From Cyanobacteria bacterium P01_D01_bin.156 (GTDB lineage: Bacteria > Cyanobacteriota > Cyanobacteriia > Phormidesmidales > Phormidesmidaceae), in contig JBCCQQ010000049.1 of assembly GCA_039024555.1 (NCBI GenBank), positions 1-48,923 on the forward strand: a stretch of DNA of 48,923 nucleotides. Reading direction: 5' to 3'. Shown here in pieces: positions 1 through 48,923 of the stretch (position 1 is the first letter of the stretch; every line of letters starts with the position of its first letter). The notes below the pieces were generated by a model that saw nothing but the letters and a program-made list of their open reading frames with translations, did not search any database and was not told the DNA's origin. The position numbers and the translations under genes are program-made.

Positions 1-139
1 AAGGGGAACCGTCAGGGAGGGGTCTGGAAAACTAGCGCAAATGGCCGAAGACCCCTCCGCCTAAGGCACCTCCCCTTGTTAAGGGGAGGACGTTGCTTAA
101 TAAAATCCTGCTTGGAATTTTATTTTTGTGCAATCGCCT
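1..139. repeat. REP-like GC-rich palindromic repeat cluster, cut by the window edge
   Basis: Inverted pair GGAGGGGTCT (16-25)/AGACCCCTCC (49-58) and hairpin CCTCCCCTT-gtt-AAGGGGAGG (69-89); AAGGGG at 1-6 looks like the right arm of a preceding hairpin. CCCCTT/AAGGGG hairpins are common intergenic repeats in filamentous cyanobacteria. Confidence 0.6.
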
Positions 140-232
140 AAAAGAGATGCTTGGCTAGTGTTAAAGTTCTCTTGAAGAATCTCTTTTAATCAATAGGTAG
201 AGTCTTATAGGCCTCTGCCTCTTTTGTTTTGG

Positions 233-1201
233 TTATGTATCTAAGGGACTTTTTACACCACGACCGCCACGATTGAGCACATGGGTGTAAATCATGGTTG
301 TTTTAACATCCTTATGGCCTAATAGCTCTTGCACTGTGCGGATATCATAACCATTTTCTAAAAGATGAGTTGCAAAGCTATGGCGAAAGGTATGACAGCC
401 ACCATGTTTTATAATACCCGCCCGATTAATAGCTTTTTTCACTGCTCGTTGTATGGTTCGCTCATAAATATGGTGTCTCCTCACAATCTTGGTTCGAGGA
501 TCGATTGAGCGTTTCCAAGAGGGAAACACAAATTGCCATTTCCACTCGCTATGGGCATTAGGATATTTATGGGCCAATGCATAGGGCAGTTCTACTGTTC
601 CGTACCCCAATGACAGGTCCTGTTCATGGAAGCTTTTAGCTTTCTGCAACTGTTGTTGCAATGGGGCAACTAGTGAGGTGGGTAGCATGGTTCGGCGATC
701 CTTTTGGCCTTTACCATCTCGCACTGTAATTTGGTGATATTCAAAGTCTATGTCCTTGATGCGTAAGCGTAGTCCTTCCATCAAGCGCATACCTGTGCCA
801 TAAAGCAGGCTAGCTATTAGATGTTGAATACCATCCAGGTTAGCTAAGATCCGTTTTGCTTCTGCTTGAGTAAAGACAACTGGTAAGCGTTGAGGACGTT
901 TAGCGCGTTCAATATTGTCTATGTAAGGTAGCTCTATGTCTAAAACTTGACGATAGAGAAATAGCAATGCGCTTAAGGCGACCGTTTGAGTTGATGCTGC
1001 TACATTCCGATGGATTGCAAGGTGTGATAAGTAGGCTCTAATTTCAGATGTCCCCATATCCTTAGGATGTTGCTTGTTATGAAACAAGATGTAATCCCGA
1101 ATGTAGTAGATATAGGACTTTTCAGTGGAAAGGCTAAAGTGCTTCAGACGGGCAACTTCCCTAACCTGATCGAGTAAGCGTGGCGGCTTTGATTGTTCCA
1201 T
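233..1201 (-). CDS. intI: Integron integrase (tyrosine recombinase), 322 aa
   Basis: Catalytic set intact: GMRLME (R), GKGQKDR (K), [12 protein letters not shown] (H-x-x-R), LLGH, TMIYTH (Y). Carries the integron-specific insertion [12 protein letters not shown]...WQFVFPS...RHH and is divergent from a cassette array with attC sites. Confidence 0.97.
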
Positions 1202-1233
1202 CGAACATGTCGTATAACTCCCTGATTGGAGTG

Positions 1234-1408
1234 CTTAACAGTCAAATGTGACGCATAAGCACCCTATTCACCATACTTAACGGTCAAATGTGACGTATAA
1301 CACCCCACTTTCCCGGAATTATGCGTCAAAAATTGTATGTAAGTTCTGTAAATAAGGGTGTTATCACCCAAATGTGACAGATAAGATCCGAAATTATGGG
1401 TCTTATCT
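1234..1408. repeat. Direct and inverted repeats between intI and attI
   Basis: CTTAACRGTCAAATGTGACGYATAA at 1234 and 1276 (42-bp period); partial third copy CAAATGTGAC at 1369; inverted TTATGCGTCA at 1319-1328; inverted pair AGATAAGATCC/GGGTCTTATCT at 1379-1408. Confidence 0.75.
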
Positions 1409-1412
1409 ACCA

Positions 1413-1439
1413 GATCTGACGCTGAATATATAGTTAGCT
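1413..1439 (+). other. Putative attI site, crossover at G/TT 1433-1434
   Basis: Core GTTAGCT at 1433-1439 lies upstream of intI and is the exact complement of the R'' AGCTAAC of the first attC, as expected for the two halves of one integrated cassette. Confidence 0.65.
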
Positions 1440-1571
1440 AGCAAATCGCAAACCTTCCTGAGCGGGCACATTCTTTCTAAAGACAAAAATTTTCCAGTGT
1501 TATGGCAACGTGGTGTTAGGTAGATGTACATTTAGTGCATTGTGATAAATCTAAAAGTAACTTCAGGAAAA

Positions 1572-1955
1572 ATGGGAGAGCTATATTTAGCAATTGATGG
1601 TGATGATGTGGGGCATCGACTCGAATACTTAATGTTGATTAATGAGCGTGAGACTATTTTCGAATTCTCCAAAATCTTTCAAAGTGCTATGAATTGGCTA
1701 GAGATTAAATTAGTGGAAGATTTTGATGCAGATATTATCTTTAATGGAGGTGATAATTTGTTGGCTTGTCTTTCTACAGAAAATCTAACCTCCGAACTTA
1801 TGGAAGAATTAAGAACTGAGTTTGCTAAAAAAGCGGACAGCACCATATCAGTAGGTTTAGGCAATAGTCCGAGACAGGCTTACTTTGCTCTAAAATTGGC
1901 AAAGACGAGTGGCAAAAACTGTATTCGTCATTTTCAGGAACTTGCCAATGGTTAA
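1572..1955 (+). CDS. Minimal CRISPR polymerase (mCpol) domain protein, putative cyclic oligonucleotide synthase, 127 aa
   Basis: YLAIDGDDVG (D9, D11), IIFNGGDN (D61) and C-terminal TISVGLGNSPRQAYFALKLAKTSGKN fit a single small Cas10/GGDEF-like palm of the mCpol family. ATG at 1572 with AGGA RBS preferred over GTG at 1542. Confidence 0.88.
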   Translation: MGELYLAIDGDDVGHRLEYLMLINERETIFEFSKIFQSAMNWLEIKLVEDFDADIIFNGGDNLLACLSTENLTSELMEELRTEFAKKADSTISVGLGNSPRQAYFALKLAKTSGKNCIRHFQELANG

Positions 1956-2679
1956 AACTCTTTTCTTATTTTTGTTTTCTAATCGTGTTGATACATATAT
2001 AAATGCCATTTCATATGCCTACGATGAAATGGAAATTAAAGCGGTCAGACTAGTGTATGTGAAAGGTACAAAAATTGGTCTGAAAGATGATACTCAAGCT
2101 AGTGCTGTGTTTACTGAAATTTGGAGTCGATTACAGGAGTTAGCTGAAAAGACAAACGGTATTTACAAACAAATAAATGAACGTCTACTAGACCGACAGC
2201 TTATACCTATTGAATACTCAAGTTTGAAGATCAGCTTAGGACGCTTATTTAAATTACATGGTGGTCCAAGAAACTGCATCATAGACTTGACAAGTGCTTC
2301 TAAGGTCGCAAGTATTGATGTTTTTACAGTCTGTTTTGCACTGGGGATCAAATCAATTCATACATTTGAGCTAGGGTTGCCATTTGATCCAAAAAGTCCA
2401 GACAAGTTTCTTTATCATGCTCTTTCAAAAAGTGAATATTCGTACACTTGTCTAAGCATCACTCCACCTGTGAGATCTAGTCAGTCATCACTTGTGCGTA
2501 AATCGTCTTTACTCTGGTATGTAGGATGTGTTGCCCTAGTAGTTATGGTTGTTTCACTGTATATCCTTGTAAATCTTGGACCTAATAGTTCATTTGTTCA
2601 GTTTTTAAATTTGACAGCCGCAGTTATTGGATTAGCTTCGCCAGCCTTGGCATTACTTGAGCAACGGCGTGAGCACTAA
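1948..2679 (+). CDS. CARF-like Rossmann-fold protein with two C-terminal transmembrane helices, putative effector, 243 aa
   Basis: ATG at 1948 overlaps the mCpol stop by 8 nt and has an AGGA RBS. Alternating beta/alpha pattern with CIIDLTSASKVASI resembling the CARF D-x-T-x-G-x-K motif; hydrophobic helices LLWYVGCVALVVMVVSLYILVNL and FVQFLNLTAAVIGLASPALALL. Confidence 0.72.
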   Translation: MVKTLFLFLFSNRVDTYINAISYAYDEMEIKAVRLVYVKGTKIGLKDDTQASAVFTEIWSRLQELAEKTNGIYKQINERLLDRQLIPIEYSSLKISLGRLFKLHGGPRNCIIDLTSASKVASIDVFTVCFALGIKSIHTFELGLPFDPKSPDKFLYHALSKSEYSYTCLSITPPVRSSQSSLVRKSSLLWYVGCVALVVMVVSLYILVNLGPNSSFVQFLNLTAAVIGLASPALALLEQRREH

Positions 2680-2685
2680 GATGCT

Positions 2686-2769
2686 AGCTAACACTGCGTT
2701 GCAACGGCGGGAAATAGGCAGTTGGTCAGAATCTAAAGTTACTGCCGCCGTTGAACTTCGCCGTTAGCT
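2686..2769 (+). other. attC site 1 (84 bp)
   Basis: R'' AGCTAAC at 2686-2692 just after the stop codon and R' GTTAGCT at 2763-2769. Inner arms GTTgCAACGGCGG / CCGCCGTTGAAC pair perfectly apart from one extrahelical base. Confidence 0.93.
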
Positions 2770-2818
2770 AACACAGTCAAAACCCTCAAATTCAGACAAG
2801 CGATTCAAGGAGTTTAAT

Positions 2819-3025
2819 ATGGCTTGTAGAGATTGTTCTCGTTGCACAAGATCATTAGCATCCAGAATATTTCGGAGTATGGTTCGGTTTTTTCTAGCAA
2901 TTTGCACCCTATTCGTTTCTGAAATATTGTTGTTTCTCTATCGCATGTTTCTAGCAAAGTGTCCAAATTGTGGGCATGCTCTCAGACATCATCAATTTAC
3001 GACAGATGGGGGCTTCAGAGACTAG
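2819..3025 (+). CDS. Small Cys-rich membrane protein (cassette gene), 68 aa
   Basis: AAGGAG RBS; CRDCSRC at the N-terminus, a central hydrophobic helix and CPNCGHALRHH near the C-terminus; starts 50 bp after attC1. Confidence 0.7.
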   Translation: MACRDCSRCTRSLASRIFRSMVRFFLAICTLFVSEILLFLYRMFLAKCPNCGHALRHHQFTTDGGFRD

Positions 3026-3286
3026 AAACTTAGCCTAACTTCTGCTAACCACCTGACTACGTTTTTAGGAGGTAGTGCTGTTTAACTACGTCGTTATTAC
3101 CCCAGTAATGAAATAGGGTGAGGAGTTTCTAGTCCAAAACCCAGATTTCAGAGGCTTTAAGCAGAAGTCCTTGCCTGTTTGACCACCGGGTTAATAGCTT
3201 TCAGCACCGATGCCTAAACCTTAATACTTCTTGAGTTTTTCACAAGTGACTTAACATAATATTCGCAGTGAATCTTCAAACACCCG

Positions 3287-3751
3287 ATGGTACAAATTTA
3301 TTATCGAGGTATGGCAGCAACGGATGGTAAACCTAAATTAGGTCGTAGCGCTCGTCTTCTGGGTATTAGACCTGGTGTGGACATTGATGTGTCTCATATG
3401 CTGCAAGGTTGGTTAGATTTTCAGGGCTATTTGCATCCTGAAGTAGCACGAGATGATTCAGGTGTAGAGGTGGAAGTCGCTATCAGAAATACAAAAGGCA
3501 TGTCCACATCGCTATCTATTGAAGGGTTACCGGCTTTTCGGAAACCTAAGGCTTTTGGCGGAACAGGGAGAGATCCCTTATGGCGAATTGACAGCAAGTA
3601 CATTAACGGAGATTTAGAAGCCGTCCAAGACAGCCTTACCCATGTCAGCATTATGCCAAGGGTTACAATGTTATTAGAACGATATGAGGCAGCGTTAGCG
3701 GAAACTCAGAACTATTGGCAAAAGGTGGTTGATGATGGCTTGGGTATTTAG
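3287..3751 (+). CDS. Putative Tse2-like ADP-ribosyltransferase-fold toxin, 154 aa
   Basis: YYRGM (R7), GMSTS (S73-T-S75), LPxxRxPxxxGGTGRDPLW and THVSIMP (H119) give an Arg/Ser/His arrangement typical of Tse2-type ART domains. Confidence 0.6.
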   Translation: MVQIYYRGMAATDGKPKLGRSARLLGIRPGVDIDVSHMLQGWLDFQGYLHPEVARDDSGVEVEVAIRNTKGMSTSLSIEGLPAFRKPKAFGGTGRDPLWRIDSKYINGDLEAVQDSLTHVSIMPRVTMLLERYEAALAETQNYWQKVVDDGLGI

Positions 3752-4259
3752 TCTATCGACGGAATGTGGCTCAGAACAAAGCACAGCAGAGCACTTTGCT
3801 CAGCATTTTGAGCCTGTTTCATGGTCTCTATCAAATGGTTCTCAATCCCGGTGCCATTCCACCGTTTTTCAAGATATTGATGAAAACTGGTGGTGTCGAA
3901 TATGTCCTGATGGCATAAGTACAATCGGTATCGAAGCGCCAGACTCAGCCTACTTAATGACTGAGTTAGGTATTTTGCTTTATAAGCACTTGCAGTCTGC
4001 TCCCGCCTTTCGCTACGCCCTAGTCGGACTTGAAGTTGATGAGTTTAGGACATTTGACGAACTACTAAATGTGTCATCTACCCTGAATATACCAGGATTG
4101 GTTTTATCTGAGAGTACTTGGCAGTCACTTGGTTCACTATCGGTATTTAGGGCTTTCAGTTCAGGCTATGTTTGGCAGCCTTACGAAGGGGAAACTTACA
4201 ATCCTTTGACAGTATCTCCATTACTGAAGGAGCAAATGAATCGTCTATTAGCAGCATAG
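3735..4259 (+). CDS. Hypothetical protein, candidate immunity/antitoxin partner
   Basis: Start overlaps the 3' end of the ART-like gene (possible starts 3729/3732/3735); acidic and globular; ends 17 bp before attC2. Confidence 0.6.
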   Translation: MAWVFSLSTECGSEQSTAEHFAQHFEPVSWSLSNGSQSRCHSTVFQDIDENWWCRICPDGISTIGIEAPDSAYLMTELGILLYKHLQSAPAFRYALVGLEVDEFRTFDELLNVSSTLNIPGLVLSESTWQSLGSLSVFRAFSSGYVWQPYEGETYNPLTVSPLLKEQMNRLLAA

Positions 4260-4276
4260 TGGTATTTATCTAAATC

Positions 4277-4360
4277 AGCTAACACTGCGTTGCAACGGCG
4301 GAGCATAAATTAGTCAACTAAATCCAAAGTTACTGCTGCCGCTGACCAGGAACGTTAGAT
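4277..4360 (+). other. attC site 2 (84 bp)
   Basis: R'' AGCTAAC at 4277-4283 and R' GTTAGAT at 4354-4360. The first 25 bp (AGCTAACACTGCGTTGCAACGGCGG) are identical to attC1, and AATCYAAAGTTACTGCYGCCGYTGA is shared. Confidence 0.9.
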
Positions 4361-4375
4361 AAATAGAGACGTGTT

Positions 4376-4418
4376 AAGTTACCTCCTAATTTTACTGTTC
4401 AAAATCAGGGGGTAACTT
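4376..4418. repeat. Long imperfect hairpin just after the last attC
   Basis: AAGTTACCTCCTAATTTT-actgttc-AAAATCAGGGGGTAACTT: 18-bp arms with two mismatches. Confidence 0.6.
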
Positions 4419-4613
4419 CATTGCGGCTTACGATATTCTTCGCATGGCTGGTGTATCGCCTAGGAAGCGAGATTATATGATGCACCTGGTTCCATTCCTC
4501 AAGCAAGAATAAAAACTCACCAAAATCAGTTGCATCCCTCTACCCATCTCAGTCCTTAGCAATCTACCCTCAAGAATCAAGACGGATGACGATAAGTAAA
4601 ATCATTGAAACAA

Positions 4614-5633
4614 TTAATTTTGTCGTGCAGAGGAAGCATTGAGAATTGAGGTAGGCAGACTTTCCATATCAATATCTAAAAACCGATCTAAAGCTAAATA
4701 CATCCAGTAGATAGCAGCTTGGGTATCTAAACCTGTTTTCTGAAACCCTAAAGCTGTGGCTAATGGTTCGTAGTGACGGTGAATAATAAGGGTGTGGAGA
4801 TCACAAAGGTTTGGAAAATCTTGTTGCATGGCCTGTAATGTTGTTTGGGTATCTTGCAGCAATAGTAATGCCTGATTTTCATAACCTTGAGCAATGTTCC
4901 AACTGCGTATAAACAATGTGCGACAGGTATTATCTCCTGCTTTTGCTAAGGTAAACGGGTCTTCTGTGGCCATACTACTCAAGTGTAAGCCTTTGCTGGG
5001 TGGACCAAAAAAGTGGATTTCGGATTCACGAGTGGTGGGATAAAGCAAATAGAATCCAACCGGGTTGAGGTTATCGCTGCGGCGTAGGACTCTCATGCCA
5101 CGGCTGTAACCCTCTGCCCACTGGCGCAGTAGCTCTGTAATGCGGTACGGTACGGCACTGGTGTTATTGTTCATCCAGTTATAGCGACTGGCCAATAAAT
5201 TCGCGACTGGAATGGCATCACAGCGCGGGTCAAACTGGTCGGCAAAGACGTCTGCTGGTTTTGGTTTGGCTTGATATAGTTCCGGCGGTTGGGGAATTGC
5301 GATCGCAAGCGTATTACCATCAAACTGCTTTTGGATCAGACCTAGGGCCATCAGCTTATCCAGCATCATGCCAGCGGAGCGCTCGCTACCCCGTTCAGAC
5401 TCAGCATAAAATAGGGCAGCGGCTTCACGACAGGTACAGTCCACCCACCTATCTACTGGTTGCAGCTGCTTGATATTGGTTGGAGTATCCGCCTGCTTTA
5501 ACTGTAGATATGCCCAAAGGCGCACAAAACAGTCGGCGCGGCGACGGGTCAGCCCCACACGCCCCAAAAGTCGTTGTATATACTCTTGCCGTTGGGATTT
5601 TGGGAAAAACTGATCTAAGTACTCAGGTGTCAT
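4614..5633 (-). CDS. Conserved cyanobacterial hypothetical protein (HTH-like N-terminus, GNAT-like C-terminus)
   Basis: 339-aa ORF. CTCREAAALFY...SERSAGMMLDKLMALGLI resembles a winged helix; VLRR..NPVGFYLLYP, LFIRSW and ALGFQK resemble GNAT strands. Confidence 0.6.
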   Translation of the reverse strand: MTPEYLDQFFPKSQRQEYIQRLLGRVGLTRRRADCFVRLWAYLQLKQADTPTNIKQLQPVDRWVDCTCREAAALFYAESERGSERSAGMMLDKLMALGLIQKQFDGNTLAIAIPQPPELYQAKPKPADVFADQFDPRCDAIPVANLLASRYNWMNNNTSAVPYRITELLRQWAEGYSRGMRVLRRSDNLNPVGFYLLYPTTRESEIHFFGPPSKGLHLSSMATEDPFTLAKAGDNTCRTLFIRSWNIAQGYENQALLLLQDTQTTLQAMQQDFPNLCDLHTLIIHRHYEPLATALGFQKTGLDTQAAIYWMYLALDRFLDIDMESLPTSILNASSARQN

Positions 5634-5777
5634 AGCAATTACGACAGCAATATAGTCAGGATTGTAGTCTGCATAGCTTTATCAATTCTGCGCTAGGGTG
5701 ACAGTCATTGTGCCAATTCCTTGGCCTATCTTCCTAGGTGAACTGGTAAAGTAGCCCTCGTACCGTTTGACTGTCCT

Positions 5778-6281
5778 ATGACCGTTATTGCCGCTCGTAA
5801 AACTAACGACACCATTACCTTTGCGTCCGATTCCATCCTGGTAGCAGGCTATCTCAAGGCGACTGACAAAGAGGTTATTTACAATAAGCTCTTCCAGCAA
5901 AATGACATGGTCATTGGCAGTACGGGGACAGGCTACGAAGGCACCATGATGGAGTTGTTTAGTCGTAACCACCGCCCGGTAGACGGCAGTCGGCTATCGG
6001 TTATCGACTTTTTTGTTGAGTTTCGCGAGTGGATCAACAAGCGCGACACGGGGCATTCCCCAGAGAATGACTATTTAATTGCTTATGATAAGAAGCTATT
6101 TCGCACCTACGGTGGCTTAGACATCTACGAAGTACCCGAATTTGAAGCGGTGGGTGCAGGCGAGGATTTTGCAAAAGCTGCGTTGCACCTGGGGCATACT
6201 CCCCGGGAAGCGGTGGAAGTGGCCTGTAAGCTCTCTATTTATTGTAGTGAACCCATCTCTGAAATCACGGTAGAAATCTGA
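5778..6281 (+). CDS. HslV/proteasome beta-subunit-like Ntn hydrolase, 167 aa
   Basis: M-T-V-I-A start gives an N-terminal Thr; ASDS places Asp at mature position 17; NKLF Lys, IGSTG and AVGAG...AKAAL...EAVEVAC follow the proteasome beta pattern. Confidence 0.78.
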   Translation: MTVIAARKTNDTITFASDSILVAGYLKATDKEVIYNKLFQQNDMVIGSTGTGYEGTMMELFSRNHRPVDGSRLSVIDFFVEFREWINKRDTGHSPENDYLIAYDKKLFRTYGGLDIYEVPEFEAVGAGEDFAKAALHLGHTPREAVEVACKLSIYCSEPISEITVEI

Positions 6282-6404
6282 AGGAACATCAGACAATGGG
6301 CCATAGGCCGTGGGCAACGGAGAGTAATTTTGTCGGAGCATGCCCTTGTGGGTGCCCCAGGAAAACCGTTACAGCCCAACCAATTCTCCCCAGGCTTTAC
6401 CCTT

Positions 6405-8828
6405 ATGGATAAATTCCTAGCCCCTGTTCTAGATTGGTTTAAACATCAGCAATGGCAGCCCCTCCCCTTCCAACAACAAACCTGGGATGCCTATCTCACC
6501 GGGCATAGCGGTCTGATTCAGGTGCCCACGGGCTCTGGCAAAACCTACGCTGCGGTGATGGGGCCGATCGCCGATATGCTAGCAAATCCAGGTAAAGGTC
6601 TACAGCTGCTTTACCTCACCCCCCTGCGAGCCCTCTCCCGAGACATTGAAAAATCTATCCAAAAACCGATTGAGGAGATGGGCTGGCCCCTCCAGGTGGA
6701 ATCACGCACCGGAGATACCAAAGCCTCCCAGCGGGCACGCCAAAAAAAGAAACTGCCTGAGATTTTAATTACCACACCCGAATCCCTATCGGTCCTGCTG
6801 TCCTACAAGGGAGCTGCCCAGCGGTTTGGGAACCTGCGGGCGGTTATTCTGGATGAATGGCACGAACTGATGAGCTCTAAGCGGGGTACCCAGACGGAGC
6901 TCTGTCTAGCACAGCTGCGGTTGCTACAGCCTAATCTTAAAACCTGGGCCATCTCTGCCACCCTAGGCAATCTGAAAGAGGCGGCCCAAACTGCGGTGGG
7001 CCTGGACACCACCCCAGTCATTATCCAGTCCGATATTAAGCGAGAGACTAAAATTACCAGCATTTTGCCGGAGGAGGTAGATAGTTTTCCCTGGTCCGGT
7101 CACCTGGGATTACATCTATTTCAAGAACTGGTGGACAGTCTGGACCCGGAAAAGTCTACGCTGATTTTTACTAACACGCGATCGCAGTCCGAACGCTGGT
7201 TTCAGGCCCTGAGTTTTGCGGCACCCGATTGTCCCATGGCCTTGCACCATGGCTCCATTAATATGGCCGAACGCCAGGCCATTGAAGCCGGTATTAAAAG
7301 TGGTGACCTAAAGTGGGTAATTTGTACCTCGTCCCTAGATCTGGGTGTCGACTTCCAGCCGGTAGAACGCATCGTCCAAATCGGCAGTGCCAAAAATTTA
7401 GCCCGGTTGCTGCAGCGGGCCGGACGCTCTGCCCACCAGCCCGGCGGCACCTCCGAAGTCTTTTTCCTACCTACCAATGCTCTGGAACTGATCGAAATTG
7501 CCGCCTTTCGTCAGGGGCTGGCCAGCGGTGACATTGAATCCCGCCATGCCCTGCGACTCCCCTACGATGTCCTATCGCAGCATCTAGTTACCCTAGCCTG
7601 TGGGGATGGTTTTGAACCTGCTGCTACGCTAGCATCGATCCGTCAGACCGTCGCTTTTCAAGATATTAATGATGAGGCCTTTACTTGGATGTTGGAGTTT
7701 TTGGAAAAGGGCGGTCGCTGTCTTAAAGCCTATCCCCGTTATCAAAAGCTAGTTCTAGACGAAGGGCGCTACCAGGTTTCCACCACCCAAATCTCTCGTA
7801 TGCATCGCCTCAGCATTGGCACCATTACGGGAAATCAACAGGTACAGGTGGTCTACACCAACCGTCGTAAGCTGGGCACCGTCGATGAAGGGTTTGTCTC
7901 TCGCCTGAAAAAAGGAGATGTCTTTTTCTTTGCCGGTCGCCAGTTGGAGTTCTTTCAAATGAAAGACATGGTGTTGTATGTCAAAAATACACGCAAAAAG
8001 TCCACTACGGTACCGGTGTGGACCGGAGGAAATCTAGCAATTTCCGATTGTCTCAGCCACCACTTGCGTCAACAGATCACCCAGGTAAAATCAGGTGAAA
8101 TTGTTAGTCCAGAAATTGAATGTATCATGCCAATTTTGGCAGCCCAGGATCGAATCTCTCATTTACCAGATGAGCAGGAGTTGCTAATTGAAACTTGGAA
8201 AAGCCGTGAAGGACAGCACCTGTATGTATTTCCGTTTGAAGGACGGTTTGTACACGAAGGCCTCGGCTTTTTGTGGACCTACCGTTTCTCCCAATGTAAA
8301 AAAGCGACATTTACCGTTTCGGTTAACGACTACGGCTTTGAGATACTGGCACCCAAAAACTATCCGTTCCAGTCTATTTTTGACGAAAATAGTCACAATT
8401 TCTTTGACGGTAACAACATTGCTGATGACATCAGAGCCAGTCTCAATATTTCAGAACTGATTCAGCGACGTTTTCGGAGTGTTGCTCAAGTCTCTAACCT
8501 AGTGTTTCAGGGCTATCCCTCTTCACGCAAAACAGGTAGTCAGCTCCAGGTTAGTGCGTCCCTAATCTATGATGTTTTTTCCAAATATGAATCAGATAAT
8601 CTTTTGCTTAAACAAGCAGAGCAGGAGGTTTTACAGTACCAGTTAGAGTTAGCGCGACTCCAAACTGCTCTAAACCGTATCCAGACATTAAATATTGTCT
8701 GGAAATCAACTCAGCGCCCTTCACCACTAGCGTTTCCACTATTGGTGGAACGGTTAAGTGCTCGACTATCTAATGAGAGTTTGTTGGAGCGTATCGAGCG
8801 GATGAAACAAGCTCTAGTAAATCACTAG
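6405..8828 (+). CDS. Lhr-like ligase-associated DNA damage response DEXH-box helicase
   Basis: Motifs PTGSGKT, TPLRAL, TTPESL, DEWHE, SATLGN, HHGS, TSSLDLGVD, QRAGRS, and C-terminal PFEGR and PSPLAFPL. ATG at 6405 preferred over TTG at 6330. Confidence 0.92.
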   Translation: MDKFLAPVLDWFKHQQWQPLPFQQQTWDAYLTGHSGLIQVPTGSGKTYAAVMGPIADMLANPGKGLQLLYLTPLRALSRDIEKSIQKPIEEMGWPLQVESRTGDTKASQRARQKKKLPEILITTPESLSVLLSYKGAAQRFGNLRAVILDEWHELMSSKRGTQTELCLAQLRLLQPNLKTWAISATLGNLKEAAQTAVGLDTTPVIIQSDIKRETKITSILPEEVDSFPWSGHLGLHLFQELVDSLDPEKSTLIFTNTRSQSERWFQALSFAAPDCPMALHHGSINMAERQAIEAGIKSGDLKWVICTSSLDLGVDFQPVERIVQIGSAKNLARLLQRAGRSAHQPGGTSEVFFLPTNALELIEIAAFRQGLASGDIESRHALRLPYDVLSQHLVTLACGDGFEPAATLASIRQTVAFQDINDEAFTWMLEFLEKGGRCLKAYPRYQKLVLDEGRYQVSTTQISRMHRLSIGTITGNQQVQVVYTNRRKLGTVDEGFVSRLKKGDVFFFAGRQLEFFQMKDMVLYVKNTRKKSTTVPVWTGGNLAISDCLSHHLRQQITQVKSGEIVSPEIECIMPILAAQDRISHLPDEQELLIETWKSREGQHLYVFPFEGRFVHEGLGFLWTYRFSQCKKATFTVSVNDYGFEILAPKNYPFQSIFDENSHNFFDGNNIADDIRASLNISELIQRRFRSVAQVSNLVFQGYPSSRKTGSQLQVSASLIYDVFSKYESDNLLLKQAEQEVLQYQLELARLQTALNRIQTLNIVWKSTQRPSPLAFPLLVERLSARLSNESLLERIERMKQALVNH

Positions 8829-8847
8829 GGTTGCTCTGTGTAGCAGC

Positions 8848-9339
8848 TTAAAACGTATGGTCATGCTCATAGTCAAAACATTGTCCATCTTTCCATTCAC
8901 GATGGCTGGTTTCACACTGTTCTTGATCGTATTTGAATGGCACCACCGTTGGGTGAACAGTTTCTGGCGAGTCATCTAGTCTAGCAGCTTCTTGTTGTCT
9001 GGCAATTGCTAATATTCGTTGACTGTGGGCAACTCCAAACACCGTCACACAACCAAGAATCACTGCCGATACGACGGCTATCTTGGGCAGTAGTTGAAAA
9101 TCACTATCAGCCAGTAAGCGTTTACGAGAGCGACGTTCTTCACCTGCAAAAAAGACTAGATAAAATCCGTTTCCAGGGAAAGGGATAGATAAGCGTAGAT
9201 TGAGCGCATGCTTTGCTTTTGGCAATGCTAAAGCAGACTGATGAAGCGCTTCAATCTGCTGCTCAGTAAAGGTGTAACGCTGCTCTGGAGGCAACTGTTC
9301 AATAATATGTCTTACTAGGGAATGCCGTTGAGTTGTCAT
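8848..9339 (-). CDS. Hypothetical single-pass membrane protein
   Basis: 163-aa ORF with LRLSIPF..FYLVFFAGEERRS, one hydrophobic helix and a C-terminal C-x10-C. Confidence 0.7.
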   Translation of the reverse strand: MTTQRHSLVRHIIEQLPPEQRYTFTEQQIEALHQSALALPKAKHALNLRLSIPFPGNGFYLVFFAGEERRSRKRLLADSDFQLLPKIAVVSAVILGCVTVFGVAHSQRILAIARQQEAARLDDSPETVHPTVVPFKYDQEQCETSHREWKDGQCFDYEHDHTF

Positions 9340-9634
9340 GGTGCAGTATTGAGCAAGTAGTTCGGACTGTTGATCGTCGACTATGAAGGAAGCTTAATCA
9401 CAGAGATGCACCTAAAGGCGTAACAATATAAGATATTTGGCCGATGTCTTCCTGTAGCATAGTAATATTACAAATTGCTGTCATGGGAAAAAGTGCTGAA
9501 AAATTCGATAAGCTACCAATAAAGCCCCCCCTAATCGTTGTAGTTATCTAAGCAGCTAGGGAAAGCTACGCAGAATCAAACATACTTGAGACTCACTTTT
9601 CTTTGCTCTGTCCGTAGATTTTCGATATTAGTGT

Positions 9635-9671
9635 TTTATTACGCCAACAGGTATCCTATTGGCGCAATAAA
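9635..9671. terminator. Intergenic hairpin, possible terminator for the EamA gene
   Basis: TTTATTaCGCCAAcAGG-tat-CCTaTTGGCGcAATAAA inverted repeat. Confidence 0.4.
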
Positions 9672-9679
9672 TATAAATT

Positions 9680-9770
9680 AGCGTTGCTGATTCTCGATAT
9701 GAATTTATCTAAAAGCCCCTGTTCTATTCCGAGTTCAACTGAGCGATCCATCCCATAAATCAGCAACGGC
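9680..9770. mobile_element. 91-bp MITE-like element, copy 1
   Basis: Terminal inverted repeats CGTTGCTGATT (9682-9692)/AATCAGCAACG (9758-9768); both ends match the inverted copy at 19165-19255. Confidence 0.7.
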
Positions 9771-9805
9771 AGCTCTGTTTAGGTGAGTGCAAATCCGATA
9801 GCTTT

Positions 9806-10693
9806 TTAGCTCTTCAATGATTGCCTAGAAAATTGCTTAAACAGGTCATTGGCGATGGCCGTTCCTAACAGCACTAAGCCACATCCAAACATCATTGATA
9901 TTGTTACCGTTTCCTTGAGAATAAGCGCACCCCACACCATGGCAAACAAGGGAACTAGATAAGTAACCGTGAGCGCCTTAGTAGATCCAATATTGCGAAT
10001 CAGTCGAAAGTAGAGAATATAGGCAAATGCTGTTGACGCTACTGCTAACGTCAGCACGGAGATAACAACTCCTAACGAGGGTGTTTGTCGTGGTACCGTA
10101 AAGGGTAAGACAGGCATTAGTACAAGAGCAGCCCCCAACTGGCTACCGGTGGTAACGACTAAAGACGGTAAGTCTTTCATGGTGTGTTTAATGTAGGGAG
10201 CCGCGATCGCATACATCAAAGCGCCAGATAGTCCGGCCAGGACAGCCATTAAAAATTCAGGCGTAGCCGCAACATTTTGCCAGCCCACCAGCACAATGAC
10301 CCCAGCAAAGCCCAGCATAAATCCTACTATTCGTGTAGGTGTGAGTTTCTCTTTTAGCCACACTGAGGCGATAATGGTGCCAAATAGCGGAGCTGTACCA
10401 TTAAGAATAGAGGTAAAGCCAGCGGGCAAAGAGACAGAAGCAAAGGCCAACAGCGAAAAGGGTAGAGCAGAATTAATACACCCTACTATCAAGAGAGTCC
10501 AAAAATTACGGTGAAACTCTCCTAAAAGTTTCAACTTTGCCAGTACGGGCAGCAACACAAGTCCAGCCAGGAGTACCCGCAATTCAATTAACCATATGGG
10601 ACCCAATACAGGCGCTGCAATGCGCATAAACAAAAACGAGCCACCCCATAGAGCTGCTAGCAGCAGCAGTTCAGCAAGATCTGATAATTTCAT
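9806..10693 (-). CDS. DMT/EamA family transporter
   Basis: About 10 TM helices; LWGGSFLF, TSILNGTAPLF and TYLVPLFAMVWG motifs. Confidence 0.92.
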   Translation of the reverse strand: MKLSDLAELLLLAALWGGSFLFMRIAAPVLGPIWLIELRVLLAGLVLLPVLAKLKLLGEFHRNFWTLLIVGCINSALPFSLLAFASVSLPAGFTSILNGTAPLFGTIIASVWLKEKLTPTRIVGFMLGFAGVIVLVGWQNVAATPEFLMAVLAGLSGALMYAIAAPYIKHTMKDLPSLVVTTGSQLGAALVLMPVLPFTVPRQTPSLGVVISVLTLAVASTAFAYILYFRLIRNIGSTKALTVTYLVPLFAMVWGALILKETVTISMMFGCGLVLLGTAIANDLFKQFSRQSLKS

Positions 10694-10696
10694 GTT

Positions 10697-11545
10697 TTAA
10701 TTCTCTTCTATACTCTGAGTCGCTTCCCAACCCAACACCACGGTTTTACGCTCCATGCCCCATCGATAGCCCCCCAGTTTTCCTGAACCACGAATGACAC
10801 GATGGCAGGGAATTAAATATCCCACCGGATTTCGACCGACGGCATTACCGATGGCTCTGGCGGCGGTGGGGCGTCCTATCGAGGTAGCCAATCCTTGATA
10901 GGTGGTCAGACTGCCAAAGGGAATTCTTAATAGGGCACGCCACACTTGTATTTGAAAGTTAGTTCCCTTAATGTGTAGGGTAAGGGGAGTCTGGGATGAG
11001 GGTTGAAAAATGCGATCGCAAATATCCTCAGTGGCTAGTTGGTCATAAACAATGTCAGCCTGGGGCCATTCTGTTTGTAAATACTCTTTCGCTATATTCT
11101 CACGGATATTGTCGAGAAAGTGTAAATTACAGATTCCCCGTTCAGTCCGGGCAATTAGGCAGGTGCCAAAGGGTGTTTCATGCACACCGTAGCGAATCTT
11201 TAAGCCTGCCCCCCCTGTTTTATATTCTCCCGGTGACATCGCTTCCAGGGTGACAAATAAATCATGGAGACGACCTGGACTAGATAATCCTGCCTCTAAG
11301 GTCAAATCTAAAAGACTTTTAGTTTCATCAATCTTAGATTTTGCATATTCCAGCGTGAGATATTGGGCAAACCGCTTGGGGCTAGTGCCAGCCCACTGGG
11401 TAAACAATCGCTGGAAGTGGTACTCACTCAGGTTAACATGCTGGGCAATGGTTGCTAAGGAAGGTTGTTCTAGATGGTGTTGTTGAATAAATGAGATCGC
11501 TTTAGCAATGCGGTTATAGGTTTCCTGGTTGTAAGCTGTCGTCAT
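10697..11545 (-). CDS. Ada-like bifunctional AraC-HTH / methylated-DNA-protein-cysteine methyltransferase
   Basis: LSEYHFQRLFTQWAGTSPKRF HTH; GTNFQIQVW, active-site IPCHRVI, GYRWG. Start uncertain (11545-11587). Confidence 0.92.
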   Translation of the reverse strand: MTTAYNQETYNRIAKAISFIQQHHLEQPSLATIAQHVNLSEYHFQRLFTQWAGTSPKRFAQYLTLEYAKSKIDETKSLLDLTLEAGLSSPGRLHDLFVTLEAMSPGEYKTGGAGLKIRYGVHETPFGTCLIARTERGICNLHFLDNIRENIAKEYLQTEWPQADIVYDQLATEDICDRIFQPSSQTPLTLHIKGTNFQIQVWRALLRIPFGSLTTYQGLATSIGRPTAARAIGNAVGRNPVGYLIPCHRVIRGSGKLGGYRWGMERKTVVLGWEATQSIEEN

Positions 11546-11783
11546 TGAAGAAGGCATGTTACCGGGCTGCATGGGTGCATGTTCCATACGGTATCGGTCT
11601 AGCTTTGTTCACGCCACCCGTTTTTTGCTGTAGGTATAAAGTAGTTACATTCCAAACCCAATGCCAGACAGCTAGGTAGGCTCAGCAGCTGGCAACCGGC
11701 AGTTCTTAAAACTTTCTGCAGCCGCTTCCTCAGGCCGAAAATTTCTCACTACACTGGACCAGAGATAATTGGAGCCCAGGCTA

Positions 11784-12326
11784 ATGTTATTGAAAATCAT
11801 TGGTAGTTTAGTGGCCGCTCTCGCACTGGTATTCGTTGCTGGGTTTATTTTACCGAGTCAGGTTCATGTGGAACGGAGTTTACTAATCAGTGCGCCACCG
11901 ACTACGATTTTTCCGCTAGTGAGTGATCTAAACCAGTGAGATGCTTGGTCTCCTTGGGCACTGAAGGATCCAAATGCAGAGATGACGATTACGGGCACTG
12001 GGCTGGGGCAAACGATGGTACGGCACAGCGAAGAGCCCGATGTGGGCGATGGAACTCAGGAAGTGACCGCAGTCAAGTCTCCTGAGTATGTGAAAACCCA
12101 TCTGGATTTTGGCGATATGGGTGTTGCAGATGCCATGATCATGTTGACGTCAGAGGAGAATGGGACTCGGGTTATTTGGTCATTGGATTCGGACGTGAGA
12201 GAAGGTGTACCCACATTGATGAAACCGGTCAGTACTTACTTTGGTTTTACGATGGACAGTATGATTAGTAAGGTGTATGAGAAGGGGTTGAACAATCTTA
12301 AGAATCTAATAGAGGATTTTCAATAA
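11784..12326 (+). pseudogene. SRPBCC (START-like) family gene with an in-frame stop
   Basis: ATG at 11784 reads MLLKIIGSLVAALALVFVAGFILPSQVHVERSLLISAPP...DLNQ*DAWSPW. The TGA at 11937-11939 is in frame with the ORF 11982-12326. Confidence 0.85.
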
Positions 12327-12405
12327 ACAACCTCAGCTATTCTAAATCTAGAGTATTTTGGGATCTTGATGACTTGTTTTACAGGAATCCCTGAACACTA
12401 AATAT

Positions 12406-13716
12406 CTAAAAGTATTCCAATATAAATGTGTGACTAACACTAACAAAGCCTGTTGGGTCACAGTCTGGATAATAATCTACCAATTCTTCTCGTCTAGCAC
12501 CATTTATCAGCTCTATTGCCTGAACGGCTGATTCATCAAGAGGAGGATATGCACTAGACTGAACAACCTTAACATCAGTTACTCGGCTATCTGGTAAAAC
12601 ATTATAAGTTAAAACAACTGTCCAAATTCCCTTCCCTGGAGGTGTAGTAGGCATCCATAAGCGGTATGCTAAAGCCCTTACTTTTTCCTCGTAAAGAGAA
12701 ATTCTAGATAGACAAGTTTGACTAAGCGTTGAACGGTCAACTGATTCCTGGGTTTCATGGAAAAGAGCATTCAATTTTTTGGTTTCTTCAGGATCAACTG
12801 AAGTAAATAAGCTCAAACTAGTTGCATTAGATCTCGGATTGCCTCGCAGATACTCTAGATGATTCACAGCAAAAAGAGATGAAGAAGATAACGCATTCCT
12901 TATTTTCCAATAACCATCTAGCTCATTGCCAACAACTCTTGCCGTCCTGTTTTCGAGCTGTTCCATTGTCACGACCCAAAATTTGAGATCGTCAAAATCT
13001 TTAAAGTTAAAATGAGTAGGCTCTCCTCTTGATTGCAAGTAGTTATCAAATCGAAGCAGGGCATTGGCTGCATCTCCGATTTCAAGATTATATCTAGCGG
13101 CACTAGAAAAGGCATTAGTAATAGCGATAGATAATCCCTCATTAGCTGCAAGAGAGCCAACAAAATCACTTATAACTTCTTCCTCCACTTGGGTAAAATC
13201 AACCGGCTCTTGTCTTCCGGTAAAAATAAAACCGTCGAAGAAATCAATACCATCGTACCAAGCATGAAAGAATTCATTGGTAATCGAACCTAAATCAGAG
13301 TCTAATAAGTTAAAAATGTTAATTCCTGATTTCAATCTCATGAGTCCGCTAAACATCTCTGTAATCCCAAGATTCTCGGAAGGATCATAATCAGCCGCTC
13401 CTGTGCCCAAGTTAACCTGACTCTCGAACATGATTACAAAGTTATGAGGAGGCGATGTTCTCAAGTCTGAAACCCAAATGGATGGGAGACCTTTAGCTTC
13501 TAAATTATTGCTGATGATTGTGATTAATCTATCTATATTTTCAGGACTTAATCGATCCCCCGGAGAAGAAGGATGTGAGTTATTTTGAGAAATATTAAAC
13601 GTATCTAGTGAAAGCTCATTTGTAGAATTGTATACATCTGGGATTTTCGCATGAACTCTTGCTGAGAATGCAATGGTTACAAGTGCTAAAACTAAAGAGA
13701 AACGCTTAATCATCAA
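12406..13716 (-). CDS. Secreted protein with C-terminal TonB/TolA-C-like domain
   Basis: Signal peptide ending VHA; C-terminal VVLTYNVLPDSRVTDVKVVQSSAYPPLDESAVQAI; AT-rich DNA. Confidence 0.7.
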   Translation of the reverse strand: MMIKRFSLVLALVTIAFSARVHAKIPDVYNSTNELSLDTFNISQNNSHPSSPGDRLSPENIDRLITIISNNLEAKGLPSIWVSDLRTSPPHNFVIMFESQVNLGTGAADYDPSENLGITEMFSGLMRLKSGINIFNLLDSDLGSITNEFFHAWYDGIDFFDGFIFTGRQEPVDFTQVEEEVISDFVGSLAANEGLSIAITNAFSSAARYNLEIGDAANALLRFDNYLQSRGEPTHFNFKDFDDLKFWVVTMEQLENRTARVVGNELDGYWKIRNALSSSSLFAVNHLEYLRGNPRSNATSLSLFTSVDPEETKKLNALFHETQESVDRSTLSQTCLSRISLYEEKVRALAYRLWMPTTPPGKGIWTVVLTYNVLPDSRVTDVKVVQSSAYPPLDESAVQAIELINGARREELVDYYPDCDPTGFVSVSHTFILEYF

Positions 13717-13875
13717 GGTCTTCTTTATTGATATCTTCTTTAGTTAGGATATAAGCTCATTAAGTATGTAGTGAGCTGCCAAATAAAAAGTATATAAAAT
13801 AATAGTCGTTAGATGAAAACTAATAAGTTTTATTTGTCGCTTTTATCTCAGAAAATATTGCCAATATTAGAATAA

Positions 13876-14100
13876 AAATTAATAAAGCTAATTATTAAAA
13901 ATATCGATTGGCCACAACAACTGCGCGCTGAAGAACTGGCAGAATGGCAACGCCGTCTGGCAGAAGCGAATCGTAATAATGTGTTTTGTCATTGTCGCAA
14001 CTGTAATGAAGAGTGGGTGGCTTCTGGGAAAGAAGCCTGTCCCCATTGCGGTAGCCTGAGCGTAGAAGCGATTGCCTGCTGGCAGTTCCCCGATGGTTAA
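13876..14100 (+). pseudogene. Small zinc-ribbon protein with no canonical start codon (not in the ORF track)
   Basis: Open frame ...WPQQLRAEELAEWQRRLAEANRNNVFCHCRNCNEEWVASGKEACPHCGSLSVEAIACWQFPDG* with two CxxC pairs. In-frame TAA at 13873-13875 and no ATG/GTG/TTG before the conserved part. Confidence 0.7.
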
Positions 14101-14122
14101 ACAGCTGCTCATAAGCAAATCC

Positions 14123-14920
14123 CTATTGCACCTGCTGTTTTAGTACTTCATGGGTAGTAGCATCCGCTGCAAACATATGCTCAACCCGTAATGACGCTAG
14201 CGTAATATCCTGGGGCGTCCCAAACGTTGTAAACATACTAAAAAAGGCCAGTTCACCATACTGGGTTTCATAATGGGTTGTCAGTACCGGAGCCGTAGGA
14301 AGCGAACAGCTCTTGTGTGAATATTGTTTTCCAAGACGAGACTCCAGCAATGCAGCAAAAGCATCTACCCTAGGGCTTAGCGCAGGCTTAGTGGGGACTT
14401 CTTGTTGTAAACGTGCCAAAAATGCTGGGCCTACTTCATCCAAATTACTAATTAGCTTTGTCAACCCTTCTGGATGGCACAACAGATCTAACATATTGAC
14501 TGGCCCTGCCTCTGCTAAGTCACCTGCCCCTGGCATTAATACGGTTGCTAGCCATTGGCCACCCCGATTTAATCTGACTAAATTCCACTCAGCATCAATG
14601 ACCAATGCGGGTTGTGGATCATGGGTACAGAGCAGTTGCTGTAGGGCATCGTTGACCTGTACTAGTGTTGGGTCGTCAAGCTGTGTTGTGTTGTAAACCG
14701 GTGCATAGCCAGCTTGCAATAGCACCTCATTGCGCAGCACCAGAGGCGCATCTAGTTCCTGTAGCCACGCTATCAACAGATCTCGACTGGGGTTAGCGCG
14801 ACCACTTTCTACAAAACTAATGTGCCGTTGCGATACCCCTAGCCGTAACGATAGTTCCAGCTGACTCAGGCGACGAGCTTTACGCAACTGACACAAGGTT
14901 TCAAGCATTTGGTTAGACAT
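14123..14920 (-). CDS. XRE-family HTH regulator with MmyB-like ligand-binding domain
   Basis: LRKARRLSQLELSLRLGVSQRHISFVESGRANPS; PALVID..WN; FFSMFTTFGTPQDITL. Confidence 0.9.
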   Translation of the reverse strand: MSNQMLETLCQLRKARRLSQLELSLRLGVSQRHISFVESGRANPSRDLLIAWLQELDAPLVLRNEVLLQAGYAPVYNTTQLDDPTLVQVNDALQQLLCTHDPQPALVIDAEWNLVRLNRGGQWLATVLMPGAGDLAEAGPVNMLDLLCHPEGLTKLISNLDEVGPAFLARLQQEVPTKPALSPRVDAFAALLESRLGKQYSHKSCSLPTAPVLTTHYETQYGELAFFSMFTTFGTPQDITLASLRVEHMFAADATTHEVLKQQVQ

Positions 14921-15232
14921 ACACTCCACTCAGACTTGTCGGTTTTTGGGCCACAGCCTCGATCTTGATTTAATGCTGTTACTGATCTGAGATATAAAGG
15001 CATCAGTCGGGGTTGCCATGAAACAGCGTTTTGCAGGCGAGTACATACCGAGCATTAGTAATGGCAATTTAATTACCTCAGAGGTAATTGCATAGATAAC
15101 CTGGGCAGTCCAATACTAAACACTATACGGATCGATCTCCAAAGCTATTTTTGAAAGTCCTTGAATCTGTTGACATTTCAGTTTCTAACCATTCGAATAT
15201 CTTTCTAAAAGCTGTTATTACAGTACAGAACC

Positions 15233-15652
15233 ATGTCCCATCAATTTCATAAGTTTTGGCTCAAGGTTACGGCAGTTGTTGTTGGCTCGTTTGCGCCTAT
15301 CTTCTTTTTAGGAACCATGCTATCTACAGCGGAACCCGCCCGCTTAACCCTTGATTTTCTCAGTTGGCCATTGGATGGCCTGCAGACCTACACATCGCCG
15401 GATACACGATTTTTGTCCGCGCTAACCGGCGGTTTTCTGTTGGGGTGGGGTGTCATGATTTGGTGCCTGTCCACATTGGTTTATGATGCAGCACCTGAAG
15501 CTGTGCGCCGTGCCGTACTGACTGGCGTTCTCAGCTGGTTTATTTTAGATAGCGCCGGTTCCATCGCCTCTGGAACAGCGTCTAATGCAATCTTCAATAT
15601 CTTTTTTCTTCTGTTAGGGGTGGGGCCACTGTGTGTTCCTGTTAAGGAATAG
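15233..15652 (+). CDS. Four-TM membrane protein, divergent from the XRE regulator
   Basis: 139-aa hydrophobic ORF; GGFLLGWG and WFILDSAGS. Confidence 0.75.
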   Translation: MSHQFHKFWLKVTAVVVGSFAPIFFLGTMLSTAEPARLTLDFLSWPLDGLQTYTSPDTRFLSALTGGFLLGWGVMIWCLSTLVYDAAPEAVRRAVLTGVLSWFILDSAGSIASGTASNAIFNIFFLLLGVGPLCVPVKE

Positions 15653-15723
15653 CTTGGAAGTAGCGATCGCAACCAACAATTTAACTATCAAATTGATTGT
15701 CTTTTATCTTGACGAGGATTCAT

Positions 15724-16116
15724 ATGCAGCCAAAATCTATAACCCGTATAGTTCTAGCAACTCTCATTATCTGGATTTCCGGAGTTGTTATCATTCGGCT
15801 CGTCGACCATCTGCTCTTAGTTGAAGGAACAGGGTTGGTTATTGGTTATATTTGTGCCGCTCTAGGAGGGCCACCCTCCGTTTGGATAGCTGCAAAGATG
15901 ATTGGTTGTAACATCAATGAGATGACAACCCCGATATTAGTGATTTGCGCCCTAGCTCTGATGACTGATGGATTTGTGATGGGGTTTATCCCAACTGTCT
16001 ATACCAGCCCCGAAAAAATTGTCTTCCTAGCTCCCTTATTTCTGTGGACGTTTGGATGGGCCGCACTTTCTGGATTTGTGATGTCTGGTACGAGTCTTAG
16101 CTTCAACGAAGATTGA
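15724..16116 (+). CDS. Four-TM membrane protein (DUF5367-like)
   Basis: Hydrophobic 130-aa ORF from ATG 15724; family call tentative. Confidence 0.6.
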   Translation: MQPKSITRIVLATLIIWISGVVIIRLVDHLLLVEGTGLVIGYICAALGGPPSVWIAAKMIGCNINEMTTPILVICALALMTDGFVMGFIPTVYTSPEKIVFLAPLFLWTFGWAALSGFVMSGTSLSFNED

Positions 16117-16236
16117 AACCCTAGACGGGAAAACTATACATTTAGCTACTTCACCCAATCTGAGGTGTGTACACATACCTCAGACAATCTCACATTTCCA
16201 TCTATGGTAAGTGACAACGTGAGTTGTTTTTCGGGC

Positions 16237-17226
16237 CTAATCATTGTCTCTATGAGCCTCTTTAGCCGATGCAAGCGCATTAGAAAAAATACAGCGCCCC
16301 ATGGATAGGTCAAACATGTGTAGGTTGTATTCATTGGACAATGCTTCGAAGACCCGTAAACCTCGTACGCTATTGCCATTGTCATCAATGGGGGGTGAAA
16401 ATGTAGCGATTCCAGCTTTTCCTGGTACTACGGCTAAAATACCACCGGAAACACCACTCTTGGCCGGTATGCCAACTTTATATGCCCACTCACCAGCCCG
16501 GTTGTACATGCCACAGGTGTACATTACACTCAGCAGATCTCGCACGTAATCCTCATTGAGAGCTGGGCTCTGGGTGATGGGGTTTTTACCATGGTTAGCC
16601 AGAGTGGCCGCCATCGTGGCAAGGTCGCAACAGGTGACCATAATGGAACACTGTTGAAAATAAAGATCCAGGGCTGCATCAATATCCTTATCAATCATGC
16701 CAAAATTGAGCATTAGGTGAGCCATGGCCCGGTTACGATGGCCTGTAGCTCGTTCTGACATAAAGGTGGGCATGTCGATAAAAAGTTCGTGCCCGGTGTA
16801 GCGCTCAAACATAGCGAGCATACGGTTGAGTTTGTCAGTGGGACTATCCCCCTTCAACAAGCTAGTGGTGGCAATAGCCCCTGCATTAATCATGGGGTTG
16901 TAGGGGCGATGGGAGCCTTCATCTAGACGGATAATTGAATTAAACGGATCGCCAGTGGGTTCTACACCAACCTTTTTTAGTAAGATTTCGCGTCCATGAT
17001 CTTCTAGGGCTAACCCATGGGAAAAGATTTTGGAAATAGACTGAATCGTAAATTTTTGGTTGGTATCGCCAACATTGAATACCCGCCCATCGGTGGTGAC
17101 AATGCTGATCCCAAACCAATCCGGGTTAGCTTTCGATAATTCTGGAATGTAGGAAGCTAGATTACCCTGGTCTACACTGACATACATCTGGTGTAACTTT
17201 TCCAGAAATTGCTGTAGTTGAGTCAT
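16237..17226 (-). CDS. glsA: Glutaminase A
   Basis: [54 protein letters not shown] and GNSVRG. Confidence 0.96.
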
Positions 17227-17368
17227 GGCGTAGCCCCCCAGATATATCCAGCAGTTTGCCATCTATCATAACGCTGGAGTAAACGTTATTCTGAGGATTT
17301 ACAGCACCTAGAAAATGCCTAAAATAGTCAGATAGCACTGATTTGAAGCCGACCTACTGAGTTCCACC

Positions 17369-19054
17369 ATGTCTACCTCCGAACCTATTCTTGCTCAACA
17401 AGCTCTTAGCGTTCTGGCCACACTGAGTTATCGAGATCGAGATCTTACGGGGTATTTAGAAAACCTAGCCAAAGGGATACAGGGTATTTTGGGGACTGAT
17501 TGGGCCGTAGTCACCCTCTGTTGGGATAATTCGGAGCAAATTCTAGCCAGTACCGTTGATTTGGGAACTGATTCCAATGAAATCTACGAACTCCATGGCA
17601 CCCTTACTGGGACCGTTGTCAAAACAGGGTGTTCTCTTACGGTAGAAAATTTTATAGAAGACCCTAGCCATGGTGAAGGCCCTGAAGGATATCGGGCCTA
17701 TTTAGGCGTCCCACTGCAAACATCATCTGGGACCACAATTGGCACTATTTGCACCTTTTGTCACCAGGTCCGAAAATTCTCCCCTGACCTGATTAATTTG
17801 GCGGAGCTATTTGCAGAGCGCGCGGCTACGGCTATCGACAATCATCAACTCTGGCAAAAGCAGCAGCAGTTTAATGAAGCCTTAGAGGCAGAGGTCATTA
17901 AACGCACCCAAGAATTAAGAACAGCCCAGTCTAAGTTGATGACGATTAATGCGGAGCTGGAGCAGCGGGTAACAGACCGTACTGCCGAACTGACAAAGCT
18001 GAATACTCAACTGCAGGACAGCGAAGAACGGTTACGGCGAATCTTTAATGCGTCCAATGATGCGATTTTTGTTATTGACCCCAGTAGCGATCGCATCCTA
18101 GAGGCTAACCCCCAGGCTGCACAGCTGCTGGGCTACAGTCGTGCAGAGCTTCTAGAAACGGTTCAGATTTCCACCGTTCACCCAGAAGAAATGCCGCAAC
18201 TATTAGACTTTAGTCAGTCTGTGCTGAAAACGGGACATGGCTGGACGGATCAGCTGACCTGTTTAACCAAAGCAGGTCAGGTGTTACCTGCAGAAATTTC
18301 TGCGGCTCCATTGGAATTTAATGGGCAGAACTGTATTGTAGCTATTGTTAGGGATATTAGCGATCGCAAACGAGCCGAACAAGCCCTCGCAGCCCTTGCA
18401 GAGATTGGCGAGCTGGCATCAATGATTGTCCACGAAGTGCGTAACCCCCTCACAACAGTAATGATGGGGCTTACCGCTCTGAAGAGTATTAAATTAGATG
18501 AGAGAAACAATACCCGCTTAGCACTTTCTCTGAGTGAAGCTCAGCGTCTAGAGGCTCTTCTCAATGAGATTTTACTCTACGCTAAACCCCAAAACTTACA
18601 AACGACCCCCGTCAATCTCACGAAGTTAATCGCAGATGTTGTAGACACGCTTCAAGCACAGCCTGTTGCTCAGAACCGACCCATTGTGCTCAAGATCCCT
18701 TCCGATGCCATCACCATTCAAGGAGACATGGATAAACTAAGACAGGTACTGATTAATTTGATCAGCAATGCTTGCGAAGCGGTGAATCCAGGTGAAACAG
18801 TCACTTGTTACTTAAAGGAGAACCATCATCAAACACACCTGAACATTCACAATGGTGGTACCCCTATTCCAGCAGAGATTTTGCCTAAGTTAACCCAGCC
18901 ATTTTTTACAACAAAATCTACTGGAACAGGCCTGGGCTTACCTATTGTTAAACGCATTGTTGAAGCTCATCAAGGTACCTTTAAAATTGAATCGACAGAA
19001 ACTACGGGAACAACCACATCAGTTGTTTTCCATAGGAGCTTCCACAATACATAA
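17369..19054 (+). CDS. GAF-PAS sensor histidine kinase
   Basis: GAF (YLGVPL, GTIC), coiled coil, PAS, IVHEVRNPL H-box, NLISNA, FFTTK and GTGLGL. Confidence 0.95.
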   Translation: MSTSEPILAQQALSVLATLSYRDRDLTGYLENLAKGIQGILGTDWAVVTLCWDNSEQILASTVDLGTDSNEIYELHGTLTGTVVKTGCSLTVENFIEDPSHGEGPEGYRAYLGVPLQTSSGTTIGTICTFCHQVRKFSPDLINLAELFAERAATAIDNHQLWQKQQQFNEALEAEVIKRTQELRTAQSKLMTINAELEQRVTDRTAELTKLNTQLQDSEERLRRIFNASNDAIFVIDPSSDRILEANPQAAQLLGYSRAELLETVQISTVHPEEMPQLLDFSQSVLKTGHGWTDQLTCLTKAGQVLPAEISAAPLEFNGQNCIVAIVRDISDRKRAEQALAALAEIGELASMIVHEVRNPLTTVMMGLTALKSIKLDERNNTRLALSLSEAQRLEALLNEILLYAKPQNLQTTPVNLTKLIADVVDTLQAQPVAQNRPIVLKIPSDAITIQGDMDKLRQVLINLISNACEAVNPGETVTCYLKENHHQTHLNIHNGGTPIPAEILPKLTQPFFTTKSTGTGLGLPIVKRIVEAHQGTFKIESTETTGTTTSVVFHRSFHNT

Positions 19055-19164
19055 TCTCTTTCAGCATCAGTAGGTTGAAGACAAAGACTATTCAAGGGTC
19101 AGCACTGCTATTTCAAAAACATTTTGAGTAGTTAACACCACTAAACCTAGATACTGTAAAAATT

Positions 19165-19255
19165 GCCGTTGCTGATTTAGAGGATGAAACGATCTGTACA
19201 CCCGTTCAGAGTTCTGGATTTGGCAGATAAAATCATCCCGAGGATCAGCAACGCC
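19165..19255. mobile_element. 91-bp MITE-like element, copy 2 (inverted relative to copy 1)
   Basis: GCCGTTGCTGATT...GATCAGCAACGCC; its reverse complement aligns with 9680-9770 at both ends. Confidence 0.7.
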
Positions 19256-19991
19256 CTAAAATTAATACCTATGTCGCCATGCGTGAATAGCTCATTTCAA
19301 CAATACATTTGGCATTGAAAAAATCTATCAATAGTATGTGCTATCTGGCCTTTAAAGGCATTAGCAGCTTTTTTCCCAGCCATACTATGATCTGACTTCC
19401 AAAGTCCATACATTCATCAGAAACATTCAATCTATCCTTAACGTCTTGTGGCTTGAGTTGACTATTGGTCAATGACAATATGCGAAGTTCACTGGGCATT
19501 GGGGCATCTTGATACTGAGTGACAGTGCCCCGTCCTTAAATGTCTATCAGTCATAGTGTTGAGAGGTAAATGGTAATCCTAACGATGAGATGCCCGATTA
19601 TAGCTATACAAGCACTAAAAAAATATTTATTAGATAGTTAGCCCTCTTAAAACAGCCTCTTTTCTCTTTAAAGAGAAAAATACTTAAATCAAACATAGAT
19701 AGTGTGATGAATACTTTGAGAGGATTGTCGAAGCTGTTTCAACATTAAGCATATGCGTTGGTGGCAATGTAAAAAATATGCTCCAAGATCTCTGCATTAT
19801 CAACTATATTCATCCAATCTTATCCTGGTGTGTTTTTAAGCCGTAGTAGAAGTTATTGACTGACGTTCGTACCGAATTTTGTTCTATTCTTTGGTGTGTT
19901 ATTGATTCTTGTATCTACCGTATTTATACTGCATTGAATTTGTCCACAGGAGCTTTTGGGGTCTGTCCTAGGACACGTACAGAGTGATACT

Positions 19992-22232
19992 ATGAAATAT
20001 GCATTTATTAAGCAGCCCAGAGAAGAAGATTGTGGCATAGCGTGTATTGCCATGGTGGCTAAACACTATGGGCAGCAGCTTTCTCTTACTCGAGTGCGTG
20101 AGTTAGTGGGCACAGGTCGCCTTGGTACATCCCTATTAGGGTTACAGCAAGGGGCTCAAGCATTAGGCTTTCAAGCCCGATCAGGCCAAGCCACCGATGA
20201 CATTTTTAACCGTATTCATCGTCTACCATTGCCCGCTATTCTCCACTGGGGAAACGATCGCTGGGTGGTGTTGTATGGCAAAAGACGAGATCGATTTGTA
20301 ATCGCTGACCCCGGAAGCGGTATTCAACATCTCAGTGCGGCAGATATTAAGCGCAACTGGGGGGATGGTGCCATGCTTTTGATGGTGCCAGATGATACTT
20401 TCTATCGGCTATCAACCCAAAAGAGTAGTCGAGTTGCCGGCATTTTTCAGCAAATCTGGCCTTATCGTCTTTCTCTACTCCAAGTTTTTGCATACAGTCT
20501 TCTTATCGGCCTATTATCCCTGGCGACTCCTATCGCAGTACAGTTCATTATTGATGATGTGCTGATCGCTGGAGATAGTGATTTACTACCCAAAATAACC
20601 CTGGCAGCCCTAGGATTTTGGCTTATACAAGGCCTATTGAACCTTGTTCAAGTGAATGTTCTAGCCAATACCTTTCAGCGGCTAGAACTAGGACTCACCT
20701 TAGAGTTTGCACGTAAGCTATTGCGCTTACCCTTGAACTACTACGAAACTCGACGTAGCGGAGAGTTCTCTAACTACCTCAAAGATATTTCTCGAATTAA
20801 TGAGCTGATTGTAGATGGAGCCATGCAGCTGCCTGGACTGTTTTTTACAGCCTTGGCCGCGTTCGGCTGTATGCTGTTTTTCTACAACAGATTGTTAATA
20901 TTAGTCTCTCTTGTGACGGCAATCCTTATGCTGGTCGTAACCCTAGGGCTATTACCTGTCTTTCAAAATCGTATTCAGCATTTATTAACCCTTAATGTGA
21001 AAAACCAAGCACTACTGGGAGAAATTTTTAGGGGAGCGACTACCTTCAAAACCACCACCGCTCAACCGCAGCTTTGGAAAGAGATTCAAGGGCGCTTTGG
21101 CAATTTGGCCAGTAGAAAGGCAGATATGCTTCAGCTTGGATTTCTCACCAGCCAAATTGCCACACTTATTCGTGGGGTTGGAAGCATTGTGGCTTTTTGG
21201 CTGGGGAGCACGATGGTAATAGCCCAGTCGCTGACGTTTGGACAGCTTTTGGGCTTTAGTATTCTGAGTTATAGCTTTTTAGAGCTAATTAGCTTCATCG
21301 TTAAGTTTTCGCATAGGCTCATGGAAATTAAAACGTCATTGCAACAGTTTGATGACGTTGTCGAAGTTGAAGAAGAAAGTCCTGAAGATTGGCTCAAGCC
21401 TCTGGCTGAAATTCCCTCGGATGGAGATATTGTCTTTAATCAAGTCAACTTTCACTATCCAGGTCGCTTTAATTTACTAGAAACCTTTTCTCTGAAAATT
21501 CCAGGGGGTAAATTTTCTGCCATTGTGGGCGCTTCTGGATCTGGGAAAAGCACGATTGCGAAGATTTTGGCAGGTTTGCATCCCTATCAGTCTGGAGAAA
21601 TTTTAGTGGGTCCCCACAGCCTGCGTGATTTATCTACAGACTGTGTGAGACGACAAGTTATTTTAGTCTCCCAAACAACTCACTTTTGGAGTCGTTCCAT
21701 CTTAGAAAATTTCCAGCTTTGTGCTCCTACTGTGACGTTCAAAGAAATTGCAGCAGCTTGTAAGATTACGGGGGCAGACACATTTATCGACAAATTGCCC
21801 AATGGATATAGAACCGTGCTAGGTGAACACGGTTCTACTCTTTCAGGAGGGCAACTCCAACGTTTAGCGATTGCTCGAGCACTGATATTAAAGCCTGCAG
21901 TTTTAATTTTAGATGAATCCACAGCCGCGTTAGATCCCATCAGCGAGGCTGAGCTGTTACAGCGATTGATGGTTCATCGTAAAGGTCATACAACCGTCTT
22001 AATTAGTCACCGGTCCAGCATCAATAGAATTGTTGATTGGATAGTTGTCGTCAATGACGGGACCACGGTTATGGCGGGTTCTCCTAAGTCCCTATTAGGA
22101 CGGCAGGGAGAACATTTACAGTTTTTAGAAGGAGAACTTCCACCTAATGTGGGAGACACTTCAAAATATTTAATTGCCAACGCAAAAGAGTCATCAGCTC
22201 TTTCTGCACTTCCTGGTCATCTGGAAAAATAA
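19992..22232 (+). CDS. Peptidase C39 domain-containing ABC transporter (PCAT 1)
   Basis: QPREEDCGIAC, ABC membrane domain, GASGSGKS, LSGGQ, ILDESTAALD and SHR. The catalytic His position reads HWGNDRW. Confidence 0.95.
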   Translation: MKYAFIKQPREEDCGIACIAMVAKHYGQQLSLTRVRELVGTGRLGTSLLGLQQGAQALGFQARSGQATDDIFNRIHRLPLPAILHWGNDRWVVLYGKRRDRFVIADPGSGIQHLSAADIKRNWGDGAMLLMVPDDTFYRLSTQKSSRVAGIFQQIWPYRLSLLQVFAYSLLIGLLSLATPIAVQFIIDDVLIAGDSDLLPKITLAALGFWLIQGLLNLVQVNVLANTFQRLELGLTLEFARKLLRLPLNYYETRRSGEFSNYLKDISRINELIVDGAMQLPGLFFTALAAFGCMLFFYNRLLILVSLVTAILMLVVTLGLLPVFQNRIQHLLTLNVKNQALLGEIFRGATTFKTTTAQPQLWKEIQGRFGNLASRKADMLQLGFLTSQIATLIRGVGSIVAFWLGSTMVIAQSLTFGQLLGFSILSYSFLELISFIVKFSHRLMEIKTSLQQFDDVVEVEEESPEDWLKPLAEIPSDGDIVFNQVNFHYPGRFNLLETFSLKIPGGKFSAIVGASGSGKSTIAKILAGLHPYQSGEILVGPHSLRDLSTDCVRRQVILVSQTTHFWSRSILENFQLCAPTVTFKEIAAACKITGADTFIDKLPNGYRTVLGEHGSTLSGGQLQRLAIARALILKPAVLILDESTAALDPISEAELLQRLMVHRKGHTTVLISHRSSINRIVDWIVVVNDGTTVMAGSPKSLLGRQGEHLQFLEGELPPNVGDTSKYLIANAKESSALSALPGHLEK

Positions 22233-22279
22233 TTTTAGTCAATACTTGTTTATTATCACTTTCAGCATAAGTGTTCTCC

Positions 22280-23446
22280 ATGAAACATGATGATGCCTTG
22301 TCTAATTCGCTGTTCGATTCGTTGAATCAAGGAACAGAGTCAGAAGCTTTGGAGTCTGACAAAGCTCACAAATTAGCGATTGATCGCGCTAATGTAGTAT
22401 CTGCGCTAGCCCCTGTAAAACGTTTCGAACCTAGGCAGTCGGTTAGCGAAAATTCTGAAAATGCTACAGTTCCCATCGTTGATAGCTTCTTGCCTGCCCC
22501 CAATCGCTGGTTGATTATTGGTGGGTTAGGACTAGCTGGGGTACTTGGCTTAAGTGCCATTTTTCTGACATCGTTGCCCCATCGCACAATTGTTAAAGCA
22601 AAAGTCAAGGTTGAACCGGTGGCAGAACCCCGGGTCTTACAGTCTGGAGCGGGGGGAACTGTCGCCAGTATTCGTGTACAGAACTATGACTCATTAAAAC
22701 CAAATCAGGTGATAGCCTCTTTCGAAAATCCTGATCTATATTCACAATTGAGCGAGCTACAAGCAAGAATTAGCCAAACTCAACAGCAACTCAAACAACT
22801 CAATGATGAGCTGATCGCGATAGAAGAGCGTCAGGCATCTGGCAGATGGTTGGCATTTAAAGTTCCTCAAGGTCAGTTTGAATATTCGAAAAGATTGCTG
22901 CTAGATAATCAAAATGAGCTGCAACAGCGGTTGACTGTACAACAACAGCAGTTAGCTAATGTTCAGGAACAAATAGATAATACGACCATTTATACGCCCC
23001 TTGCTGGTACCGTTTATGACTTAGAAATAAAAAACGTAGGTCAAACAGTTGCTGCAGGTGAGCCGATTGCTAAAATTATTTCTAAAGATATTCCTTTGGA
23101 AATTAAAGCCTTGGTCTCTGACAGTGATGTAAATATTATTAAAGTAGGTTCACCTACCCAGATCAATCTGGCAAGCTGTGCATATTCTAATTTTGGAATC
23201 TTAGAAGGAGAGGTTGCTGATATCCAAGCATTAACCCCAGAGCTTGCTGAAGGGTTCACAGCTGAAGATGGCCTTTCTCCAAATTTTGACCAACATATGG
23301 TAACTATCGTGGCTAAGCCAGATAATAGTAGACAGCAGACCTGTAAGGTGTTGCCTGGAGTAAACGGTGAGGTTAATATCATCGCTAGGCAGGAACGATT
23401 CTTGAACTTTGTTTTAAGGAAACTACGTTTTAGCAGTAACGTGTAG
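22280..23446 (+). CDS. HlyD-family membrane fusion protein
   Basis: N-terminal TM, lipoyl-like halves flanking a Gln-rich coiled coil, IYTPLAGTV and CAYSNFGILEGEV. Confidence 0.9.
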   Translation: MKHDDALSNSLFDSLNQGTESEALESDKAHKLAIDRANVVSALAPVKRFEPRQSVSENSENATVPIVDSFLPAPNRWLIIGGLGLAGVLGLSAIFLTSLPHRTIVKAKVKVEPVAEPRVLQSGAGGTVASIRVQNYDSLKPNQVIASFENPDLYSQLSELQARISQTQQQLKQLNDELIAIEERQASGRWLAFKVPQGQFEYSKRLLLDNQNELQQRLTVQQQQLANVQEQIDNTTIYTPLAGTVYDLEIKNVGQTVAAGEPIAKIISKDIPLEIKALVSDSDVNIIKVGSPTQINLASCAYSNFGILEGEVADIQALTPELAEGFTAEDGLSPNFDQHMVTIVAKPDNSRQQTCKVLPGVNGEVNIIARQERFLNFVLRKLRFSSNV

Positions 23447-23460
23447 TAATTTTTAAGAGT

Positions 23461-24087
23461 ATGTTGGAATCGGCTGACAACCCACAACAGGATGAGTTAT
23501 TTCCATCTAGGAGCGATGAATTGACGCTGGTGGATGTTTCTGTGGTTGCCGAAGAGCTGGCATTGGATGCAACGTCCACCTCTCCCCAACAGATTTCTAA
23601 ACCAACATCAGGGACCTATACGATAGAGCTTTTTCGTGATGAAGCACAGGTGACGGCCACTGAGCTCTTGTATGGCGATAGCATTTATGTCTTAAACGAT
23701 ATCGATGCGTTGCAAATTCTAAAGCTGCAGCGTAGACGTTCTGTTATTCAGAAAAAGCTGAGTAATTTCTTGGCTGGTGTGCTGATTACCTTTGGTTTGG
23801 TGCTAATGCTTAGCCCCTTATTTTGGTTGATAAAGCTTTTTGGTCTTCTGTTAACCTTGGCTAGTGTAGGCTACGTTGTTTATTTCAACTGGTGGATTGA
23901 ACAGCGTAGACGAGGGGAGTTTGGTTTGTTGCTGACCACTAAGCTCAATACTCAAGTTGTGATTACCAGTCATAATCTCAAAGCTATTCAATCCCTTTAC
24001 CAAATTATGTTTGGGCGTTTAGATGGTGGAAATATCCACGGTGAACCTTTAACGGTCAATATGTACACAGGTGAAACAGTAGGCTAG
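23461..24087 (+). CDS. Hypothetical two-TM protein (DUF6232-like)
   Basis: 208-aa ORF starting 14 bp after HlyD, with a hydrophobic hairpin; family call tentative. Confidence 0.6.
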   Translation: MLESADNPQQDELFPSRSDELTLVDVSVVAEELALDATSTSPQQISKPTSGTYTIELFRDEAQVTATELLYGDSIYVLNDIDALQILKLQRRRSVIQKKLSNFLAGVLITFGLVLMLSPLFWLIKLFGLLLTLASVGYVVYFNWWIEQRRRGEFGLLLTTKLNTQVVITSHNLKAIQSLYQIMFGRLDGGNIHGEPLTVNMYTGETVG

Positions 24088-24120
24088 TTCACCCGTGATG
24101 AGCCAGCTCGTCCTTGGATG

Positions 24121-25455
24121 TTAAAGCTGGGTTATTAGCCTGAGCTTGCGCCATACCATTCTCAGAATGGTATCTTCTTGGGTCAAAATGTCAGCTTGCC
24201 CTGTCATCCCAGCTTGTAACTGACAGTCTCGAGTTTGATCGCTGAGAGAAGTGCGAGAAAGCTGGAGTGTTACTTCGTAGAGTCCACCATCAGCGTTCGT
24301 GCTCACTCTATCTGGAATCGCATTGGGAGCAACGGTATCTGGGGAAATCGTCTGGAATGTTGCGTCTAAAGTACCATAGTCAGTGTAGGGACATGCAGAG
24401 ATTCGTAATTGTACGGCTTGTTGTCGGTCAATTCTAATAATGTCCTGGGGATTGACCCAGGCTTTTGCTACGAGTAAATCGTCATCAGCGGCAATTTCAG
24501 CAATAGACTCTCCCGCCGTTACGACTTGAGCATGGTTGCGCAATTCTAGAGATTGGATAGTACCGGCCACAGGGGCTTTGAGGGTGAGTCTGGTAATTTC
24601 TTCTTCAGTTTGAACCAGATCTTTTTGGGTTTGGTTAAGCTGATTGAAAAGATCGCTACGTTGCTGAATTAAGGTTTCTGCTTCCTGTTGTAGTTGGGCT
24701 AAGGTGGCATTCCCTTCGGCATGGGTCTGGGCAATTTGCTGTTGAGCGATGATGACTTCCGCCGCACTTGGCTGGGCTGTAACTTTGGCTTGTTCGTAGT
24801 TAGCGAGCGCTGATTCTAAAGTAACTTCTCGTTCTCGTAACTGACTGGTTGCGATCGCACCTTCATCTACCAGCTGCCGATAGCTATCCACATTTTCTTG
24901 AGCCAGATCCACTTCAGCCTTTAGCCGTCGCAAATCAGACTGGTTGACTAGCCGAGTTTCCTGTAGTTGCTGCTGAGCTAAAGCCAATTCTGCTGTACTA
25001 GCCTTTAAATTGCCTTCAATTTGGGCTACCGTCGCCTTGATACGTTGATCAACCGATTTCAGCTGATTGTCCAGCTGTAGCACCTGCTGTTCCAGCTGGA
25101 TTACACTGGTGCGTAATTGAGCAGCTTGATTTTGCAGTTCTGTATCATCTAGGTAGGCAATCACATCCCCTACTTTCACCTGTTGATTTTCCTCCACCAA
25201 GATCTCACGCACTTGCCCTGGGACCGTTGCCTCAACAAAGCGGAGCTCCCCAGCAGGACGGATAACAGCCGGTATCCTCACAGTTTCACGCACCGTAATT
25301 ACTTGAGCCAGGGTTAACATGGTTAAAACGCTAACCACACCCGCCAGCCCTCCCAATCGCTGCCATCGATCCATCGGGGGTAAGAAATCAGTCGGTATCG
25401 CTGGACTAATTGCCGCTGGATTAACCTGGGAAACATTTGATATATCGCTCTGCAT
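24121..25455 (-). CDS. HlyD-family membrane fusion protein
   Basis: IRPAGELRFVEA, long coiled coil, LKAPVAGTI, ACPYTDYGTL and LQAGMTGQADI. Confidence 0.93.
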   Translation of the reverse strand: MQSDISNVSQVNPAAISPAIPTDFLPPMDRWQRLGGLAGVVSVLTMLTLAQVITVRETVRIPAVIRPAGELRFVEATVPGQVREILVEENQQVKVGDVIAYLDDTELQNQAAQLRTSVIQLEQQVLQLDNQLKSVDQRIKATVAQIEGNLKASTAELALAQQQLQETRLVNQSDLRRLKAEVDLAQENVDSYRQLVDEGAIATSQLREREVTLESALANYEQAKVTAQPSAAEVIIAQQQIAQTHAEGNATLAQLQQEAETLIQQRSDLFNQLNQTQKDLVQTEEEITRLTLKAPVAGTIQSLELRNHAQVVTAGESIAEIAADDDLLVAKAWVNPQDIIRIDRQQAVQLRISACPYTDYGTLDATFQTISPDTVAPNAIPDRVSTNADGGLYEVTLQLSRTSLSDQTRDCQLQAGMTGQADILTQEDTILRMVWRKLRLITQL

Positions 25456-25527
25456 AGTTAGTCCACAATATCTACAATCTTCAAAAGAACAAAATTATTT
25501 TGAAAGCACCATTGGTCGTAGAGAGTT

Positions 25528-27672
25528 CTAGGGGGTTAGAAAAACCTGGTGCTCGCCTTCTTTTTGGGCTAACTCATTGGGTGGGCCTTGCAAAAATAAA
25601 CTCCCTTTCTGCAACATAACAACCCAGTCAGCCTGCAAAATTACTCGAGGCCGATGACTAATAATGACTGTTGTTTTTCCTTGACGATAAAACAACAATT
25701 TGTCTAGGACTCGGGCCTCCAGCTCAGGATCAAGGGCACTGGTAGACTCATCTAAAATTAAGACTGCCGGGTCGCTGATAATGGCTCTAGCTAAAGCCAA
25801 TCGTTGTCGTTGTCCCCCTGATAGATTAGCCCCAAATTCTCCTAAAACAGTTTGATATTTTTCTGGCAATTCACCAATAAATTCGTCAGCTTGTGCAATT
25901 TGACAAGCTCGCACCACATCTTCAAACGCAGCATTAGCATTACTACTGTAAAAATTTTCTAGAATAGTGCGACTCCAAAAATGAGCTTCCTGAGGGACTA
26001 AGGTTACCTGTTGGCGCAAACAGTTTAAGGAGAGATCCGCCTGATTGTAAGCACCATAGCGAATATTGCCTGATTGTAAAGGATGCAGTCCGGCAATTAA
26101 CTTGGCCAAAGTGCTTTTACCACAGCCAGATTGACCAATTAATGCCGTTACTTTTCCTCCCGGCAGAGTCAGTGAAAAATCATTTAGCAATCCAACCCGG
26201 CCAGGATGACAAAAATTTAGCTGCTGGCAAACAATATCATCACTGCCAGGTAGATTAACTGTGGGTTTTTGATAATCATCCGGGCTTTCGATGGGGGTGG
26301 TAATCACCTCATCAATACGCTGGGCAGCTACCCGGGCACGAGTAAATTCATCACTCAGCTGCACTAGAGTTTCCATCATGGAGGTAACGTACTGGTTGAG
26401 CGTGTTAAATGCTATTAGCTGACCGATGGTGAGTTGTTGGCGAATCACCAGCCAGCCACCGATCCAGAGGATGGCAATGGCTCCAATAGAAGATACCAAT
26501 TGGGAAAAAATACCATTGGAAACGGCCAGCTGATTCCGTTCTAGAGTCAGTCGTCCTAATCGGCCAAATCGACGCTGAAACTCATCCCAAAAATGAGGAA
26601 CCGCATGGGTCGTTTTTAACGTTAGAGCTCCCTTAAATGTCTCCACCAGTAGTCCCTGATTTTCAGCATCGGTAATCAGGAGATTTTGAGTTCGGACCTT
26701 AAGAATGGGCCAAAATATAATCGTAGAGGCCGTCATTGCAACACTAATGGCAATGGCTACCCCAGCCAGCAAACGACTGTAGGCAACCATCAAGCCAATG
26801 GATACTAATGCCACAAATACCTGAGTTGGCACCGTAATAATGGTTTGGGCAACCAGCTGATTGACGACCTGAATATCTTGTATACGGCTAACCACTTCGC
26901 CACTACGACGAGACTCATAATAATTGAGCGGTAACTGCAACAGCTGACGTCCAAAGTCTAAAACCATTTTTAGTTCTAGCCTTTGGCCAAAGTGCAAAAT
27001 TAAATTTGATTGAGTCCATTGCATGAAACTACGCAAACCATTCATGATCACCACAACAATGGCGACGATGGTTAACATACGTAAATCTTGGCGGACTAGA
27101 ACATCATCCGTTAAAACTTGTATCAGTAATGGCAATGCCAATGCCAGTAGACCAATGCCAAAGTTAAGCAACAGCACTTCGGTCAGTAGCTGCCGATGGG
27201 GCTGCAGTGCCTGGATAAAGCCCCTAAAGCTGCCTACATCATCATTATCATTGGCGTAGAAACGTTCCTCGTCGAGTTCTAGCAACAGCATGACCCGATC
27301 GAGCCAGCCCTGCTCTAGCTGTTCGCGGGTGAGATAACGTAGCCCCACTGCCGGATCTGCAACCACGTAGCGCTTTCGTTGTTGACCATAGAGTACGACC
27401 CAGTGGTACCCCTGCCAATGGATAATGGCTGGTAAGGGTACCTCTGATAGTCGGTCAATTAATACATCGGTTGCCTGAACGGCTTGGGCTTGAAACCCTA
27501 AGGACTCTGCTCCCCGGCGTAGGCCCAGCAGCGTGGTTCCTAGCTGGCCTGTACCGGCCATATCGCGCATGCGACTGACCCGAAAAATACGACCGTAATA
27601 TTTTGAGATTGTTGCAAGACAGGCCGCGCCACAGTCTTCTTGGCTCTGTTGCAAAATAGCTGGATAATTCAT
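25528..27672 (-). CDS. Peptidase C39 domain-containing ABC transporter (PCAT 2)
   Basis: QQSQEDCGAAC, HWQGYHWVV and ADP (Cys/His/Asp intact); GQSGCGKS, LSGGQRQR, ILDESTSALD. Confidence 0.96.
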   Translation of the reverse strand: MNYPAILQQSQEDCGAACLATISKYYGRIFRVSRMRDMAGTGQLGTTLLGLRRGAESLGFQAQAVQATDVLIDRLSEVPLPAIIHWQGYHWVVLYGQQRKRYVVADPAVGLRYLTREQLEQGWLDRVMLLLELDEERFYANDNDDVGSFRGFIQALQPHRQLLTEVLLLNFGIGLLALALPLLIQVLTDDVLVRQDLRMLTIVAIVVVIMNGLRSFMQWTQSNLILHFGQRLELKMVLDFGRQLLQLPLNYYESRRSGEVVSRIQDIQVVNQLVAQTIITVPTQVFVALVSIGLMVAYSRLLAGVAIAISVAMTASTIIFWPILKVRTQNLLITDAENQGLLVETFKGALTLKTTHAVPHFWDEFQRRFGRLGRLTLERNQLAVSNGIFSQLVSSIGAIAILWIGGWLVIRQQLTIGQLIAFNTLNQYVTSMMETLVQLSDEFTRARVAAQRIDEVITTPIESPDDYQKPTVNLPGSDDIVCQQLNFCHPGRVGLLNDFSLTLPGGKVTALIGQSGCGKSTLAKLIAGLHPLQSGNIRYGAYNQADLSLNCLRQQVTLVPQEAHFWSRTILENFYSSNANAAFEDVVRACQIAQADEFIGELPEKYQTVLGEFGANLSGGQRQRLALARAIISDPAVLILDESTSALDPELEARVLDKLLFYRQGKTTVIISHRPRVILQADWVVMLQKGSLFLQGPPNELAQKEGEHQVFLTP

Positions 27673-27952
27673 CTAGGGGCAGAAGCACACCAACAAGGGT
27701 TTCGACTTAGCATGCCCAGTTAGCTACTCAAGCCACGATTTTTGGAGATAGTACCTGTGGTATTTCCGTAGAGTATCAATAAATCTTGAACACCTCAGTA
27801 AATTTGTGCATTGCGTTAGTGACCCATAAATGGGTATAAATTTAAGCTAAGAAATTTGGATAGGGCTAAATTCAGAAGTTGGAAGTTAGCAGTCAGAAAG
27901 ACAGAGAGTTGCGAACTCCCAATTCCGAGCACCAGATATTAGGAAATAATCT

Positions 27953-30543
27953 TTACAGGCTATTACAGCTAATGTTTACACCTGATTGAGAGATGTTGTT
28001 GTTGGTAATGAGTTCAATTTGACCAGTGGCATTGGTATCCCAACTACTAGCCTCAATAAAATTATCAACGGATGGAGAGAGAGATAACTGCTGAGACGGT
28101 GGCACATCTTGAAATAAAGCAGTATCAGAGCGCATATCTGCCCAAGTATTATTGAGCATTAAAATGTTGGTAGGATTAGTGGGGATACCTCCCCGACCGG
28201 TTACAATTAATTCGTTAATGCCCAAATCTGAACAACTTTTCGCAATTTGATGACTGCGGTCATCGACTTTGATAGGTAGCTCAACCAAGCCTGTGTTGGG
28301 ATTAATCTCAATTCCATTGATAGAGACTGTTCCGCTTAATCCAAATTTTGAACTGGCGGTAATATCGCTTTCAGGGGTACGCTGCCTGCGAAACTGGGTA
28401 CCCAGAAGTAGCTGAGTTGAAATTGTAATATTTCCCCCATTGCCTTGGGATGCGTCTGCAAAAATGTCACTATTGTCTAAAGCAATGAGTGCTGGGGTCG
28501 AAATTGTAATATTTCCCCATTGCCGACTCCTGGAGATTCTGTTGTGATGCTGCTGCCATTTCTCAACAACAGGAAGTCGGAAACGTCCAGGCTTATATTG
28601 CCAATTTCTCCAGCTAATGTTCGTCCCTTGATGGTGGCATTGTCCCGCAGTATTACCTGATTTGCCTGAATGCTAGCTACCCCGGCATCCCCCGTTCCCA
28701 GGTTCTGGACAGAGATAGTACTGGGACCATTCATCTCCAAAATTGGAGTCGTAATCGTAACTGTACCAGCATCTCCATCAGATACAGGGTCTAGGTTAAA
28801 GAGCTGCCGCTCCAGGAGGCTTGGAATGATTACCGCAGAGCTAATAGAAGTGTTCTCTAGCTCTGTTACGGGGCTAGAGAGAGCAATTCGTTCTGTGGCG
28901 TTAATGGTAATATTCCCAGCCACGCCATCCCCGGCAGACGTGGCGCTAATGGTACTCGTATTTTGCATATCGAGTAATCGCGTGTCGATTGTCAGGCTCC
29001 CTGCATTTCCTGAACCAAAATTAGAAGAGCTAATTGTGCTGGGTACTTGCGTTGATGACACACGACCTGACAAGTTAATGGTATCTGCCTCAATTGTCAC
29101 ATCACCACCAGCCCCAATATCAACATTAATGCTAGTGATACTGCCCCCTTCCAGCAATGAAACATCGTGGGCTGAGATGTTAACATCCCCTGCTGTACCC
29201 GCAGCCACTGAACCACTCGTGATTGAAGAAGAGATCAGTGGGGATTGGGTATTGAAACCTAAAATCGTTAATTGGTTGCTGACGTTCGCGTCAATCTGAC
29301 CACCATCAGCTGCAGAGTAGGTTGCATTGGTAATCAAACCTCCCCCTTCCATGGTCAGATCTTGGGCCGTTAGTTGTAAATCTCCATTCGTGGTTAACCC
29401 CAGATTTTCGCCGACAATGCCGCTGCTAACCAAGCTAGACGAGTCACTGCCACTGATTAAAAGTTGTTCTGAAGCACTGACGTGAATGGAGCCGCCGGGT
29501 TGGGTGGCGGCAAATCCATTTTGACCTAGTAGTAGGGATGTCTCGGTCAAGCTAACTTGACGGCCTGCTAACTGTAATTGCCCACTTTCTCCTGTAAATG
29601 TATGCACAGGAGAAAGTAAGTTAGTTTGCACGGCAACACCGCTGACATTGGCCAGTGAGTGCTGCTGTAGACTCACATCTTGAAACGTAGCAACACTGTC
29701 ATAGTTGAGGGCAATTCCCGTGGCGGTATTGGAGATGTCTACCTGTTCGCCTGGAGCAACTCCGCCAATTTCCAGATTACCGCTGGGGGCAGTGACCACA
29801 CCATCGTTTAGGGTCACGCCATTTCCCACCAAGGCTAGGGTTTGTCCCGGAGCTACCTGTAAGCCAGTTGTCGGTCCTAGCTGCACATGGGGAGCAAATT
29901 CAGACGGTTGGCCTGTTGTATCTATTTTAGCCAGGGTATGACCGACGCCATTCACACTAATTGCGCCAGAGTTTGCCCCCATCTGTAGACCGATGGGGGC
30001 GTTAACGGTCAGTAATGGCGGTGTTTGTGGATCGCTGGCGCTAAATATGAAATCATTTTCAAAAATTAAGCTATCAGCCGTTGTTGCGATAAAAGAAGCT
30101 GGTAAATTCAGCTGGGCCGTGGGACCCAAAATAATACCTGCTGGATTTAATAGGTACAGATTTGCATTGGCTCCACTCAGCGCTAGCGTACCATTAATAT
30201 CGGATGGATTGTTTCCAGTAACCCGACTGAACACATTTTCAACCTGGGGAGATGCGGTTAAATCAAAGACAGCATTGTCACCTGGCGCTAAAGAGAAATC
30301 TTCAAAACTATGAAACAGATTTTGGTTAGCACCTGTTGTTGTGCCTCCAGTAATAAGATAGCTCCCGACTCCGGTGACTATGGTATTCAAGCTATCGTCC
30401 GCAACTACTTGGGCAAATGTCGTGGGGCAGGCTAATAAAATGTTGACAAATGCCAGGATTGGAATTGCTATTTTCATTAAATTGGCATGGCTACATGAGT
30501 GGTTCGTCAAAACCATTTTTTTGAAACATACCCTATGCTTCAA
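27953..30543 (-). pseudogene. Filamentous-haemagglutinin N-terminal domain beta-helix exoprotein with a single-base frameshift
   Basis: NLFHSFEDFS, SRVTG, LLNPAGI secretion domain and GxAGxxxI repeats. The frame breaks at CCCC 28515-28518; adding one base gives GNGGNITIST...SDITASSKFG.GTV...GLVELP and joins the ORF 27953-28288. Likely start 30477-30543. Confidence 0.85.
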
Positions 30544-30686
30544 AAAAAAGCATAAACCCTTAGTCTCAATATTCTGAGGTTATGCACCGTAGTAACTTAG
30601 TATTGCCCACATTAATCTGAGCCTTAACTCGGAGAGTTTAGCCAAACCTGATTCAGAATGGTAGGAGTCTTGCTTATTACAAAATA

Positions 30687-31373
30687 ATGAGAACTCACTA
30701 CATCGGCCATGACCAGGCTTACCAACGAAGACGAGACGATCCCGAATATGCGGGTTGGATCAAACATGAGGAGGTTGCTGAAGATTGGCAATCGACATGG
30801 CAGCCACTTATGGAGAAACGCGCGTTTCCCAACAGTCAGGGCAAGCTGTTGGAGCTGGGCTGTGGGGCCGGGAATGTGAGTATTGCGTTTGCTCATGCAG
30901 GGTATGAAGTGACAGGCATTGATATCGCTCCCACCGCAATCGCCTGGGCAGCTGAAAATGCCGCAAAAGCCAATGTTCATGTCAATTTCCTTCAGGGGAA
31001 TGTGCTTGAATTAGCCGATATTGCTGATGCTTCGTTTGATATTGCCTTAGATGGTCATTGTTTCCACTGCATTATTGGTCGCGATCGCACACGTTTTTTA
31101 CAGGCTGCCCATCGTGTTCTCAAAGTGGGGGGGATTTTAACAATCTGTACCATGTGTAACGAGGTTCCTAAGACAGAATACTTTCAGGAGCATTTTGATC
31201 CCCAATCTCGGTGTTGTATACATGGTGATATTGCTAGCCGATACATTGGTCATTCCAATGACATACTCCAAGAAGTGATGTCGGCTGGTTTCCAGCTCCT
31301 AGATGTAGAGCTTGTGCCCCCTAGACATCAGGAAGATTTGGCAGATTTGCAGTTGATTGCAGAACGAATTTAA
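30687..31373 (+). CDS. Class I SAM-dependent methyltransferase
   Basis: LLELGCGAG, VTGIDIAP, FDIALD and LKVGG. Confidence 0.92.
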   Translation: MRTHYIGHDQAYQRRRDDPEYAGWIKHEEVAEDWQSTWQPLMEKRAFPNSQGKLLELGCGAGNVSIAFAHAGYEVTGIDIAPTAIAWAAENAAKANVHVNFLQGNVLELADIADASFDIALDGHCFHCIIGRDRTRFLQAAHRVLKVGGILTICTMCNEVPKTEYFQEHFDPQSRCCIHGDIASRYIGHSNDILQEVMSAGFQLLDVELVPPRHQEDLADLQLIAERI

Positions 31374-31558
31374 GTACAGCCTGAAAAGGCTAGCTAATAT
31401 GTGGAGATCTTTTAAGGAGTAGAGTTTGAGTACTCAAGTTATCCTCAGGATGAGCGATGCCAAACGGTTAAGTCATTAGCAAGTTGTTGCAAGGATTACT
31501 TGTATTTCGTACTGGAGCACGTTAGGCTTCCATCCGTAAATACATTGTGGAAGTCAGT

Positions 31559-32023
31559 ATGCAACCCGACCCGAGCCAACCCATTGAAGAGAACTTGTGG
31601 TGGGCAATTCCTGGCAAGTTGGCTGGTGTGCGTCAGCCTGAGGCTGAAGAGCTACCCAAGCTACAAGCAGCTGGTATAGGGGCAATTGTTTCTGTTTTAG
31701 AAGATTCTGCAAATATCTCTCTATATGAATCCGTTCAAATTCCCCATCAATGGCTGCCCATTGAAATTGATGCGGCTCCTAGTATTGAACAGCTGAGTCT
31801 GCTTGAAAACTTTATTGAACAGCAACAGGCTGAAGGTCGAGCCGTTGCCATTCATTGTTCAGGTGGCAAGCACAGGACAGGTACAGCCATTGCTGCTTAT
31901 CTAATTCGCCAGGGCGATTCCTATCAGCAGGCGATGCAAACGCTTTTAACCGCAAACTCGGGCATTGAGCTACCTGATACCCAAGATGATTTTTTACAGC
32001 AACTGGCACAAGAGAGCACGTGA
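31559..32023 (+). CDS. Dual-specificity/tyrosine protein phosphatase
   Basis: HCSGGKHRTG (CX5R). Confidence 0.9.
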   Translation: MQPDPSQPIEENLWWAIPGKLAGVRQPEAEELPKLQAAGIGAIVSVLEDSANISLYESVQIPHQWLPIEIDAAPSIEQLSLLENFIEQQQAEGRAVAIHCSGGKHRTGTAIAAYLIRQGDSYQQAMQTLLTANSGIELPDTQDDFLQQLAQEST

Positions 32024-32330
32024 GCATAGCCTCTCCTACTTGGAACGATACTGTGACAAGAATCGATCGTAACGTCCACAATAACTCTCAGACTAGGCAT
32101 AGGCATTGGTAATTAACGCATCAATGGTAATTCTTGTTGTTTTAGATAATAGAGTGTAAGACGCACTAGCCCTGGACGCCAGCTAATCACCTCAAGGAGG
32201 GGCGTAAGTTGAGCAGTTTCCTTCTGAGGGAATGGTCAACTATCCAATTTTTTAGGCTGTTTTGGTCATAAAGAGTCTTTACTCTTAGTCAGGACTATTG
32301 CAGAGACCCAATTCGTCATTGGTAATTACT

Positions 32331-33074
32331 ATGGATATTGGCATCAACATCGTTGGCCTAGTATTAGCGATTTGTTTGGCACTGGTACATATTTTTGTAA
32401 GCCGAACCCAGTGGCTGGCTAACATTCCCCAACGCTGGTGGATGTCGGTGGCAGGGGGGATTTCGATTGCCTATATATTTTTGGATATTCTGCCTGAGCT
32501 TAGCCATGCTCAAGATGAAATCCTCCATAGCGAAAGTGTCATTATTGGCTATCTAGAGCATCATGTTTATCTACTGGCGTTATTAGGGTTAGCGATTTTT
32601 TACGGTTTGGAGAAGCTGGCCCTAAGATCCCGCTCCCATCATCACGAAAACTATGGCGAAGATTGTACCCATCCAGGTGTTTTCTGGATTCATATTATTT
32701 CATTTGGCATATATAACGGGATTTTGGGGTATCTCCTACGGGAATCGGAAAACCATGGGCTTGTCGCTTGTTTGATTCTCTTTTTTGCCCTGGCACTACA
32801 TTTTTTGGTTAATGATGTTGGCCTACGGGGGCATCACCGGCACATGTATGACCGCATTGGCCGATGGCTATTGGCTGGAGCCATTGTATTGGGGTGGGTT
32901 CTGGGAGAACAATTTCATTTGGATGGAGCTGCGATCGCAGCAATTTGGGCATTAGTGGCCGGGGGGATCATTCTCAACGTCTTAAAGGAAGAGCTGCCGG
33001 AGGAACAAGAAAGTCATTTTGGAATGTTTTGTACTGGAGCTGGGCTATATGCCTTGATATTGCTGGCGATTTAG
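32331..33074 (+). CDS. ZIP-like metal transporter family membrane protein
   Basis: About 8 TMs; AGGISIAYIFLDILPEL, His-rich loop, ALHF..ND and GGIILNVLKEELP. Confidence 0.65.
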   Translation: MDIGINIVGLVLAICLALVHIFVSRTQWLANIPQRWWMSVAGGISIAYIFLDILPELSHAQDEILHSESVIIGYLEHHVYLLALLGLAIFYGLEKLALRSRSHHHENYGEDCTHPGVFWIHIISFGIYNGILGYLLRESENHGLVACLILFFALALHFLVNDVGLRGHHRHMYDRIGRWLLAGAIVLGWVLGEQFHLDGAAIAAIWALVAGGIILNVLKEELPEEQESHFGMFCTGAGLYALILLAI

Positions 33075-33290
33075 GCACTTTGTTGGGCAATCCGAACTCC
33101 ATAGAGCTTTGCTCCTCTCCCAGAGTACTCTAATCAAAACCGTGACTGCGGGTCATCAAAGTCTCGCCATTACCCATTACGATGGACAGTACGGAGTTTC
33201 CTGGACTAAGGCAGGGCTTGAAGCTTACCTGTAGGTCGGGATAAAGTTTCCCATTGAATATCCAAAAAATATTAGCCATATCATTACCAA

Positions 33291-33740
33291 ATGCAATTGC
33301 AACCTATTGAACCTAGTCATTTAAGAGAGTGTGCCAACTTATTTGTCTCAGTCTTCAGTAATTCACCTTGGAATGAAACATGGAAGCATGAGGTAGCTTT
33401 AAGGAGATTGAAAGACTGTTATAATTTTCCAGAATCTTACGGTATTGTGGCGATCTCAGAAGAAAAAGTTCTTGGCTTTGCTATTGGTTACATTGAGGTA
33501 TGGCATGAAGGTCAACATTTCTACTTGAGAGAAATGTGTGTTCAGTCTACCCATCAGCGAAGTGGAATTGGTACGAAAATAATGGATGTACTTTACCAAG
33601 ATCTGACAAGTAAAGGTATCAGCATGATTTATCTATTGACGATGCGAGATAGTCCAGCCGCAGCCTTCTATGAAAAGTGTGGGTTTTCAAATCAACCTAA
33701 AATAACTATGATGCTGAAAACAACAACGTCACGTTCATAG
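33291..33740 (+). CDS. GNAT family N-acetyltransferase
   Basis: PWNETW, VQSTHQRSGIG and FYEKCGF. Confidence 0.9.
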   Translation: MQLQPIEPSHLRECANLFVSVFSNSPWNETWKHEVALRRLKDCYNFPESYGIVAISEEKVLGFAIGYIEVWHEGQHFYLREMCVQSTHQRSGIGTKIMDVLYQDLTSKGISMIYLLTMRDSPAAAFYEKCGFSNQPKITMMLKTTTSRS

Positions 33741-33982
33741 CACTCCCTTGATTTAGGAACACCAGTCTCAGCCACTGGCGGTAGGCTTCTTGCCTTAGCC
33801 TAGCTAATTTATTAGATAGGTAAGTTCTGACATTATGAAGTTGCTGAGCTGTGAACCTCTAGTGTTGAACTGGTTAGATTGCAACCAGCTAAGACAATCC
33901 TGAAAATTGTTTAGTAGTATGCATTCTCTACTAAAACTTCTTCTGTATCACGACAATAATATAATTAGCAGCTCGTTGAACA

Positions 33983-34729
33983 ATGGAAAAAGTTTTGGTC
34001 ATTACAGGAGGGAGTCGTGGCATTGGTGCTGCTACGGCTTTGCTTGCGGGCACACAAGGGTATGCGATTTGTGTGAATTATTTACATAATCAAGCAGCCG
34101 CGCAACATATTGTCGGTGAGCTGGAAAAGATGGGAGCTCGTGCGATCGCTGTTGCTGCTGATGTCGCATCTGAGGATCAGGTCAATCATCTTTTTGAAAT
34201 GGTGGACAAACAGCTTGGTCGGATAACAGCTTTGGTTAACAATGCTGGAATTCTAGAACAGCAAATGCGGGTTGAAAAAATGGATGCGACTCGTTTGAAC
34301 CGGATTTTTGCCGCAAATGTCACTGGGAGCTTTCTGTGTGCAAGAGAAGCCATTAAGCGAATGTCCATCAGGCAAGGGGGCCTTGGAGGGGCAATTGTCA
34401 ATGTCTCCTCGGTGGCATCGCGTTTGGGAGCACCCGGTGAATATGTCGACTATGCAGCCTCAAAAGGGGCCATCGACTCAATGACCATTGGGCTATCGAA
34501 GGAAGTTGCAGAGGAAGGAATTAGAGTGAATGCGGTACGTCCTGGTTTTATCTACACCGATATTCATGCTGATGGTGGTGAACCTAATCGAGTTGACCGT
34601 GTCAAAGACTTTTTGCCTATGAAGCGAGGGGGGCAAACCAGTGAGGTGGCAAATGCTATTTTATGGCTGCTCTCTGACCAAGCCTCGTATACGACAGGGA
34701 CATTTATTGAGGTGGCAGGGGGCAAGTAA
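33983..34729 (+). CDS. SDR family oxidoreductase
   Basis: TGGSRGIG, NNAG, NVSS and YAASK. Confidence 0.95.
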   Translation: MEKVLVITGGSRGIGAATALLAGTQGYAICVNYLHNQAAAQHIVGELEKMGARAIAVAADVASEDQVNHLFEMVDKQLGRITALVNNAGILEQQMRVEKMDATRLNRIFAANVTGSFLCAREAIKRMSIRQGGLGGAIVNVSSVASRLGAPGEYVDYAASKGAIDSMTIGLSKEVAEEGIRVNAVRPGFIYTDIHADGGEPNRVDRVKDFLPMKRGGQTSEVANAILWLLSDQASYTTGTFIEVAGGK

Positions 34730-34799
34730 ACAAGGTCAACCTAACGTTTAGGCGTAAATGAAATGGATTAACTTTTCACTCAAGTTATGGAGTAACTCG

Positions 34800-35192
34800 A
34801 TGGAGAATCTATCACTGTTAGCCACACTGCGCGAACTAGAATGTGAACTTCATCAACCTGAGTGCCGTAGGAATCGAGATCGATTGGCACAGTTGCTTGC
34901 TCCTGATTTCAGAGAATTTGGTCGATCGGGCGCAACATACACCCGTGATTATCAACTGATGTCATTGCCAAGTGCTCCGAATTCACCACAGATTCACGTT
35001 CAAGACTTTGTTGTGAACCAGCTTTCAGATGCGATCGCATTACTCACCTATCGAAATGCCCATGTAAGTCCATCAGGGGAGTTAATCTGTCATACTAACC
35101 GATCGGCAATTTGGCGATTAGGTTCATCAGGATGGCAAATGGTGTTTCATCAAGGTACACCCACAGGCCCTTTTGACCAATCTGTGAGTTAA
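34800..35192 (+). CDS. NTF2-like DUF4440 protein
   Basis: LLAPDFREFGRSG and RSAIW...WQMVFHQGTP. Confidence 0.85.
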   Translation: MENLSLLATLRELECELHQPECRRNRDRLAQLLAPDFREFGRSGATYTRDYQLMSLPSAPNSPQIHVQDFVVNQLSDAIALLTYRNAHVSPSGELICHTNRSAIWRLGSSGWQMVFHQGTPTGPFDQSVS

Positions 35193-35384
35193 AAACTAAG
35201 CACATTGGCACTTTGACCATGTTGTTTTAGGAAAAGAATTATTCTCTATAGCAATGAGAGAGCTATTGCTTCATAAAAAAAGGCACTGCAGGCGTTCTGT
35301 CATCGACACCCATAGCAGTACCTAGTAAAATTCAAAATCTGCGATTACTTTCCTATGCCCGATATCATGTTACGGGCGAGTCAA

Positions 35385-35660
35385 TTAGCCCCCAGCAACA
35401 GCTGGTACAATACTCACCTCATCACCATCATTAAGAGCTGTTTCTTTACCGTCTAAGAAACGAATATCTTCGCTGTTCACGTAGAAATTCACGAACCGAC
35501 GGAGCTCACCGTCATCATTACACAAGCGCCCCTTGATGCCAGGAAACTTAGCTTCTAGGGAATCTAATAGCCCAATAATGTTATCACCACCAATCTCAAT
35601 GGTAGCTTCATTGTTGGTGAATTTTTGCAGCGGAGTGGGAATGAGAACTTTAACAGCCAT
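35385..35660 (-). CDS. MoaD/ThiS/CysO-family sulfur-carrier protein
   Basis: Ubiquitin-like 91 aa; [13 protein letters not shown] and C-terminal PAVAGG. Confidence 0.93.
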
Positions 35661-35766
35661 GAAAACAACAATTCAAAAGAGAAACAAAAGTGTAGGTTGG
35701 GTTATTAGCAAATATCTAAATCCAAACACGACGGGATTTTACACATTTTTAACCCAAACTTAGTGG

Positions 35767-35793
35767 ATAGGGTGCGTTAACAACACACCCTAT
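35767..35793. repeat. Short intergenic inverted repeat
   Basis: ATAGGGTG-cgttaacaaca-CACCCTAT between thrC and the moaD-like gene. Confidence 0.5.
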
Positions 35794-35810
35794 GAAATCG
35801 ATGATTGGTA

Positions 35811-37121
35811 CTAAACCTGGGTTTGTTGCCAGTCTAAACGGTTGAGAGTGTTGGCACGCTCCCAAGCATGCTCAAAGCTCTCTAGCTTAGGCTCAATTAA
35901 TAAAGGCTCGCCAGCAGCGCCACTAACTGCTTCCTGCGTCTTGAGACCGTTACCGGTAATGTAGACAACTGTACGCTCATCAGGATTGATTTTACCGGCT
36001 TCTACCAGCTTCTTGAGCACAGCAATCGTGGTGCCACCTGCCGTTTCAGTGAAGATACCTTCAGTCTCAGCCAACAACTTGATGCCATCAATGATTTCAG
36101 CATCGGTTACATCTTCAATGTTGCCGTTGGTCTTCTTAGCAATTTCCAGAGCGTAGATGCCGTCTGCAGGATTACCAATGGCAATGGACTTAGCGATGGT
36201 ATTGGGCTTAACGGGTGTGATAAAGTCACGACCTTCTTTGAATGCCTGGGAAATGGGAGAGCAGCCTTCTGCCTGGGCACCGCTAAAGCGAACAGGCTTT
36301 TCTGCCACTAGGCCAGTCTTAACCAGCTCATTGAAGCCTTTGTAGATCTTGCCGTAGAGAGAACCAGAGGCTAGAGGAGCAACAACATGGTCAGGGAGTT
36401 CCCAACCAAGCTGTTCAGCAACTTCAAAACCAAGGGTTTTAGATCCTTCGGAATAGTAAGGGCGCAAATTGATATTTACAAAGCCCCAGCCGTGGGTGTT
36501 GGCAACTTCAGAACAAAGACGATTTACCTGGTCATAGTTGCCGTGAACGGCCATCACGATGGGGTCATAAATTAAGGTGCCAAGGACCTTACCAGCTTCT
36601 AAATCAGAAGGAATAAAGACACAGCAATCAAGGCCAGCGTGGGCGGCAATGGCAGCAGTAGAGTTTGCCAAGTTACCCGTACTAGCACAAGACACGGTGG
36701 TGAATCCAAGCTCACGGGCGCGAGTCAATGCCACAGAGACCACCCGATCCTTGAAACTCAGGGTGGGCATATTGACGGCATCATTCTTGATGTAAAGCTC
36801 TTTTAGACCCAGGCGACGAGCTAGGCGATTAGCCTTGAGCAAGGGAGTCATGCCAGTGCCTACATCAATAGGATTTTCGCTGGCAACAGGCAAAAACGCC
36901 TTGTAGCGCCAAATCGAATTAGGGCCTGCTTCAATACTTTCGCGGCTGACTTGACGGCGAATCGCATCGTAATCGTAGGCAACTTCCAAGGGGCCAAAGC
37001 ACTCCTCACATACATGCTTAGCAGTGGCTTCGTAAGTAGTGCCACACTCTCTACATTTGAGGTGGGTAAAGGTGGAGTCTTGGAGAAGTTGAGTCTTGGG
37101 ACGATCGATTGCCTGAGTCAT
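35811..37121 (-). CDS. thrC: Threonine synthase (PLP fold type II)
   Basis: N-terminal Zn ribbon, PTLSFKDR PLP lysine, CASTGN, EGSKTL and ITGNGLKT. Confidence 0.9.
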   Translation of the reverse strand: MTQAIDRPKTQLLQDSTFTHLKCRECGTTYEATAKHVCEECFGPLEVAYDYDAIRRQVSRESIEAGPNSIWRYKAFLPVASENPIDVGTGMTPLLKANRLARRLGLKELYIKNDAVNMPTLSFKDRVVSVALTRARELGFTTVSCASTGNLANSTAAIAAHAGLDCCVFIPSDLEAGKVLGTLIYDPIVMAVHGNYDQVNRLCSEVANTHGWGFVNINLRPYYSEGSKTLGFEVAEQLGWELPDHVVAPLASGSLYGKIYKGFNELVKTGLVAEKPVRFSGAQAEGCSPISQAFKEGRDFITPVKPNTIAKSIAIGNPADGIYALEIAKKTNGNIEDVTDAEIIDGIKLLAETEGIFTETAGGTTIAVLKKLVEAGKINPDERTVVYITGNGLKTQEAVSGAAGEPLLIEPKLESFEHAWERANTLNRLDWQQTQV

Positions 37122-37156
37122 TGGTTCTTATGTGGTGTATGACAGATTAATTTGAA

Positions 37157-37184
37157 AGTATCACGGGGTACAAAACAGCGTCAA
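37157..37184 (-). promoter_or_regulatory. Candidate sigma70 promoter of thrC overlapped by an NtcA-like site
   Basis: Minus strand TTGACG (37184-37179), 16-bp spacer, GATACT (37162-37157); GTA-tcacgggg-TAC at 37158-37171. Confidence 0.45.
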
Positions 37185-37220
37185 ACATACCCGACTAATT
37201 TAGTCGGGTATGTTTGACGC
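37178..37220. promoter_or_regulatory. Perfect 43-bp palindrome containing an IscR/Rrf2-type operator
   Basis: GCGTCAAACATACCCGACTAA-t-TTAGTCGGGTATGTTTGACGC. Core ATACCCGACTAATTTAGTCGGGTAT (37187-37211) fits the IscR type-1 consensus ATASYYGACTRwwwYAGTCRRSTAT. Confidence 0.7.
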
Positions 37221-37340
37221 CTTATATATCAGTATTTTCAGCTAAAGTCCCTCATGCCGTCGTGAAAATCTATAGATATTAAGCCTATTTTTTATACCTA
37301 AATTTATTTGAAGGGATGTAAGAGGGGTGGGGCACGTTTC

Positions 37341-38999
37341 TTAGAACCCTAAATCTGCCCTAGCTGCTTCTGCGGCTTTAAAGACCTGGGCATTGGTCAT
37401 TTCATCCCAGGCAGTTTCACCAATCTCGGCATAAAAGTCAGCATCGTAGGGACGGGTACGTACGACGACAGGCATGGGAACGGCATGGCCTAGCAATAGA
37501 GCCTGCTGTTTGGAATCTAGTTTGGCCAGTACTGAACGTAGGTTTTGACCACCAGAAACGCCGGTAAAAATGGCATCAATGTCTTTCTCATCATTCAACA
37601 ATGCCGTAATGCGAGTACCAATCTGCGACATCACTTCATTGTCGATGCCCGAAGGCCGCTGATCTACTACCAGTAGGGTGACAAAATACTTACGCATTTC
37701 TCTGGCGATGGTGCCAAAGATGGTTTGCTTAGCCGTAGCAGGGTCTAAAAAACGGTGGGCTTCTTCAATGGTGATGACTAGCTGGGTGGGGCGATCGCAA
37801 ACATTCTTAGTTTGCAAAAAGCGATCGGCTTTACGCACGTAGCTGGCATGAATCCGCCGTGCGATCACATTGGTAGCCAACATATAGGAAAGCATATTGG
37901 ATTGGGAGCCAAACTCCACAACAACATGTTTCCCCGCATCCAACATTTCAAGAATTTGCTTTACATAGTTGTAGGGACAGGTATTACGAATGTATTTCAG
38001 CTCTGCCAGACGGGTGAGTTTACGCTGTAGCGCCATAATGGACGATTTGCTACCCATTTTGACTTCGCAAAATTCTTGAATCTCCTCATTGCTCATGGTG
38101 AGCAGTCGATTGATCCAGGCTTTACCAAACTCGTTGCGTAGAATAATGGCATTCTCTAAACTCGCTTCGGAGAGATTTAGCTCTCGACCAATCAGGGCCA
38201 GGTCTTCCACGTCAATTTGGTCAAAGCTAATGTAGAGCTCTTGGGCGTCCCGCACCCCCCTACGTTTTGTTGCTTCGGGGTCAAGAGTAAAAATTTGTAC
38301 CTGTCCTGGAAATAGCTGTCGTAATCCTTTAACCGTGCTGAAGTTAGCCCCTTCACTGACCGCTTCCCAGCCATACTCTGAGTGCATGTCAAAAATGAGA
38401 TTGACAGCAGCTTTTTGTTTAATAATCCCAGAAAGCAACAGTCGGGTGAGAAAAGACTTACCGGTACCAGACTTTCCAAAAATACCGTTACTACGTTCTA
38501 CAAAGCGATTGAGGTCAATACATATGGGCACATCCATATCAATGGGCTGGCCAATGGCAAAATTTCGCCGGTGGGGATCGTCCTCCCATCCAAAGACTGA
38601 GCGAAAGTCTCGCTCGCTGGCATCGTATGCCTGACTAAAGTGACCGGGAATTGTTTTTACAGGCAACAGCTGCATCTGAGCAACGTCGCTCTCCTGGCTA
38701 CTGTCGGGGGTAAACATCAGCATGGGAGCCAAGTCTACGGTCCCGTAGGTGCCTCCACCGGCTAGCACTTCCTGGAGGAACAACTCTGTAGGCTGGGGGG
38801 GGTTTGCTAAAATCCGCTGGCTGGCAGTACCGAGAGTGACATCGGTGAGCATGCAAAAGAATCGCGATCGCACCCCCTGAACAACTAAAAATTTACCAAC
38901 CCGCATGTCTTCTACACTGACATCAGCATGGAGACGCACTTCCAATCCTTTACTCAAAGAGCCTTGAATAACAGAACCTAGGGGAATGTCACTGTTCAT
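37341..38999 (-). CDS. HerA/FtsK-like ATPase (DUF87) with N-terminal HAS barrel
   Basis: GKSGTGKS, IFDMHSEY, IEEAHRF, IAREMRKY and DQRPS. Confidence 0.9.
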   Translation of the reverse strand: MNSDIPLGSVIQGSLSKGLEVRLHADVSVEDMRVGKFLVVQGVRSRFFCMLTDVTLGTASQRILANPPQPTELFLQEVLAGGGTYGTVDLAPMLMFTPDSSQESDVAQMQLLPVKTIPGHFSQAYDASERDFRSVFGWEDDPHRRNFAIGQPIDMDVPICIDLNRFVERSNGIFGKSGTGKSFLTRLLLSGIIKQKAAVNLIFDMHSEYGWEAVSEGANFSTVKGLRQLFPGQVQIFTLDPEATKRRGVRDAQELYISFDQIDVEDLALIGRELNLSEASLENAIILRNEFGKAWINRLLTMSNEEIQEFCEVKMGSKSSIMALQRKLTRLAELKYIRNTCPYNYVKQILEMLDAGKHVVVEFGSQSNMLSYMLATNVIARRIHASYVRKADRFLQTKNVCDRPTQLVITIEEAHRFLDPATAKQTIFGTIAREMRKYFVTLLVVDQRPSGIDNEVMSQIGTRITALLNDEKDIDAIFTGVSGGQNLRSVLAKLDSKQQALLLGHAVPMPVVVRTRPYDADFYAEIGETAWDEMTNAQVFKAAEAARADLGF

Positions 39000-39159
39000 A
39001 ACACAGGATAGAGTTTAGGAATTAATGCGCCATTCTCGTGGATGACGTCACCGCCCATCCTAGCTTGAAAATCCCATATCAATACATCTGTTCTAAAAAA
39101 TATTGTCTTTACCGTGCCTCAGAATTTCGAACAAACAGCTTTTGAGTAGGCCTTTAAAG

Positions 39160-39190
39160 AAAAATCAGGGCAGCCAACTGGCTGCCCTGA
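39160..39190 (-). terminator. Rho-independent terminator
   Basis: TCAGGGCAGCCA-ac-TGGCTGCCCTGA 12-bp stem followed by a T-run on the minus strand, downstream of the gene at 39240-39773. Confidence 0.8.
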
Positions 39191-39239
39191 AACAAAATAT
39201 TTAGGTTAAGTAGATTCTAGAAACCCAACTTTTGAAGGC

Positions 39240-39773
39240 CTATCTACCAAAGTTCCAACCCACACCAGCTTGAATCGCCGTAGCGGTGCCACCACCATCA
39301 TCGAAGGCGTCAAAGGCAAAGATTGCATTACCAAAAACAACTAAGTTGCTGCGGGGAACTGCAAAATCAATCCCTGGCTGAATAACAAATGCCGTTTGGT
39401 CACCAACGGGAGAGGCATCGTTACCTGTGGGCAAAGAGACACCAGCACCAATGTAAACATCCGTCTGGAAGCTGAGGGGAATGTCGTAGGAGACAGTGGG
39501 CACCAGGGCTACATCACCATTAAACAAGAATGCCTGGCCCCGAAGAGAAATAGGCACGGCAAATAGCTTGTAGCGACCAGATACAACCAACCCTAACCCA
39601 TCGCCATCGCCATTGTCGTCGTCACTCAATCCCAAACTGCCACCAGCACCGATATAGCTACCATAGGCCGCCTGAGCCTCGGCTGGTTTTGTATCTACCA
39701 CAGCCATCAGAGTTGCCGCTGCCATAGCAGCCACCCCCCAGCGCCCTAGCGTAGTTCTAAGCAGACTAATCAT
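39240..39773 (-). CDS. Small outer-membrane beta-barrel protein
   Basis: Signal peptide ending AEA, amphipathic strands, YIGAG motifs and C-terminal GVGWNF. Confidence 0.75.
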   Translation of the reverse strand: MISLLRTTLGRWGVAAMAAATLMAVVDTKPAEAQAAYGSYIGAGGSLGLSDDDNGDGDGLGLVVSGRYKLFAVPISLRGQAFLFNGDVALVPTVSYDIPLSFQTDVYIGAGVSLPTGNDASPVGDQTAFVIQPGIDFAVPRSNLVVFGNAIFAFDAFDDGGGTATAIQAGVGWNFGR

Positions 39774-39988
39774 CGTTACTGATACTCCTTTAGGGTCTTC
39801 CCCAACCAACTCTTCCTTGAGACTGCGCTTGAATCACTCAAAGCAATACCTGACACCGCCTTCAGTCGGGCGGCACCTATATAAAAATATGAAGGCGCCA
39901 CAAAGTTAGCGCGTTGTTGAAAAAATGTCAAACTTAACCCGTATTCCTCATGCTGCGGCAACTCCATCGCTGGTTAATCAGGCTCATG

Positions 39989-42900
39989 CTAGCCAGTATT
40001 TCGCATGCCGGCGGCAATACCGTTGATGGTTAACAGAGCCCCTCGTAGCAGCTCACCACGACTGTAGCGAGACTGAATGACTCCAGTGGCTAAGGCTGCT
40101 GTATCCCGATGCTGTCGCAGGCGCTTGAGTAACGACACTTGTAAAAAGCCTAGAGGAACAATGGTGCCATTTCGCAGCTGAACCGAACGTTGCAGCGTTG
40201 GATCACCATCTAATAAAGCTTGGTTACCTGTTACCCTGAGCACCATTTGGCTTGTCAGGTGAAACTCATCTGCAATCTGGTCAAAAACAGCCTGAAAGCT
40301 CTCCCGTCTTTCCTCTAAGCCCAATTCATCAACATAGTGTTGAGCAATTTGTAAATCTACCTTGGCCAAGGTCATTTCTACTTTGGACATGGCCATCTTG
40401 AAAAATGGCCACTTCATGTAAAACGAACGCAAGAGCTTTAGATTTTCTTCGGGCTCTTCGTCTATAAACTCTTTAAGTGCTGTGCCCACCCCATACCAAG
40501 ATGGTAGTAAAAATCGAGCTTGGGTCCAGCTAAATACCCAGGGAATAGCCCTTAGACTGGGTAAGTCTTTCTTGCCCCCTCGACGCGAAGGCCGAGAGCT
40601 AATCTGCAGCTGACTAATTTCCTGAATAGGGGTGATGTGGTGGAAAAATTCTACCAGTTCAGGATCTTCGTAAATCAATGAGCGATAGTGTTTTCTGGAG
40701 CGAATTGCTAACTGCTCCATGATCTCCTGCCACGGAGCAATTTCATCAAAGCTATTGCTCAACAAACTAGCTTGAACCACTGCAGTGGTTACTGTTTCCA
40801 GATTGTACAGAGCGAGATCCTTAAGGTTGTACTTAGAGGCCAACACCTCTCCCTGTTCAGTGATTTTGATCCGGCCATCAATGCTGCGACCAGGCTGAGC
40901 CAAGATTGCCTCATAGGCTGGGCCACCGCCGCGACCAACAGATCCTCCACGTCCATGGAAAATACGCAGAGCAACACCATATTTAGCGGTGATTCGCTGG
41001 AGGGAATGCTGGGCTTTGTGAATTTCCCAGTTGCTGCTAAGGAATCCGGAATCTTTGTTGCTATCGGAATAGCCCAGCATTACTTCTTGCAGGGCCGCTG
41101 GAGAGTCGTTGCCATGGCCCCCCTTCAGCATCGACAAATACAGAGGTAGCTCGAACAACTCCTCCATCACCGCTGTAGATCGTCGAAGGTCTTCGACGGT
41201 TTCAAACAGAGGCACAATGTGCAAACTGCCCACGCCCGTAACAGGGTCGTATAGCCCGGCTTCTTTTGCCAACAGAAGGACCTCTAGAATGTCGCTAGCA
41301 TGATCGCTCATACTAATGACATAGCTGCGGCAAATGTCTTGACCAAATTCCATATGGAGCTTGCGTACCATGTGGAATGTGGCAACGGTCTCTCGGGCTT
41401 TGTCAGAAATAGGTAGCTCCGTTGGGATCAGCGGGCGTCGAGTGCTGAGTTCTCGGGTGAGCCAATCTACTTTTTCAGGTTCCGAGAGATCGTTATATAG
41501 CGTCGGTAGCTGCAGATATTCGGTAATCTCGTTGATGGTGTCGGAATGACGGGTACTTTCCTGACGAATATCTAGCTGGGCTAGGCTAAAACCATAAATT
41601 TCCACCTGGCTCAGCAGCATATCTAGTTCACGACAGACTAGACCGGTCTCCTTTAAACTATCTCGAATCAAGGAGAGTTCCTTGAGGAAGGCTTCTCCAG
41701 ATTCGTACAGGGTACCGGCGGGGGCTGCATTGTCTTCCTCCTGCATGTAGTCCCCGTTGTAGAGTTTTTGGCTGCGCTCGTAGGTATTAACAAGACGCTT
41801 CTCCACGTAGGCTAGTTTGAGCCGATAGGGTTCTTGACGATAGCGAATAGCAAATTTTTCATAGATATCGGGCATCTGTAGCCGATCCTGTTCTAAGGAT
41901 TCCAGCAGTTCTGCCAACACTTCACTCCAGTGCAGAGAAGGGCTGAGCAAGCCCGAAAGTTTATCGACTGAGTCAATGTATTTTTCGAGTACTAAGTTGC
42001 GCTGATAAGACGCTGTCTTCCAGGTGATTTGGGGAGTAACCGATGGATTCCCATCGCGATCGCTACCCACCCATGAGCCAAAACGACAAAATCGATGCTG
42101 GGGTGGATTGATGTGGGGGAAGGTTTTGGTCAGGGCTCGATTAAACCGTCGATAGAGCTCAGGGATAGCTTCAAACAACACTACATCGAAGTAATGAAGC
42201 GTAAAGTCAACCTCATCAAGGACCGATGGTTTGAACTGATGCAGCTCATCGGTGCGCCACCACAGGCGGATTTCTTCTGTAAGCTGTTCCAGGAGCTGAG
42301 TGATTTCCCAAGACGTTTCCTGTTCACGTAGCCGAGCCTGTTCTTCAGCTAAGTCTAACTGACGAAAAATACTAGAAATACGCCGCTGTTTATCGCGAAT
42401 CGTATGGCGGACAATTTCGGTGGGGTGGGCTGTGAACACTAGCCGCACATCTAAATGATTGATCAGCTCTTGAATATGTCTGGGGGGAACATTGAGCTGT
42501 TTTAGCAGTGGGAATAGCCAATGAAACGTGCCTGTTCCCCGCTGTTTTTGGGCAACGTTGCCAATATCGGTATTCACCAAATCACTGAGGAAGATATCTC
42601 GACCTGCATCGGATGCTTTAGCTTTAGAGCTATGCTTTTGCAGCGTGTCATCTAACCCAGCTGCAACGGCTTCGTAGTGCTTTCGCTGTTCTTGCTGTTC
42701 GTAATGTTGTTCAACAATATTAATCAGCTGAAAATACAGAGCAAACGCTCTAGCCATGCGGATAGCATCTTCCAAACTCAGTTGCTCAATTAGCTGTAGG
42801 GCATTGGCATTATCCAAAGCCTTGTCAGCCTGACCGTCTGGAGCACACATGCGGCGAATGTTATTGAGCAGGCCCACTAGTTCAGAGCCACATTCGGTTT

Positions 42901-43033
42901 CTAAAACTGCTTCCCAAATATGTTCAACTGTGGTTAAACGGTGCCTGAGAAACACCTCAGATGCCTCCGGGACCGAAAGGGTCTCGGAGTTTGCTAGGAC
43001 CGTATCATCTTGGTAGGAAGCAGTTGGGCTCAT
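39989..43033 (-). CDS. ppc: Phosphoenolpyruvate carboxylase
   Basis: [49 protein letters not shown] and C-terminal MRNTG. Confidence 0.99.
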
Positions 43034-43195
43034 TCAACGTCAGAAATAACGACGAAAATACGGAGATTACCTAGAACCAGCATCTCCGAGAAAATTGTAG
43101 AGGCTTTCGGACGCCCCACGGCATTTTCTAATCAGTTGATCAGCGGAAATGTTTATAAAGGTTGTCTACAGAAATCTTTACAACGATGCTTGTAG

Positions 43196-43408
43196 CTAAG
43201 GATCAATGACCGGTAGCTGAATCCCTCGAAATATCTCTTCGCTCGCTAAACCAAACTGAGTTAACCAATAGGTAACTGTACGGCCTGTAATCAAAATGCC
43301 TAGGCACGGTAATGTGGCTAGGGCCAACCAAACCTGAGGGTTGTACATCAATGTTTTGGGCAAGCTGTTGACCGTTTTTGATGTTTTTTGTTCACGAAAA
43401 GGTTGCAT
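43196..43408 (-). CDS. Small conserved cyanobacterial membrane protein
   Basis: LALATLP.L...GLASEEIFRG.QLP; start chosen at ATG 43408. Confidence 0.6.
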   Translation of the reverse strand: MQPFREQKTSKTVNSLPKTLMYNPQVWLALATLPCLGILITGRTVTYWLTQFGLASEEIFRGIQLPVIDP

Positions 43409-43668
43409 AAGTAGAATGCTCGTAGTAAACGTATAGCAGCTTGACGAGGTTGCTGGCAGTGGCACCCTCAAACGCGTTAGCGTATTTCCGAGGTTAATCT
43501 TAGCTCCAACCTAGCAGCTACCGTTGGTTCTGGGGGCTATTCCTCAATGAACGTTAGTATTACAGCTTGATCATAGGGGACTTCACCTTGACCAAACCCT
43601 ATGGAAGAGACTACATTTTTGCGGTCGAAGTTTTTTGGTTGTCTAAATGTTATGAGATCTAAAGGTCT

Positions 43669-46600
43669 ATGCTCAGCTATGTAAGCTCTGAACAGCAATC
43701 GACATTAGACCCAACCACTTTATTGCCCTGGCTTGAGGAGGTGGTTAATCATGATGCCTGCAGCTTAAAGCTCAAGCTTAGGGGAAATATTCTGCATGCC
43801 CATGCCAAAACTGCCGAGGGGCTAGAGCGTGAATATGTTTTGCTGCGACTGGTGCGATCGCTCCTAGAACCAGAGCGTAAAGCCACGCTTCTAAAAGATT
43901 TTCCACAAATTTATCAGCTTTACTTTTATAGTGTCCGACCCAATCAATCCAAGCCTGACTGGTCCTCTCCTATTTATTTGAATCGCTTAGAGCGTCATCT
44001 CGAGCAGCTGGTGGAGACCAGTGCCGACCTTGATGAAGTAAAGCGGTCCACGGCTCATTTGACCTCGGCCATTGGCTATTTGGATGATGCCACCTCGGCC
44101 ATTGTCCTTTCTAATGCTAGTTTGGCCCGCAAAGGGGACCCAGATGCGATCGCTCGCTATCTAAGTCAAACCCTCAGTGCGTTGGATGTAGGCGTTGATG
44201 TGGTGGTCAATGCGATTCCCGGTAAGGCAAAACGGGCTCAAGGGGTGGTCATGGCCACCACTGTTGACCCCAGTCGTGAGCTGATCAATCGTCTTTGGAT
44301 TTTATGTCGAGCGGCCTATAGCCCTGACCCCGCTATGGTGGCCAATCCAACAGCCCAGAGGTTGCGGGAGCTAAAGCTCACCCAGTTTCAGGATGCGGTC
44401 ATTTCAGTGCAGGTGCTGGGGGAAGATATCCCAGACTGGCGGCTGCGGGTAGACCTTACCCCGGATGAGGAAATTCTTAGGGAATGGAGTCGTTGGGGAG
44501 ACCCGGAATCCATTGATCGATTGCTCAACCAGGCTTTGCATCCCCTAGATGTTTCTGTCCAGACAGAGGTCAAAAATGACACGCTACATTTAGTCTGTCA
44601 GCCCCTAGCGGCAGGCAAGACCGTGTCTTCTGGTAGCGGCGATGACGCTGAGCCGGAAACCGCCCCCGAAACGGACATTATTGATGCCTTAGAACCTCTA
44701 TTAGAGCAGTTGGCACCCCAAGGTCTGAGTCGAGCCATGGTGTACGGCCCCAGCTTAGATGGAATCAACCCGGTCTGGTTAAGGTGTCTGGAACTGCCTG
44801 CTAGCGAACATGCGGATTTAGCTACGTCTACCGATAAGCTGGCGCGCCAAGGCGATTTACCGGCCATCGCCTACTGCATGACCAAGCGTCTTAATCCCGA
44901 TCTTGATGAGCAGCTGTCTACTGGAGGAATTCGAGTACAGCTGCTCATGCGGGATCAGCGGCTGCATGTGATGATCGACGCCCCGGTGTGCCCACCGCGT
45001 CGTCAGGTAGTGCCTCAGCTACAACAGTATTTGCAACAGCAGCCCATTGAGGGGCTGTCAGGTGTTCGTATCTATGGTCGCCAGTCGGGGCAAAAACGCC
45101 CCGACTGGCACTACGGCTATGATCGGCACCCCAAAAAACGTCTGGTCCCCGAGGCAACACCGGAATTTGCTGCGTCCGAAGCCTATCTAGAAGATTTGGT
45201 GCAACCAGCTGAGGCTGAGGATAGCTGGAATAGGCCGACACTGGAACGAATTCGAGAACAGGTGCAGCAGTTGCTGATTAAAACCCAGCTGTTTACGTCT
45301 GCGAATACCAATCCTGAAGAATCTTTGACGGCAGGTCGTTTACCCAATCGAACAGGCATTGCTTTAGCTTGGGGGGCTTTAGGTCTGTTACTGACATTCC
45401 AGGCCGATTGGATTATGGGTCAGCTCTTTAAGACACGGTTTCTGGCGCTGTCAGCACCTACGCCTGCTCCCATATCGCTTCCTCCGGTTCAGCAGCGTCC
45501 CTCCACATTTGAAGAAGAGCTAGCTAAGTTGAACTGGGGCCAGAAAGATGGAGATGAAACGGTCTTAATTGAAGAGGAGATCAGTGGAGCTGGATTTGCG
45601 AGTTCGGCCATTAGCGATAGTGATTTGTTAGCCAGCCCTCCTCAGCAAACAGTCTCCATGACTGAGGTGTTAGCGGCATCACCATTTCCATCCTTTAAGA
45701 GTAAACAGCTTACCGAAAAGCTAGCTCTCTATGATTGGTATGTCGCTGAGAATGGTCCTCCTGATGTGTTGGTGTTTGGCAGTTCTCGGGCGCTGCGGGG
45801 GGTGGACCCTACGGCATTGAAGCAGGCCCTCATCCCTCTGGGGTATGAGGATGTCAGTGTTTTTAATTTTGGTGTAAATGGGGCTACAGCTCAGATTGCT
45901 GATTTGGTGGTGCGGCAGCTGCTGGCAACCTATCCATCTCCCAAAATGATTTTGTGGACTGACGGGGCACGGGCCTTTAATAGTTCTCGGGTGGATGTGA
46001 CATTTAATGCGATCGCAACCTCAGAGGGCTATCAACAGCTGATTGCTGGTGAACTTTTTGATAACGATAGGCAGGATTCCGGTGCCGGATTAAACCCTGC
46101 GCAGCGGTTTAACCGCTACTATGCCCAGCTGGATGAACGCCTGAGTGAGTCCCTGGGGAATATTTCCTCTGCCCAGGACGAGCGTAGTCGTTTAGAAAAA
46201 GCAACCCAGACCAAAGCCGTTAATAACCCAGCAGGGGGGGCCATTAACCCCACTGAGACGGATTTAATTGATGCAGAAGGGTTTTTACCCCTAGCGGTTC
46301 AATTTAATCCGGCCACCTATTATTTGGATCATCCCCGGGTCGCCGGAGCCTACGACGGCGACTACAAAGCGTTTGAAATGCAGGGCTCCCAGGAAAATGC
46401 GCTACGGCAAATGCTGACCTACACCCAGAGCCATGGAATCGACGTTGTTTTTGTCAATACCCCCCTCACCGATGAGTATTTAGATCCCGCTCGGTTGGAG
46501 GTAGAAAGCTATTTTCAGCGTTACATGCTGCAGCTAGCGGCCCAGGAACCGGGTTTGCTATATCGCGATTTAGTAAAGCTTTGGCCCAATCGCTACGGCT

Positions 46601-46713
46601 ACTTTTCCGATCCTAGCCATCTCAATCGCTTTGGAGCCTATCAACTGTCCCTACGCCTTGCCCAGGATCCAATGATTCCTTGGCAGAATCTAAGGTCTGA
46701 AAAAATCGATTAA
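43669..46713 (+). CDS. Large membrane-anchored protein with C-terminal SGNH-like (DUF1574/DltD-like) domain
   Basis: One TM after an N-terminal repeat region; FGSSRA, FGVNG, VFVNTP and FSDPSHLN (D-x-x-H). Confidence 0.8.
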   Translation: MLSYVSSEQQSTLDPTTLLPWLEEVVNHDACSLKLKLRGNILHAHAKTAEGLEREYVLLRLVRSLLEPERKATLLKDFPQIYQLYFYSVRPNQSKPDWSSPIYLNRLERHLEQLVETSADLDEVKRSTAHLTSAIGYLDDATSAIVLSNASLARKGDPDAIARYLSQTLSALDVGVDVVVNAIPGKAKRAQGVVMATTVDPSRELINRLWILCRAAYSPDPAMVANPTAQRLRELKLTQFQDAVISVQVLGEDIPDWRLRVDLTPDEEILREWSRWGDPESIDRLLNQALHPLDVSVQTEVKNDTLHLVCQPLAAGKTVSSGSGDDAEPETAPETDIIDALEPLLEQLAPQGLSRAMVYGPSLDGINPVWLRCLELPASEHADLATSTDKLARQGDLPAIAYCMTKRLNPDLDEQLSTGGIRVQLLMRDQRLHVMIDAPVCPPRRQVVPQLQQYLQQQPIEGLSGVRIYGRQSGQKRPDWHYGYDRHPKKRLVPEATPEFAASEAYLEDLVQPAEAEDSWNRPTLERIREQVQQLLIKTQLFTSANTNPEESLTAGRLPNRTGIALAWGALGLLLTFQADWIMGQLFKTRFLALSAPTPAPISLPPVQQRPSTFEEELAKLNWGQKDGDETVLIEEEISGAGFASSAISDSDLLASPPQQTVSMTEVLAASPFPSFKSKQLTEKLALYDWYVAENGPPDVLVFGSSRALRGVDPTALKQALIPLGYEDVSVFNFGVNGATAQIADLVVRQLLATYPSPKMILWTDGARAFNSSRVDVTFNAIATSEGYQQLIAGELFDNDRQDSGAGLNPAQRFNRYYAQLDERLSESLGNISSAQDERSRLEKATQTKAVNNPAGGAINPTETDLIDAEGFLPLAVQFNPATYYLDHPRVAGAYDGDYKAFEMQGSQENALRQMLTYTQSHGIDVVFVNTPLTDEYLDPARLEVESYFQRYMLQLAAQEPGLLYRDLVKLWPNRYGYFSDPSHLNRFGAYQLSLRLAQDPMIPWQNLRSEKID

Positions 46714-46760
46714 AGCTCGGTCAGACCTGCATCGCCCCACCCAGACGCCCTCGCTCTCCC

Positions 46761-48215
46761 ATGACACTGCCCTCAATTTTTTATGGTTTATTTTTGCTGG
46801 GTGTCAGTTCCATTTACTGGCTGTTGCCCAGTCGGGGGCTCAAGCTGTGGTACTTGCTGCTAATCAGTCTTGTATTCTACGCATCTTTACAGCTACAGTA
46901 TGTGCCGCTGTTGTTGGCTCTAGTGCTGGCCAACTATTTGATTGGACGACGCTTAAGTGCGCCGTTAGACTGGCGCATTCCCAATGAAGAATGGCACTTT
47001 GCCCAGCAAGATTGGGACCGTAAGCGATGGCTGCTGATGTGGGTGGGTATTAGCCTAAATGTAGTTCTGCTCCTGGGATTCAAATACGTTACGCCATTTG
47101 CATCCACCCTAAGCCCTAGCTTGCAGCTGCTAATGCCCTTGGGGCTGAGCTTTTTTTGCTTTGAATCCATTGCCTATTTGGTCGACATTTATCGGGGTGC
47201 GCCAGCGGCCGACCACTTTGTTGAATTTGCCGCCTACAAATTATTTTTTCCAAAGCTAATTGCCGGTCCGATCACTCGATTTCAAAGCTACATTGACCAG
47301 GTTAAGCGGCCTCGTTTCCCTAACCTGGAACAAGGGGTGGAAGCAGGCTGGCTGATTGCTTCAGGAGCGACTAAAAAGCTACTGATCGCCGATCGCATTG
47401 GCCTATTAGTTAACCTGAGCTTTGACAATTTAGAACGGGCTGGCAGTGGCGATCTGTGGTTAGCGATTTTTGCCTATGGATTGCAGCTTTACCTGGATTT
47501 TAGCGGCTACGTAGATATCGCCCGAGGCAGCGCCTTACTATTGGGCATTCAGCTCCCAAAAAACTTCGATTTCCCCTATTTCTCCACGAGCATTGCTGAA
47601 TTTTGGCGGCGCTGGCACATCACCCTGGGGGACTGGCTGCGTAACTATCTGTATTTCCCACTGGGGGGGTCACGCCAAGGGTTAAGTAGAACCTGCTTAA
47701 ATTTGCTAATCGTGATGCTAATTGCCGGTATTTGGCATGGCGATCAGTGGGGATTTCTACTTTGGGGAGCTCTCCATGGTCTAGCCTTGGTTATTCACCG
47801 ACTCAATCAGTCTGTTTGCGATACTCGTTCTGGTCTCAAAGCATTTTGGAGCAGCTGGCCGGGTGCGATCGCAGCTTGGAGTATTACCCAAGCATTTGTA
47901 TTCCTTAGCTGGATTCCGTTCCGTTTGCCAAACCTAACTGATATGCAATTGGTGGCTACCCGATTCTTAAATCAGGCTGCTGACATACAGTTTGGTCAAA
48001 AGGTCTATTTAGAATCCTTAGGATTTAGCCGTGGCAATGTTTTAATCATTCTGTTAGGGCTAGCAGGCGTTATCTCATTGCTTCACGGATTTAAGCATCG
48101 CCTCAAACTGCAGATCAGCTGGCCCCTCAAACTTATGCTAATTCCAGTTGGCTGCTATCTGGCTTGGCTACTGGCACCCACTGAGACTGTCCCCTACATA
48201 TACTTTGAATTTTAG
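46761..48215 (+). CDS. MBOAT family O-acyltransferase (AlgI/DltB-like)
   Basis: PLGLSFF, FFPKLIAGPI, DFSGYVD, FWRRWHITL and GIWHG. Confidence 0.95.
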   Translation: MTLPSIFYGLFLLGVSSIYWLLPSRGLKLWYLLLISLVFYASLQLQYVPLLLALVLANYLIGRRLSAPLDWRIPNEEWHFAQQDWDRKRWLLMWVGISLNVVLLLGFKYVTPFASTLSPSLQLLMPLGLSFFCFESIAYLVDIYRGAPAADHFVEFAAYKLFFPKLIAGPITRFQSYIDQVKRPRFPNLEQGVEAGWLIASGATKKLLIADRIGLLVNLSFDNLERAGSGDLWLAIFAYGLQLYLDFSGYVDIARGSALLLGIQLPKNFDFPYFSTSIAEFWRRWHITLGDWLRNYLYFPLGGSRQGLSRTCLNLLIVMLIAGIWHGDQWGFLLWGALHGLALVIHRLNQSVCDTRSGLKAFWSSWPGAIAAWSITQAFVFLSWIPFRLPNLTDMQLVATRFLNQAADIQFGQKVYLESLGFSRGNVLIILLGLAGVISLLHGFKHRLKLQISWPLKLMLIPVGCYLAWLLAPTETVPYIYFEF

Positions 48216-48421
48216 ACCGTTTCACAAAAGTAAATCCATAGAGATGATGTAGCCCTTTCAATAGGTATTTGCTTTCTACCCATTTACATTCTCATTCTCA
48301 TAATTGAGACATACACCTTTATAGATAACCTTCCCCTTTGGATATGACGTCATCCCTAGGGAAGCTCCAATTAGCTTATCTAAGGTATGAGAGCAAATAC
48401 TAAAGCAAACCTTAAGTAGTG

Positions 48422-48450
48422 TTGCGAAAAATAATAATAAGCGTTACATT
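48422..48450 (+). promoter_or_regulatory. Candidate psbA promoter
   Basis: TTGCGA (48422-48427), 17-bp spacer, TACATT (48445-48450), 80 bp upstream of the ATG. Confidence 0.5.
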
Positions 48451-48530
48451 TGTATATAAGCGAACGGAGAAAATAACTTATCTTCTCTGCGAGCTATACA
48501 TATCGTACCTTTACAACGCAATTATTCATC

Positions 48531-48923
48531 ATGACTACTACTCTACAGCAGCGCCAAAGCGCTAACCTGTGGGAGCAGTTTTGCCAGTGGGTAACCAGCA
48601 CCGAAAACCGCCTATACGTAGGTTGGTTTGGCGTTCTGATGATCCCCACTCTGCTAGCTGCGACTGCTTGCTTCGTAATTGCCTTCATCGCTGCTCCTCC
48701 CGTTGACATCGACGGTATCCGTGAGCCCGTTGCCGGTTCTCTAATTTTGGGTAACAACATCGTTTCTGGTGCTGTTATTCCTTCCTCCAACGCTATCGGC
48801 CTGCACTTCTACCCCATCTGGGAAGCTGCTTCTCTAGATGAGTGGTTGTACAACGGTGGCCCTTACCAGTTGGTAATTTTCCACTTCTTGATCGGTGTAT
48901 TTTGCTACATGGGTCGTGAGTGG
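48531..48923 (+). CDS. psbA: Photosystem II D1 protein, 5' partial (codons 1-131; not in the ORF track)
   Basis: [42 protein letters not shown]...[12 protein letters not shown]...[28 protein letters not shown]...YMGREW. Confidence 0.99.

Follow-up and report, generated by a model that had tools for sequence, protein, structure and literature searches.

Can a complete nucleotide-signalling operon be carried as a single integron cassette, and if so, what does it do for the cell that holds it? The question is raised by a stretch of 48,923 nucleotides from Cyanobacteria bacterium P01_D01_bin.156 (contig JBCCQQ010000049.1 of assembly GCA_039024555.1; hereafter the window, meaning the whole of the DNA analysed), in which two overlapping signalling genes follow an integron integrase gene. 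The first-pass annotation read the operon as one mobile cassette in first position, guarding nucleotide-signalling defences encoded elsewhere and perhaps serving as an addiction module. The features on which the discussion turns are these:

233-1201, minus strand: intI, the integron integrase gene (322 aa, no internal stops)
1202-1433, no strand assigned: attI region, with the crossover between G1433 and T1434
1434-2764, plus strand: cassette 1 (1,331 bp), from the attI crossover to the G of attC1 R'
1572-1955, plus strand: mCpol (minimal CRISPR polymerase) gene (127 aa; D9, D11, D61; motif GGDN)
1948-2679, plus strand: CARF-TM effector gene (243 aa; two C-terminal hydrophobic helices)
2686-2769, plus strand: attC1, with an R'' (AGCTAAC) exactly complementary to GTTAGCT
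2765-4354, plus strand: cassette 2 (1,590 bp, three ORFs)
2819-3025, plus strand: cassette 2 ORF (68 aa, Cys-rich, one hydrophobic helix)
3287-3751, plus strand: Tse2-like ADP-ribosyltransferase toxin gene (PF18648, 56.8 bits)
3729-4259, plus strand: cassette 2 ORF (176 aa), likely an immunity protein
4277-4360, plus strand: attC2, with a weakened L' arm, R'' AGCTAAC and R' GTTAGAT

The intI product matches TIGR02249 at 480.9 bits (cut-off 265) over positions 1-313 of the 315 in the model, and it also matches Pfam Phage_integrase and Phage_int_SAM_4; TIGR02249 rises above its cut-off in none of 14 control genomes. The core GTTAGCT lies at 1433-1439, 232 bases beyond the start codon of the divergent intI, and the attI region contains a CAAATGTGAC-type motif in three direct copies and one inverted copy. 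With its integrase gene, attI, two attC sites and two cassettes, the locus is a true chromosomal integron. If "mobile" in the earlier reading meant a mobile integron, that part of it is not supported: housekeeping genes, among them those for PEP carboxylase and a photosystem reaction centre, are found on the same contig, and none of its 41 ORFs matches a transposase or plasmid family.

The attC1 site begins 7 bases past the stop codon of the second signalling gene. Its spacers are of 5 and 6 bases, its L stem is of 12-13 bp with one base bulged, and the free energy of its bottom-strand fold is -17.8 kcal/mol (z -3.28), a value equalled by 1 of 200 shuffles. The exact complementarity of R'' AGCTAAC to the attI core at 1433, which had first suggested a cassette, is present in the sequence as described. 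A strict attC pattern finder returned 37 matches over both strands of 6.6 Mb, mainly perfect hairpins; at that frequency, an attC 7 bases past a stop codon and beside intI is not a chance event. BLAST with both attC sites against related integrons gave almost no matches, and it is worth recording that BLAST was insufficient for attC; finding such sites took a pattern finder followed by a covariance model. The covariance model (R1) was trained on 12 cyanobacterial attC sites from six integrons, so that attC sites of other phyla could escape it. By this model, whose training set includes attC1, plus-strand scores exceed minus-strand scores for both attC1 (74.9 and 19.6 bits) and attC2 (63.5 and 21.1 bits), and attC1 ranks among the best-scoring sites of its family. 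The consensus fold of the 12 sites has an R box of 7 bp, an unpaired spacer of 6/7 bases and an L box with one bulge, and compensatory changes occur in 8 of its 16 pairs. The bulge is on the R''-L'' arm, as it is in canonical sites. In canonical attC sites this extrahelical base is a G on the bottom strand; in all 12 sites here it is a G on the top strand, hence a C on the bottom strand.

The two sites share 25 identical bases, the second lying 1.6 kb beyond the first, and in each cassette R'' complements a G plus that cassette's own first six bases (for cassette 2, the opening TTAGCT complements the R'' of attC2). The bases after attC2, TTAGAT, break the complementarity to R'' at one position, as would be expected of the old attI side. 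The fold of attC2, the site that would close the array, is no better than that of shuffled sequence (z -0.44). No third attC was found between the 68-aa ORF and the Tse2-like gene by either the pattern finder or the covariance model, and 2765-4354 is therefore treated as one cassette.

A sceptic might read the palindrome downstream of the second gene as a transcription terminator and the GTTAGCT at 1433 as a coincidence. In favour of this view, GTTAGCTAAC-like words occur five times in the window where 1.4 are expected, a count reached by 3 of 100 shuffles, so that such a word says little by itself; ordinary hairpins, too, are caught by the strict pattern finder. The hairpin, however, is not followed by a run of T, and the terminator scan lists none there. 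The second site with the same 25-base arm also speaks against a coincidence, as do the further attC sites with these arms that are present in the source sample (contigs of run X1, the likely source metagenome). The proposal is already contradicted by the covariation, by the family model and by alignment A5, in which homology among orthologous integrons stops exactly at the predicted crossover, and we give it almost no credence.

That alignment deserves fuller description. Orthologues of intI, 86-89% identical, occur in four genomes of the same genus. Homology with the orthologous integrons runs through GTTA and no further. The four orthologues align as far as ...ATATAGTTA with complete divergence beyond, and in alignment A5 (five orthologous integrons) conservation reaches ...GAATATATAGTTA, past which the sequences are unrelated. 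Five assembled contigs of run X1 likewise match the attI core to 1437 and then part from the window and from each other. Cassette 1, cassette 2 and the flanking genes are absent within 12 kb of the orthologous intI genes, where the cassette position is held instead by a redoxin gene (G009, attC of 52 bits), an OLD-type ATPase gene (G020) or an Eco29kI restriction-modification pair (G017). The operon itself is absent from 20 other genomes of the genus, one more genome, G021, having a distant fused form only. Had homologues occupied this locus in all relatives, the idea of cassette exchange would have suffered; what is found is that cassette content differs among orthologous integrons, and, because species with IntI proteins as similar as 86-89% carry different first cassettes, the exchange is recent on that time scale. 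Related arrays were also seen to hold defence or toxin genes as neighbouring cassettes, namely IetAS, the OLD-type ATPase, Eco29kI restriction-modification and a Tse2-like toxin.

Cassette 1 thus has a defined extent. Both signalling genes (1572-2679) fall inside 1434-2764, with attI on the 5' side and attC1 on the 3' side, as the earlier reading of a single first-position cassette had it, and the unit of 1,331 bp agrees with the "roughly 1.33 kb" then estimated. Its arrival by integrase-mediated capture is likely. From what is understood of integron biology, capture would proceed by attI x attC recombination from a circular, single-strand-folded intermediate, and transcription of the cassette would then start either on the integron side or within its own leader, which is 138 bases long ahead of the mCpol gene. 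Between intI and mCpol, the plus strand yielded no sigma-70-like promoter.

Does the integron still move this cassette, or was it captured once and then fixed as an ordinary chromosomal defence operon? A fixed, immobile operon would agree with the short array and the weakened attC2. Two of the four orthologous intI genes (G019 and G017) are frameshifted, and of the source genome's three intI genes one is a pseudogene, which together indicate that decay is common in the group. The joined form expected after excision is also unseen: neither the 2764->1434 nor the 1433->2765 junction occurs in the contigs of run X1, where rare forms cannot show. A lone "goes back" joint was considered as a circle junction (4308->2735, with 17 other letters between) and proved to be another attC of the same family. 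Against fixation stand an intI that is intact and full length at this locus, an attC1 among the top-scoring sites of its family, first cassettes that vary between species with 86-89% identical IntI, and a cassette G+C of 0.38 that has not drifted towards the genome's 0.47. On balance we consider fixation unlikely, and continue with a cassette that may still be within the integron's reach. A single Logan contig of run X1 spans exactly 1413-2764. The word depth in that run (13.6 for the cassette-1 contig and 18.9-21.5 for its neighbours) and the pieces of attI and cassette 2 in run X4, which leave 1520-2604 uncovered, are contig-level observations and carry no evidential weight.

The two genes are co-directional, overlap by 8 bases and by family membership and fold are a type II Panoptes pair. 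The first product scores 91.5 bits against PF18182 (cut-off 26.4) and 79.3 bits against NF033576. In an alignment of 16 sequences (A4), D9 and D11 are invariant and D61 is nearly so. The residue that follows D61 is N, as in 12 of the 16 aligned subfamily sequences; characterised mCpol has aspartates D63 and D64, and inactivity is reported in PMC13577387 for the double mutant only. Being typical of the subfamily, the N of GGDN argues for an mCpol that may well be functional. The second product matches PADLOC PDLC01992 (CARF_m9--CARF_TM) at E 3.4e-57 over residues 3-240. Its AlphaFold model (pLDDT 83.3) places helices at 173-210 and 215-242, hydropathy windows above 1.6 begin at residues 185-196 and 219, and the top Foldseek matches are the CARF proteins Card1, Cad1, Csm6 and Cam1 (E 1.8e-4 to 8.4e-4).

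How such a pair would work can be sketched from its relatives. In type II Panoptes, as described in PMC13577387, a constitutive supply of cyclic tri-adenylate (cA3) holds the effector off and depletion of cA3 by a phage frees it; the apo form of CARF-TM stops growth, and defence against phages that bear Acb1 was shown by experiment. By extrapolation, mCpol here would constantly make a low pool of cA3, and cA3 would keep the dimeric CARF-TM inactive in the membrane. A phage sponge or phosphodiesterase that removes cA3 would be the trigger: through Acb1, Acb2 or ring nucleases the cA3 would be lost, the envelope disturbed and the cell arrested. That cA3 is the signal of this particular pair is predicted from the characterised relatives. 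The earlier suggestion of a synthase that restrains a toxic effector agrees with this published behaviour, and also with type I Panoptes, which acts like a toxin-antitoxin pair (PMC12657230).

What the pair protects is a separate matter. In the window, Pfam and PADLOC identify neither cas genes nor a CD-NTase among the 41 ORFs, and a k-mer scan of the contig for repeat arrays finds no CRISPR array, both as first noted. The only Cas3-like scores in the 49 kb come from an Lhr-type helicase and reflect generic helicase similarity. The scan was extended to the genome, a metagenome-derived assembly of 149 contigs rated 99.08% complete, with the expectation from the first-pass annotation that the pair guards defences encoded elsewhere. 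The SMODS/CD-NTase model has no match genome-wide; of three Cas10 models searched at the same scale, the palm model matches mCpol only, and Cmr2 and Csm1 match nothing; and the only cas operon identified is of type I-E. Neither CBASS nor type III CRISPR being found, the expectation is unsupported here. That a cA3 decoy nevertheless shields a CBASS, type III CRISPR or TIR-based system elsewhere in the genome is a reading to which we assign a low probability. It could draw on 22 TIR-domain matches in the genome, which fall in open frames 496-1,786 aa long and are seen at the domain level only, and on two orphan CRISPR arrays, one where contig C48 ends and one where C120 does, a position that means that a type III system could hide in assembly gaps. 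It must also contend with the statement in the Panoptes papers that Panoptes defends on its own and that the guard function is not directly demonstrated. The pair is most likely a stand-alone sensor, given that no CBASS or type III CRISPR was found for it to guard. We think it probable, with good confidence, that the Panoptes pair occupies a complete first-position cassette of 1,331 bp and detects the anti-signalling proteins of phages on its own account.

It might instead be the case that cells retain the pair because they die once it is lost or silenced; this would stabilise both cassette and integron and leave phage defence a secondary matter. The toxin-antitoxin behaviour of type I Panoptes and the growth arrest by apo CARF-TM would fit such an addiction function, the adjoining cassette is also a toxin-immunity pair, and all four mCpol cassettes found (see below) stand first. 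Both genes, however, leave together on excision, the operon is mostly found outside integrons, its relatives defend experimentally against Acb1-bearing phages (PMC13577387), and killing after loss is not among the behaviours of Panoptes systems reported in PMC13577387 and PMC12657230. Addiction as the main function is improbable in our estimation, and the sensor remains the preferred reading.

How exceptional is cassette status for this operon? The subfamily is small (31 proteins of at least 49% identity among 5.8 billion), and CARF-TM is only 24-29% identical to cyanobacterial CARF-TM proteins outside it. The search of related loci reached the close subfamily only, and of the 19 loci in that subfamily none has an IntI or an attC, the covariance model and the generic finder both giving no attC; the DNA upstream and downstream of the operon has no homology to the flanks of these non-cassette homologues. 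For this operon, then, being a cassette is the exception. This speaks against attC flanks being general among homologous operons. Three other cyanobacterial integrons do carry an mCpol module as first cassette, in two-gene, fused and split forms. In G021 the first cassette is a fused mCpol-CARF-TM gene (PF18182, 68.6 bits; PDLC01992, E 2.8e-50) with an attC of 58.7 bits and IntI 1.1 kb away. In G279 it encodes a 337-aa protein plus mCpol (attC 78.2 bits), and in G161 mCpol plus CARF-TM, with an attC of 47.9 bits 12 bases past the stop codon and an upstream attI-like GTTATGC that is the exact complement of its R''. An operon in G130 was rejected as a cassette; it lies 4.5 kb past the 3' end of an intI pseudogene, it has no attC, and the attI points the other way, at a contig end.

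All four mCpol cassettes found are thus in first position, their arrays being 2, 1, at least 3 and at least 2 cassettes long; the naive chance of this is about 1 in 12, which is not significant. We mention one further idea, which is a long shot. A Panoptes cassette that relies on transcription coming from the integron might keep itself first and freeze the array behind it: since CARF-TM would be toxic once cA3 falls, any lowering of cassette expression would be punished, whether by excision or by a new insertion at attI that shifts the cassette to second place. Such a lock would account for the first place of all four cassettes and for the short arrays, and, if true, would be a new way in which a cassette controls its integron.

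Cassette 1 is new cargo for a known gene-capture element and not a new type of system. It is important to emphasize, nonetheless, where the two fields meet. Panoptes is a newly described counter-counter-defence, and integron cassettes have lately been shown to store anti-phage systems; with three mCpol architectures as first cassette in four cyanobacterial integrons, inverse-signalling guard systems join the integron cargo, and the picture of integrons as a "defence biobank" reaches the cyanobacteria. The cassette also provides a natural 1.3-kb unit with which to study expression level, array position and the loss of a default-toxic effector, and, having close homologues at 45-70% identity outside cassettes, a clean case for how an ordinary operon gains an attC. 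The guard and addiction logic is already published (PMC13577387); the integron context seems new. No link between integrons and Panoptes or mCpol was found in the papers searched, and the words "integron" and "cassette" do not occur in the main text of PMC13577387.

Several known systems invite comparison. In Vibrio superintegrons, which are chromosomal integrons, toxin-antitoxin cassettes are present and possibly stabilise the array. The Panoptes cassette resembles these in having two genes, the product of one neutralising the other, and might by analogy stabilise its array as well; it differs in that an enzyme produces the "antitoxin", which is a small molecule. Integron cassettes that carry anti-phage systems were described by Darracq et al. 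2025 and Kieffer et al. 2025 (via PMC13434031; bioRxiv 10.1101/2024.07.02.601719). Here too a compact defence system forms a cassette and related arrays have defence or toxin neighbours, whereas the published examples concern Vibrio and mobile integrons of Proteobacteria and the present ones cyanobacteria, with one to few cassettes.

The characterised type II Panoptes pairs (PMC13577387, PLoS Biol 2026) come from three sources, two of which are Cylindrospermum stagnale PCC 7417 and Sphingomonas. Gene order, the metal-binding aspartates of mCpol, the N-terminal CARF domain with C-terminal membrane helices and a cyanobacterial host are all common ground. The present mCpol, in contrast, has GGDN where theirs has two aspartates in the second motif, the pair forms a separate small subfamily within an integron cassette, and the hosts discussed in that article have CBASS and/or type III CRISPR, neither of which was found here. 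Type I Panoptes (mCpol/OptS with 2TM-beta/OptE; PMC12657218 and PMC12657230, Nature 2025) shares the inverse signalling, in which a constitutive cyclic nucleotide restrains a membrane effector, along with the toxin-antitoxin-like behaviour; its effector belongs to a 2TM beta-rich family in place of CARF-TM, and its signal is a cyclic dinucleotide where cA3 is expected here. Finally, Cam1 of type III CRISPR (PDB 8t66, 8t64, 8t65) also joins a CARF sensor to membrane helices, and Foldseek relates CARF-TM to 8t66 with E 4.5e-4 and probability 1.00; the sequence identity to Cam1 is 10-12%. The two proteins nevertheless appear to use the sensor in opposite senses: the ligand turns Cam1 on, but holds the type II Panoptes effector off.

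The two-gene signalling operon near the left end of the window is a first-position integron cassette, as the first-pass annotation had proposed: an integrase gene is followed by an attI region with GTTAGCT at 1433, then by both genes of the operon and then by attC1.

Features of the integron in the window
233-1201, minus strand: intI, a 322-aa tyrosine recombinase at the left end of the window; full-length TIGR02249 match, 480.9 bits (cut-off 265)
attI region: 232 bases long, following intI; a CAAATGTGAC-type motif occurs three times in direct and once in inverted orientation, then GTTAGCT at 1433
1572-1955: mCpol gene; PF18182, 91.5 bits; NF033576, 79.3 bits
1948-2679: CARF-TM effector gene, overlapping the mCpol gene; PADLOC model CARF_m9--CARF_TM, E 3.4e-57, residues 3-240
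2686-2769: attC1, an 84-base imperfect palindrome that starts 7 bases past the effector stop codon
2765-4354: cassette 2, 1,590 bp, three ORFs
2819-3025: cassette 2 ORF, 68 aa, Cys-rich with one hydrophobic helix, preceding the Tse2-like gene
3287-3751: cassette 2 ORF, Tse2-like ADP-ribosyltransferase toxin; PF18648, 56.8 bits
Third cassette 2 ORF: 176 aa, overlapping the end of the Tse2-like gene; no family match
4277-4360: attC2, terminating cassette 2; 25 bases identical to attC1

The 176-aa ORF is likely the immunity protein for the Tse2-like toxin. The repeat-motif blocks of attI are conserved across the four orthologous integrons aligned with that of the window (alignment A5), and the attI regions of three other genomes (G021, G130 and G161) have different repeated motifs in the same place; such motifs may be binding sites for the integrase or a regulator. 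A fuller form of the window's motif, CAAATGTGAC(G/A)NATAA, can be read at 1223-1420, again as three direct copies and one inverted.

By itself the GTTAGCTAAC word is weak evidence, with 5 matches in the window against 1.4 expected and that count reached in 3 of 100 shuffles, but structure provides strong evidence. attC1 runs in the order R'' AGCTAAC, 5-base spacer, stem of 12-13 bp with one bulged base, variable loop, 6-base spacer and R' GTTAGCT, and its bottom strand folds at -17.8 kcal/mol (z -3.28). The consensus fold of 12 attC-type sites from six cyanobacterial integrons, attC1 and attC2 included, is a textbook attC: its R box has 7 bp, its unpaired spacers take up 6 and 7 columns, and its L box has 3 + 6 pairs flanking one bulged base; compensatory changes on both sides preserve pairing in 8 of the 16 consensus pairs. 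A covariance model built from this alignment gives attC1 74.9 bits on the plus strand versus 19.6 on the minus strand, and attC2 63.5 versus 21.1, both sites being members of the training set. The model finds no third attC in the window, and it recovers sites outside the training set in G009 (52 bits), G017 (56), G279 (49.8) and G161 (47.9). The fold of attC2 alone is not better than shuffles (z -0.44), and attC2 is read as a weakened terminal site. In each cassette, R'' is the complement of a G plus the cassette's own first six bases; past attC2, the bases TTAGAT bring a one-base break in complementarity, as expected if they are the original attI side. The bulged L-box base (column 17 of the attC alignment A6) is G on the top strand, and so C on the recombining bottom strand, in 12 of 12 cyanobacterial sites; in well-studied attC sites it is the bottom strand that carries G.

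Other integron pieces are present in the same genome, which has three intI genes, one of them a pseudogene and one with an array truncated by a contig end; those besides the window's lie at C92:17918-18817 and C102:10944-11883. The attC-like matches number 14 on 11 contigs (C80, C34, C132, C20, C44, C21, C16, C5 and C142 among them), and C80 and C34 carry pairs of such sites with no integrase match nearby.

Four other genomes from the genus (G009, G020, G019 and G017) have IntI orthologues of 86-89% identity, frameshifted in the last two. The attI regions of these orthologues share 76% mean column identity with the window up to ...GAATATATAGTTA, past which the alignment shows no similarity to the window; comparison of orthologous integrons makes the crossover point visible. 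Neither mCpol, CARF-TM, the Tse2-like gene nor the flanking genes are found within 12 kb of the four intI loci. The G009 integron holds a redoxin cassette with attC at its end, that of G020 (locus L041) at least four attC sites with an OLD/GajA-like ATPase cassette between two of them, and that of G017 (L043) an Eco29kI restriction-modification pair, endonuclease and C5 methylase, directly before an attC resembling the window's; the genes in G020 and G017 are further defence cargo. The public sequencing run containing 93% of the window's sampled words is labelled marine metagenome, and X1 is probably the run from which the assembly came. X1 contigs end at cassette borders, one spanning 1413-2764 and the next 2737-4304, and five match the attI core as far as 1437, beyond which each differs from the window and from the other four; the run holds more attC sites, with the same arms and different loops. 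The outcome that the first-pass annotation had set against a mobile cassette, homologous genes at this site in every relative, is not what is seen: the four orthologous loci lack these genes and the X1 contigs diverge past the attI core. As a query, the effector protein matches in only one of the genus's 21 other genomes, where it finds the distant fused form of G021. Fragments of both cassette 1 genes, at about 95-99% identity, occur in X3, a sediment metagenome from another study; one X3 contig over 2620-2691 departs from the window at 2691, inside R'', and continues as TATATAGTTAGAC..., a stretch similar to the end of attI in this integron family with the start of a different cassette behind it.

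The source contig, C49, of which the window is all 48,923 bases, is one of 149 in an assembly of 6.62 Mb with a completeness rating of 99.08%. PEP carboxylase, a photosystem reaction-centre gene and further housekeeping genes mark it as cyanobacterial. At 19956-27672 there is a bacteriocin-type export set, made up of two peptidase-C39 ABC exporters and their HlyD partners, and at 37341-38999 a HerA-like ATPase (DUF87 plus HAS barrel) adjoins a matchless 189-aa ORF in what may be a further defence locus.

Homologous mCpol operons mostly lie outside cassettes, yet they recur as cassettes in cyanobacterial integrons. The close subfamily of the window's pair numbers 31 proteins with identities of at least 49%, and among 19 of its loci (3 from genomes, 16 from metagenomes; downstream flank of at least 150 bases in about 14) neither the pattern finder nor the covariance model gave an attC. 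No integron integrase was found at any of the 19, two having unrelated recombinase matches of 25-27%. The pair in G024, 58% identical, occupies a low-G+C islet adjoining an IS4-type transposase and a TIR protein. On one metagenome contig (L094) the CARF-TM homologue is in two pieces, 29-445 and 1913-2065, with a gap of about 1.5 kb between them that looks like an insertion.

Among 401 sampled cyanobacterial genomes, mCpol is above cut-off in 42 and an IntI match at E 1e-70 or better is present in 128. An IntI lies within 5 kb at 3 of the 20 places where mCpol matches strongly (E below 1e-18), namely in the window's genome, G279 and G130. With the window left aside, genome sizes and IntI counts of the sample predict about 0.03 for the other 19, a rough figure as related genomes are non-independent. 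G130 was rejected as an mCpol cassette, its operon being outside the integron array. In G279 (L078, 3856-9353) the first cassette runs from attI GTTAGCC through a 337-aa protein and mCpol to an attC of 78.2 bits; the 337-aa protein has no family match and bears an RNISAH motif that we take to be HEPN-like. The second cassette holds a complete IetA and IetS pair (E 5.8e-79 and 4.8e-56), and a third attC lies at 715-802. G161 has an attI-like GTTATGC, mCpol plus a CARF-TM of a different subfamily (26-28% identical to the pair in the window), and an attC of 47.9 bits 12 bases past the stop codon, the contig end removing the integrase side. In G021 (L045, 2139-3551), of the window's genus and with an IntI 59% identical, the sole cassette encodes one 470-aa protein in which mCpol, CARF and two membrane helices are fused, and it ends in an attC of 58.7 bits; related proteins of comparable length number at least 50, from cyanobacteria, Acidobacteria and Desulfobacterales, and one relative, P0055 (624 aa), additionally bears TIR domains. 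All four confirmed mCpol cassettes (window, G279, G161, G021) are first after attI, a pattern that is only suggestive because the arrays are so short. About 1 kb downstream of two fused CARF-HEPN-mCpol loci, in G366 and G044, there are attC-like matches of lower score (36.1 and 34.3 bits).

The cassette 1 pair has the architecture of type II Panoptes, mCpol plus a CARF-TM effector. The effector structure model (pLDDT 83.3, 30-sequence alignment) shows an alpha/beta domain and then long helices at 173-210 and 215-242 that coincide with hydrophobic stretches, and a Foldseek search of the PDB places CARF proteins on top (Card1, Cad1, Csm6, Cam1, Csa3 and ring nucleases; E from 1.8e-4, probability 1.00). 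Type II Panoptes was described in September 2026 from a Cylindrospermum stagnale pair and two others; according to the text of that report, mCpol makes cA3 constitutively and slowly, the dimeric CARF-TM is held inactive by cA3, and depletion of cA3 by Acb1, Acb2 or a ring nuclease leads to envelope permeabilisation and growth arrest (PMC13577387). Toxin-antitoxin behaviour is reported as directly demonstrated for type I (PMC12657230). The mechanism first proposed for this operon, a synthase that holds its effector off, is right in outline, matching the logic published for both types, and is already in print.

The companion proposal, that the cassette guards nucleotide-signalling defences encoded elsewhere, finds no candidate in this genome: SMODS/CD-NTase, Cmr2 and Csm1 models have no matches in the assembly, and the Cas10 palm model finds nothing beyond mCpol itself. 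A type III system concealed in a gap between the 149 contigs is possible. A type I-E CRISPR-Cas locus with 38 repeats is on C16, and CRISPR-like arrays occur at C48:174-1402 (17 repeats), C120:3-952 (14) and C46:6143-6368 (4); those of C48 and C120 are orphans that lie where their contigs end and have no neighbouring effector cas genes, a Cas4-like ORF occurring on C48 only, and their cas operons may be unassembled. TIR-domain matches number 22, in open frames that range from 496 to 1,786 aa. The published text describes Panoptes as also defending by itself and a guard role as lacking direct demonstration (PMC13577387). A stand-alone sensor of phage anti-signalling proteins is the favoured reading of the pair, because no guardable system was found and Panoptes is published as defending alone.

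Defence systems in integron cassettes were established by two 2025 Science papers, as cited in a review (PMC13434031), and type II Panoptes is itself already established. A link between integrons and Panoptes or mCpol was not found in full-text literature searches. Two papers that do contain both terms use them in places with no bearing on each other; the main text of the Panoptes papers (PMC13577387, PMC12657218, PMC12657230) does not mention 'integron', and supplementary tables of the integron papers could list such cassettes. mCpol cassettes recur in three architectures, and the cassette would allow study of the effects of array position and loss on a system that is toxic by default. The window's mCpol retains D9 and D11, which are invariant in an alignment of 16 mCpols, and D61, which is nearly so. 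N follows D61, giving GGDN, as is usual in the subfamily (12 of 16). The characterised type II mCpol has two aspartates, D63 and D64, of which the published text reports only the double mutant as inactive (PMC13577387).

Follow-up and report, generated by a model that had tools for sequence, protein, structure and literature searches.

The window (the whole 48,923-nucleotide stretch of DNA that was analysed) contains a complete integron, which consists of an intact integrase gene, an attI site and two cassettes bounded by attC sites (Table 1). The first cassette carries a two-gene operon in which the gene for an mCpol nucleotide cyclase (ORF1) precedes the gene for an effector with a CARF domain and two C-terminal hydrophobic helices (ORF2), and the operon is independent of CRISPR and CBASS genes. 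The gene identities, folds, catalytic residues, operon, cassette boundaries and intact integrase are documented below.

Table 1. Features of the integron and its two cassettes, numbered from the first nucleotide of the window.
Feature	Position	Strand	Basis or remark
Intact integron integrase gene intI (322 aa), oriented divergently to the cassettes	233..1201	-	TIGR02249
intI/cassette promoter region, with 42-nt direct repeats AAATGTGAC at 1244, 1286 and 1370 and short inverted repeats	1202..1420	.	
attI core: L box 1421-1427, 5-nt spacer, R box GTTAGCT	1421..1439	+	crossover between G and TT, 1433/1434
Gene cassette 1, 1330 bp, 138-nt leader, carries the Panoptes operon	1434..2763	+	attI and attC1 crossovers
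ORF1, mCpol (OptS-like) nucleotide cyclase, 127 aa; catalytic D9, D61	1572..1955	+	PF18182, NF033576, structure
ORF2, CARF-2TM effector, 243 aa; CARF fold about 1-175, then two C-terminal hydrophobic helices	1948..2679	+	PADLOC, model
attC1, 84 nt: R'' AGCTAAC, L'' GTTGCAAC, L' GTTGAAC, R' GTTAGCT	2686..2769	+	6 nt after effector stop
Gene cassette 2, 1591 bp	2764..4354	+	attC1 and attC2 crossovers
68-aa Cys-rich ORF resembling a zinc ribbon; scores under every cut-off, possibly not a real gene	2819..3025	+	
Tse2-like ADP-ribosyltransferase toxin domain protein, 154 aa	3287..3751	+	PF18648 56.8 bits, cut-off 26.6
Probable immunity protein, overlaps the end of the toxin gene	3729..4259	+	
attC2, 84 nt; shares its left 25 nt with attC1 and closes the array of two cassettes	4277..4360	+	

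The mCpol and CARF-2TM operon

An earlier note, made from the sequence alone, had described two coupled genes with an AGGA before each start, encoding a stand-alone palm-domain protein of the mCpol type and a CARF protein with two C-terminal transmembrane (TM) helices, and this description was borne out. The two open reading frames share bases 1948-1955, the motifs IDGDDVG, FNGGDN, AKTSGKN and DLTSASK were all found in the translations, and AGGA is present at 1565-1568, where the 3 nt left before the ATG are a marginal spacing, and at 1936-1939, which leaves 8 nt before the second start. ORF1 could alternatively begin with an in-frame GTG at 1542. The 8-nt overlap suggests that the genes are translationally coupled. 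The coding DNA of the operon has a GC content of 37% compared with 47% for the genome, and the GC3 values of its two genes (0.31 and 0.28) compare with about 0.5 for two housekeeping genes in the window.

ORF1 matched the mCpol family PF18182 with 91.5 bits (cut-off 26.4) over residues 5-120 and NF033576 with 79.3 bits (cut-off 40), and its closest solved relatives were the OptS structures 9mnr (E 2e-10) and 9nwn (E 9e-10). The predicted model (pLDDT 93.7) had OptS 9mnr as its top structural match (Z 18.3, rmsd 2.0, 119 residues), followed by a runner-up with a Z score of 13.8. When 42 of the 88 mCpol homologues found were aligned, D9, D11 and D61 were invariant in all 42. In the alignment with KpOptS, D9 and D61 correspond to the catalytic D6 and D57, and S33 and Q37 to the base-contacting S30 and N34 (residues of PMC12657218); the S30 position of KpOptS favours adenine (PMC12657218). 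ORF1 has no sensor domain. An ordinary GGDEF fragment, the possibility against which the earlier note had asked ORF1 to be checked, was rejected because the motif is GGDNL and the mCpol scores are far higher; GGDEF structures (Z 10.7-12.4) are well below OptS, and the GGDEF family is absent among the six Pfam matches of ORF1 at E<=1. GTP cyclohydrolase III, a common database label of the homologues, was rejected because of the far higher mCpol score.

ORF2 matched no Pfam or NCBIfam family above the cut-off, and the PADLOC model CARF_m9--CARF_TM (PDLC01992) matched its residues 3-240 with an E value of 3.4e-57. The predicted model had a pLDDT of 83.1, with less confident TM helices (pLDDT 60-78). 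CARF proteins accounted for the top 22 of the 50 structural matches listed (Z 8.7-10.9), with an rmsd of about 3.2 over about 132 residues. The matches include Card1, Cdn1, Can2, ring nucleases, Cad1 and Csm6; Foldseek agrees, and has Cam1 (8t66) among its top matches. The two C-terminal TM helices are a prediction, which is supported by hydropathy peaks in a 19-residue window at 192-210 (2.59) and 219-237 (1.91) and by helices of the predicted model at 173-210 and 215-242. Two C-terminal hydrophobic segments were present in 159 of the 180 effector homologues examined, and residues D113, T115 and K119 of the DLTSASK motif were invariant in 30 close homologues. The effector profile search returned 261 representatives at E<=0.001, and CARF-TM homologues lie directly behind mCpol in nearly all loci with room for one.

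The integron platform and cassette 1

The integrase matched TIGR02249 with 480.9 bits (cut-off 265), and its motifs hold R139, K164, H270, R273, H296 and Y305, which we take to be the tyrosine-recombinase residues. The integron platform was matched in 130 of the 173 genomes of the family, and its sequence is conserved in relatives up to about position 1436. Of the 27 non-self loci that have a match to the platform, 16 give alignments that stop at 1435-1439 and three more give alignments that continue only to 1442-1445, with a different sequence after each break. The R box of attI is the exact complement of R'' of attC1 (7/7). In run X1, which is possibly the source sample, nine contigs diverge from the reference after 1435 or 1437, and a single assembly piece covers 1413-2764. 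The attI breakpoint and the attC1 boxes set the ends of cassette 1, which therefore spans 1434-2763 and occupies the first position. Its GC content is 38%, compared with 47% for the genome. A crossover at the GTTAGGT at 1515 was rejected because the homology with related platforms ends at 1433-1439.

The cassette leader has a second motif that resembles a simple site at 1505-1523 (AAC, 5 nt, GTTAGGT). Over 19 nt this motif has 84% complementarity to attC1's left arm, with which it could pair when the cassette is single-stranded; alternatively, it could be the relic of a site. The direct and inverted repeats at 1234-1410, in the spacer between intI and attI, are kept in related cyanobacterial platforms and are candidate sites for a regulator or for IntI. 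With the patterns tried, no LexA-like site was found in this spacer. No sigma-70-like site lies on the plus strand between 1150 and 1572, the scan was at chance level (6 sites, 7.6 expected), and the Pc and PintI promoters were not located in the 1202-1420 region.

An attC site consists of R'', L'', L' and R' boxes and folds into a bottom-strand hairpin with an extra-helical base. The boxes and extra-helical bases of attC sites have been described, and integrons are known from cyanobacteria (PMC4889954). The attC1 site just behind the effector gene has the four boxes, the extra-helical base and the hairpin, and its bottom-strand fold is better than that of 199 of 200 shuffled sequences (z = -3.28). 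Since the first covariance model (R1) contained the window's own sites, a leave-out model (R2) was built on 20 sites outside the window, not one of them adjacent to an mCpol system, with an alignment guided by R1. With this model attC1 scored 52.7 bits (E 3e-11) and attC2 40.5 bits. Covariation over 16 attC sites gave nine pairs that had changed on both sides, and none of 500 shuffles was as high, a result that is partly circular because the sites were picked for being palindromic. The joint of an excised cassette 1 circle was not seen in the contigs of four runs, which drop rare forms. Behind position 2691, after the effector gene, a low-depth contig of a close relative in run X3 has a spacer and core resembling those of attI where the window has the body of attC, and this is possibly an attI/attC hybrid.

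Cassette 2 and other integron elements of the genome

An assembly piece of run X1 covers 2737-4304 of cassette 2, which is present as a single copy in the genome, with related pieces in run X4. The probable immunity protein matched no Pfam family; its nearest ESM Atlas clusters are unnamed cyanobacterial proteins (0.94), and Imm64 at 0.89 is a lead. The fold of attC2 is no better than that of shuffled sequences (z -0.42). Its right arm is of another type with mismatches in the L box. The site may be a chimera that recombines less readily, and a hairpin lies behind it at 4376-4418. A candidate third attC after the 68-aa ORF (about 3033-3110) was rejected, with a fold z of 0.16 and no match to the covariance model.

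Across the genome, 150 candidates were scored and 21 attC-like matches were obtained at E<=1. Three further copies of intI are present, of which one is of intact length, one is frameshifted and one is a fragment. These copies and about 19 scattered attC-like sites lie on contigs that include C92, C102, C124, C16, C20, C34, C44 and C80; C102 has the frameshifted intI with two attC sites, and several attC pairs elsewhere have no integrase. Contig C5 carries a second copy of the attI platform (110111-110350), which is 90% identical and has a duplicated attI core, with an attC downstream at 111819-111905 and no intI match on the contig. Further along the window, 19956-30543 encodes two pairs of a peptidase C39 ABC transporter and an HlyD secretion protein, together with a TPS-domain protein; this region is unrelated to the integron.

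Signalling and defence systems in the same genome

The genome surveyed is 99% complete, in 149 contigs. SMODS, CBASS cyclases a and b, and RAMP gave no match in the genome, and the Cas10 palm gave none besides ORF1; the controls were positive for all of these. There was also no genome match for SAVED, cGAS (NF041078), Cap15 or Prok-E2_B, for which the controls were silent too. The only CRISPR system seen is of type I-E, at the sole Cas1 locus (contig C16, about 25700-35000), with a WYL gene upstream. The lack of any cas10/RAMP or CD-NTase match in the genome agrees with the earlier proposal that the pair is a CRISPR-independent module. Because neither a CBASS cyclase nor type III CRISPR was found, the genome has no evident system to be guarded. 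Such a genome is no exception, since in the published survey 53% of the genomes with mCpol have SMODS enzymes and 47% are without them (PMC12657218).

Distribution of mCpol and CARF-TM loci and their attC sites

The survey comprised 29 distinct cyanobacterial loci with mCpol and CARF-TM, 22 of them two-gene and seven fused, after duplicates, one split locus, one mCpol remnant and loci with other effectors had been left out. In 7/29 loci an attC site is found no more than 35 nt from the stop of the effector gene, and six of these sites are strong (the 34-60 bit class). The strong sites, with 34.2-52.7 bits for the downstream site, are found 6-35 nt behind the stop in the window, L079 and L050, which are two-gene loci, and in L077, L083 and L142, which are fused. 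L142, which has attC on both sides, was found after both covariance models had been built, and L042 and L047 were searched with the first covariance model only. L017 has a weak attC (18.5 bits) plus one upstream and two more downstream sites, and L081 has a trace (14.4 bits, E 0.22). The chance expectation calculated from the attC density of this genome is 0.002 in 29 loci, among which kin are not independent. No attC of at least 18 bits was found in the other 22 loci, among them L037 (70-72% identity) and L014, which are the closest relatives, and the non-cyanobacterial and metagenome loci scored gave no match to the covariance models; both results speak against a general association. The counts of loci with no attC are upper bounds because the models miss long attC types, as at the metagenome locus L032, where a 244-nt attC-like palindrome with matched R''/R' lies downstream of 1742, after the CARF-TM gene.

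Single-chain fusions of mCpol, CARF and 2TM, 440-490 aa in length, occur as cassettes or beside intI (L077:2139-3551, L083:8418-9887, L142:532-1860 and L078:1812-3233), and their architecture is contained in the published table. Behind an intact intI, L077 occupies the first position, and L078 is divergent to an intI fragment.

Six loci (L017, L079-L082 and L140) belong to a second clade, with an effector of 261 aa, and their DNA homology runs from a GTTAT core into the left arm of attC. A detectable attC is kept in two of the six and has decayed in four, and these shared ends point to delivery as a cassette followed by decay. Members of this clade have exactly the published D11/D63/D64 numbering and threonines 1-2 residues before T207, which suggests that the cyanobacterial pair tested, that of Cylindrospermum stagnale (Cst), belongs to it. 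If the Cylindrospermum system does sit there, it could itself be the relic of a cassette. The 261-aa clade is 24% (mCpol) and 28% (effector) identical to the window pair. The seven attC-bearing effectors are not one clade (AU test p = 0.00015, 18 rows, quick tree), in a comparison whose group was defined by attC, though after earlier quick trees had been seen, and this means that capture or loss took place more than once.

In terms of abundance, the effector profile matched 12 of the 401 genomes of the class, and mCpol was found in 11 of the 173 genomes of the family. Viral contigs contained three distant mCpol loci, 30-37% identical, none with a CARF-TM effector. At L022, L025, L030 and L072-L073, CARF-TM is interrupted or truncated, several times by IS-like sequence, and mCpol is intact where it was seen; broken effector genes beside an intact mCpol would fit selection against a toxic effector. 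L001/L086 has a 463-aa protein with a C-terminal mCpol, an array of three attC sites and a broken intI, and at L137 an unassigned 347-aa gene lies upstream of mCpol.

Discussion

Type II Panoptes was defined in 2026 as the combination of mCpol and CARF-TM (PMC13577387). The mCpols of Cylindrospermum stagnale, Sphingomonas and Ahniella (Cst, Sph and Aaf) each have 3'3'3'-cA3 as their product, formed at about 1 per hour. When cA3 is absent, CARF-TM is toxic, for which it requires its TM part; Acb2, Crn4 and Acb1 trigger it, phages that bear Acb1 are restricted, and the addition of tags abolishes function (PMC13577387). The system acts alone in phage defence, and its 'guard' function is described as still undemonstrated in the Discussion of that paper. 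We consider it probable that cassette 1, at the head of a complete chromosomal integron, encodes a guard system of the type II Panoptes kind, in which constitutive cA3 holds CARF-TM off until phage depletes it. By analogy with the three characterised type II systems, mCpol would slowly and constitutively turn ATP into 3'3'3'-cA3, and cA3 bound to the CARF dimer would keep the membrane effector inactive. A phage sponge (Acb2) or a phosphodiesterase or ring nuclease (Acb1, Crn4) would drain cA3, and the effector deprived of it would change conformation, perturb the envelope through its two TM helices and arrest the infected cell. From integron biology, IntI presumably put the 1330-bp circle into attI at the crossover. 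Insertion at attI implies that cassette 1 was the last one added or was moved to the first position, which is usually the position of highest expression (PMC13434031).

In a variant of this explanation, the guard logic and the cassette are the same and the decoy is cA4, an isomer of c-di-AMP or a mixed cyclic nucleotide, and hence the phage triggers differ. The assignment of cA3 is an extrapolation, because the window pair is 24-28% identical to the clade that resembles the tested Cst pair and because single substitutions shift mCpol products (PMC12657218); GGDN stands here in place of the D63-D64 pair of Cst, and the structural neighbours of ORF2 bind cA3, cA4 or cA6 alike. However, cA3 was the product of each of the type II enzymes tested, which come from three unrelated genera (PMC13577387), and S33 is consistent with the use of adenine; we regard another decoy as unlikely.

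It is also conceivable, and compatible with a cA3-dependent guard, that the cassette is mainly a selfish addiction element, in which a small-molecule antitoxin would decay after excision or silencing of the cassette by IntI, the effector would arrest the cell and the array would be stabilised. The toxin/antitoxin (TA) logic of type II Panoptes (PMC13577387) fits such a role, as do the TA cassettes that restrain excision in Vibrio and kill cells with high excision rates (PMC13108822), the lack of a guarded system in the genome, the toxin/immunity-like pair in the neighbouring cassette and the repeated presence of Panoptes in cassettes. That phage defence would be secondary is nevertheless very improbable, as 22 of the 29 cyanobacterial loci, including the closest relatives, have no adjacent attC of at least 18 bits, 47% of the published mCpol genomes are also without SMODS (PMC12657218), and stand-alone phage defence is documented (PMC13577387). 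Moreover, cA3 binds tightly and co-purifies, and loss of the cassette may simply dilute both parts. Least probable of all is positive signalling, in which infection would switch mCpol on and its product would activate CARF-TM as in CRISPR-associated Cam1: Cam1 is among the top Foldseek matches and the sign of regulation was left open for effectors other than 2TM-beta in PMC12657218, but the later study of the same architecture found inhibition by cA3 (PMC13577387) and ORF1 has no sensor domain.

The type II guard system in an integron cassette can be extended to a broader proposal, which we put forward tentatively and which may well be wrong: integrons would be a main vehicle, so far unrecognised, for the spread of type II Panoptes among cyanobacteria, and the cassette would act at once as a tripwire for phage and as a brake on the shuffling of the array. 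The two-gene and fused lineages would have been captured independently at attI or at secondary GTT sites and domesticated as attC decays. Excision, or demotion from the first position, would deplete cA3 and arrest the cell, and this would hold even with no CBASS or type III CRISPR to guard. Because the antitoxin is a small molecule, such a cassette would be self-selecting.

The system itself adds little, since type II Panoptes is already characterised. The integron setting offers a mechanism for its patchy spread (12/401 class genomes), and the cassette is a natural switchable construct with which to ask whether a decoy-nucleotide guard also acts as an addiction module. A guard that apparently has no guarded system in the same genome bears on the undemonstrated 'guard' function (PMC13577387), and a sub-clade about 25% identical to the Cst-like clade lets one ask whether cA3 is universal in type II.

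Comparison with known systems

The present pair resembles type II Panoptes in its two-gene operon, its 127-aa stand-alone mCpol, the 52-residue spacing of the catalytic aspartates, the CARF domain with a C-terminal TM pair, the mCpol-first gene order with probable translational coupling and the cyanobacterial host. It differs from the tested systems in belonging to another sub-clade and in having GGDN where Cst has D63-D64 (catalytic residues D11/D63; PMC13577387), and from the 261-aa clade in its 243-aa effector, which is without an insertion of about 20 residues. Unlike the systems of PMC13577387, it is packaged as an integron cassette, and its host genome has no detected CBASS or type III CRISPR. 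Type I Panoptes (OptS/OptE; PMC12657218, PMC12657230) shares the mCpol fold and active site (KpOptS, Z 18.3) and the inverse logic, and only type I has an S-2TM-beta effector, N-terminal TMs and a cyclic dinucleotide signal.

With regard to the earlier note, its overall interpretation stood for the family and mechanism, failed on novelty and overlooked the integron context. The published definition of type II Panoptes (PMC13577387) supports, by analogy, the proposed Panoptes-like system with inverse signalling, in which the sensor is a CARF domain and the signal probably a cyclic oligoadenylate, and mCpol-CARF pairings had indeed been reported, with about 40% of mCpol genes adjoining CARF+2TM (PMC12657218). 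The suggestion that this divergent cyanobacterial version might be new did not hold, as the characterised model is itself cyanobacterial. Supplementary Table 3 of PMC12657218 contains 'Cyanobacteriota' 218 times and 'dCARF' 134 times, with both two-gene and fused cyanobacterial forms, and it catalogues Halomicronema hongdechloris WP_080813553.1 as mCpol->dCARF+TM+TM. This is the architecture found here, for which that table, as searched, records no integron context. Named Halomicronema database proteins (P0059 and P0016) are 63% identical to ORF1 and 58% to ORF2. With type II Panoptes described and the Halomicronema form catalogued, neither the architecture nor its occurrence in cyanobacteria is new.

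What is new here is only the occurrence of type II Panoptes as the first gene cassette of an integron. No paper linking Panoptes to integrons was found in a search of open papers and some of their supplements. The word 'integron' does not occur in the main text of PMC13577387, PMC12657218 and PMC13712596 or in PMC12657230, and neither 'integron' nor 'IntI' occurs in the supplementary files of PMC12657218 that were searched. In PMC13640721 'integron' is used only generically, and PMC13434031 treats it in a separate section. Integron-borne anti-phage and TA cassettes have been described mainly in Vibrio and in mobile integrons (PMC13434031, PMC13108822), and no Panoptes cassette was found among them in the literature searched. 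Because defence genes in integron cassettes are already an established theme, the addition made here is incremental. Like those defence genes, which are kept as attC cassettes and turned on when they reach the first position (PMC13434031, PMC13108822), the window's operon is stored as an attC cassette and is in the first position, and TA cassettes likewise occur in arrays.
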